Assembly: GCA_030390025.1 (NCBI GenBank)
Contig: CM059432.1
Location: 58,840,001 to 58,904,000 of the forward strand
DNA length: 64,000 nucleotides
Reading direction: 5' to 3'
Source: Squalus acanthias
Taxonomy: Eukaryota
Part shown: positions 1 through 64,000 of the stretch, piece after piece
How positions within the stretch are numbered: position 1 is the stretch's first letter
Layout of the letters: each line of letters begins with the position of its first letter
Made by a program: the position numbers and the translations under genes
Notes under the pieces: generated by a model
What the model saw: only the letters and a program-made list of their open reading frames with translations
Told to the model about the DNA's origin: nothing
The model's database searches: none

Positions 1-1617
1 GCATTTAAAATAAAGAGGAGAAATATGAAATAAACCGATCAAACTCAGAGGATAAAACTCCTGGTCCAGCTGGATTGCATCTGTGCATTTTTAAAAGAAT
101 CTAGGAAAAAGATAGCAGATGCACTACTACACATTTAATAATTCGTCAGAAAAAGTGCCAGAGGACTGGCAATAGCTAACGTAATACCTATATTTATGAA
201 GGGAGATAGAACATGTCCAGGGAACTATAGACCAGTCAGTTTAGCATCGGTAGTAACAAAAATAATGGAATCCCTACTGAAGGAGATAATAGAAAAACAT
301 CTAGAAACCAAAAATATAATGAATAGTCAACATGGATTTCAAAAGGGAAAGTCTTGATTAACCAACCTCATTGAAGAGGTAACCGAGAGTGTAGACAAGG
401 GTAATGCAGTAGATGTAATATATCTAGATTTTCAAAAGGCCTTTGATAAGATAACACAATAGTCTGATGAATAAGGTCAGAGCATGTGGAATCAGGGGAC
501 AAGTAGCAGAATGGATAGATAGATAGATGGCTGCAAGACAAAGCAAAGAGTAGGGGTAAAGGGTAGCTATTCAGAGTGGCAGAAGGTGGGAAGTAGGGTC
601 CCACAAGGATCAGTGCTGGGACCACTGTTAACAATTTATATTAATGATTTAGACTTTGGAATCAAAAACACAATTTCTAAATTTGCAGATGACACCAAAT
701 TTGGTGGGGTGGGTGAGGGAGGAGATTGTCAATACTGTAGAGGACTGCAACAAATTACAAGACATCATTAATAAACTTGCAGAATGGGCATATACTTGGC
801 AAATTAATTTCAACATAGATAATGTGATGTATTACATTTTGGTAAGAAAAGTCAGGAGGTCACATATTACTTGGAAAATAAGAATCTAAATGGAGTAGAG
901 GAACAAAGGGATCTGGGAGTACGAATACGCAAATCACAAAGTTGCAACACAGGTTAATAAGTCCATAACAAAAGCAAACCAAAGCAGTAGGGTTTATTTC
1001 TAGAAGGATTGAATTGAAAAGTAGAGAAGTTATGCTAAACTTGTGTTAACCTTGGTTAGACCACACTTAGAGTACTGTGTATAGTTCTGGTTGCCATGTT
1101 ATAGAAAGGATATATAGGCACTAGAGAGGCTGCAAAAAAGATTTACACGGTTGATACCAGAACTGCGAGGTTATACCCATTAGAAAAGGATGAACAGGCT
1201 GGGTCTCTTTTCTCTTCTCTTGAAAAGAGAAGGCTGGGGGGTGGCCTAATAGAGGTCTTTAAAATTATGAAAGGTTTTGATAGAGCAGACACAGGGCGCG
1301 TGTTTCCACTTGTGCGGAAGAGCAAAATTAGAGTTCATCCATACAAGATAGTCACCAAGAAATCAAATAGGGAATTCAGAAGAAACTTCTTTACTCAGAG
1401 TAGTGAGAATGTGGAATTTGCTGTCACAGGAAATAGTTGAGGCGAATAGTATAGATGCATTTAAGGGAAGCTAGATAAGCATATGAGAGAGAAGGGAATG
1501 GAGGGATATGCTGATAGTTAGATGAGGAAGGATGGGAGGAGGCTTGAGTGGAGCATAAATGCCGGCATGGACTGGTTGGGCCGAATGGCCTGTTTCTGTG
1601 CTGTATATTCTATGTAA
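1..1617 (+). mobile_element. CR1 LINE, decayed 3' part of ORF2 (RT) plus 3' UTR
   Basis: VPQGSVLGP...INDLD...KFADDTK in ORF 586..771; ggccgaatggcctgtttctgtgctgtatattctatg tail. Confidence 0.88.
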
Positions 1618-1810
1618 GTTGATGCAATGAAAAAGGCCCCATTTTCAAAGGATGGAACATCGTTTTGCGTAGCAACACGGTGCTGTTAGAAATTCTATTC
1701 CTTCCAGGGATTTCTGTGTTTTCATCCTCCAATTAAATGTCTTGCTAACAACCATTTGAAAAAAATCAGTGACTCTTGCAACGATTTCATTGGTTCATAG
1801 CAAATTTTAC

Positions 1811-1911
1811 GTTGGGCGATATGCAAATGAGCTTGAGTGGCAACTCGAGGGGAAAAAACACAACTTTGGGTGCAATTTGCGCCCAGATCGCCAAAGCGGA
1901 AACTCTACCCC
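1811..1911 (-). mobile_element. terminal fragment of the Harbinger-like MITE family seen at 32429-33100
   Basis: reverse complement (ggggtagagtttccgctttggcgatctgggcgcaaattgcaccc...ctcatttgcatat) matches the left end of the 32429 element. Confidence 0.55.
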
Positions 1912-3050
1912 ATAATCTATTGAATTTAAACTTCGATGCAATCTAACATACTTGGACCAGTTTCCATCTGCAATAAAACCTTTGCAATGCTTTTTAAATG
2001 TACAAGTACCTTTTATACTTGTGTAGTGGGCATTTTTCTTTAGATTCCACAACAATATCTTAAAATTCAGTCTCTGAAGACTGTTTTGTATTGGACTTTG
2101 TTTTAAATTACATATTCTAATATTTATGTTCCGACAACAGCTGATTCCAGTCACTATCTTTGCAGCCATAGCTCCTTTTAAGTTGGCAATTCCCAATTTG
2201 AACGCTTAATTGGACATTTTGGCTTGCTTGGCTGAGACTTTAAGTTCAGTTTACTTGCTATCTTACTGGGATGACTGTTGCCTATGTGTGTTTTTCTAGG
2301 CTCAGTTTAAATTCCAACTCCTCCAAGGTGTGCAATATTGGCTCAGTCTTTTATTGTAACCAGTTATGTTGATATTTCTATTTTTTAGGTAATTGTAATG
2401 TCTGCTGGATAAAGCTATTTACCTGCATCATTACTGAGGGTTATGGTCTGTTATCCTTTTATCACAGAGATAACTGCTCGAGAGTTATTAATCTGATTGT
2501 GTAGTCCAATCCATGAAGTACACTATTTCTGCAGTGAGTGCATGAGAACATACTATCTTGTTGCTTTGTTACAGTACATGCTGTTGGCGCTACCAGCAAT
2601 GGATTTTCTTGCTGCTGTTAACAGCATTTCAAAGTTGGTCAATGTAGAGAGTCGAGTGCTATCTTGGTCAGTCTGCTGCCAGCATCTCCCCAATGTTTAG
2701 CAATACCCTACAGTTTTGGGTTGTGCTTCAGTACATCCGTAAAATAGTTGTTCTGCCCACTTCATTTACTTCTTGCAGTTCATGAGTTCGTTGTTCAGTT
2801 AATGCTTGGGAAGTTTGTCATCCATTCAAACAAAATGTTCTGCTTAGCATAGCTAAGCTTCTTATAGCATTATCTAAGAAATATTTGATTTCCACATTTC
2901 AGGACATCACAATTGGTGATATGGTCCTACTGCTTGATATGCATGTTGGATCCAAAGTGGTGCAACTGAAACTTGTCAAGGGCTTTGACATGGCTTCCAA
3001 AGTATGACCAAGTTTCATATGAGTCAACATCACAACGGTATAATAGGATT

Positions 3051-3358
3051 CCCAAACCTGTGACCTCTACCACCTAGAAGGACGAGGGCAACAGGCGCAT
3101 TGCAATACCACCACCTCCAAGTTGCCCGCCAAGTCTCACACCATTCTGACTTGGAAATGTATCACCGTTCCTTCATCGTTGCTGGGTCAAGATCCTGGAG
3201 CTTCCTACCTAACAGCACTGTGGGGGTACCTTCACCACACAGACTGCAGCGGTTCAAGAAGGCGGCTCACCACCACCTTCTCGAGGGCAATTATGGATGG
3301 GCAATAAATGCTGGCCTTGCCAGCGACGTCCACATCCCATGAACGAATAAAAAAAAAA
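3051..3358 (+). mobile_element. 3' end of the CR1-clade LINE family also at 42040 and 49686, with A tail
   Basis: closely similar to 43930-44236; ends gaataaaaaaaaaa. Confidence 0.85.
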
Positions 3359-5084
3359 TGCTGATCCCAAACCCATTCTGTGACATCAATCACTGCTGCA
3401 AATAGAAGAAAATTACTTGTTTCTGCTTGACTTCACTGGAGATTTTACAGTCTGGAGATGGTACTGTCCAGACATGCTTTGTGCAGCAATTTCCACTGTA
3501 CAAGTCTGCTGTCTGCATCAAATGCTTTTGTCATGGTATGAGGTGTTGAATTAATGCTAGAAAATAATTATTTTCATCTTATCATGACAGGCATAGTATC
3601 TTGAGAGCAAGAAATTGTGCCTTGAGCATTAGTGATGAGTAGTTTGTTTTCTAAATTTGTGATAAATTAATAATTTTATTTGGATGGTTAAAGGTACTTC
3701 ATTTTACATATACAGTATGATTTTTGACCACCTTTCATGCTCTGTCGAACTACTCAGCTAATGATTCAGTTCTCAAGGAGAGACTATAGCCCTACTTTTC
3801 TATATTCAGCAAAATGGGGGTTGTATTTGCCTGTGGTAGGGAGGGAACAGGATGGCCTCACTGAAATTTTGCAAGGCATGCCCTTCTTTATTTGAATATA
3901 CTTCCTGAGCATGGAAAATGTACACAAGATGGGTGGCTGAAACTCCTAAAATGGGCCAGCAGCTCTTTTAAAGGCTGCTGCTTCCCCTTAAAAGGGAGTT
4001 GCCAGCAATTGCACTTCTAGAGGGAACAACAGATTTGTGATCAGCATGTGTGTGATGAGGTGTCTCCAAAGACTCTGGCCTTTGGAGATGCTGCAGCAGG
4101 ATGCAGCGAAGGAGGGTGGCCTTGTTTGTTGCCATCTGTAAAAGCCCAGGTGCAAACTGCATGGATGGAGGTTGCTGAGTGAGTGAATTCAGTCTCGGGT
4201 ATGCCATACTTTATAGCAAGTGAGGAAAAACTTGAGCGGAATCCGGAAAAATATCACGGTAAATGTAGGTGCCTTTGTATACATGCATACTCTTCCTTCG
4301 GACAAGGCCTGGACCTAGTTTATATGTTTTATTTACTGCACTCTGAGATGACCTGTAAAGCATTCACACAACTTTAATCACTTTTTGCAATGCACCTTGT
4401 TTCCACAGTAACTTCTTCGAACATTTTTGTAACAATAGTGCCATGCACATAGCTCTTCATAAGTCATCAACTGAACTGTATGGTAGCAAAATCATTATGC
4501 AAGCTAACGTGGGAACACCTGGTATAGGGAGGGTGGTGGCCAGGACACACGGGTGGTATTTTGGGTGCGCTTACTAATCTCTTCATAATTGTGCTCTGCT
4601 TCCAGTCCATGGCTGCTCACAACCATCTAGAGAGATGGTGGGCCAGCAATGTTGAGAGCTGTCTGACTTTGAGGAGATGGCTATTTCTCTTTTTGGTCAG
4701 TCTGTAGAGGGAATTGGCGAGGATAAGTTTGAGTGTAGGGTGTCACCACACACCAAATATCCTACGTTTATGGTACTAGATGAATATTTTTATTTCTCCT
4801 TTTTGTATGGGCAATATTGGGTAGAGCTGTTGAAAGGGAGTAGTTGCTTAGTGGCCTGAAATATGGACAACCAACTTGAATGGAGGGATATGAGATGTTC
4901 TTGGGGCTACAATATTCAGGCATACATATTGAAAGCCAAAGTTAGTCAATGGCAGGAGCTGTCCATTACTAGTAGTAGTTGTCTATAGTAGAGGATGCTC
5001 CAGTCTCCCTACTAGTGCATCAGCTCCATTAATGTCCTGCTCCTCTCCATCATCCTCTTCCTATGGGTGTGTTCCCAAACCTGT

Positions 5085-5480
5085 ATGTTCACTCTTTTGA
5101 TGGCAATCTTTTGCAGAATACAGCAGACCATGATGGACTTGGAGATTTTGGATGGACTGGACCACCTGAGCATCCTGTAATCTGCTCCACAATAACTTGG
5201 GTGGTGGCGCAGGCTTTGTTGTGTTTGCACTTTGGTACTGTGGGGGAATTTCTACTTGGGTCATGCCATGGCTACATAGGGTAGCCCCGGTCTCCCAACG
5301 GACATCTGTTATGTCAGAACTGTTAAATAATGCAGTCACTGTGCATTGTCGCATATTTGCTGCTCCCTGTACAATAGGCATTAATGTGCAGGATCATACT
5401 TTTGTGGCCTGTATATTTATGAAATGGCACCCCTTCCTGTCGACTAATGCATTGAGGTTGAAATGTGGAACCCTGATGGC
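5085..5480 (-). pseudogene. degenerate PIF/Harbinger (HARBI1-like) DDE transposase fragment
   Basis: minus-strand motifs in Harbinger order across frameshifts: AIRVP...DRKGCHFINIQ, LGDRGYP, ATTQVIVEQ, SPSKISKSIMVCCILQKIA. Confidence 0.7.
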
Positions 5481-6287
5481 CAGTCAGCATGGATTTGTTA
5501 AGGGAAGGTCGTGTCTGAATAACTTCATTGAATTTTTTGAGGAGGGTCGATGAGGGTAGTGCGTTTGATGTAGTCTATACGGATTTTAGCAAGGCTTTAG
5601 ATAAGGTTCCGCATGGCAAACTGGTCACAAAGTAAAAGCCCATAGGATCCAAGACAAAGTGGCAAGTTGGATCCAAAATTGGCTAGAGGCAGGAAACAAA
5701 GGGTAATGGTCGAAGAGTGTGTTTGTTTCTGGAAGGCTGTTTCCAGTGGGGTTCTGCAGGGCTCAGTACTGGGTCCTTGCTTTTTGTGGTATATATCAAT
5801 GATTTGGACTTGAATATAGGAAGTATGATTAAGTAGTTTGCAGATGATCCAAAAATTGGCTGAGTGGTTGGTAATGAAGAAAGCTGTAGACTGCAGGAAG
5901 ATATCAATGGACTGGTCAGGTGAGCAGAACAGTGGCAAATGGAATTCAATCTGGAGAAGTGTGAGGTAATGCACTTGGGGAGGGCTAACAAGGCAAGGGA
6001 ATACACAATAAATGGCAGGATACTGAAGTGCAGAAGATCAGAGGGACCTTGGAGTGCATATCCACAGATCCCTGAAGGTAGTAGGACCGGTAGATAAGGT
6101 GGTTAAGAAGGCATACAGGATACTTGCCTTATTAGCTGAGGCATAGAATATAAGCCATGATGTGGAGATGCCGGTGTTGGACTGGGGTGGACAAATGTGA
6201 GAAGTGGTGTTGTGCGACTTCTCACATAGAATATAAGAGCAAGGAGGTTATGCTTGAACTGTATAAAACACTAGTTAGGCCGCAGCT
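5479..6287 (+). mobile_element. CR1 LINE ORF2 fragment
   Basis: SQHGFVKGRSCLNN, DFSKA.DKVPH, QWQMEFNLEKCEVMHLG remnants. Confidence 0.85.
6155..6224. mobile_element. miniature Penelope-type fold-back insertion
   Basis: 13-bp TSD catagaatataag (6142-6154, 6225-6237); shares ggagatgccggtgttggactggggtggacaaa with 13409-13440; internal IR atgtgagaagt/acttctcacat. Confidence 0.75.
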
Positions 6288-7544
6288 ATAATAGTGTTGG
6301 ATAATAACATCCAAAAACATGTCATCCTTGTCTCCTTTGATTCCACCACTCAGCGAAAAAGACAAGAGTTTGACTAAGTGTACTTTGTTACACAATATCA
6401 GCAATTATTATTGAATTTTAATGCAGCAGTCAGTGCTTGCTGGTGTCTGCCATGAAATCCTGCAGGTTTGAAAGGAAGTATTCTGCATAGGTATCAAGAT
6501 CGATTTGTGCATTAGTCTAATTCAAACAGATGCTGATCATCAGAGCCCACAAAAGTCCCCAGAGAAGATTCAATTTGCTTTTGAAGCCCATTGTTTTAAT
6601 GCACACACTACTATTGTCCCGCAAAAGTTTGCGTATATTGCCCGCCAAGAATTTCAGTTTTACTTTTTCTAATGAAAATTAGATCCACAGTCAAAGTCAT
6701 GCACTTAATGGTCTTCCCAGTAGTACTCACTGTTGTGCTGCTGGTCAAGGAGTTGGCTTTATTTTAAATGTACCAAGTCCCTGACTACACGCAGAGGAAG
6801 ATGTGGAAAAATGCTCTCGAGCATCAACACAGCATTATTTCTAAACAAAAATAACATTAACCATTTTTGTTCACTGAGCTGTGATAAAAGTTCTCTGGTT
6901 ACCAAATATTTTTTAAAAGTTGTTAAAAGTGAGTATCGTTGAATGCAACATGGAATTTGTAATTGAAAATTAATTAGCTAACTATTTAGCTACTACCCCT
7001 TTTGAATGAATTTCAATATATTGAATGGATTGCTGCTGCTATCGAAACAGGCTGTAAGGAAGCATCAAAATGCATTGCTTTTCAGGGCGAGTATAACTGC
7101 TAAGGGGGTGAGTGGTAGCTAAGACTATAAGATTAGACACACCTGAGAACTTGCATAAATTGTGGAACAAATGGCTTAAAATGCAATAAAATTAAAGGTT
7201 CATTGTTGACTGAAATGCTATGGAGATGTACTGGACTGTGCTGTAGTGCTCAGCCTAATGTCACATTTGCTTTTGATAGTTGAGTTTTTTTTTGAAACAA
7301 AATAAATAAAAAATTTTTAAATTGTGATTTAAAGGTTACTCTATTCTAGAAGGGCAAATCTTGTCATTTAATTTGCTCTTTAAAATTCAATTTGAGTCAT
7401 CATTAGCTCTAGCTGCGTACATTAGATACGTACTGTGTTTGGACACTTTAATGTGACCTTTTCTGGTCTCTTAAGACACTCAGTCGTATTTTAACTTGCA
7501 AAACAAATTGCTGTACACAAGTTAAACCCTTGACTTCTTTACAG

Positions 7545-7596
7545 GGAGCGGGGAACAAGAACCATCCAGGTCATGCTTCTGAGATCGCTACTTATG
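7545..7596 (+). CDS. EFR3A: EFR3A internal exon (ERGTRTIQVMLLRSLLM)
   Basis: ttctttacAG acceptor, GTAAGA donor; 52 bp; resembles human EFR3A DLGTRRIQIMLLRSLLM as recalled. Confidence 0.9.
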
Positions 7597-8749
7597 GTAA
7601 GAATTAAATATGAAACTCTAACCAAAAGTTGAAAAATTACTTTCGTGGTGATTGTTTAATTAACTTGAACTTTAATTGTTGGCGCAATATTTTTGGTTCT
7701 GTGCTTAATGCTATTTCAACTCCTAATGATAGAACAAATTAACCTGGATGCTAATCAGATATAACTTTAACTCTTCAAGGCGTAATCATAACATCTTGAA
7801 GTTTTTATTTACATTTTGGAGAGAGACAAGTTTTGGCGTGCTTCCTCAATTCTGCTTCAAATGTAGAAATTTACAGGAATTCTGTATTTGTGCCTATTTT
7901 GTAAGGCTGGAACTACATCAATCCATTTCTAAAAGTCAGTTATCTTTAAAGTTCATATGATCTTAGCAAAAATATTAGTCATACAAAAAGTATTTCGGAA
8001 TACAGTTGTAATGTACATTTTTCAGCATATATCTAAAAACATAATCTTGAAGTGCTTTGTGTCATGGAAGGATTTCAAAATGTTAGTGGGCACAAGGACA
8101 AGTAATCCTAGGTGATGTACGTTTAAGTGTATATGTATTTGTGGTGTTGATGTATAAATCTATATATTTTCTTAAAACTCTTGCATACAGAATGCACCTT
8201 TTGTCGTGATTTTCGGTTGCTCTTGTGTGGACTTTTCCCGTTGTAAATTGTTATGTACTGTCATGAGTAATTGCATTCTCTAGCCATTAGATGGCCTGTG
8301 GACCAAAATTCTGAACTGTTTGTCAGCTCAGTCACCATTTTGTTTTTTCTTTATACATGAGGGGAGCTTGAAGGTAATTATATCTCCCTCGTCCTGGCTG
8401 CTGAAAGCAGCAAATTTAAGTTAAAATCTTCTATTTTGAAGCTTCTGGCTACTCTCCAGGCTGCCTTCAACCTTCTCCTGCCAGTGCTTGGTCGGCTTCA
8501 GCCTCTCACTGACTGTTCTTGTCATTGTGTACTTCTCTTGGCCCAATTTTCAGCCTTCTTTTTGCAGCCTCGCAGTCTTTGGTACCTTTCCCAGTCTTGG
8601 CCGGTATCTTCACTGCCTGCCCCCACTGGTCGGCATCTCCCCAGCTTGTTCTCAGCCTGCAGCTTGCTCCATGCCAACCCAGCAGCATTTTGGACCTAGG
8701 CCTCAGCAGTACGATTTCCAATGTCTTTGTTCTCCCACTTTTATTTGTG

Positions 8750-9385
8750 TATTTAAACCCGCTAAGTCTTTCTGCTCCTCTATCCCTTGTAAAGTGTCAC
8801 TATTCAGTGCACAAATCCTTCTCTTATCCTTCCTCCCAAAATATATCCCCTTACATTTTTCCCACAAAATTTCATTTGACATTTGTCTATCCAATCTACT
8901 AATGCGACTCTGTCCTCCTGAAGTGGCTTACAGGTGTTCTTCACATATGCTGGGGGGGCACCACAGTTTATATCCCTGCAGTGCAAGAAAAATCCATTAT
9001 TCACTACTTTTTGTTTTCTGTCCTTTAGTTTCCTATCCATGCTGCCAAATTCCCTTTTAATACAGTATACCTTAATTTTAATAACAGGCCTCTTATGTGG
9101 AACTGGCCTCCAATGTGGTATCTTATCAAGTGCCGTTTGAAAATCGATATACACGACATGTACACTTATCAATATTGTTATTTCCACTAAGAAATCTTAC
9201 TACATTTGTTAGACAGAACTTGCCTTTTACAAATCCATGCTGGCTGCCCTATGTCTTTCTATTATGGATTCTAGAAGCTTATGCACTACTAATATTAGGC
9301 TGACTGGTCTATAGTTAGCTTGTTTATCCCTTTCTCCCATTTTGAACAGACGTGCAACATTCACAACTTCCATATTGTATCCAAG
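8750..9385 (-). mobile_element. old CR1 LINE ORF2 fragment
   Basis: VYIDFQTALDKIPH and ANYRPVSL remnants on the minus strand. Confidence 0.75.
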
Positions 9386-12068
9386 GATGCTTGAATGATT
9401 ATACTCGAGCCTCCCTTCGTGCATGGTGCTTTTTCCACTTGAGTTCCATACAAAATATTCTGCATTAAATTCAAATTTTTAAACACTTACAGGAACTGGC
9501 AAAGTAATTTAGGACCTCTCTCTTCAGTACACTATTTATGCTTCATGCAGTACAATTGCATATTAAGTTAGTCACTTTTTGGGAGAGGGAAGAGCGTTTG
9601 TATATATTTTAGTTAATAAAAAATTGAGTAATAGCAGTTAGTATTTAGAACTTTCCGAAGACCAAGTACCAAAATTATTTCACTCTTAGTAATGTTCCAG
9701 CGCATTTTCTTCTTCACTCGACAAGAATGTGTGGCTACCGGAACTCCAATTGTAACCTAACATAAGTAGTAGGAACATGAGTAGGCTATTCGGCCCCTCG
9801 AGCCTACTCTGCCATTCATGGCTGATCTGATCTTGGCCTCAATGCCACTTTCCCGCCAGCTCCCCATAACCCTTGACTCCCCTGTAGCTCAAATATCTGT
9901 CTATCTCCACCATGAATATATTCAATGACTCCACCTCCACAGCTCTCTGGGGTAGAGAATTCCAAAGATTCACGACCTTCAGAGAAGAAATTCCTCCTCA
10001 TCTCAGTTTTAAATGGGCGACCCCTTATCCTGAAACTGTGCCCCCTAGTTCTAGATTCCCCCACGAGGGGAAACATCCTCCCTGCATCTACCCTGTCAAG
10101 CCCCCTCAGAATCTTATGTTTCAATAAGATCACCTCTCATTCTTCTAAACTCCAATGAGTATAGGCCCAACCTGCTCCACCTTTCTTCATAAGACAATCC
10201 CTTCATCTCTGGAATTAACCTAGTGAACCTTCTCTGAACTGCCTCCAATGCAAGTATATCCCTCCTTAAATAAAGAGACCAAAACTGCACACAGTACTCT
10301 GGGTGTGGTCTCACCAGCACCCTGTACAGTTGTAGCAAGACTTCCCTACTTTTATACTCCATCCCCCTTGCAATATCCCTTTGCAGACTCTTTGTGCCCT
10401 CCTCACAACTTGCTTTCCCACTATCTTTGTATCATCAGCAAATTTGGCTCCAGTACACACGGTCCCTTCATCCAAGTCATTAATATAGATTGTAAATAGT
10501 TGAGGCTCCAGCACTGATCCCTGTGGCACCCCACTAGTTACAGTTTGCCAACCTGAAAATGACCCGTTTATCCCGACTTTGTTTTCTGTTAGTTAGCCAA
10601 TCCTCTATCCATATTGCCCCCAACCCCGTGAGCTCTTATCTTGTGCAGTAACCTTTTATGTGGTACCTTATCGAATGCCTTCTGGAAATCCAAATACACT
10701 ACATCTACTGGTTCCCCTTTATCCACCCTGCTCGTTACATCCTCAAAGAACTCTAGTAAATTTGTCAAACACTATTTCCCTTTCATAAAACCATGTTGAC
10801 TCTGCTTGACTGCATTATGATTTTCTAAATGTCCTGCAATTACTTCCTTAATGATGGACTCCAGCATTTTCCCAAGACAGATGTTAAGCTAACTGGCCTA
10901 TAGTTTCCTGCTTTCTGCCTCCCTCCTTTCTTGAATAGGGGCATTACATTTGTGGTTTTGCAATCTGCTGGGACCTTGCCAGAATCCAGGGAATTTTGGT
11001 ACATTACAACTAACACATCCACTATCTCTGCAGCCACTTCTTTTAAGACCCTAGGATGTAGGGCATCAGGTCCAGGGGACTTGTCAGCCTTTAGTCCCAT
11101 TAGTTTGCCTAGTATTTTTCTTTAGTGATAGTCATTGTTTTAAGTTCCTCCCTCCCTATAGCCCCTTGATTATCAATCATTATTGGGATGCTTTTAGTGT
11201 CTTCTACCATGAAGACCGATACAAAATATTTGTTCAAAGTCTCTACCATTTCCCTGTTTCCCATTATAAATTCCCCAGTCTCATCCTCTAAGGGACCAAC
11301 GTTTACTTTAGCTACTCTTCCTTTTTATATACCTGTAGAAGCTCTTACTGTCTGGTTTTTATATTTTTTGCTAATTTACTTTCATAATCTATCTTCTCCC
11401 TCTATCATTTTTTTAGTCATCCTTTGCTGGTTTCTAAAAATTTCCCAATCCTCTGGCCTACCACTAATCTTCGCAACATTGTATGCCTTTTCTTTCAATT
11501 TGATACCATCCTTAACTTCCTTAGTTAGCCACGGATGGTTCATCCTTGTCGTAGAGTCTTTCTTTCTCACTGGAATAAACCTTTGCTGAGAGTTATGAAA
11601 TATCTCCTTAAATGTCTGCCACTGCTTATATACCATCTTACCCTTTAATCTATTTTCCCAGTCTACTTTAGCCAACTCTGTCTTCATACCTTTGTAATTG
11701 CCTTTATTTAAGTTTAGGACACTAGTTTCAGACCCAAGTTTCTCACCCTCAAACAGAATTTGAAATTCTATCATGCTATGATCACTCTTCCCGAGAGGAT
11801 CCTTTACTATGAGATCATTAATTAATCTTGTCTCATTACACATTACCAGATCTAAAATAGCCTTCTCCCTGGTTGGTTCCACAACGTATTGTTCTAAGAA
11901 ACCATCCCGTATACATTCTATGAACTCGTCCTCAAGGCTACCCTTGCCAATTTGATTTGTCCAATCTATATGAAGATTAAAATCGCCCACTATTATCGTA
12001 GTACCTTTTTTTACAAGCCCCTATTATTTCTTGATTTATACTCTGTCCTACAGTGTAACTTACTGTTA

Positions 12069-13143
12069 ACATAGAAACATAGAAGATAGGAGCAGGAGTA
12101 GGCCATTCGGCCCCTCGAGCCTGCTCCGCCATTCAATGCGATCATGGCTGATCATCCAAATTCAGTACCCTGTCCCTGCTTTCTCCCCATATCCCTTGAT
12201 CCCCTTAGCCTTAAGAAATATATCTTAACTCCTTCTTGAATATATTTAATGAATTGGACTCAACTGTCTTCTGTGGTAGAGAATTCCACAGGTTCACCAC
12301 TCTGGGTGAAGAAAATCCTCCTCATCTCAGTCCTAAATGGCTTACCCCTTATCTTTAGACTGTGACCCCTGATTCTGGACTCCCCCGCCATCGGGAACAT
12401 CCTTCCTGCATCTAGTCTGTCTAGTCCTGTTAGAATTTTATAAGTTTCAATGAGATCCCCCCCTCATTCTTCTAAACTCTAGCGAATACAAGCCCAATCG
12501 ATCCAATCTCTCTCCATACGTCATTCCTGCCATCCCAGGTATCAGTCTGGTGAATCTTCGCTGCACTCCCTCCATGGCAAGAATATCCTTCCTCAGATAA
12601 GGCGACCAAAACTGCACACACTACTCAAGGTGTGGTCTCACCAAGGCCCTGTACAACTGCAGCAAGACATCCTTGCTCCTGTACTCAAATCCTCTCGCTA
12701 TGAAGGCCAACATACCATTTGCCTTCTTAACCGCCTGCTGCACCTGCATGCTTACCTTCAGCGACTGGTGCACAAGGACACCCAGGTCTCGTTGCACTTC
12801 CCCTTTTCCCAATCTATTGCCGTTCAGATAATCTGCCTTCCTGTTTTTGCCACCAAAGTGGATAACCTCGCATTTATCCAAATTATACTGCATCTGCCAT
12901 GCATCTGCCCAATCACCCAACCTGCCCAAATCATGCTGGCGTTTCTCTGCATCCTCCTCACAACACACACGCCCACCCAGCTTTGTGTCATCTGCAAACT
13001 TGTAGATATTACATCTAGTTCCCTCGTCGAGATCATTAATATATATTGTGAATAACTGGGGTCCTAGCACCGATCCCTGCGGTACCCCACAAGTCACTGC
13101 CTGCCACTTGGAAAAAGACCCGTTTATTCCAACTCTTTGCTTC
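12069..13143 (-). mobile_element. 5'-truncated CR1 nested in the CR1 above
   Basis: own 3' tail (acatagaaacatagaagatagg) at 12069; ctgtta duplicated at 12063-12068 and 13144-13149. Confidence 0.85.
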
Positions 13144-13490
13144 CTGTTAGGGGACCTATAGACTACCCCCAGCAGTGACATCTTTCCCTTACTATTTCTT
13201 ATCTCCACCCAAACTGATTCTGCATCTTGATTTTTCTAAGCCAATATCATTTCTCACTACTGCACTGATCTCATCCTTTAACAGAGCTACCCCACCTCCT
13301 TTTCATTTCTGCCTATCCTTCGGAAATGTCAAATACCCCTGAATATTCAGTTCCCAGCCTTGGTCACTTTGCAACCGCATCCCTGCAATGGCTATCAGAT
13401 CATAATGCGGAGATGCCGGTGTTGGACTGGGGTGGACAAAATTGAGAGGTCGCACAACACCAGGTTATAGTCCAACAGTTTTATTTGAAA

Positions 13491-13532
13491 TCACAAGCTT
13501 TCGGAGCTATTGATTGCTCCTTCCTCAGATGA
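13491..13532 (-). ncRNA. minimal hammerhead motif, second copy (left arm)
   Basis: minus strand TCAT-CTGAGGA-A-GGAGC(aatcaata)GCTCC-GAAAGCTT-GTGA. Confidence 0.7.
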
Positions 13533-13970
13533 AGTAAATTAGATACAGAATCGCCAAAGCATATATAGATAGAAAACAAAGCATGTGTACTTTACAATTG
13601 CAGACCAATAAATTAAATCATCCTGACTATCTGCCGAGGTGTGATAAAGTTAATTAAGTCAGCCAGGAAGGTACCACATCAAAGACATAGCAAGATAATT
13701 TTCCCAGTAAAAAAGTAAAAAAATGTTAAAGCTTTTCGTTTTACATACAGACGGCAGCTTTTGACACGTTAGAACCCCTGCGACTACACCTCATTGTCTC
13801 AGTTGTATCTTGCTATGTCTTTGATGTGGTACCTTCCTGGCTGACTTAATTAACTTTATCACACCTCGGCAGATAGTCAGGATGATTTAATTTATTGGTC
13901 TGCAATTGTAAAGTACACATGCTTTGTTTTCTATCTATATATGCTTTGGCGATTCTGTATCTAATTTACT

Positions 13971-14012
13971 TCACCTGAGGAAGGAGCAATCGATAGCTCC
14001 GAAAGCTTGTGA
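13971..14012 (+). ncRNA. minimal type-I hammerhead ribozyme motif
   Basis: TCAC-CTGAGGA-A-GGAGC(aatcgata)GCTCC-GAAA-GC-T-T-GTGA: core boxes, 5-bp helix II, palindromic AGCT helix III, helix I TCAC/GTGA. Confidence 0.75.
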
Positions 14013-15109
14013 TTTCAAATAAAACTGTTGGACTATAACCTGGTGTTGTGCGACCTCTCAATTTTATCAGATCATACCCATTTGTTTCTATTTGTGCCGT
14101 CAACTCATCTATCTTGTTACGAATGCTGCGTGCATTCAGATAAAGAGCTTTTAATTTTGTCTCTTTACCATTTTTCCCTACTCTGACTCTATTTGCTGGT
14201 GCACGCTTATGTTCGTACGCTGTCTCCTCCTGTCACACTGGTTATAAATACCCCTGTCGCTACCCTGCACTATTGCCTTCTCCTTTCTCTTTGACTTTCT
14301 AAATTCCCCTTCACCTGAACCCTCCCCCCCACTATTTAGCTTAAAGCCCTATCTACAGCCCTAGTTATTTGATTTGCCAGGACACTGGTCCCAACATGGA
14401 TCAAGTGAAGGCCGTCCCAACACAACAGCTCCCTCTTTCCCCAGTACTGGTGCCAGTGGCACATGAATCGAAACCCATATCTTAAATATGATTTGAAACT
14501 ATCTGCAAAAATTGTTAGTGAGGCTTCTGCTAACGTCACTTGAATCAACTGTTAAGAGGTTTGAGAGTATAGCCTGTGTGACTCACTCTTAACATTTCTC
14601 CCCCCCCCCCCCCCCCCCCCCCCGGCCACACACACACACCTCCAAACTGTATGAAAGATGCCTGGCCTCCATTTGGCATTTCTACAATGGCTCAGTTAAG
14701 ATTGAAAGCTCCAGCACAAGAAATTGCATGAGCAGCCCTATACCTTGTTGCTATGTTATCACATACAAGTGATGAATTGCATCTATTTCAATGCATAAAT
14801 TCATGAGCAATGTCAATGTTCAAGCTCTGAGGTCATATTTGACTGTTTCCAGATGGCTATAGAGAGGGTTTCTATAATTGCCTGAGAAAATGATCAAAAT
14901 AGTGTAAAGATAAAATTATGGGGGGAAAAATCAACTAAAGAGGGTGACAAATCAAAGGAAATCAGCAATGGATCCAAATATAGAATATCTGCAGCATCCA
15001 ATAGACTAATGAATTGGCTATATGTAGTGTTAGTGAAAAGAGGCCAACCGATCAATTAATCAGTAGATGTCCCATGTTAACAGAAGCTTTTTCACAATCT
15101 GTGTGATGT

Positions 15110-18100
15110 GATAAATAGATTGGCATCGATAAGATTTAGATTAGCAATGAAGAGGAGCAAGGAACAATCTAGAGTGGAACTTCTAAACTGGAATAGGGCT
15201 AACTTCAATGGGATGCGAAAGGATCTAGCCAGGGTAAAATGGAACCAAAGACTGACAGGAAAAACTGTAACGGAACAATGGGTGATCTTTAAGGAGGAGA
15301 TGTTCTAAGTATAGGCTAGGTAAATTCCAACAAGAGGGAAGGGTAAGGGAACCAAAGCAAGGGCTCCTTGGATGACGAGTGAGATAGAGAAGATGATGAA
15401 ACAAAAAAAGAGTGTATGATGCATGTCAGGTGAATTCTTCAAGGGAGAAACAGACCAAATACAATAAGTTGAGAGGTGAAGTGAAGATGAAAATAAGATT
15501 GGCAAAGAGAGAATATGAGAGTAGAATGGTGGTTAACATAAAAGGGAACCCAAAAATCTTCTGCCGGCATGTAAACAGTAAGCGAGTAGTAAGAGGCGGG
15601 GTGGGGCCTATTAGGGAACAAAGAAGGTGATATATGCTTAGAAGCGCAGGGCAAGGCTAGAATACTCAATGAGTACTTTGTATCGGTGTTTACTAAGGAG
15701 GTGGACGCTGACAAAATATCGGTAGAAGTGGAAAAGGTAGAAGCAATGGAAGGGATAAAAATTGATAGGATGTACTAGAAAGGTTGGGTGTGTTTGAGTG
15801 GATAAGTCGCCTGGTCCAGATGGCTTGCATCCCAGGTTGCTAAGGGAATTGGGGGAGGAGATAGCGGAAGGGCTTGCCATAATTTTCCAATCTTCCCTAG
15901 ATGCGGGGGAGGTGCCTGAGGATTGGAAAGTGGCAAATGTGACACCATTGTTCAAGAACGGGTGCAAGGACAATCCTAGTAACTACAGGCTGGTCAGTTT
16001 AACATCAGTGGTGGGTAACGGTTTAGAAACAATAATCAAGGAAAAAATTAATGAGCACTTGGAGAGGTTTAAGCTAATTAAGGAGAGCCAACACGGATTT
16101 GTAAAAGGCAGATCCTGTTTGACTAATCTAATTGCATTTTTTGAAGAAGTAACAGGGAGGATTGATGTAGGGAATGCAATGGATGTTGTGTACATGGACT
16201 TTAGGAAGGCATTTGACAAAGTACCACATAGAAGGCTCGTTAACAAAATTGAGGCTCATGGAATAGGTGGGTCAGTGGCAGCTTGGATAAGGAATTGGCT
16301 TAAGGACAGAAAACAGCAAGTTGTGGTAAATGGCTGTTTTTCAGACTGGAGGATGGTAGACAGTGGTGTTCCATAAGGACATAAGAAAGAGCAGGAGTAG
16401 GCCATACGACCCCTCGAGCCTGCTCCACCATTCAATAAGATCATGGCTGATCATCGACCTCAACTCCACTTACCCGCCCGATCTCCATATCCCTTGATTC
16501 CCCTAGAGTCCAAAAATCAATCAATCTATCTCAGTCTTGAATATACTCAAAGACTTGCATTCACAGCCCTCTGGGGCAGAGAATTCCAAAGATTCACAAC
16601 GCTCTGAGTGAAGAAATTCCTCCTCATGTCAATCTTAAATGGCCTACCCCTTATCCTGAGACTATGCCCCCTAGCTCTAGACACTCCAGCCAGGGGAAAC
16701 AATCTCTCAGCATCTACCCTGTCAATCCCCTTCAGAATCTTGTATGTTTCAATGAGATCACCTCTCATTCTTCTAAACTCCAGAGAGTATAGGCCCATTC
16801 TACACAATCTCTCATCATAGGACAGCCCTCTCATCCCAGGAATCAATCTAGTGAACCTTTGTTGCACCGCCTCCAAGGCAAGTATATCCTTCCTTAGATA
16901 AGGAGACCAAAACTGTGCACAGTACTCCAGGTGTGGTCTCACCAAGGCCCTGTACAATTGTAGCAAGACTTCCTTACTCTTATACTCCAACCCCCTTGCA
17001 ATAAAGGCCAACATGCCATTTGCCTTCCTTATTGCTTGCTGTACCTGCATGCTAGCTTTCTGTGTTTCTTGCACGAGGACACCCAAATCTCTCTCAAAAA
17101 ACCAATATTTGAAAGTTTCTCACCATTTAAAAAATATTCTGTTTTTTCTCTTCTTCCTACCAAAGTGAATAGCCTCACATTTCCATCTGCCACCTTACTG
17201 CCCACTCATGTAGTCTATCTATATCCCTTTGCAGATTCTTTGTGTTCTCCTCACAGCTTACTATCCCACCTAGCTTTATATCATCAGCAAACTTGGATAC
17301 ATTACATGCCTCGGTCCCTTCATCTCGGTCATTTATTATAGACTTTAAATAGCTGAGGCCCCAACACTGATCCTTGCTGCACCCCACTAAGTTACAGTCC
17401 CCAAGGGTCAGTGCTGGGGCCACTGCTTTTTTTGATATATATAAATGACCTGGATATTGGAATACAGAGTAGAATTTCTAAATTTGCCGATGACACCAAA
17501 CTTGGGGGTGTGGCAAACCGTGAGGATGATACCAATTGACCGCAACAGGACACAAAAGCTAGCAGAATGGGCAGACAAGTGGCAGATGGAATTTAATACA
17601 CAGAAGTGTGAGGTGATGCATTTTAGCAGAAGGAATAGGGAGGGGCAATATACACTTAATGGCACAGTTTTAAAAAGTATGCAGGGACAGAGGGACCTGG
17701 GAGTTAATGTGCTTACGTCCCTGAAGGTGACAGGACATATTGAGAGAGTGGTTAGCAAAGCATATGGGATCTTGGGCTTCATAAATAGAGGTATTGAGTA
17801 CAAAAGTGGAGAAGTTATGCTGAACCTTTATAAAGCGCTGGTTAGGCCACAACTGGAGTATTGCATCCAGTTCTGGTCACCACACTTTAGGAAGGATGTG
17901 AAGGCCCTTGAGAGGGTGCAGAGTAGATTTACCAGAATGGTTCCGGGGAAGCTGGATTTGTTTTCATTAGAGCAAAGGAGGTTGAGGGGTGATTTGATAG
18001 AGGTGTACAAGATTATGACAGGTTTGGATAGGCTAGACGGGGAAAAGCTGTTCCCACTAGTTGATGGTACAAGGACTAGGGGACACAGATTTAAGGTTTC

Positions 18101-18352
18101 GGGCAGGAGATACAGGAGGGACGTGAGGAAAAACTTTTTTACGCAGTGAGTGGTGAGGACCTGGAACTCGCTGCCGACGGAAGTGGAGACACTCAATGTT
18201 TTCAAGGGGAGACTGGATAGGCACTTGAGGGAATAAACTTGCAGGGCTACGGGGATAGAGCGGGGGAATGGGACTGACTGGATTGCTCTACAGAGAGCCA
18301 GCACGGATTCGAATGGCCGCCTCCTGTGCCGTTATGATTCTTTGACTCTGAC
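15110..18352 (+). mobile_element. CR1 LINE ORF2 and 3' UTR, split by an antisense CR1
   Basis: ORFs 15798..16376 (ends SGVP) and 17445..18149; RT resumes PQGSVLGP at ~17400. Confidence 0.88.
16373..17397 (-). mobile_element. 5'-truncated CR1 nested antisense in the host RT
   Basis: 3' tail ataaggacataagaaagagcaggagtaggcc at 16373; ORF 16547..17086. Confidence 0.86.
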
Positions 18353-18769
18353 TCTGGTGTATTTGCTATTTTTCCATAGGAAATATATTGCAAATGTCAC
18401 ATTAGCTTTATGGTAATTTGGAACCCGGAATGAAATTTTACAGCAAGGATCCGTTATAGCCATTTAACAATTCATCTTTACTCTGAAAGTTTATGCAGCA
18501 GAGATTTGTTTCACCTGTGAAGCCCTCATCAGTACAGCAAACCAGTACAAAAAAACTCTCATCATCTAACTTAGCAGTAGTTATGCACAAGGCATTGGCA
18601 GTTTATCTTGATACATGTGTATCTGAAACAAACATCTTACTAATCAAAAATGCCAAGATGAACTGGAAGACTGATGGCTGATTCTGCCTGTCCTTTTTAT
18701 AAGCCAGTAGAAATCTGAAGTAGACTTGAGGTAATGAATTAATTTGTTTACTCTCTTTATTAATACTAG

Positions 18770-18942
18770 GTGACTTCAGGATATAAGGCCAAAAGTATAG
18801 CAGCTGCCCTTCCATCTCCATTTTTAGAGCCAATACTATCAGTCTCTCTAATGGAAGATAGTGAGCTAAGGCAGCTGGTACTACACATTCTACACAGTCT
18901 TATTGATCGTCATGAGAACAAGGCAAAACTCAAAGGAATGAG
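18770..18942 (+). CDS. EFR3A: EFR3A internal exon (VTSGYKAKSIAAALPSPFLEPILSVSLMEDSELRQLVLHILHSLIDRHENKAKLKGM-R)
   Basis: tactAG acceptor, GTAAAC donor; 173 bp, phase 0 to 2; resembles human VTSGYKAKTIVTALPGSFLDPLLSPSLMED... Confidence 0.93.
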
Positions 18943-19794
18943 GTAAACATTTTTTTGTTAGAATAAGTTATTACATATGCATGCTTGTATATTTTATTTG
19001 CATGTGAATTTCAGACTCCACTTCAATGAGAAACATAAACTTGCTGTTGCAATGTGGATTATCGCCCAGTGACAGTCTCTTAAATGTGACCGTTTTTTAA
19101 AAAAAAACATTATTTGTAACCGACAAATTCTGGTTGTTTTTTTATGTGGGGATACAAATCATTCCAGATTTTGACCAAACTAAAGTCTCAAACAGTCTCT
19201 TTTAATGAGAATAGACTTCTCCATGCAAAGTTACATTTGAATATTGAATTACTATGGCAAATTATCTTTACTGACATTTCTGGAATGCTATAAAATAAAT
19301 ATTTTGTTCTTGCGTGAATAAAAAAGGAACTTTTAGATATGACTTGACTTCCCTACACCTTGCATACAGTTCCCTCACATGGATTATATATTTTTTCCCT
19401 CCTATCCATGTAAGATGCAGTTAATTGTATATGTGTAGGAACATCTTTCCTGTAACAATAATGATTGACTTCTCATGGATCATGTGTCTTCAATCCAAAA
19501 TTACAACACTAGCCCTTTAAAGTATAAATTAGTGCCTGGAGGACTGAAAGTTGAGAATACGTTGAGGGGCAAAGCTCACAAAGTATAGCAATTCAGTTAA
19601 CTAGTCTCCCTTTTTCCACTACTGCAGGGAAAAGGTACTTGAGAAGCATCGAGAGAGATAGGGATTTTATAGAATCAGCAAATACTGCTCCATTTGTTCT
19701 GTATGACATTGAATACTTCATTAAGGATCGGTAAAAGTCCAGATGCTATATGGGTGTAAACTGTTTTGGTTGATGAGACAACCGTGCTTTAGAT

Positions 19795-19888
19795 GGAACT
19801 AAAAACAGAATATGACAGAAATGCACAGGTGGTTCAACATCTGAAAGTGAAATAAACATGTCAGATGTGACACTTCTTCATCAGAAAT
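19795..19888 (-). mobile_element. possible old relic of the Penelope-type hammerhead repeat
   Basis: minus strand ctgatgaag...ctgacatgtt; flank aaaaacagaatatg resembles the 37331 element. Confidence 0.35.
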
Positions 19889-20048
19889 ATAGTATGGTCA
19901 GGAGACAGCAGTGCTGCTGGGTTACACCACTGTAAAACAGATACAGGTGTCAAACCAGTACTTGCTGTATAGAAAGGTTATTACAGCTAGAGTCATAAGT
20001 AACACTAAAGCCTAATCTTGCGGTATGCCAGTATAATGTTGAATTGTA

Positions 20049-23000
20049 ATCATAGAATCATAGAAAGTTACAGCATGGAAGGAGGACATTTCGGCCCATC
20101 GTGTCCACGCCGGCCAACAAAGAGCTATCCAGCCTAATCCCATTTCCCAGCTCTTGGTCCGTAGCCCTGCAGGTTGGAGCATCCCAAGTGCACATCCAAG
20201 TACTTTTTAAATGTGGTTAGGTTTCCTGCCTCCGCCACCCTTTTTCAGGCAGTGAGTTCCAGACCCCCACAACCCTCTGGGTGAAGAAATTTCCCCTCAA
20301 ATCCCCTCTAAACCTTCCCCCAATTACTTTAAATATGTGCCCACTGGTTTTTGACCCCTCTGCTAAGGGAAATAGGTCCTTTCTATCCACTGTATCTGTG
20401 CCCCTCATAATTTTATACACCTCAATAAGGTCTCCCCTCAGCCTCCTCTGTTCCAAGGAAAACAGACCCAGCCTATCCAGTCTTTCTTCATAGCTAAGAT
20501 TCTCTACTCCCGGCAACATCGTTGTAAATCTCCTCTGTACCCTCTCTAGTGCAATCACATCTTTCCTGTAATGTGGTGACCAGAACTGCACGCAGTACTC
20601 TAGCTGAGGCCTAACTAGTGTTTTATACAGTTGAAGCATAACCCCCCCCCCCCCTGCTCTTGTATTCTATGCCACGGCTAATAAAGGCAAGCATTCTGTA
20701 TGCCTTCTTAACCACCTTATCTACCTGGCCTGCTACCTTCAGGGATCTGTGGACATGCACTCCAAGGTCCCTTTGTTCCTCTACACTACTCAGTGTCCTA
20801 CCATTTAATGTATATTCCCTTTCCTTGTTAGCCCTCCCCAAATGCATTACCTCACACTTCTCCGGATTGAATTCCATTTGCCACTGTTCTGCCCACTTGA
20901 CCAATTTATTGATATCTTCCTGCAGTCTACAGCTTCCTTCTTCAGTATCAACCACACAGCTGATTTTAGTATCATCTGCAAACTTCTTAATCATACCCAC
21001 TATATTCAAGTCTAGATCATTGATATATACCACAAAAAGCAAGGGACCTAGTACTGAGCCCTGTGGAACCCCACTGGAAATAGCCTTCCAGTCACAAACA
21101 CCCATCAACCATTACCCTCTGCTTCCTGTCTCCGAGCCAGTTTTGAATCCAACTTGACACTTTGCCCTGGATCCCATGGGCTTTTAACTTCGTGACCAGT
21201 CTGCCATGTGGAACCTTAGCAAAAGCCTTGCTAAAGTCCATATACACTACATCAAATGCACTACCCTCCTTGTTACCTCCTCAAAAAATTCAATCAAGTT
21301 TGTCAGACATGACCTTCCCTTAACAAATCCATGCTGACTGTCCTTGATTAATCCATGCCTTTCTAAATGAAGATTTATCCTGTCCTTCAGAATTCTTTCC
21401 AATAATTTTCCCACCACCGAGGTTAGGCTGACTGGCCTGTAATTGGTCTATCCTTTTCTCCCTTTTTAAACAAGGGTACCACATTAGCAGTCCTCCAGAA
21501 CCACACCTGAAGCCAGAGAGGATTGAAAAATGATGGACAGGGCCTCTGCTATTTCCTCTTTTGCTTTGCTTAACAGCCTGGGATACATTTCATCCGGGCC
21601 TGGGGATTTATCTACTTTTAAAGCTGCTAAACCCCTTAATACTTCCTCTCTCCACTCTGTTTATTTCATCCAATATTTCACACTCCTCCCCCCTGATAGC
21701 AATGTCTGCTCCGCCCCTCTCCTTTGTGAAAACAGACGCAAAGTATTCATTAAGAACCCTACCAACGTCTCCCGTCTCCACATACACACATTACCCTCAT
21801 GATCTCTAATAGGCCCTACCCTTTCTTTAGTTATCCTCTTACTCTTAATATATATATATAAAACATCTTTGGGTTTTCCTTGATTTTACTTGCCAAGAAT
21901 TTTTCATGCTCTCTCTTTGCTTTCCTAATATCCTTTTTAATTGCACCCCTGCACTTTCTGTACTCGACTACATTCTGGAGTATTTAATCCTCGGTATCTG
22001 TCATATGCCTCCCTTTTTTTCTTTATCCTACCCTGCATGTCTCTAGACATCCAGGGGGCTCTAGATTTGTTAGTCCCACCTTTTTTCTTTAAGGGCACAT
22101 ATTTGGTCTGAACCCTCTGGATCTCCTCCTTGAATGCCTCCCATTACTCTGACACTGATTTACCTTCAAGTAACTGTTTCCAGTCCACTGGCTAAATCCC
22201 CTCTGAGCTTAGCAAAATTTGCTTTTCCCCAATTTAGAATTTTTATTCCTGGTCTATCCTTGTCCTTTTCCATAACTACCTTAAATCTAACAGAATTATG
22301 GTCACTAGCACCAAAATGCCCAGCTTCATTCCCTAAAACTAGTCTAGAACCGCCCCCTCCCTTGTTGGGCTTGCTACATACTGGCTAAAAAATTTCTCCT
22401 GGGTGCATTTTGGGAATTCCGCACCCTCTACCCTTCACACTAATTTTATCCCAGTTAATATTGGGGTAGTTGAAATCCCCTACTATTACTGCCCTATAGT
22501 TTTTGCACTTCTCAGAAATTTGTCTACATATTTGTTCTTCTATCTCCCTCTCACTATTTGGGGGTCTGTAGTATACTCCCAGCAGTGTGATCGCCCCTTT
22601 TTTGTTTTTCAGTTCAACCCATATGGCCTCATTTGATGATCCCTCCTCACAGCTGTAATAGTTTCTTTCATCAATACCGCGACCCCCCCTCCCTTTTTAC
22701 CTCCCTCTCTATCCCGTCTGAAAATCCTGTAACCAGGAATGTTGAGCTGCCATACCTGCCCCTCTTTCAGCCACGTCTCTGTAATAGCTATAATATCACA
22801 GTCCCAAGTATCTACCTGTGCCCTCAGCTCATCTGCCTTGTTTGCTATACTCCTTGCATTGAAGTATATACCATTTAGTACAGGCAAACCTCCTTGTTGA
22901 CTACTATCTAGCCCTTGATTCCTCTGTCCTTCCAATTTACTTTCTATGTTTTTGTTTTCCAATTCCAGTTTTTCTTCCCTCCCTATTGACTCTATACTTA

Positions 23001-24285
23001 GGTTCCCATCCCCCTGCCAAGCTAGTTTAAACCCTCCCCAACAGCACTAGCAAACCCTCCCGCAAGGATATTGGTTCCGTTTAGGTGCAATCCGTCTGGC
23101 TTGTAGAGGTCCCACCTCCCCCAGAAACGGTTCAAATTCCTCAGGAATCTAAAGCCCTCCCTCCTACACCATCTCTCCAGCCACGCATTCATCTGCTCTA
23201 TCTTCCTATTTCTGTACTCACTAGCACGTGGCACTGGTAGTACCTTTGAGGTCCTGCTTTTTAACCTCTTTCCTAGCTCCCTAAACTCTGCCTGCAGGAC
23301 CTCATCCCTCTTCCTACCTATGCCATTGGTACCAAATGGACCGCAACCTCTGGCTGTTCACCCCCCCCCCCCCCCCCCCCCTCAGAATGCCCTGCGGCTG
23401 TTCACCCTCCCCCCTCAGAATGCCCTGCAGCTGTTCAGTGACATCCTTGACCCTGGAACCAGGGAGGCAACATACCATCCTGGAGTCACGTCTGCAGCCG
23501 CAGAAACACCTATCTGCTCCCCTAACTATTGAATCCCCCATCGCTATTGCTCTCCCTCTCCTCTTCCCCCCGGCCTGTGCAGCTGAACCTTCTATGGTGC
23601 TGTGGACTTGGATCTGGCTGCACTCCCCAGAGGAACCATCGACCTCACCAGTACTCTGCACCGAATACTGGTTGGTGAGCAAGATGGGCTCAGGGGGACT
23701 CTTGCACAACCTGCCTGGTCGTCCTCTTCTGTCTGACGGTCACCCATTCCATCTCTGCCTGCACACTCTTAAGCTGCGGGGTGACCACCTCCCGAAACGT
23801 GCTATCCACGTAGCTCTCAGCCTCGAGGATGCACAACAGTGACTGCAGCCGCCACTGAAGCTCCGTAACATGGTGCTCGAGCTGCTGTAGCTGGCGACAC
23901 TTCCCGCACATGTGGTCATCCAGACCACGGGAAGTGTCCAGGGGCGTGAACTGCCCTGCCATACTTCTAATTAACAGACTATTTACGAACCTAGCTGGAA
24001 TAAATTTAAAAACTTTAAGAAGGCCAAGTAAAAACACTTACCAGATACTCACCAATCAGCTCCCTCTTTTTGAACGTTTAATTTTTAATCCCGGCTCTTA
24101 ATTTAAACCAATGCCCAAGATAAAGAGAGAAATACTGACCAACCAATCACTTCCCTGCTTTCCTGTGATGTTACTCCTTGTTTTTGTTGTCAGGTCCGCT
24201 GCCTCTGCTCTCGGGCCTCGCTCTGCCGCGCTCTTTATATCCTCAAGCTCCGCTTTTGCTCCCTCTCAGGTCCGCTGCCTCTGCA
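20049..24285 (-). mobile_element. near full-length CR1 LINE (~4.2 kb): 5' UTR, ORF1 (Cys motif, coiled coil, SGNH esterase), ORF2 EN-RT, tail
   Basis: [56 protein letters not shown]; (catagaat)2 tail; multiple frameshifts. Confidence 0.9.
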
Positions 24286-24723
24286 ATATTTAGCTAAAGT
24301 ATTTTGCTTGGAGGCACTGGTGCATCTTCAATATTGGACAGCTGAAAAGTAATTGGTTTTGCACATTTTTAAAGATCTGCAGTTCCATTTATATTTTGGG
24401 AATGCTGTTTGTGTATAGTAATGATCTGTCCACAAATAAAATTAATTTCCTTTAATTTCATATAAAAGGATGTGTTTACTGGCATTATTGTACAAAAGCA
24501 GTTATGCCAGCTTGAGAGTTCACTAGCCTAGTCATATACAACCACAATTAAAATGGCTTGAAGGGCCAAATAGCCTACTCCTGCTCCTATTTCTTATGTT
24601 CTAATATGAAAATTATTTCAAAAGCACATGTTCAAGATCCACCATATTGTTTGTGGTGTCACTTTTATTTGCGGTGATTGCCTACACAATTATTCACTAG
24701 TATTGCCATTCTTTTCTAATCAG

Positions 24724-24799
24724 AATCATCCCCGATGTTTCAGCACTAAAGATAAAAAGAGAGAAGAGCTCAAAGCAAGACATAAGTTTCATGAAAAAG
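24724..24799 (+). CDS. EFR3A: EFR3A internal exon (IIPDVSALKIKREKSSKQDISFMKK)
   Basis: ctaatcAG acceptor, GTAAAT donor; 76 bp, completes the phase-2 Arg codon; human IIPDVADLKIKREKICRQDTSFMKK. Confidence 0.93.
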
Positions 24800-25194
24800 G
24801 TAAATAAAGATCTAATTATGCAATCTCATTTAGCTTGTAATGAACAGCTAATTAAAAATATTGAAGAAATGGTCAGCTTTTGTTAGGCTTTTAATCTAAC
24901 ATGCTGGTGGATTCTTATGGTTCCTCAATGTATTTGAGACAATGTATTTGAGACAATGTCTCAGGTTGGTACTCCAACTTAATTTAAAAATTCTAGGAAA
25001 ATCCTGAAAATTGCTCGATTTATTTTTCTCAATTGCATGTTATTTTTTCTTTCTCACTTTATTTTTCTCTCCTCTTTTCTCCTGTCAGCATTGACTTCTT
25101 GGTTGGGTATGGTTTCACAGATATTGGTTGCTCTCCAGTACCTTCATGTGAGTCCTGACAAGCTATTTGGCCATTGGATAGAAATCAGTGAATG

Positions 25195-25592
25195 ATTACA
25201 TGACATAGTATTTACAGCACAGAAATAGGCAATTTGGCCAACAAGTCTATGCTGGTGTTTATGCTCCACATGAGCCTCCTCCCACCTTGCTTCATCTCAC
25301 CCTATCAACATATCCTTCTATTCCTTTCTTCCTCATGTACTTCCCCTTAAATTAATCTATTCAATTTGGCTCAACTACTCCATGTGGTAGCAAGTTCCAC
25401 ATTCTCACCACTCTGAGTGAAGAAGTTTCTCCTGAATTCCTTATTGGATTTATTGGTGACTATCTTGTAATTATGGCCCCTCATTTTGGACTCTCCCACA
25501 AGTGGGAAAATCTTCTCTACATCTACCCTATTGAACCCTTCATAATTTTGAAGACTTCTATCAGGTCACCTCTCAGCCTTTTCTTTTCTAGA
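25195..25592 (-). mobile_element. CR1 3' fragment, same subfamily as 1-1617
   Basis: reverse complement matches ~1215-1610 (atagtcacca, ggaattcag, gtggagcataaa). Confidence 0.78.
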
Positions 25593-25664
25593 GGCTGCTA
25601 CAACATCTCAGTAAGACCTATCTGGCCCCATAGTTGGCTTTTGAATTATTTTTTTGCATTCTTA

Positions 25665-26517
25665 GGGCTGGATTTTGTCAATGGCGGCGCGTTGGGGCGG
25701 AACTGCTGGTTGTCGGGTTTCAGTCCCTCCCCCAGCAACGTCTGACCAACCCACGCTATTTTCCCTTGATTGACCTTGTTAAGCCCGCCCAGGCCAATTA
25801 AGGGGAAGCCGGTGACACAGGACGTCAGCGTATGACGTTTCATCTGTCAAATTTTTTGACACATGAATTGTCAGCGTTTGACAGTTTTGAGAAGCTGTCA
25901 AACACTGACAGTCTCTCCTAAGGTAAGCCCTTGCACTGAAGGCTCACCAAAACCCCTCTCCTCAGCAGAAAGCAGATGGCTGCTGCATCTGAGAATGCAG
26001 CAGCCATTCTGTCATCTCTGCCGTTGAGATGAGGCACCTCCGGATCCCCAAGGGTTGAAGTCTGCAGGAAGAAGCAAAGGTAAGGAAACTTTTTCCAACA
26101 CTTTACACTCACCTCTCATACTTACCTCTCCACACTTGCACCCATCACTCACCTCTACAGCGGACTTTTCTATCCCTCTCACCCCCGCAGACCCACTACT
26201 CACCTCGCTGTGGATCTGCGGGGGTGAGAGGGATCCTGGATAGTAGGTTCGCAGCCGTCGGGAAGCCCGCAATTGCAGGCGTTAAATGGGGATAAGCCTC
26301 AAAACTGCCTGTTAACTACCTGTTAACAGGCAGTTAATTGGCTCTAATCCCCTTCCCGCCCCTCAGACTGGTCCCTGCGCGAGTCAGGGACCCGCCTCCC
26401 GGGAAGATGGCACGGAGGCGGGTTGGGAGCGGGGTCGGTACCCACTCCCAGTTTCTGCCATTTTCCTGTCAGTCCTGCCTCCATACCCGCCGCCTCAGGG
26501 CTGGGAAAATACCCCCC
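25665..26517. mobile_element. PIF/Harbinger-type non-autonomous element (MITE)
   Basis: TTA TSD on both sides; imperfect TIR GGGCTGGATTTT / AAAATACCCCCC; CpG-rich with internal hairpins. Confidence 0.62.
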
Positions 26518-27917
26518 TTAGTCTCAAGTTTCAGAAATAGTGATTCTTTTCAGAACCCTGCGCAGAGTTCAAGCTGGCTGGTCCGATTATGTATCTTGTC
26601 ATCAAATGGGATCTCTTTACTGATGACCATTCTGCAGAGTGAAATTAACTCCCCTTTTTAAAAAAAAAACCTCAATGACCAAATTTCTGCAGGCAGTTGG
26701 ATAGAATTCAATAGCAGGTAGACAGATGGTCTGTTATCTTCATTGTTGAGGGGATCTGGTAACAATTTTGCAAGAACTCAATTATTACAGACTTCCCTTT
26801 GCTTAATGGTTGAAAAACTCTCTTCAGTTAGACATTTAACCTCTTAGCTTGGTAATTACTTACAAATATAATGGGAGAAACCAGTAGCAAACATAGCTTT
26901 TGGCAGGCTACAGGGAAAATTGATCCCTTATTCTTGACCTCAGTGGAATCCAAAGCCATACAGACTAGTGGATTAGATGAGAATAGCAAATTGCACGGAT
27001 GATTTGATGATCTACATTTTGGAAGGTGTTACCAGGCCCTCAATCATCTGAGATTGGGGTTGATGGCACTCAAACTAGACCTGTCCTACGGACATACGAA
27101 CAATCACAGACCGGTAAAGACCCTCTGGTCCATCGAGCCTGTCCCACACAATTGCGATGCCTTGTATCACAATATATACTCTCCACCCCACCCGAAACCA
27201 TGTGATCTCCTGGGAGAGGCAAAAAACCAGATTTTAAAAACCCAGACCAATTTGGGGGAGAAAAATCTGGAAAATTCCTCGCCAACCCATCGAAGTGATC
27301 GAAACTAGTCCAGGAGATCGCTCTGGCCCTGAATTCCCTGCAGTGCCTACCTTCTGTAAGAGGTGATCTTCTCCCCCCCCCTCCCCCAGCCAGAAACGGG
27401 TCCAGCTCTCGCTTGAAGAATCCGGCAAATCAGCATCACCGCACGAGACGGCCACTATTCTGAGGAAAAAACCCACCTTGTAACCACATCTAACCTAGAT
27501 CTTGCCTTATACAACTTAAATTTGTGACCCCGATCCTCCCTAACCTATTTAATTGGAACAAAGTCAACTAGAACAGAATCTGTTACCTTCATTATCTTAT
27601 AAACCTCAATCAAGACAAAATAGTATGCCTAGTCTTGTACTCAACTGTCCTATGGATACACCCCAACACCCTATTTACTCTTGCTATTGCTTCATGGTAT
27701 TGCTCATGTACCTTTTGAGATATATGCACTAGAATGCCCAAATCTCTCTCTCTCTTCACCCTTTTTCCCTGAAGGGTGTATGAAAGTTGAGCATTTGCCC
27801 TGTCCACATGCAAAACACTGCACTTATCCAAGTTATACATCATTTGCCAGTCATGAGCCCAATCTCCCAACACATTAAGAGCCGCTTGAAGCAGACGAGC
27901 ATCGTCTGCAGTCCTAT

Positions 27918-28277
27918 TCTGAGGGGGATTGACAGGGTTGATGCTGATATTGTTTCCCCTGGCTGAAGAGTCTAGAACTAGGGGGCATAGTCTCAGGATA
28001 AGGGGCCGGCCTTTTAAGACTGTGATGAGGAATTTCTTCACTCAGAGGGTTGTGAATCTTTGGAATTCTCTGCCCCAAAGTGCTGTGAATGCTCAAGTCA
28101 TTGAGTATATTCAAGGTTGAGCGAGATAGATTTTTGGATTCCAGAGGAATTAAGGGATATGGGGATAGGGCAGGAAAGTGGTGTTGAGGTTGAAGATCAG
28201 CCATGATCTTACTGAATGGTGGAGCAGGCTCGAGGGGCTATATGGCCTACTCCTGCCCCTAATTCTTACGTTCTTAC
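27918..28277 (+). mobile_element. nested CR1 3' end
   Basis: SRTRGHSLRIRG..RNFFTQRVVNLWNSLP; ttcttacgttcttac tail. Confidence 0.82.
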
Positions 28278-28879
28278 ACTTGCACAGATCTTAGTATCGT
28301 CTGCAAGTTTGCAGATTGTGCCCCCAACACCTACATCCAGATCACTAATAAAAACAGTAAAGAGCAACAATCCCAACACTGATCACCACTGGTGACCGGT
28401 CTCCAAACAGATCCAAATCCATCTATAACCACTTTTTGCCTACATTCTGCCTGCCTGTTCTCAATCCAGTTCAATATATTGCCACTAATACCAGAGGCTT
28501 CGATCATATAGAGAAGCCTCTTGTGCAGTACCTTATCAAAAGCTTTTTGGAAGTCTAGGCAAACAATGTCTACTGGGCTTCCCTCATCCACCAACTTCGT
28601 AACTTCTTCAAAAAAAAATACAATTAGATTTGTAAGGCATGACCTTTTTATGAAGCCGTGTTGGGTGTCCCTAATATGTCCCTCTATCCAAGCATTCATA
28701 TATTGCATCCCTAATGATTCCCTCAAGCATCTTGCCCATTACTGAGGGACCTATAGTTACCCGGGTCCGTCTTGTCACCTTTTTTAAAGATGGGGACAAC
28801 ATTAGCCTCCTTCCAGTCTATGGGAACCATTCCAGAGCGCAGTGCGCTATTAGAAATACAGGCTAGGGGTTCACACAGC

Positions 28880-29384
28880 ACAGGAAGGATGTAAAGGCCT
28901 TAGAGAGGGTTCAGAAAAGATTTGCAAGAATGGTTCCAGGGATGAGGGACTTCAGTTACGTGGATAGACTGGAGAAGCTGAGGTTGTTCTCTTGAGAGCA
29001 GAGAAGGTTGAGAGGAGATTTGATAGGTGTTCAAAATCATGAGGGGTCTGGACAGTAGATAGAGAGAAACTGTTCCCATTGGCGGAAGGGTCAAGAATCA
29101 GAGAACACAGATTTAAGGTGATTGGCAGAAGAACCAAAGGTGACATGAGGAAAAACTCTTTTACGCAGCGAGTGGTTATGATCTGGAATGCACTGCCTGA
29201 AAGGGTGGTGGAGGCAGATTCAATCATGGCATTCAAAAGGGAATTGGATAAGTACATGAAGGGGAAAAAAATTTCAGGGCTACAGGGAGAGGGCAGGGGA
29301 AGTGGGACTAGCTGAAGTGCTCTTGCAGAGAGCCAGCATGGGCCAAATGGCCTCCTTCTGTGCTGTAACCATTCTGATTCTATG
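28880..29384 (+). mobile_element. nested CR1 3' end
   Basis: FTQRVVMIWNALPERVVEA; attctgattctatg tail. Confidence 0.82.
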
Positions 29385-32039
29385 TCCCATCTCCCTGAGA
29401 ACCCTCGGGTGGATATCATCCGGCCCGGTTGCTCTATCTATTTTCAAGTTCTTAATTCTTTCTAAAACAATATGTTCATCTGTTAATATTACTAGTTTTG
29501 ATAGTAACATTATTAAATTCTAATAGTTGAATGTCATCTTCAAGAGTGAAGGCCAATGCAAAGTTAATTATTTAATATTTCTACCATACCCAGTGAGTCC
29601 ATTGTAATCTGTCCTTGAGCATCCTTCAATGGCCCAATACAGTCTCTGACAGTTCTGTGACTCTTCACATAACTGAAAAAGCTTTTCCCATTACTTCCGC
29701 AAATGTCTACGATTCTCTCTTCCATTTGCCTTTTAGCTGATCTAATAGCAGCCTTTGTTTTCTTTAGTTGTTCCTTGTACTCAGTTTAGTTGATTATTAA
29801 ATGCCTTTAATTTCTGTTTACGTCTTATTTGTCTTTGTACATAACCAGTCAGCCACCTTGGCATTCTCTTAACGCTCCCTTCTTTTGACTTTGGGTACAT
29901 ATTTGATTTCCACAATTTTATATCATGTTCTTAAATTTTCCATTTCTATTGTACATCAATCTCATCGCCATTGAGTAGGGTTAGCCAATTTACCCGTTCC
30001 AAATCATCTGCCATTTTAGTGAGGCTTGCTCTTCTGAAATCCAGTTAGAGTTGCAGATTCTCAGTACCTTTTAGCTGTACCAGCCAATTGAAACCGTCTG
30101 TTTTCAGAAAAATAAGAATTGGATTATTCTAAAACTTCTGCATTGAATAGAATGGACAAAGCTGCACCCTCCTTTTCCTGTCTCTGGTGTTCTCTTCCTG
30201 TCGGGTGGAATTCGGCCTGTTGTATGCAGAAGTTCAGATATAGCATTAACCATAACCTACTGAACCAGGGTTGCCTGAGCATAGTTGAGCCTTATGAAAT
30301 TTGACTTGTTCATTGGCAATCTAATACAGTTTCTCCAAATCTTTTGTGCTTCTAACAAGCACCAAGGTCAAACTGAAAATTCTGTTTTGGTTACATTTAC
30401 CTCGAACTGTACCTCTGGCACTAAATATACTGAAAGCAAAATGTATACTTGGAAAATATATCTCTCTTCCTATACTGACCGTGCAGTAAACTTCGAGGAA
30501 GAGCAGTGATGCAAAAGCCCTGTAATTTTTTAACGAACCGTTGGATGCTGAAATGAGGTACCCTTAGGGTCTTTTTGGATGAATGAACTAAAATGGCCTT
30601 CCTTAGCACTAATTACCTGATGATCAGCTGAACATTTCTTGGGCTTTTGATTGGTATAATTGCAAAGCTGAATCTTGAGTAGATAAGTGATCATTATACC
30701 ATAAAGATTAGTTTATGATTAACAACTTGCGTGATTTGGTTATGGTAAGGAAACATTCATAATTGATTATACTTAGCTTGAAGTTGACATTGATGAGCTC
30801 CAGATATTAAAAACTCTCGTGCATTTGATGCAATTTTTTTGGTAAATTGAACCACGAGGGAAGTTACCAAAGGTATTTGATCTCATTTGTAATACTTCTA
30901 TAAATCTGCATTGCATTTAGTATGCAGTAAAAACATAATTTCCTGAGATTTCATTATTTTCATCTGCATGCCTCCCTTTGGTCATTAGTAGTGATTTAAA
31001 CAAAACTTAGCTCAAAAAAGGTAATTTGCTTGTGGCTTTAATAGTGTAATAGATCAATTGCTAGATGGCTCGGGATAATGAGAATTTTAATTCAGATTTC
31101 TAATAAAAATGAAATCTCATTTTAGAAATAATCAGAATGCAACTGTCTAAAATCATGAACAGTATAAACTGCAGGAAGTACAAATAATTTTCATCAGACT
31201 TGAATTGTTAACTAATGAGTTATGACCAAAATGAAATTGCTGCTTCCACAGGATCTTTGTACAACTAATTTTTGGAAGCTTTCTTCCCCCCCCCCCCCCT
31301 CCCCCAATGTGTATTTAGTACATTAGAAAAACCACTTCCATTATTAGTTGTACATAAAAGAATGATAATTGGAGATAAGTGAGAGTCTTCAGATTAGTGT
31401 ATACTGCTGATTGGTCTGCCTCTCCCCACCTCAGTCCTCTCTCAACTTTTACCTGTTACTCCTGCCAAGCTGTGGGCTAATTGATCAGCTATCACGGAAC
31501 TATCTGATCTTTCCATCAAGAGGAGCTTGCTCTAAAACAAAAAAAACTGGTAGCCACAACTTCCATTGGCCTCATCTGTGAACATTCTCAAATAGTAGGA
31601 CAGATAATCGAGGTTTCATTGTACTCCCATTACCAGGCTGAAATCTGCTAACTCATCACAAACCAAGGCTTGCCAAAGGGTCAAACAATCCAATCTAAAC
31701 CATACAGATCAGGAGCGTTTCCATGACATGCTATTCTTTATTCAATGAAGTATTATTTAGAAAACTTTTCTGGCAGCTGTAAGTTTGTGTGCAGGGATCT
31801 GTTTGAGGTATGAAAAGTGAGAATAGCATGCCAGTCTGCCAGTGTTCATGGTAATGAAGTTACTTTTTAGTGCAAAAAACAACTCTGAATTATTAGGAGT
31901 AGACTGTAGTCATTAAGTATCCTTATAAAGAAATATTGATTGTTGTCATAATACTTGCCACATTTGTTGATAAATTAGTCATTAAAACTTTTCAGATCAT
32001 GCTGACCTTGAACTTTAATCTAATTGCATTTGTTTTCAG

Positions 32040-32201
32040 CAAGGACAACAGTTGTACAGACACATTTATCTGGGTTGTAAAGAAGATGATAATGAACAGA
32101 AAAACTTTGAATCCCTTTTTGTTGCTCTTTTACTCATCACAATTGAACTGGCCAATGATGAAGTGATCATAGATTTGATTCGTCTTGCTCTTGCCATGCA
32201 G
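32040..32201 (+). CDS. EFR3A: EFR3A internal exon (QGQQLYRHIYLGCKEDDNEQKNFESLFVALLLITIELANDEVIIDLIRLALAMQ)
   Basis: gttttcAG acceptor, GTACTT donor; 162 bp, phase 0; overlaps ORF-track 32052..32234. Confidence 0.95.
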
Positions 32202-32428
32202 GTACTTGCTACACAAACCTGTCCAAGTTTATAGTTTTCGGAAATGGTTACTTTGTAATTAATTACCTTTAATTAGTATAATGTTGACATTAATGCAGAC
32301 TAGCTTATTTTATATTGCACTATACACAGTGTGAAACCAGGCAATGCCTGTACTACGTAATCTTGTAAACCTTGCCCATCGAAGAAGCGGTGTGTACTGG
32401 CCCAAGCTGCTGTTATATTGGGAATCTA

Positions 32429-33100
32429 GGCCAAGGGGTTTCCGCTTTGGGTGCAATCTGTGATCTGGGCATAAATTGCACTCAAAACTGAGCTAGTTTT
32501 GCCAAGTGAATTTTTGCTCAAGTTTCAGCTCAACGCTCATTTGCATATTGCCAAACACACAATCTTCCATGAACCAGCGCGATAAGGTATTATTGAGTGG
32601 TAACCTAGTGCAGTTTTATTAATCTAGATGAAAATGGGTTTATCACAGAAGATAAGTATTTTTAATCAGCCTGTCTAGTCTGCCACCTGTGAGTAACCCT
32701 ATTTTAAATAACTGAAAATGACTTTAAAAAACCATTTACTACTTGCATTGGTGTACAGTAGTCAGTTTCATAATTAAAAAAAAAAAATTTTTTTTAAAGG
32801 TGCCTATTAGCGCACTTGCTCCAAAAAAAGCTTAATTTTAAGAGCCTCTTTGAAGGACCGCAAAGAAGCGCAATTAGCGGAAACTCGCGATGGTGATTAA
32901 TTCAATCTGGGGCGTGGGCAGGGCTGGCCTCCAGCGCGATGTTTTTTAAACTAGTGCAAAACATTGCAGAAACTCTATTTACGCTGAACATAATTTGCAC
33001 TTGAAATGCCTCTTTTTATATGCTGGTTTGGCCGATTTTTTTATATGCTGGTTTGGCCGATTTTGAGCGAACCAGCACAACCTAGCGGAAACTCCAGGCC
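32429..33100. mobile_element. Harbinger-like MITE
   Basis: TIR ggccaaggggtttccgct / agcggaaactccaggcc; flanks cta/tta. Confidence 0.55.
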
Positions 33101-33564
33101 TTAAAATACAGTTACACTGAACCCTGAATAGGTGATTTCATTATTTTGCAATACTACTTGAAGACAAATGTTGTTTGGGAAAAGTGTTCACAATAACTCG
33201 TGGTGGATGATAACTACAGATTTGATAATTTGTTTGAAAATAACTCCATAATGTCATATTAACTGTTTCTAGCCATCTTTTTCATCGTTTGCTAATATAT
33301 GTATAACAAGAGCACTCATCAGTAGCAATACATCACTGAGTTAATTTAGTTCATGAGAAAGCCTCCGTAATTCACTTGTGCCTGTGGCATTAGTAAGTCA
33401 TGCTTTTCACATTGAAATTCAGTGATGCATTACCATACATCAGAAGTAAAATATTAACTTGCTGTACCCTTCCTGATTTGCAAAAGGTCACAACTTTCAG
33501 GAGCACATTCTAAAAAGATTTAGTAATTGCTTTATTTCTAATGTATTTTTCTGTTTCATACTAG

Positions 33565-33696
33565 GATTTGGCTGTTACTAATGAAGATAATTTACCCATG
33601 TACAACCGATGTGCCATACTGGCTCTGGTGGCTGCATACTTGAACTTTCTGAGTCAGATGATTGCAGTACCAGCTTTTTGTCAATATGTCAATAAG
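33565..33696 (+). CDS. EFR3A: EFR3A internal exon (DLAVTNEDNLPMYNRCAILALVAAYLNFLSQMIAVPAFCQYVNK)
   Basis: catactAG acceptor, GTTAGT donor; 132 bp, phase 0; overlaps ORF-track 33568..33756. Confidence 0.95.
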
Positions 33697-34023
33697 GTTA
33701 GTAGTTTAGTTTTAGATATTCGCTGTCTACGCTTACGTGAAGAATGGCCACTTTGATAAGGTACCAGAGGACTGCTGGTGCCCACAGAACAGTACCTCAA
33801 CATGAGTCATTGGCTGCAGGAGACAGAAGTATTTTTTACTTGCAAGATGGTATTTTGTATTTTAGATTTTATATCAAGGTCTGTTTCAACACTTTTTAGC
33901 AGATATATTGAATTAAAAATATTTATATTATTAATTAACTTATTATAACCTACCTGTTACACCTGTAGGTGGTCCTATGTTGGGCTTTTTCAATGTTAAA
34001 GTAGTCTTGCTGTGTAACATGTA

Positions 34024-34614
34024 GGGGGCGGAATCTTAACATCCCCCTGCCCTGTGGAGAATGTGTGGGGAGTAGTTAAAATGCAGCGGGGGGGCCTTGC
34101 AGACTGCCTTCCCACCACAATCTGGCTGACTGCAATTTTAAATTGCAGGCGGCAAGGGCCCTCACCTGAAGTTGGTAGTGTCCTTTAAATGTGCAGATTA
34201 AGCTCCAATAGCATCATCAGGGCCCAACTGCAATATAACCTGAAGCCCGGGTGGCAGAGCAGTAGAGGTTTCCCCGCCAGGCTAAACGCTGCCGAGAGCT
34301 AGATCAGGGGCCAGAAGAGACCTCGGTAATTAAAAAAAAAAAAAATGTCTTATGTGCCAACAGGAGCAGGAAGACTTGCTTCATCCGACCCCCAAATCCA
34401 CATACCTGACCGCCAACGACCATTCCGTCGGGTTCTCGGCAGCGGCCCCCTGCCACCCAAATTCTCACTACGTTCAGGTGGGAGTCCAATCTACCTTCTG
34501 GAAATGAGGCCCTGAACTGAAATCTCTCTGAGCCTCGGGTGGCCCAGAGAGCTTGCCACTTGCTCCACCACCCGCCCCCCACCCCACACGCATGGATCCT
34601 ATAAATTTGCACCC
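34024..34614. mobile_element. probable degenerate Harbinger-like MITE
   Basis: GC-rich island in AT-rich intron; ends ggggcggaatctta / ataaatttgcaccc; related sequence at ~47940-48380. Confidence 0.38.
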
Positions 34615-35249
34615 ATAATGGCTGCAGCTTTATAGTGAGAGCTTTGACTGGCATTACTTCCTACAGAATTTGTCCTATGTCAGCTCCTTTTAATCTGTTG
34701 CAAGCCTGGGAGCTGAACATAATTATTAAAGTTAAGCTGATCCTGGAAATTGCTAATTTTACCCCATTGTTATTCCACTCAGGTTTTTACTCAAGAAGAA
34801 ACTAGTCCAGGATATGCAATAGGGAACTGTAAAATAGCTAATTTCATCCACAAGAGATGAAGACCTGGTGGCTATTGAGCCGGTTAACTGGGCGGCATTC
34901 TTATATTCATTATCAGGTCTTCATCTCTTGTAAAGTTATATTCTCCAGTTCTTGTCCTCTGCACTGAACTTTATAGTACACAGTAGAAGATAACCCATTA
35001 AGGCACATGGTAACAGCTAATTTCAGCCAGTACACCCCATCTACGGTGCCAGAACAATAACTTCATAGCATGGGTATTATTTGAATATTTACAAGTGAAA
35101 ACTATTCATCCTCCAATGTTACATGAATATCATTTTGCTCAGATTCAAGTAGATGTCCTCTGGTGAAATTAGGAGTATAGTTTGACATTTTTGGGTAATG
35201 TATAGAATCGTCCCACTTAAGTATTATATAGTTCCTTTGCTTTTTTAAG

Positions 35250-35317
35250 GTGATTGAAGTGAGAAGCAAAGAAGCACCATATCTTCTGCCTGAAAATATC
35301 TCCAGAGAAAAGTATGT
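35250..35317 (+). CDS. EFR3A: EFR3A internal exon (VIEVRSKEAPYLLPENISREKY-V)
   Basis: ttttttaAG acceptor, GTGAGT donor; 68 bp, phase 0 to 2; human VIEIRTMEAPYFLPEHIFRDKC. Confidence 0.9.
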
Positions 35318-35395
35318 GTGAGTAGATGTCTCTTTGGAAATTAAGTTGAATTCTAGTGTTTATTTTGATCTAACGAAGGGAGCAAACTAATCAGG

Positions 35396-35398
<3 letters not shown>

Positions 35399-35470
<72 letters not shown>
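35399..35470. repeat. (TA)36 microsatellite
   Basis: perfect TA run starting ~80 bp after the exon donor. Confidence 0.97.
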
Positions 35471-35472
<2 letters not shown>

Positions 35473-36163
35473 AAGGACAATGAGAAATCCTGCTTGCACA
35501 TAGTTTTTTAAAAATATTGTATGAAAAGTTCTGTATATACTTCAATGATATGAATAATCCTGAAGATCAGATCTTAATTAAAATTACTGTATTTGGATTC
35601 AATCTATAAAGATGCAGGTTTAGTTTAAGGTGTCCACTCACTAAATGCGCTGATAAAGGATAATGAGCATACAAAAATGATGAACATGCTAGAATGGCCA
35701 GCTGGTCTTTTCCTGTCCCAAACAGTTATATTGCAATTAAACACCTTTGGTGCTTCCACGCACCAGCAGCCATGTCATCTCGTGGGAGAGGCAAAAAAAG
35801 CCCTGGGCCAGTTCAAGGAAAAGGAATCCTGTGAAATTCTTCTCCGACCACCAATGGTGATCAAAACGAGTTCCAGGAGATTACAGTGAACCATGAGGCA
35901 CATCACCTAACACCCCAACTACCTTTTGTACGCAGTGATACCCGCCTCGGCCAGGAACACGTCCGGTTCCCATTTGATCATTTGTAGCGAATCTGCACTC
36001 GCTGCGTAAGCCGGCAACTTGTTCGGGAGGTCAATCACCTTTTGTGAAAAGAAAAACCTCCTGACATCTAACCAAATTCTATGTTTGCGTATCTTGTATG
36101 CCAAGAATAAAAAGATGCAACTCTCTAAGCCTATTGTGATAACCAAGTGCTTTAAAACTAGGT

Positions 36164-37070
36164 CGTCTTCTTAGGCAGTCCCTCGGAACCGAGGATGACT
36201 TACTTCCACATTAAAAATGAGTTCGCAGGTGACTGATGAGTCCAATGCAGGACCTACAGTCTCTGTTACAGGTGGAGCAGACGGTGGTTGAAGGGGCGGG
36301 TGGGTGGGGTGCTTGGGTTGACGTGCGCTTTCTGCGCTTAGCTTCTGCTTGCTCCCGGCGAAGAGACTCAAGGTGTTCAGCGCCTTCCTGGATGCTTCTC
36401 CTCCACTTTGTGCGGTCTTGGGCCAGGGATTGCCAGGTGTCGGTGGGGATGTTGCACTTTTTCAAGGAGGCTTTGAGGGTGTCCTTGAAGCGTTTCCTCT
36501 GCCCACCTGGGGCTCTCTTGCCGTGCCGGAGCTCCGAGTAGAGCGCTTGTTTTGGGAGTCTCGTATCGGGCATGCGGACAATGTGACCCGTCCATCGGAG
36601 CTGATCGAGCGTGGTCAAAGCTTCGATGCTGGGGATGTTGGCCTGAGCAAGAACACTGACGTTGGTGCGCCTATCCTGCCAATGGATTTGCAGGATCTTG
36701 CGGAGGCAGCGTTGTTGGTACCTCTCCAGTGCTTTGAGGTGCCTGCTGTACATGGTCCATGTCTCTGAGGCATACAGCAGGGCGGGTATCACTACTGCTC
36801 TGTAGACCATGAGCTTAGTGCCGGGTTTGAGGTCCTGGTCTTCAAACACTCTTCCTCAGGCGACCGAAGGCTGCACTGGCACACTGAAGGCGGTGTTGGA
36901 CTTCGTCGTCGACGTCTGCCCTTGTTAACAGTAGGCTCCCGAGGTATGGAAAGTGGTCCACGTTGTCCAAGGCCTTGTCGTGGATTTTGATAATTGGGAG
37001 GCAGTACTGTGTGGCGAGGGCAGGTTGGTAGAGGACCTTTCTCTTACGGATGTTTAGTGTAAGGCACTAA
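36164..37070 (-). mobile_element. 5'-truncated RTE-clade LINE
   Basis: ORF 36211..36849 (YRAVVIPALLYASETW, QLRWTGHIVRMPDTRLPKQ, GGQRKRFKD, C2H2 end CSTC..HLRTH); 10-bp TSD aaaactaggt (36154-36163, 37071-37080). Confidence 0.92.
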
Positions 37071-37330
37071 AAAACTAGGTATCATTCTAGTGGCCCTCTT
37101 AAACCTTTTCCAGGGCCGATCTCCTGCCATGTGAGGGGTCCAAAGGTGGACACCGTGTTCTGGATGAGGCCTAAACAAGGTCTTATACAAGGACATTATA
37201 GTGCTCTTCGTTTTATATTCAATCATCCTAGCAGTACATCCCAGTACTCTCTTAGCCTTCACTATAGCGTTGCAGCACTGATTCCGAATTTTTAGAGGCT
37301 CACGCTCAATAAAACATATGCTCTTTCCCA

Positions 37331-37471
37331 ATGCAAAAGCAAAATATTGCAGATGCTGGATATCTGAAATTAAAAACAGAAAATGCTGGAAATACTCAGC
37401 AGGTCAGGCAGCATCTGTGGAGAGAGAAACAGAGTTAACATTTCAGGTCGATGACCTTTCATCCGAACAAT
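37331..37471 (-). mobile_element. short Penelope-type repeat with degenerate hammerhead (37434-37468)
   Basis: minus strand GTT-CGGATGA-A-AGGTC(atc)GACCT-GAAATGT-T-AAC; TSD ctctttccca/ctctttcgca; same family as 50204-50409. Confidence 0.72.
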
Positions 37472-38903
37472 CTCTTTCGCACGGAACCAATGTTAGTTCG
37501 GAGCCCTGCAGGTTATGTACATGTCTGGCGTTGGCCCTTCCTACATGCGTAACACCAGATTTAGCAACTTTAAATGTCATCTGCTAGATATGGGTCCATT
37601 CCTCCATTGCATCTAGATCTTAATTGTTTTTTTTTTTCAACCAGGGTTGCTAGGATCTATTTTGACATTCACATTGCATATAATACAAATATAAGATAGT
37701 TGCTCAAGGTTTGGAAAAGTCATTTACTATCTGCTGTAACTTAAAGACATCACTAGCTATTTGCTGAAATATAGAAAATTATCAAACAGGTTGATGCTTG
37801 TTAAACCTGTCTGAGTGAATCTGACGCCAATTTCTTGTAAATGTGAAGACCTGGAAATATTAAACAAAAAAAAAATCAATTTTGACTTTTTTAAATTTCA
37901 ACTTCATCTGTGGACTTTGAACAGTAGGAGAAATATTATAAGTTGCATTTAGTTCTCAATTTTTTAATACAAATTCTATAAATCCAATCACATATAGATA
38001 AGTAATTGGAAAAACCCACAAGACCTTTATTTCATTTGCCTTATAATAACAATGATGGCCATTTTCATCAAATTCTTTATCCTGACTCAACATCATTTGC
38101 ATCTGATCTCCAATGGAATCCTATTGTGTTTTCTATTTTCTAATATTGTGCAATGAAATTCTTTTTTTATGGCTCCCAAAAGCAATCAAAAACTTATCTT
38201 TAATTAGTACGGTCACTGGTTTTTAATGACTGGATAAATCAAATTCTGTATTTATTACATGGAATTATGGAATTTTTACTGTTTTTTTCAGAGTTGCATC
38301 CTGTGATTCTGTCTTTTTCTGTGAAAAATGGAAAAACCATACAAATTAGTGACAAAGCTGGTTCTGCACAAAGCTTGAAACAAAAACCTTTGATGACCTG
38401 TTGGTCTGATCATTAATAACTTTTTCTATTTTTATGAACTATATGATAGATGTATCAAATATTGCATTTATATCTGATCGCTGTCAATGGGATCTTGATA
38501 CTTGTATATTCAGTTTATAAAATAGTAGGATCTATTTTACAAATGGTAGTGCTTAATGTTTTCTTCTAGTAATTTGAAATTCTACTATAGTATGGGAAAA
38601 ATGGCTGAGAATTTTGCCATTGATTAAAATAATGTGGGATAAACAAAATCAAGGTGTAATTCTGCAAACGACAACTTGCATTTATATAGCGCCTTAAAAT
38701 AGTAACACATCCCAAGGCATTTCACAGGAGCGTTACCAAGTAAAATTACGAGCCACATGAGATATTAGGACAGAGGTAGGTTTTAAGAAGCGTCTTAAAG
38801 GGGAAGAGGGGTAGATAGGTGAAGAGGCTGAAGGAGGGAATTCCAGAGCCTTGGGCCTAGGCAGCTGAAGACATGACCACCAATGGTGGAACGATTAAAA
38901 TCA

Positions 38904-41288
38904 TAGAATCATAGAAAGTTACAGCACGGAAGGGGCCCATCGTGTCCGCACCGGCCAACAAAGAGCTATCCAGCCTTATCCCACTTCCCAGCTCTTGGTC
39001 CGTAGCCCTGCAGGTTAGAGCATCCCAAGTGTACATCCAAGTACTTTTTAAATGTGGTTAGGGTTCCTGCCTCTACCACCCTTTCAGGCAGTGAGTTTCA
39101 GACCCCCACAACCCTCTGGGTGAAGAAATTTCCCCTCTAGTGTTTTATACAGTTGAAGCATAACCCCCCCCCCCCACCTGCTCTTGCCTTTATTAGCCAT
39201 GGCATAGAATACAAGCATTCCGTATGCCTTCTTAACCGCCATATCTACTTGGCCTGCTACCTTCAGGGATCTGTGGACATGCACTCCAAGGTCCCTTTCT
39301 TCCTCTACACTACTCAGTGTCCTACCATTTAATGTGTATTCCCTTTCCTTGTTAGAACATAAGAAGTAGGAGCAGGAGTAGGCCATACGACCCTTCGGGC
39401 CTGCTCCGCCATTCAATAGGATCATGGCTGATCCGAACCTAGACTCACGTCCACTTCCCTGCCCGCTCCCCATAACCCTTAATTCCCTTATCAGCTAGGA
39501 AACTGTCTATCTCTGTTTTAAATTTATTTAATGTTGCAGCTTCCACAGTGCTCTGAGGTAGCAAATTCCATAGATTTACTACCCTCTGAGGAGAAACTTC
39601 TTCACTCATCTCAGTTTTGAAATGGCCGCCCCTTATTCTAAGATTATGCCCCCTAGTTCTAGTCTCACCCATCAGTGGAAACAGCCACCCGATCAAGCCC
39701 TCTCTCAATCTTTTATGTTTCGATAAGATCGCCTCTCATTCTTCTGTATTCCAATGAGTAGAGGCCCAACCTACTCAACCTTTCCTCATAAGTCAACCCC
39801 CTCATCTCCGGAATCCACCGAGTGAACCTTCTCTGAACTGCCTCTAGAGCAAGTATATTTTTTCTTAAATATGGAAACCAAAACTGTACGCAGTATTCCA
39901 GGTGTGGCCTCACCAGTACCCTGTATAGCTGAAGCAAGACTTTCCCTGCTTTTATACTCCATCCCCCTTGCAATAAAAGCCAAGATTCCATTGGCCTTCC
40001 TGATCACCTGCTGTACCTGCATACTAACCTTCTGTGTTTCATGCACCAGGACCCCTAGATCCCTTTGTACTGTAGCACTTTGCAGTTTCTTTCCATTTAG
40101 ATAATAACTTGCTCTTTGATTTTTTTCTGCCAAAGTGCATAACCTCACACTTTCCAACATTATATTCCATCTGCCAAATTTCTGCCCACTCACTTAGCCT
40201 GTCTATGTCCTTTTGCAGGTTTTTTATGTCCTCCTCACTCACTGCTTTCCCTCCCATCTTTGTATTGTCTGCAAACTTGGATACGTTGCACTTGGTCCCC
40301 TCCTCCAAATCGTTAATATAGATTGTAAAGAGTTGGGGTCCCAGCACTGACCCCTGCGGAACACCACTAGTTACTGATTGCCAACCCGAGAATGAACCAT
40401 TTATCCCAACTCTCTGTTTTCTGTTAGATAGCCAATCTTCCACCCATGCCAGTATATTACCCCCAATCCTGTGATTTTTTTTTTTATCTTGTGCAGTAAT
40501 CTTTTGTGTGGTACCTTGTCAAATGCCTTTTGGAAGTCCAAATACACCACATCCACTGATTCCCCTTTATCCACCTTGTTTGTTACGTCCTCAAAGAATT
40601 CGAGCAAACTTGTCAAGCATGATTTCCCCCTCATAAAACCATGCTGACTCTGTCCGATTAAGTTATGCTTATCCAAATGTCCTGTTACTGCTTCCTTAAT
40701 AATGGACTCCAACAATTTACCAACCACAGATGTTAGGCTAACTGGTCTATAGTTTCCAGCCTTTTGTCTACCTCCCTTTTTTAAATAAGGGTGTTACATT
40801 GGCAGTTTTCCAATCTGCTGGGACCTTTCCTGAATCCAGGGAGTTTTGGAAAATTACCACCAATGCATCCGCAAACCCTACCGCAACTTCTCTCAAGACC
40901 CTAGGATGTAAGCCATCAGGTCCAGAGGATTTATCCGCCTTAAGTCCCATTATCTTACCGAGTACCATCTCCTTAGTGATTTTAATTGTGTTTAGCTCCT
41001 TCCCCCCCCCCCCATAGCCCCTTGTTTGTCCAGTGTTGGGATATTTTTAGTGTCCTCTACTGTAAAGACTGATACAAAATATTTGCCCTCCCCAAATGCA
41101 TTACCTCACACTTCTCCGGATTGAATTCCATTTGCCACTGTTCTGCCCACTTGACCAATTTAATGATATCTTCCTGCAGTCTACAGCTTCCTTCTTCAGT
41201 ATCAACCACACAGCTGATTTTAGTATCTTCTGCAAAATTCTTAATCATACCCCCTATATTCATGTCAAGATCGTTGATATATACCACA
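38904..41288 (-). mobile_element. CR1 3' part (sibling of the 20049 copy) inserted into L2
   Basis: TSD aaaatca (38897-38903, 41289-41295); nearly identical to 20050-21035 apart from deletions and an insertion. Confidence 0.85.
39355..41084 (-). mobile_element. CR1 nested in the CR1 above
   Basis: own tail aacataagaagtaggagcagg; ORFs 40039..40443 and 40401..40727; host ccttgtta|gccctcccc rejoins across it. Confidence 0.85.
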
Positions 41289-42039
41289 AAAATCAGAGAT
41301 GCGCAAGAGGAAGCAGCAGCAGCAGCGGATGAGCTGAGGCAGGGGCACAGATGAGCGAAGTTACGGAGCTGGAAGCAGGCGGTCTTGGTGCTGGATCGGA
41401 TATGTGGTTGGAAGCTCATCTCAGGGTCAAATAAATGGCAAGGTTGCAAATGGTCTGGTTGAGCCTCAGACAGTGACCAGGGAGAGGGATGGAGTTGGTG
41501 GCTAGGGAATGGAGTTTGTTCGGTCTTCCCAATATTTAGTTGGAGGAAATTTGTGATGGTGTTTGATTTCTTTTTCATTGGTAAGTTGGCCTACTGTTAC
41601 AACTGCAAATGTTGCAATGCTTTAGCTACAGTCAGCAGAATTTAAAGAAAAATTCCCAGGAATGGCACAGCAAGCAGTAGCCAACTCCAAAAGTAGTTAA
41701 TTACCAATTTCCTCAAGGCAAAATATTTAGCTTTTCAGTGCCAAAAGGAGGATATATATTAAGATTAAATGACCTTCCTTAGAAAAACTGCAGTGTAGTA
41801 ACAAAAGGCTTTTGCTGCACACTCTAACTGCCTATCTGACATTTAAGATTTCCTTCAGCTTAGTGTCAACAAAACTGAAGCTATCCATTTTGGTTCCTAC
41901 CAATAAATGCATGCCTCTGGCCTTGACATCGTGAACTCCCTTTCTCCAACTGCACCTCCGGCCAAATCCTGTTGCAAAACTGTAGCGTACTACTCAACTC
42001 TACTTCCTTCCCTGGTTCTATTGCAACATTTGCAATTCT

Positions 42040-44236
42040 ACAGTTCTTGTGGAGACAAAGTCCTGTCTTCACACTGAGGATACCCTCCATCAGGTTGTGT
42101 GGCACTACCACCGTGCTAAATGGGATAGATTCAGAACAGATCTAGCAGCTCAAAACTGGGCATCTGCAAGGCACTGTAGGGCAGCAGCAGAATTGTATTC
42201 CGCCACAATCTGTAAACCTCATGGCCCAGCATATCCCTCACTCTACCATTGCCATCAAGCCAGAGGACCAACCCTGGTTCAATAAGGAGTATAGAAGAGC
42301 ATGCCGGGAGCAGCACCAGGTGTACCTAAAAATGAAGTGCCAACCTGGTGAAGCTACAACACATGACTACATGCATGCTAAATAGCGAAAACAGCATGCT
42401 ATAGACAGAGCTAAGCAATCCCACAACCAATGGATCAGATCAAAGTTCTGCAGTACTGCCACATCCAGTCGTGAATGGTGGTGGACAATTAAGCATCTAA
42501 CAGGAGGAGGAGGAGGCTCAATGAAAATTCCCATCCTCGATGATGGTGGAGCCCAGCACACAAGTGCAAAAGACGAGGCTGAAGCGTTTCCAACCATCTT
42601 CGGCCGGAAGTGCTGAGTGGATCATCCATCTCGGCCTCTTCCTGAGGTGCCTACCATCACAGAAGCCAGTCTTCAGCCAATTTGATTCACTCCCTATGAT
42701 ATCAAGAAACGGCTGAGCGCACTGGATACAGCAAAGGCTATGGGCCCCAACAACATCCCAGCTGTCATGCTGAAGACTTGTGCTTCAGAACTGGCTGCAC
42801 TTCTAGCCAGACTGTTCAGTACAGCTACAACACTGGCATCTAACCGACAATATGGAAAATTGCCCAGGTATGCCATGTCTACAAAAAGCAGGACAAATCC
42901 AATCCAACCAATTACTGCCCGATCTACACTCAATCATCAGCAAAGTGAAGGAAGGTGTCATCGACAGTGCTATCAAACGGCAATTACTCACCAATGCTCA
43001 ATTTGGGTTCCGCCAGGGCTGGGCTCCAGACTGCATTACAGCCTTGGTCCAAACATGGACAAAAGAGCTGAATTCCAGAATGACACCCCTTGAAATCGAG
43101 GCAGCATTTGACCGAGCGTGGCATCAAGGAGCCCTAGTAAAATTGAAGTTAATAGGAATCGGGGAAAACTCTCCACTGGTTTGAGTCATACCTAGCACAA
43201 AGGAAGATGGTTGTTGGAGGCCAATCATCTCAGTCCCAGGACATTGCTGCAGGAGTTCTTCGGGGCAGTGTCCAAGGTCCAACCATCTTCACCTGCTTCA
43301 TCAATTACCTTCTCTCCATCACAAGGTCAGAAGTGGGGATGTTCACTGATGATTGCACAATGTTCAGTTCCATTCGCAACAGCTCAGATAATGAAGCAGT
43401 CTGTGTCCGCATGCAGCAAGGCCTGGATGACATTCAGGCTGGGGCTCGCCAAGTAGCAAGTAACATTCACGTCACACAAGTGCCAGGCAATGACTATCTC
43501 CAACAGAAGAGAGTCTAACGACCGCCCCTTGACATTCAACGGCATTACCATACCTGAATCCCCCACCTTCAACATCCTGGGGGTTACCATTGACTAGAAA
43601 CTTAACTGGACCAGCCACATAAATACTGTGGCTACAAGAGCAGGTCAGAGGCTAGGTATTCTGTGACGTGTCTCACCACCTGACTCCCCAAAGCCTTTCC
43701 ACCATCTACAAGACACAAGTCAGGAGTGTGATGGAATAGTCTCCACTTACTGGATGTTTGCAGCTGCAACAGCACTCAAAGCTCAATCCCATCCAGGACT
43801 ATGCAGCTGCTTGATTGGTACCCCATCCACCACCTTAAACATTCACTCCCTCCACTACCGGCGTACCATGGCTGCAGTGGGTACCATTTACAAGATGCAC
43901 TGCAGCAACTCGCCAAGACTTCAACATCACCTCCCAAACCCGTGACCTCTACCACCTAGAAGGACAAGGGCAGCAGGCGCATGGGAACACCATCACCTGC
44001 AAGTTCTCCAAGTCACACACCATCCTGACTTGGAAATATATCACCGTTCCTTCATTGCTGGATCAAAATCCTGGAACTCCCTCCCTAATAGCACTGTGGT
44101 AGTACCTTCACCACACTGTCTGCAGCGGTTCAAGAAGACGGCCCACCACCACCTTCTCGAGGCCAATTAGGGATGAGCAATGAATGCTGGCCTTGCCAGC
44201 CGTGCCCACATCCCACAAACAAATTAAAAAAAAAAA
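42040..44236 (+). mobile_element. CR1-clade LINE (divergent family), 5'-truncated, A tail
   Basis: AAFDRAWHQGAL, GSVQGPTIF, MFTDDCT; homologous to 49686-52130. Confidence 0.85.
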
Positions 44237-44774
44237 CACACCATTACTAAGACCATTTTCTTTCACCTTTGCAACATTGGCCACCTCTGTCCCTCCAGCG
44301 CTGAAACCACAGTTTGTCACCTTGAGACTTGACTAACATTCTTATAGCTGACCTTGCCTCAAACCATCTGAGTTTGCAGCCCATGTCCTTACCTGTACAA
44401 AATCCCCCACTCCAATCACCCCCGTCCGTCCAAACTCCACCAGCTCCCTGTGCTCCAGCAAGTTGACTTCTAACTTCTCTGCCCTTGGATTCAAATCTCT
44501 CCATGGCCTCACCCACCTGATCTCTTCCAGCCTTCTGCCTCTGAATCCACCCTGCACGTCTCCAACACAGGTTCTCCTTGTCCTTTGCCTGTTCAGCCAT
44601 TATGTTCATGCCCTCTAGAACTCCCAGCCCAATTCTCTCCACCTTGCCAACTTCCTTAAAACTCTTCACCTTGCCACTTCTGCTAGTTGTCCACTGTTTT
44701 GTAGATGCTTCGGCATCTTAATGCATATGAGTACTATAAAATGCAAGTTGTTTCAGGAAAAAGCCCATCTCTGA

Positions 44775-46976
<2,202 letters not shown>

Positions 46977-49022
46977 ATGGAGATCAAGGAATCCAGCACA
47001 TTAATAACTACTACAGATCTTCAAACGGGGCATGATTCTTCCCCACACGGTCGGTCTTTTCCTTTGCAAAATACAGTGGCAATGGATAGCCTGCTGTATT
47101 CCTGCATTCTCCAGGGAGGAGATGTAATCTAGCTACTTCCATGAATGCCTTCTAATTTGGAAATATTTTCAGAATTTTCTGGTGAATAGGAATGACATTG
47201 ATTCCAATAATGGAAGCTTGATTCTTAGATTGTTTATAGCTGACTGTCTCGCTGTTCCTAACAAACAATATTCATTGTCTTGGATGGCTGGGTTTGCCTT
47301 TAAGTTACTGAATTCTATATTTAAGGCTGTTTATTATAATTTATAGATGTGATTTATGCTTTTGAACATTTTGATCACAAGCAAACTGTTGATCCTACTT
47401 AGTTGCCCGTATAACTTCATGCAAAATTAAAATTTAATTCAAATGTCAGTGCCAGGATTTGCAAATCATTATTCAAACAACACGTTAGCACTGATTATCG
47501 TAGTTCATTGCTCTTAGCAATAATGAGGTTGCCACATTTCAGTTTTACCATCTTGAGATTTATTTTTATCAACTTGATTGAGTTCATGAATTATTTTGTA
47601 TAAGTTGTGCTTAAATTCCACCAACAACCATTCATTTATTTTGCTGTCTACACTACTTTAGTTCTTCAGCCCAAACTTAAATATCAGAAAGCTTCGAGTG
47701 GTTATTTTCATACCCATGATTTAGGTAGACAGTAACCTCATTAAAGGTTCTGATGTCTTTTTGCTGTTGTCCGCTCAGTTGATGGATGATGACATCCACA
47801 CTGAAGATTACTGATTTTGACTGCAAGATGGTTGGGTGGGGGGTGGTCGTGGGGCTCATTCCTGCCCCTCCCCCCACCATTTGTAATTGCCTGTCTTCAG
47901 GCACAGGAAAGGCTCCTCCCCCCCCCCCCAACCCCAGAGGAGTGGCGACTTAGTCTAAATGGCAGTGTTGCATCCCGGTAAAATCATCAGGATGTGCATA
48001 TCACTTTAACCGCAGACCTGACTACAGTCCACACGATCTCTGGCCTGTCAGCAAAAGCAGGGGACACCACGAAGCCATAAGAGGCCCACATATTTTAAAG
48101 GATCCTTTTGGGCCTGGAGGAGCAGGAGTATTGGCCCCACAAAGATACTTTTGGCCTCCCCTGTTTCTGTGGGTCACCGCTGGCAGCTTGGCCCCACACC
48201 AATTTTGACAACTGCCTGCTAGCAGTGATGACATTCCTGCCGGCTTCAGGTGGGAATTGGTGTCCAGGCACATAAATAAGGCCCAGGAGTTAAAATTTCC
48301 AGGCCTCGAGCTCGGGGGGCGGTCGGACAATTCACTGCCTGCTTCTGCCCCCGATTCCCGATCAGAGTTCAAATCTGCTTTGTTGGTTCAACTCGCGTTG
48401 CAGGACTTGACCACACTAAAGCAGTACTGGTGCTGTATGTCGCAAGTGCCGCTCATCAGATTGGAAGGTTTTCCTGGTGATTCATCTTGGAAATTCATCT
48501 CATTGCTGCTTGTGGAATGTTGCTGTATGGAAAAAAAAAGACTGCCTATACAATGCTCATTGCATTTCAAAATGATTAATTGTGCATGAAACATTTAGAT
48601 GTAATTAGGTGCTATTTAAATGTAGGTTCCTTCGTTTCACTGCATGTATATTGTATGATGATTTACAGCTCATCGCCAGGAGGTGATGTACGGTATGATG
48701 TAAGTATTAGCCAATAGAGCAGTGAGACTAATATCTTGTGTGAGAACTCTAACTTCTACAGAAACCAAATTATATTACTACTTTATTTTTGATGATTTTC
48801 TGAATATGAATTTTGCAATGATGTATTGATGCAGCATTGCAGTTTTAAATTTGAATTCAATGGGAGAAAAGCCAGATCACATTATTGGTTTCGCATATTT
48901 GAAGGATTTGATTTTTTGAGTTTCAATTGTTTATAAGCCTACTTTAAAAACATTAAATTAAGGGGGCTTTTAGCAGTTCTTTATGCAACATGCGTAGTGT
49001 TATGTTTTCTATCTATTAATAG

Positions 49023-49150
49023 ATTGCCCAAGTCCCTGGAGACACAAGACAAAAGCTGTCTTTTCTTGCAAAACAAGATTGCAGATGCACTGGCTGGCAG
49101 TGGCTACAGTGTGGACAGGCTGTCTGTGCCATATGTGCCCCAAGCTACAG
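49023..49150 (+). CDS. EFR3A: EFR3A internal exon (LPKSLETQDKSCLFLQNKIADALAGSGYSVDRLSVPYVPQAT)
   Basis: attaatAG acceptor, GTAGGA donor; 128 bp, phase 2 to 1; overlaps ORF-track 48997..49200. Confidence 0.95.
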
Positions 49151-50203
49151 GTAGGAGTGTGGTTGTTCCAATCTGTAGAATATACAGGTGTATGTGTTAA
49201 TGATGTATCCCTGGTAAAGGCCAAGCCACATGAAACTTGCAACCACAATGAGTCATTACCAGCTGACCTTTCACTTGAGTTTCTGATAGCAAGGCAGCAA
49301 AAATGACTAAGCCTTTTCTGATTTCTATGCATTAGATGAGACTGGTTCCAGAAAGGGTTTTTTAATAGTCATAATAGCCCAATAATAAATCTTGCTTTCA
49401 AGTAAGTTGCACAATGTAGTGGGAAAAGCCACAGACAAGTTACTTAAACCCAACATTTTTTTTCTGCATGATGTAACTGGTGGGGGTGCAGAATTCTGAT
49501 GCTCAGTCAGTAAATTCATTTAGTTTGTCAATTTGTGGCATGATGTGAAGAAAGTACTCACTACATTGTGGGTTCAAGCCCTACTCCAGAGACCTAACCA
49601 CATAATCTTCCACTATAGTGGCAGTACTGAGGGAGTGCTGCACTCAGAGGTGCCATCTTTTGGATGAGACCTTCTCTGGTGGATGTTTCTTTTTATTTGT
49701 TCATGGGATGTGGGCCTCGCTTACAAGGCCAGCATTTACTGGCTATCCTTAATTGCCCTTGAGAAGGTGGTGGTGAGCCGCCGCCTTAAACAGCTGCGAT
49801 CCGTGAAGTGAAGGTACTCCCACAGTGCTGTGAGAGGGAGTTCCAGGATTTTGACCCAGCGACAGTGAAGGAACGGCGATATACTTCTAAGTCAGGATGG
49901 TGTGTGACTTGGAGGGTAACTTGGAGGTGGTGGTGTTCCCATGCGCCTGCTGCCCTTGTCCTTCTAGGTGCTAGAGGTCATGGGTTTGGGAGGTGCTGCC
50001 GAAGAAGTCTTGGCGAGTTGCTGCAGTGCATCTTGTGGAGGGTACACACTGCAGCCGCAATGCGCTGGCAGTGGAGGGTGTGAATGTTTAAGGTGGTGGA
50101 TGGGGTGCCAATCAAGCTGGCTGCTTTGTTCTGGGTGGTGTCAAGCTTCTTGAGTGTTGTTGGAGCTGCACTCATCCAGGCAAGTGGACAGTATTCCTTA
50201 ACA

Positions 50204-50409
50204 CGATAGCAAAATACTGCGGATGCTGGAAATCAGAAATAACAACAGAAAACGCTGGAAAAACTCAGCAGGCCAGGCAACATCCGTGGAGAGAGAAAGA
50301 GAGTTAACGTTTCAGGTCGAAGGGTTTCGACCTGAAACGTTAACTCTCTTTCTCTCTCCACGGATGTTGCCTGGCCTGCTGAGTTTTTCCAGCGTTTTCT
50401 GTTATTTTT
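50204..50409. mobile_element. Penelope-type perfect fold-back element
   Basis: 78-bp perfect arms 50244-50321 / 50326-50403, 4-nt loop; 14-bp TSD agtattccttaaca (50190-50203, 50410-50423). Confidence 0.85.
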
Positions 50410-52156
50410 AGTATTCCTTAACATCCTGACTTGTGCCTTGTAAATGGTGGAAAGGCTTTGGGGAGTCAGGAGGTGAGACACTCGCCGCAGAATACCTAGC
50501 CTCTGACCTGCTCTTGTGGCCACAGTATTTATGTGGCTGTTCCAGTTAAGTTTTTTGTCAATGGTGACCCCTACCCCTAGGATGTTGAAGGTGAGGGATT
50601 CAGCGATGGTAATCCCATTGAGTGTCATGGGGAGGTGACTAGACTCTCTCTTGTTGGAGATAGTCATTGCCTGCCACTTGTGTGGTGCATGTGTTAGTTG
50701 CCACTTATCAACCAAAGCCTGAATATTGTCCAGATCCTGCTGCACGTGGGCATGGACTGCTTCATTATCTCAAGAGTTGCGAATGGAACTGAACGATATG
50801 CAATCATCAGCAGAACATCCCCACTTCTGACCTGGAATGTCATTGAAGCAGCTGAAGATGGTTGGGCTGAAGATACTGCCCTGAGGAACTCCTGCAATGA
50901 TGTCCTGGGGCTGAGATGATTGGTCACCAGCCACCACAACCATCTTCCTTTGTGCTAGGTATGACTCCAACCAGTGGAGAGTTTTCCCCCTGATTCCCAT
51001 TGACTTCAATTTTACTAGGGCTCCTTGATGCCACACTCGGTCAAATGCTGCCCTGATGTCAAGGACAGTCACTCTCTCTCCTCACCTCTCGAATTCAGCT
51101 CTTCTGTCCATGTTTGGACCAAGGCTGTAATGTGGTCTAGAGCCGAGTGGTCTTGGCAAAACCCAAACTGGGCATTGGAGAGCATGATATTGGTGAGTAA
51201 GTGCCACTTAATAGAACCGACACCTTCCATCACTTTGATGATTGAGAGTAGACTGATGGAGCGGTAATTGGCCGGATTGGATTTGTCCTGCTTTTTGTGG
51301 ACAGGCCATACCTGGGCTATTTTCCACTTTGTAAGGTAAATGCCAGTGTTGTAGCTCTACTGGAACAGCTTCGCTAGAGGTGCGGCTAGTTCTGGAGCAC
51401 AAGTCTCCAGCACTACAGCTAGGATGTTGTTGGGGCCCATAGCTTTTGCTGTATCCAGTGCTTGATATCATGAGGAGTCAAATTGGCTGAAGACTGGCTT
51501 CTGTGATGGTGGCGACCTCGGGAAGAGACAGAGATGGATCATCCACTTGGCACTTCTGGCTGAAGATGGTTGCAAACACTTCAGCTTTGTTTTTGCACTC
51601 ACGTGCTGGGTTCTGCCATCATTGAGGATGGAGATATTCATGTAGCTGCCTCCTCCCGTTAGTTGTTTAATTGTCCACCACCATTCATAACTGGATGTGG
51701 CAGGACTGCAGAGCTTTGATCTGATCCGTTGGTTGCGGTATCACTTAGCTCTGTCTATAACATGCTGCTTCCACTTTTTAGTATGCATGTAGTCCTGTAT
51801 TGTAGTTTCAGAGTTGGCACCTCAATTTTAGGTACACCTGGTGCTGCTCCTGGCATGCTCTTCTACGTTCCTCATTGAACCAGGGTTGGTCCCCTAGCTT
51901 GATGGTAATGGTAGTGTGAGGGATATGCCGGGCCATGAGGTTACAGATTGTGGTGGAATACAATTCTGCTGCTGATGGCCTACAGCGCCTCCTGGAAGCC
52001 CAGTTTTGAGCTGCTAGATCTGTTCTGAATCTATCCCATTTAACACGGTAGTGCCACACAACCTGATGGAGGGTATCCTCAGTGTGAAGACAGGACTTTG
52101 TCTCCACAAGGACTGTGGGGTGGTCACTGCTACCAATACTGTCATGGGCAGATGCA

Positions 52157-52896
52157 TGCAAGACGTTCTGATTGTCTGACAGTTTAGAGTTCAGACTCGC
52201 GGAACAGACAACACAAAACCCAATGAATCTGTGAAACTTCTTTTACTTAAAAATCAACGAGAGGTTCCAAGTAATTACCAGAATACAAACGGTACTCAAT
52301 TCATGTACTTATCACAAGCAAGCACCTAAAATCATTGACTTTAAGCTCAGGTGATTATAAGCAAAACCACATACATACTATTCACCAGATGAGAGGTCAA
52401 TTCAACAATGAACTAGACGTATGACTAACTTTAACTGGCAACTGACCAGGTCACCATCGACTATAGCCCCCACTGCAATGCTGAATGTTTTGGAACAGTA
52501 CCTTTTATACCCCAAAATTTGGCAACCCTCCCACTGCGTATGTGTCCCTCACTATACGGCATAATGGTCGGCAGTTGTTTCCCAGACCCTCTTATCACTA
52601 GTCCGTTAGGTAACTGTGGGCCTTCAAGGCTAGGTACATTCCATAGTCTGAAGATGTTTCTGTTATTGCATTGATTTCACGGTCAATAGCCTGTTCCCTC
52701 AGAACTTCAATAAGCTTGTTTTCCATATCTGTTGAAAGACAATTGGCAGCTTTTACAGCTTACAAATCAAACAGTTTATTTTGCAAAGTTCTCGCAGCAA
52801 CCAGTCTTTGACCTCGCGAAGCATGATGGTAAAATTTGGTCACTTTTAGATTCAGTCAAATGGAGATTCAGTCAAATTTACCATGACAGTGTTACA
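52157..52896 (-). mobile_element. solo LTR (740 bp, probably Gypsy-type)
   Basis: TG...CA ends (tgcaag...gttaca); 4-bp TSD tgca; minus-strand TATA-like gtataaaagg at 52501-52510; host LINE frame resumes across it. Confidence 0.72.
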
Positions 52897-54060
52897 TGCA
52901 TCTGCCACAGAGATTGGTGAGGACGAGGTCAAGTAGGTTTTTCCCTCGTGTTAGTTCTCTCACCACCTGCTGCAGGCCCCGTCTGGCAGCTATGTCCTTA
53001 AGGACTCGGCCGAGCCACTCTTGGTGATGGATATTGAAGTCCCCCACCCAGAGTACATTCTGTGCCCTTGCTACCCTCAGTGCTTCTTCCAAGTGATGTT
53101 CAACATGGAGGATTCATCAGCTGAGGGAGGGCGGTAGGTGATAATCAGCAGGAGGTTTCCTTGCCCATGTTTGACCTGATGCCATGAGACTTCATGGGGC
53201 CTGGAATCAATGTTGAGGACTCACGGGGCCACTCCCTCCGACTGTATACCACTGTGCTGCCACCTCTAGTGGGTCTGTCCTGCCAGTGGGACAGGACATG
53301 GGAATGGAGGAATTTGGGATGTTGGCGGAAAGGTATGATTCTGTGCGTATGACTCAGGCTGTGGGACAGCTCTCCCAATTTTGGTATCAGTCCCCAGATG
53401 TTCGTGAGGAGGACTTTGCAAGGTCAACTAGACTGGTGTGTTTTTGCAATGTCCGAATGCGGTGCCTAGGTCGATGCCGGGTGATCCATCGGTTTTATTC
53501 TTATTATTGTTGTTCATTAGCGATTTGTTACAACTGAGTGGCTTGCTAGGCCATTTCAGAGGGTAGTTAAGAGTCAACCACATTGCTGCAGATCTGGAGT
53601 CACACATAGGCCAGACCAGGTAAGGACGGCAGATTTCCTTCCCTAAAGGACATTAGTGAACCAGATGGGTTTTTACGGCAATCCGGTAGTATCATGGCCG
53701 CCATTACTGAGGCTAGCTTTTTTATTCTAGATTTATTTAATTAACTGAATTTAAATTCCACAGCTGCCATGGTGGGATTTGAACTCGTGTCTTCGGATCA
53801 TTAGTGTAGGCCTAGTAACACATCCCATGGCACTATTTAAAGAAGAGCAGAGGAGCTCTACAGAAGTGCTGTCCAATATTTCTACCTCAGCCAACATTAT
53901 TAAAACAGATTATCAGGTCATTTTTCTCAATGTTGTTTGCCGTAAATTGGCTGCCATGTTGCACTAGGTAACAGTGATTACGCTTCAAAAGTATTTCATT
54001 GGCTGTGAAGCACTTTGAGATGTCCTTTGGTTCGGCAAAGCACTATATAAATGCAAGTGT

Positions 54061-54163
54061 GCTCTCTCTGCCTCCTCCCTCCCTTTCTTTCTTCCTCCCT
54101 CTCTCTCTCTTGTCCTTTTTTTGTCTCTGTCTTGTCTCTCTTTTTCTCTCTCTTCCCCCCCCC
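54061..54163. repeat. pyrimidine-rich low-complexity tract
   Basis: CT-rich run directly after the SINE tail. Confidence 0.7.
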
Positions 54164-55634
54164 GCACTCCAGTCCCTTGCTCCCTCCTCAGTGGTGTGGG
54201 TGTGCTGACCCCAGTCAATGTTCCCTTGGGCAGTCATCATCATCTGCACTTGGAGAAATTTCCATTTAGCTCAGCAGCAGATGTCACTTAGCCGTGTAAA
54301 AACTAATCTCAGTAGCCTGCAGTCGAAGAAGTGCGAAGAAATTGGTCTTCAACAGAGAAACCTCCTACACCTTTTTTTAAAAAAACAACTTAAGGTCACT
54401 CACCGCCTGAACTAACCTCACAGCTGTCACCTCTAGTGTAGCCAGCTTCTCTCTCTTGTGACAGATAAACTCTTTGCAGTGTTTCCTTGGGACCCCTTGC
54501 CTTTCCAGGGTTACCATTCGTGCCAGAAGAAATGTAGATGAGTCACCTGAACTGTTCCATGGAAATCCTGTCACCAATAGTCACCGCCTGAACTTCCAGC
54601 AATGGTACTTGTAATAAAGCAACGAAGGTAAAACAAAACAAGATCAAAGTAAACTTTAGACAGGTAACTATAAATACATGACCTGACTAACTCCCCCACA
54701 GACTGAACTCCCACAGTGACATCCTTTTGTGCCTGTAAAGACCCCTTGCTCTGCTCAACCATCACTTCATCAGAATTGTAAAATACCAGCAAAATTTGCT
54801 CAGGATAAATCGTACATACACCACCTCTAATATGATTCATTAGTAGAATAAAGGGCTCTACCTCTAGATATCCTTAGCAGCCAGCAAAACGGTTTAGAAT
54901 GTTGAGTGTCATACCCTGTGCAGGAATGTTGCATATCCTTTCAAGTACTGCAAACTAGTTAAGGCAGTGAAGGGAGGAGAGAAAATCGGCATTTAGATGC
55001 TTTAAATAAGCAGGTGAACATTCAACTTCATTTATGTTTTTTGTTCATAAGATGTGCAAATCCTGAATTGTCAGCATGTAAAATGATGCATTTTTGAAAG
55101 TGTCTTTTCTGCATGGGATAATGTAGCTAGCAGCTTCTTTGTTGAAGACGGCATCACGTCAGGTTGCTAATCAACCTGACCGTGATAAGATAAGTACAAA
55201 TGTGTCCTTGCTCTTCACTTTTCCTTTCTATTTTTTAAACTTACGGTCACTATTCTCTTCTCTAATTTGTCTCCTGTGTCTAGTCCTCAACCAGCTTTTT
55301 ACTTCAGGAAAGCCCAGACATAAGTGCAGGCGGAAATCAAGAGGTAAACATTGGCTTAGTAAGAGCTGCATCATGTAAAAAGGCGTTAAATATTAGTTCA
55401 CTTGCTGCCTTTACAGTAGTTAGTAGACTTAGGCAAAAAATGCCCCAAAAGCTGCTGGTGCTAGTTTCAAAGTCAAAGGTGTAGACGAACAAAATCAGCT
55501 TTGCATATTTAATTTCATATATAAATTATATGCCCATAACTACTGCTTCTTTTGAAGTCTGAAGGTGAAATTAGGACTGTGCAAAATGTTTTCAGCCAGT
55601 TAGTGTATTTTCCATGAAGTGTCTGAAAGATAAT

Positions 55635-56399
55635 GGCCCTGAAATTCGCCTCTCCGGCTTGCCACGGGGGTAAGGATCGCGCGCGCACTTACCTACCGCG
55701 CCTGCCGTTGACCTCTGGGCCCACGGGAACTTCAGCTCCTGGGCCTGCTCCAAGTGCCGGCGCGCAGTGCTTGCGTGTCCCAGGGGCGTAGTTAGTGCGA
55801 TGCGTCCCCTGGGATCACGTGGGCCATGGAGAGCCAATGGCAGCAGACCATCTTTCATTCATAGATTTGACCGGAAGACCTGTCAAATCTATGAATTGAA
55901 ATCGGCCCCAAAAGAACAGCTAAACTTCAAATAAATTTTTTTTTAAAACCATCACATTTATAAAATAACTAAGTTAAATAAATTAACTACTTTAAACAAA
56001 AATTTAAATTTTTGAAAAAATTAAAATACTTTTTAACAGTGCTAAAAATAAACTTACCTTTCTTTAAAGTATCTAAAAAAGATAAACCTGTTGAGAATTT
56101 TAAATTATAATTAATTAACCACTTAACTTGCTGAAAACGGGTCCTGCGTCTCCTTTTTAAAAGCGCAGGTTCTTCAATACTTACCCTCCCGGAGAAACCT
56201 GGAAAAAAAAAACCTAAGTTTGCTGCGTGCGCGCAGCCTCTACCGCGCACGCGGTTCACCTCTGAACCACTCCCTTCACGAGACCGGAGATTCCGGTTTC
56301 CCGCGCATGCGCAGTACATGCAGGAAACCGGCACTTCAGGAGGCCTTGCGGGTGAGTACACAGTGCGTACTCACCCGGCAAGGGCCGAATTTTTGGCCC
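55635..56399. mobile_element. Harbinger-like MITE, CpG-rich and hairpin-rich
   Basis: 3-bp TSD aat; TIR ggccctgaaattcg / cgaatttttggccc. Confidence 0.62.
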
Positions 56400-57779
56400 A
56401 ATGACATCCTGGGATAAGTTATTAGAATATATTACTACGGCCATGTTTTACATTACTCCAGCATTCAGCTGGTGGTGATTGTATCATGAATTTTCAAAGA
56501 GGAAATCTGGGGTTCCCAGAACGACTTGGTATATCGAGTTTATCGTGTGGAGGTTAGGGTCCTCTTGTTTGTTTGTAATTAAGCGGAAGAGTAGCCCACT
56601 TCTTGTGGTATGTGACTGGAAGGGAGGAAATACTGCCTGAGCTAGAGTATACTTTCTCCTCTGTACTTTAGGACCAAAGGTGACTACTCTGGGTAAAACT
56701 GTGCATGTCAGTGTGACAAGTTTACTGTCATAAAATTTTGCCACAGCACATTGTAATTTATTAGCAAAAGATAAGCTAAACTGTGAAATTGCCAGTAATA
56801 AAAGGGTAAATGTTTTTTTTCCTTTTTTACAATCTGCTTTAGATTTTTTTTATTACTAGGAGTGTTCATCTAATCATTGATTCCCCTTTGGGCTATATAT
56901 TCTTAAGCACTTACTGGGCAACCCAGTAGCTTCATAAATGTCGAGTAATGTTTTCCCCAAATGGTATAGGCTACTTGCAATAATTTTTTTTTAAATATGA
57001 GCGTGCTGGGTAATAGTTAAATGCTTTGGTCAATAACCATCAAACCTGATTGGTGGTTGCCTGTGAAAAATTCGCTTCCTTTCTGAAATCTTGCTGCTAG
57101 AAAAACGCATGCCATTATTCATGTGCAAATCGGCCAGCAACTTGTGGTGAGGAAAAGATACCTTGTGAATTGCCAGAAGTTGCTGGATGATTTGTGCCGT
57201 TTTGCCATTAGCTTTGCAAAAACAGCACATCGCCCTTAAGCACCCCTTGAGTTTCATGAAGTTACTGCATTTACACATTAATTGCCCATTAAACCCGACA
57301 GAGTTTAGTCTAGTAATTAATAGCATAAGTATCATTTTAACAACGTGATAATTGTTAATTACTGCCAATCGACCTCTCTGGCCCAGACAGTGTGGAGTCT
57401 CATTCCTTCAGGTTGTGAATTGTTGTTGGAGATTTTAAAAATGTAATTTTAAAAGAGAAGTTCTTTTCCTTTGTTTTTTCTCTCTTAATCCAATCATCTT
57501 TCCCTCTCTTTCTGTACCTGATTTGACGTTGCATTTACCCACTCTAGTTCACCCTCCGTCTCAGTCCTTGTTCTGTTTATTTCTCAATCCAAAATCTCAT
57601 TGGTTAAGGAGATACACTGTTAGTCCTGGCATTCACCAAGGTCCCAGATGCCCTGTTGCCCTCGCTACATCGTTATCAGCTCACACTTCCAGCAACTTGC
57701 AGGCCAAAAAATGTTTGATCTGAAGGGTGCAGGAAAAAGTCTAATTAATCGGGCATTATAAATAAAACCTTAAGTTTGA

Positions 57780-58600
57780 AAACGTTTTAACTTTAATCTT
57801 TAGACCCGCCTCCCTCACCGCCCATAGCCTTTTCTGACTCGGTAGGAAAAAAGCCCCAATTATTTTTGAATCTCTCATTAATTTCCTCTCCTTCCTGGTA
57901 TCATTCTAGTGATCCTTTATTGTTCCCTTTCATTAACTCCAATATCCTTCCTATAATGAGGTTCCCAAAACTATATGCAATGCTCATACTCTGGCCTAAC
58001 TAACCTTTTGTACAAATTTAGCATCACTTTCTTTTATATTCAATGCCCCATGTATAAAACCCAGAATCTCATTTACCTTTTTTTAATGACCTTTTTCTAT
58101 CTACACTCCTACCTTATTAAAGATCTATGTATTTACACCCCTAGATCGCTCTGTTCCTTCTCTCTGTTAAGAGCCTTACCATTTAAGATCTACTTCCTTT
58201 CACTTTTTTCTTTTTCCCAAAATGTACTACTATCTACTTCTCTGCATTGAACTGCGTCTGTCCTCCTGCAATCTCAATTTTTTTCTCCGTTTGAAAAGCT
58301 CTCTAATTTGATATTGGCAAACTTCAATATCATTCCTCTTGTGCCCATGTCCAAATCATTTACATAAATGGAAATAAGAAAAGTTGCAGCACAGATCCCT
58401 GGGCCATGCCACTACCCACGTCCTGCCAATCCAAAAAGCAACTGTTTGCTCCTGCTCTGTTTTCTGTCCCCAGCCAATCCTCGATGCATGTGTCTACATT
58501 CCCTTTAAGACACGTGCCTTAATTTTCATAAGTCTCCTATTTGGCACCTTATCACACACCTGAAAATTTATATATCCAACATCTATCATATTTCCTATTG
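57780..58600 (-). mobile_element. old CR1 fragment
   Basis: degenerate match to CR1 RT 3' region (cccaaaactatatgcaatgctc, cacagatccctgggcc). Confidence 0.6.
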
Positions 58601-60474
58601 ACTGAAATGTTTTGCAAAATAAATTTAACTTTGATGTTGACCACCTGCTGTCTGGTTTTTATTTAAGATTTCTGGCTGATTCATTTTATTTTCTTTGTCA
58701 CCATTTAAAGTCTTTTTGGAATAGTTGTTAAATCAAATGGCTTAATCCATTCAATTAAACATAGTTTCAATTACCCTATCGCTAATGTATTTTGTATCTC
58801 TTTTTCTCTCCATGAGTCATAATGAAATCCTTTTTTGTACATATTTTCCAATAACATGAAACTATATTTGAAAAGACAGCATTGGTTAAATTGGGCTATA
58901 GTCTTCCTAAAGCTTTGTCAGTAGGGATTAAATGTTTCACAACTCTTTTTTATGAAAGTAATGTGTTCATGGTATGTCACATACTTTTGTTCTATATAAT
59001 CTTCGGATAGGTACAAAGTGAAGAACTACTTTTTATACTGTATATTAGTAATGCAGAATGCCTAATTTTGTGCAAACTGAGAGTGCGACATTTCAGGTGA
59101 TATAATTGAAAGACAAAGTTGAGAATTTGATAATTACTTAGGTCAAGTGATTTGGAGCACTCCTGCATCCTGCATATTTCCACACTTGCCACGTGTGGTG
59201 CAGTTTGGCACCTAATTCTCTTGATTTTTGCGTAAAAGATTCAAGAGGCAATGAAAATACTGAATTTTGAGTGGATATGAGCAACAAATCACTTGCCCTA
59301 CTCATGATTTTATGTACCAGCCTACTAGGTAAATTTTGCATGATTTGTACTTTTTTTTTTTCCTTTAAACTCTGTTGGTTATTGGATATATTCAGCTTTA
59401 ACAAATCCTAAACATTCAGCTGCTGAGATGAATGTTGAAAATCCGTTTCACTTTGAATAACAGGTTTTCATCACAAAATAATGATTTCGGAAGACACTGA
59501 TAGCCACGTGTGGGCTTTTGATGATATCCCAGGTTTGAATGTGGGCTGTGTTGCCTCTACTTGTGTGCAGTTATTCATAAGGGAACAAATGGGCTTGGAA
59601 TGTGAAAACATTTTTGTGCTATGGGTTGTGTTGGTGGTTGTTTTAAAATAAAATAAAACATTTCCGGAACAATTGACAAAAACATTGATGTTGCAGTACT
59701 GCAGTTTTGTCTATGATCTGGACCTTCGTAGCCTACTGGAACTTGGATTGTGAGTTTTTCACGCCTAAAAACAATGCAAGTCATTTGTGCAGTTTCCAAG
59801 ATGTGCTAAATGGATTGAACTATGAAATGGGTAAGGTGTCATCAGAGAGTGAGGTGCCTTCCCCTTCCAAATTCCCTAACTACTGTTTTGACGCCCTTTG
59901 TGAAATAAATGCTTTGATTTAAGTTTCACATAGTGCACATGCACCTTTTACTGTACATTTACTTAAAATTGCATCACATCAAGGAAAAAAGTAGTAAAAT
60001 GTTAAATGTAGGTTACGCCACAAATCCAGTACTTTCCATCGACTCACAGTTGGTATAGAACCGGAGAAACAAGTGGAGTTTTGACCATTTAAATGTGGTT
60101 GCTGTTGGGTGAATATGAAGGAGATTTGTAGCAGTCATTGATAAATCAATGGCTGAGGTTTGCTTTGCCAGTTGAATAATGTTATCTAGGAGAGCAATCT
60201 CTCTAACAGAATCGAGAACAGCTGATCCAAGACCATAAGACTTGTAACGTGTTCCAATGTGTCTTTCAATTCTGAAAGGCATGTTGCATAAGACATTGAG
60301 TGTACCAAGCATTTGCAAGATGTTTTAAACCCATCAGTATAAATTTCATATTCTGACGTAGCATGGATATAGGGTAAACATGCTCATAATTAGGAACCAG
60401 AATATCCTAACTCCAGATTATGTTCAAGGTATATTGCAGCATTTGCGATGGCATAGTTCTAATCATGAATAATC

Positions 60475-61045
60475 CCCTGGGAGAGGCAGAAAACTTTTTT
60501 TAAAAACCTAGGCCAATTCAGGGGAAGAAGACAACTCTGGGAAATTCCTCTCTGACCCCCAAAGGTGATCAAAACGAGTTCCAGGAGACCACAGTGGCTA
60601 TGAGGCACATCACCCAACATCCTTTTACCTTTTTAGCCTCAGCCAGGAACTTGTCTGGTTTATGTTTGAGTGTTGGCAGCGAAACCACACTTGCTGTATG
60701 AGCTGGCAACTTGTTCCAAAGGTCAATGACCTTCTGCATAAAGAAAATCTCCTGACATCTACCTGAATTCTATGCTTGCGTATCTTATATCCCAGGATCC
60801 TCCCTAACTTATCTAATTCAAATAATGTATCCACAGGAACACAGTCTAGTCTCCATTATTTTAAATAGCTCAATCAAATTCCTCCCCCGCCCCCCAAAGT
60901 CTTGGCTTTTCCAGAATAAAAAAAGACCCAACTCTTTAAGCCTATTGTGATAACTTAGGGCTTTTAAGCTGGGTATTAATCTAGTGGCTCGCCTCTGAAC
61001 CTTTTCCAGGGCCTTTATATTGCCCACCATGTGAAAGGAACCAAA
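60475..61045 (-). mobile_element. CR1 3' fragment
   Basis: KALEKVQRRATRLIP; YKIRKHRIQVDVRRF. Confidence 0.8.
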
Positions 61046-61839
61046 AGTCTAAGTTTTAGGAGTGGATAGTTTGGTCTTCAGTATTGACCAAGCACACACA
61101 GTTAGGTAGGTTTTCTTTCTGCTACTCCACTGCAAGTTGTGAGGAAATACTTTTTCATTATTGATGTCAGCACCAGTGCTGTCTACTCACATTAAAGTAC
61201 ATGCTCCATAAATTAGATGGAGAGGTTTACTCCTTCAGGCTAAATTTAAGTCTACTATCCAATAAATTTTCAAGTTATATAGTAAGCGATTGCTCCTCAG
61301 AGGTGACTTTGTCTGTATTGATGACCTTTACCATCCAGCAGTTTCAGTTTTATTCACTGATGTACCTCTGATGAGCTTTACTGTAATCAGTATTGATAAA
61401 CAAATGATTAGATATTTGAATCATCTATAAATGTGACTACTAAAAGCTCTCTTGATTGGGATAATCTCCCATTTTGGCTGGTTGGGGTGGGGGTTGGAAG
61501 AACAGGAGACTAGCAACAACCAAAGCATTAGTGCATTTCATTATAAAGTTAAATCTTGTTACGCGAGTTGAAATGCATTGCTTTTGTCTGGCCTAACCAA
61601 GCCCAGTTTGTGGTACAGTGTGCAGTTTTCTTATATATCTGGTGTTTATGATTTTTAACCAGTTTTCTTCTTGCCTTCTCACTATCCCCTCCTCAAAAAA
61701 GCAGTGAGACCTACTTTGCTTGAAATAATTAATGCCATGCTGTGTTGTGTGTTCTGATGATCGAGGCTTTGATATTCTTTGTAGGATCACCAATAAAGGG
61801 TTTTATAGTATCTAGACTGTTGAAATATTTTGTTAAATA

Positions 61840-62560
61840 GGCCCGGATTTTGTGGTTTTAATGACTGCGAAACTGAAAGCGTTCGGCATTATTACTCTGA
61901 AACCTACAGCAACCTCTGCCATCCGCACGTGCAGTTGAATGCGGAAATCCAGAAGTTGCTGTCAGTGATTCCCCGCTTCTCCACATGGTGCGCTGTTGAA
62001 GTCCTCGCAGATGGAAATCTTAGAAATTACTTGAATTGATGTGAACTTCCACTTTTTACGCTCTAATCTCACTGTAAAAAAAACCCGAACAAGTTAAGCC
62101 TTGTTGAATGATGTGTAACTGGGCTTTTAACGGCGTACTAAGTCATAATTACTGATGAGCAACCTCTCGGACCCTGAAAAACGAATTTTATATTTGTGAA
62201 ATGTCAAATTTCTCCATTATGATAAAAATTCCGTAGATTTAAAAAAAAAAAAAATTATTTCAGCTTCTACCTTAATCCCATGTGTATGTCCCAATTTTTA
62301 TTTCGCTCTTTGTAAAATGATTAAAAAGTGAAGGAATCGGTGCTTTTTATTTCCTGGTTTGCTGTTTGAGAATTCTTCAATGTGATTGATGACATCACTG
62401 TTACTGGACACCAGAGATCCCCTATAGATGACTTCAGAATGAAATTAAAATTGGGACAGTTGTAATCCACGCCACAGAGATCGCTAAATCTTTGTAGGCA
62501 GCTTTCTTCGAGGTCAGCGGCGAATGCCGTCACTTCACCGCTGACCGCAAAATCCGGGCT
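61840..62560. mobile_element. Harbinger-like MITE
   Basis: TIR ggcccggattttgtggt / accgcaaaatccgggct; TSD unclear. Confidence 0.58.
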
Positions 62561-62855
62561 ATTATTTTAAACCTAAATGGAGTAACCATGTATAGCCCAT
62601 CTTAACAGGATGTGACTCCTAACTATACATACTGAGACACTGATGTGTACTCCAAATAAACTAGAACAGTGCTAAAGTTGGATATTGCAAGACGTTTTAC
62701 CATTTTTAGAAAAAAAACTTATTGTATACTTAGATCTTAAAAGGTCATCTATCCAGTGTATCTACATATTTTGGCTAATGAAGTGTATAAATTCTTGATA
62801 ACTTTTTTTTGGTTAAAAAGCAAACTTGATTTCCTTTGCTTATTGCTACTTCTAG

Positions 62856-62944
62856 ATGAAGACAGACTGTCCAGAAGAAAGAGCATTGTTGACACTGTGT
62901 CAATCCAAGTTGACCTTCTTGGTGTCAGTGTACAACAGGACAAG
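62856..62944 (+). CDS. EFR3A: EFR3A internal exon (DEDRLSRRKSIVDTVSIQVDLLGVSVQQDK)
   Basis: cttctAG acceptor, GTAAAG donor; 89 bp, phase 1 to 0; LSRRKSIVDTVSIQVD matches EFR3A rather than EFR3B as recalled. Confidence 0.95.
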
Positions 62945-63793
62945 GTAAAGAAAGCTTTTGTTTTTAAAGTTCCAGTAGATGTTAAGACTCTTCCTGGCCT
63001 TCTGCCACTTGTGCTACTTTGAGAGAAAGTCGCTTCCATATAATATGAATACTTTTCTAGTTCATTCAGTGCAACCCACCATTATAGACTGTATCTGTAG
63101 GGACCATGCAATTGATTTTGTTGGAGCTGTGTTTTATATGGGATCTTTGCTTAAAAAAGGAACTCTAATACAGTACATGTAATTGAATGTTTTTTTGAAA
63201 GGGTCTGTTTATGTAGTGCATATATGCAGAGCACCTGATGCTGAATTTGATGTAGCAACCTAAATCTCAACAAGGTTGATTTAATCTTTAAATCCATGCA
63301 GTTTTAAGTATATTTGTGTAGTGGTTGTTCCTATACCAGGCTTTAAACTGCACCTCTGCTATTTTAACCATTTTGAAATTTGGGTCCCAGTATGATAAAT
63401 GTTTTGTCTAGAATTGTTTCATAACTGAAATGTCTATCTTTTAAGGTGGGTCTGATTTATGTTGCCTTCAACTCCTCCCCCCCCCCCCTCACTTTCATTT
63501 TCTCCCCTCCTGCTCTTTGTGGGTCATGCAATTTCCTCATCCTAAACCCAGGTTCCTTTTGAAATTGCTGCTAGAAGATCATGAGTAACTTGTTGACCAG
63601 TCTCCCTCCATTTTCCCCTTTCTCCCCACGTGGCTGAGATGGGCAATCCATATGATCACCACGGTGCCCTCATGGCTGAAATTGTCTCAGTGCGGATTAT
63701 GATAAACTAATATGGAAAAACCAGCCATTAAAATACATCTTTAATTATATATGTACAGTCCATAAACTTCAATGTTCATTTTAATTTCCACAG

Positions 63794-63842
63794 ACAAAGA
63801 TGGTTGAAGAAATCACCTTTGAAACACTGAAGAAAGCCATAG
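63794..63842 (+). CDS. EFR3A: EFR3A internal exon (TKMVEEITFETLKKAI)
   Basis: ttccacAG acceptor, GTATGG donor; 49 bp; human EEITFEALKKAID. Confidence 0.92.
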
Positions 63843-64000
63843 GTATGGGTAACAAGTTGGATTAAAAAAAAGTAAAACTGCACTTTTTAAACAGCCGCAA
63901 GGCACGATGCAATATGGTGGAGGGGGGAGGAATAAGTGTAGTAAATGTGCTAGTCTTTGAACTGTACAATTGAGTCTGACTCCTAATTCTCCATAAAAGA

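Follow-up and report, generated by a model that had tools for sequence, protein, structure and literature searches.

An intron of EFR3A in Squalus acanthias contains a 684-base hairpin (13393..14076) that carries two hammerhead motifs on opposite strands, which raises the question of what kind of element this is, how it was inserted and whether either ribozyme could act in the pre-mRNA. We studied the hairpin within a window of 64,000 nucleotides (contig CM059432.1, positions 58,840,001 to 58,904,000), and all coordinates given here are those of the window. The hairpin is very probably a dead-on-arrival insertion of a Penelope-like element (PLE), composed of two 5'-truncated, hammerhead-bearing terminal repeats (pLTRs) placed head to head, with both hammerheads predicted to be masked.

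The host gene was identified by protein matches and exon order. Five shark proteins each align to nine exon stretches, in order and on the + strand, and the best matches of the exon at 18770-18943 are shark EFR3A proteins (98% to P0001); six EFR3A exon ORFs received no Pfam name, and a PDB search with one of them returned nothing. The exon matches delimit an 11,173-bp intron on the + strand with GT...AG ends (7597..18769), and within it the hairpin is the sole inverted repeat at an E value below 1e-10. The left flank of the element passes into a LINE fragment with a reverse transcriptase (RT) match; we take the LINEs at this locus to be CR1. Three contig pieces (X5 record 12 and X8 records 23 and 24), with 17-19 differences, match this flank up to 13404 and then stop, while the consensus of the loose ends at 13376 shows a word resembling the target site duplication (TSD) followed by CC, as in the right flank and not as in the tail. 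Because these pieces and the 13376 consensus represent paralogous empty sites, the 12-mer that brackets the element can be regarded as target-derived.

The original observation of inverted arms with two mismatches, a 108-bp spacer and a 12-bp TSD was borne out. The arms, 13439-13697 on the minus strand and 13806-14064 on the plus strand (sense to EFR3A), are 259 bp long, 1 bp shorter than first given, and differ at 13511/13992 and 13529/13974; a repeat search stretches them to 263 bp at the cost of a third mismatch. The direct repeat at 13393-13404 and 14065-14076 is perfect over its 12 bp (chance ~6e-5 for the positions searched), and its left copy is part of the old host LINE. An overhang is present on the left side only, as had been noticed; it spans 13405-13438 and measures 34 bp, or 33 bp, the earlier figure, when the first base of the TSD is assigned to the arm. 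We annotate it as a PLE tail, the 3' end of the minus-strand copy, and it matches the tail of a mini copy at 6156-6195 at 95%. The 108 bp between the arms (13698-13805) have the expected size but are not a neutral loop. Three contigs have a loose end at 13697 that runs on into the reverse complement of 13793-13805, and the spacer is therefore the 5' extension of the plus-strand copy, an assignment also based on contig depth. The unit thus consists of a 367-bp untailed copy (spacer and right arm, plus strand) head to head with a 293-bp tailed copy (left arm and tail, minus strand). Six-frame translation revealed no ORF in the element, including the 367 bp of the plus copy and spacer. A TATA-like word lies at 13934-13943, with its mirror in the other arm, ~30 bp upstream of helix I of the hammerhead, and an internal start there would yield an RNA that lacks the antisense arm; pLTRs of Adineta are reported to contain similar TATA/Inr motifs (PMC3846280).

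Each arm holds one hammerhead core with a 5-bp helix II, a palindromic AGCT and a downstream AATAAA, just as originally described. In the plus copy (13971..14012), CTGAGGA occupies 13975-13981 and is followed by an extra A at 13982, GAAA lies at 14001-04 and AGCT at 14004-07. Helix II comprises 5 bp (13983-87/13996-14000) and is closed by an 8-nt loop, helix I comprises 4 bp (13971-74/14009-12), and position 17 is T14008, within a CUU triplet, an anatomy that supports the cut predicted after 14008. The AATAAA at 14018-23 starts ten bases beyond position 17, has a GU-rich stretch ~20 nt further on and is a candidate intronic poly(A) signal. The mirror hammerhead occupies 13491..13532 on the minus strand, from 13528, with its own AATAAA (13480..13485) as a candidate signal, and 447 bp separate the two cores. 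A C-to-T change private to the minus copy (13529) makes the first pair of helix I a U-G pair; at this position, the right-arm base accounts for 392858 of 392939 of the X5 depth. In the plus copy, loop II (13988-13995) includes a 6-nt palindrome, ATCGAT, that the left arm lacks.

A scan for hammerhead motifs with a helix II of at least 5 bp returned three in the window compared to 0.07 per shuffled window (30 shuffles), namely those of the two arms and a third at 39586. This third motif and a hammerhead-like match at 62152 were dropped since they have no palindrome. The hammerhead search that had been proposed was thus positive with the motif scan but not with Rfam, which gave no hammerhead at gathering in the window and none among six matches at E up to 10; Rfam hammerhead models presumably expect a helix III. 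Rfam's best match, the plant miRNA model MIR169_8 (E 3.9e-8, far below gathering), was rejected as a hairpin artefact. Taken alone, the hammerhead region has no folding advantage over shuffled sequences (z 0.94, -1.07, 0.65, and -0.79). The core of CUGANGA and GAAA...UH, together with helices I and II, is present, with 38 of 40 alignment cells paired, and two-sided covariation is seen in 0 of 10 pairs of the four-sequence alignment.

The motif fits the class of minimal hammerheads (min-HHRs) described in PMC4209133, which is characterized there by an extra base between positions 9 and 10.1, a G10.1-C11.1 pair and a palindrome at 15.2-16.2. All of these marks are found in our element, as A13982, G13983-C14000 and AGCT 14004-14007, and the absence of a helix III loop, the 4-bp helix I and the pairing of motifs on opposite strands are also alike. 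According to the same paper, such opposite-strand pairs lie 100-700 bp apart, and min-HHRs show no cleavage as monomers and low cleavage as dimers. Helix II differs, with 5 bp here and 7-8 bp in the Schistosoma families, and sharks are apparently not named among the hosts in that paper; supplementary alignments of PMC4209133 and of 10.64898/2026.07.22.740005 may list this motif. The literature gave no usable rate for a CUU triplet.

We then asked what the inverted arms would do to the ribozymes in an RNA. The element folds at about -500 kcal/mol, and the probability of helix II in the plus copy is ~1e-19 in the presence of the left arm versus 0.37-0.74 without it, in support of the original prediction that the duplex would mask this copy; the minus copy is predicted to be masked too, its helix II probability being near 1e-16 in the full hairpin. 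The right arm is paired with a probability of 0.98-0.997 at 8/8 transcript prefixes, values that describe the equilibrium folding of prefixes and not kinetics, and the AATAAA lies inside the predicted duplex. Whichever strand is transcribed, synthesis of the antisense arm comes before that of the sense arm. An inert hairpin, and no working ribozyme or poly(A) site, would therefore be expected in the EFR3A pre-mRNA. Both hammerheads are therefore predicted by these foldings to be locked in the 259-bp duplex in any read-through RNA. As for the cleavage as dimers that had been suggested for such motifs, the two hammerheads of this locus sit on opposite strands and consequently cannot form an active dimer within one transcript. 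For the isolated motifs, folding gives -23.5 kcal/mol for the active dimer, -36.9 kcal/mol for the best dimer and -26.0 kcal/mol for two monomers, and the ATCGAT palindrome in loop II favors the noncatalytic dimer. Given that no other inverted repeat of this strength exists in the intron, some A-to-I editing of the hairpin is plausible.

Copies of the family were found in public contigs. Four of the 21 listed runs were aligned to 13100-13830 (731 of the 1701 bases searched) at 85% likeness, a level at which diverged copies drop out; one of them, X14, is RNA only by guess and was assembled as contigs. The aligned records numbered 10,503 and 23,536, and summed contig depth is not to be equated with copy number. 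In the runs of organism A (X5 and X14), summed depth is large over tail, arm and spacer alike and remains high across 13700-13824, while in organism C (X8) depth is confined to 13400-13525 and falls almost to zero from 13550 onward; X21 contributed no more than 14 partial reads. The contigs show a high-copy family in the host species that comprises the whole arm and the spacer. Organisms A and C have only the 3' 125 bp in common, the 5' body (13550-13805) being confined to organism A runs, and this contrast suggests a lineage-specific subfamily or an exchange of 5' bodies.

The contigs also reveal how other copies are built. Fold-back joints were seen at 13459>13719, 13472>13775 and 13500/13535 on opposite strands (one contig each where counted), and go-back joints, such as 13473>13405, occur in other copies; the joints elsewhere are those of variable truncation and partial tandems. 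In the 40 of 50 variant rows considered, the catalytic boxes, helix II, AGCU, position 17 and AATAAA are all free of changes. Variants concentrate instead in loop II (13515 and deletions at 13513-13514) and in helix I (13529). Loose ends at 13507 (22 and 170 contigs) correspond to a sister form in which N7 is C and loop II has 3 nt, and the one at 13510 (5 contigs) changes one helix II pair to G-U; 661 more loose ends and 36,827 further pieces lie outside those examined. The bases at 13442 and 13448 are the same in both arms and represent the minority state among family contigs, consistent with a single template or a single source locus. None of the listed contigs of an independent sample spans 13393-14076.

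The original prediction called for a linked ORF with RT and GIY-YIG domains, and none was found for this family. Among the 125 window ORFs of 88 amino acids or more, there was no match to GIY-YIG and none to a transposase family. A 26-nt pLTR pattern had no match in viral or metagenome contigs, and the exact hammerhead pattern had none in viral contigs. A 20-nt tail pattern matched two bacterial sequences (L003 and L004), which were dropped as chance because they show no likeness beyond the pattern, and the only match of a 31-amino-acid frame through the tail, a repetitive protein of 4818 amino acids without the motifs sought, was dropped as unrelated. A locus search of viral contigs based on P0123 gave 12 pattern matches, of which none was confirmed.

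With N7 and loop II freed in the hammerhead pattern, two metagenome contigs of one family (L001 and L002) were recovered, and in these, PLE RT and GIY-YIG pieces stand beside a relative of our hammerhead. Their likeness to the element extends over only 44 bp, at and about the hammerhead; helix I, which was absent from the search pattern, and the downstream AATAAA are also in common. L001 carries an inverted RT piece, and in L002 the hammerhead lies ~750 bp after the stop of the endonuclease. The L002 ORF is 44-47% identical to RT-bearing proteins, and a Foldseek search with its model placed I-TevI GIY-YIG domains in the top three rows, at a best E value of 0.033 (above E 0.001); the ORF has no Pfam name, and a PDB sequence search with it gave only designed WD40 proteins. 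These coding neighbors have the CX2-5CxxC linker of Neptune/Nematis and not of Poseidon. By their sequence, L001 and L002 appear to tie the hammerhead type, not the element's own family, to a coding PLE, and the 44-bp likeness could be convergence within the class. The two contigs (L001 1-1050 and L002 1-1470) represent one rearranged PLE family of the Neptune/Nematis type with 677 bp in common at 99.6%; an antisense piece of the ORF linker lies inside their hammerhead-bearing repeat, preceded by inverted RT in L001 and by the sense end of the endonuclease in L002.

A window scan for inverted arms of at least 11 bp with a nearby direct repeat gave five matches, two of them without tail structure. 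One is a mini fold-back of the same family as our element (6142..6237), with a 40-bp tail, 11-bp arms, an 11-bp spacer and a TSD of up to 13 bp, leaving 70 bp between the TSDs; a paralogue of its host LINE (20593-20753) has the insertion site once. The start of its untailed copy coincides with the 5' strand of the stem-loop predicted for the tail. Another belongs to a second hammerhead-bearing family (50190..50423) and has a 34-bp tail, arms of ~84 bp, a 4-bp spacer and a 14-bp TSD; its junction falls within helix II, and its plus copy has a 4-bp helix II, a UUCG loop and an ACGU palindrome. A solo relative of this family with a mutated core, CGGAUGA, is found at 37338..37451. In 3/3 fold-backs of the window, the untailed copy exceeds the tailed one in length, by 108, 11 and ~4 bp, the tailed and untailed copies of the last case being assigned from hammerhead anatomy. 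The count covers the fold-backs of the window and not the contig joints, in which the tailed arm cannot be told from the other.

These features are those of PLE insertions. In published descriptions (PMC8557442 and PMC3846280), a PLE unit has a pLTR with an inverted 5'-truncated copy beside it, TSDs and, at one end, a tail of 30-40 bp; the tail is reported in PMC11167929 as well. Our element and its mini copy show inverted or partial-tandem pLTRs with tails of 34 and 40 bp at one end. The claim of a noncoding, hammerhead-bearing retroelement of the PLE type is thus supported by the insertion architecture and by the fit to the min-HHR consensus. We propose that a PLE protein with RT and GIY-YIG domains, supplied in trans, would have nicked both strands 12 bp apart at an AT-rich site, that the 3'-OH at each nick would have primed reverse transcription of the element RNA, at the tail end in one case and at the pLTR end in the other, and that both cDNAs would have stopped early and then been joined. 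Snap-back of a single cDNA fits poorly, since the shorter copy has the tail and the longer one does not. For head-to-head repeats, PMC3846280 instead favors self-priming on an antisense template.

A bolder version, which we offer tentatively and regard as rather doubtful, is that both cDNAs are primed on one RNA at the staggered nicks, that the RT primed at the tail follows behind and displaces the cDNA ahead of it, that the tailed copy never extends further 5', and that auto-masking makes intronic insertions tolerable. If the tail-primed RT trails on one RNA, the untailed copy is expected to be the longer one, as in all of the fold-backs of the window (n=3). The occurrence of the tail at either end of PLE units (PMC8557442) counts against the rule that the tailed copy is never longer. 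The integration step of PLEs is called unresolved by both PMC8557442 and PMC11167929.

The main competitor to a truncated PLE insertion is a dedicated nonautonomous family, SINE- or retrozyme-like, with a borrowed PLE end and a 5' body of its own, which we consider a real if less probable possibility. It would account for the sharing of the 3' 125 bp with organism C while the sequence from 13550 onward is abundant in organism A runs only, as well as for a 367-bp plus copy without coding remnant, and nonautonomous PLE derivatives are on record (PMC8557442 and 10.64898/2026.07.22.740005). A coding PLE with a long, fast-evolving 3' region would look alike, however, as the distance between endonuclease stop and hammerhead in L002 illustrates, and the locus has no tandem array and a hammerhead that is minimal and not canonical. 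Long, near-perfect inverted arms with a short noncoding spacer and a TSD, and no Rfam hammerhead match, might equally describe a MITE or Foldback-type DNA transposon in which hammerhead-like words are incidental. This reading is largely refuted and highly improbable, because the repeats are not terminal, having the overhang on one side; the ends are not fixed across copies, arm length (259 versus 11 bp), junctions and TSD length (12 versus up to 13 bp) differing between our element and the mini copy; the spacer continues one arm; and no transposase was seen among the window ORFs. Least probable of all is an assembly or library fold-back artefact. It would explain a near-perfect long inverted repeat that no listed contig of an independent sample spans, but would not produce a perfect TSD, two arm-specific differences and a one-sided tail, nor the same design at two other sites of the window and in contig joints.

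A functional role of the insertion was weighed in the same way. The sense core is intact, the AATAAA has its GU-rich stretch downstream, and the hairpin is alone in its strength in the intron, so that the plus hammerhead might cut the EFR3A pre-mRNA, or the AATAAA end it early, in a manner tuned by the duplex or by editing. We think such cis-regulation very unlikely. The antisense arm is transcribed first and the right arm is predicted to be paired at every prefix; in folding energy, the active dimer lies 13 kcal/mol above the most stable dimer and also above two monomers; the min-HHRs of PMC4209133 had no activity as monomers and little as dimers, and the motif of PAc, a Poseidon PLE of Anolis, needed its protein (PMC11167929); and no sign of conservation at an orthologous site was obtained. 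A dead-on-arrival PLE insertion remains the most likely reading of the locus.

Among known systems, the canonical EN+ PLE unit Pen2a_Av (PMC3846280; see also PMC8557442) is close in its head-to-head pLTRs, one-sided tail, TSD and 5' truncation. The tail is 34 bp here and 31 bp in Pen2a, and the TSD is 12 bp here and 8-10 bp there; our element, in contrast to the unit as described, has no ORF, no direct pLTR pair and no junction palindrome, and both of its copies are cut short no more than 367 bp from the 3' end. PAc (Frangieh et al. 2024, PMC11167929) bears on the proposed mechanism: its protein is reported to cut and extend both strands at AT-rich sites, with RT starting at two sites that bound the tail, and to be required for hammerhead cleavage, while cleavage is not required for insertion in vitro. 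Our element resembles PAc in its AT-rich target and in a tail lying between two apparent RT starts, and, more weakly, in a stem-loop predicted with low support to form with the tail (z -1.9 and -0.8), whose loop includes the pLTR end. The two differ in coding: the PAc ORF begins within its hammerhead and the PAc tail is coding sequence, whereas the frames around our hammerhead are closed. Non-LTR retrozymes (PMC7229834 and 10.64898/2026.07.22.740005) are likewise noncoding, a few hundred base pairs long, PLE-related, low in GC and intronic, with type-I hammerheads; they are arranged head to tail with mostly canonical motifs, whereas ours is a single head-to-head insertion with a minimal motif and a tail. 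Our literature search found no dedicated paper on shark Penelope/Neptune fold-backs, supplements being outside its scope.

The insertion was originally called recent, a term that holds in relation to its host LINE and not as a figure in years. With the epaulette-shark rate of 7e-10 per generation (PMC10587355), the two differences in 259 bp correspond to ~5.5 million generations (0.7-20), provided that both postdate the insertion. The insertion would be younger if RT errors contributed, and older if gene conversion acted between the arms.

The insertion pattern was already published between 2013 and 2021 and the ribozyme class in 2014, and the locus itself is ordinary, one of many shark PLE end-fragments. 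Its use lies in annotation, where such hairpins should be recorded as PLE remnants and not as MITEs or miRNA precursors, and in the length difference between copies with and without a tail, a countable prediction on PLE integration. If double priming is true, thousands of shark copies would allow a test of the integration step from sequence only.

Two further repeat arrangements were observed in the window. A LINE segment at 20688-21041 has 96% identity to a second copy ~18.5-20 kb away (39212-39355 / 41082-41295), which is split by a 1.7-kb insertion; the segment is younger than most repeats of the window. Two LINE copies at 42215-43922 and 50004-51942, in opposite orientation, ~6-9 kb apart and 83-91% alike over many blocks, flank the EFR3A exon at ~49024-49149 and could pair across it.
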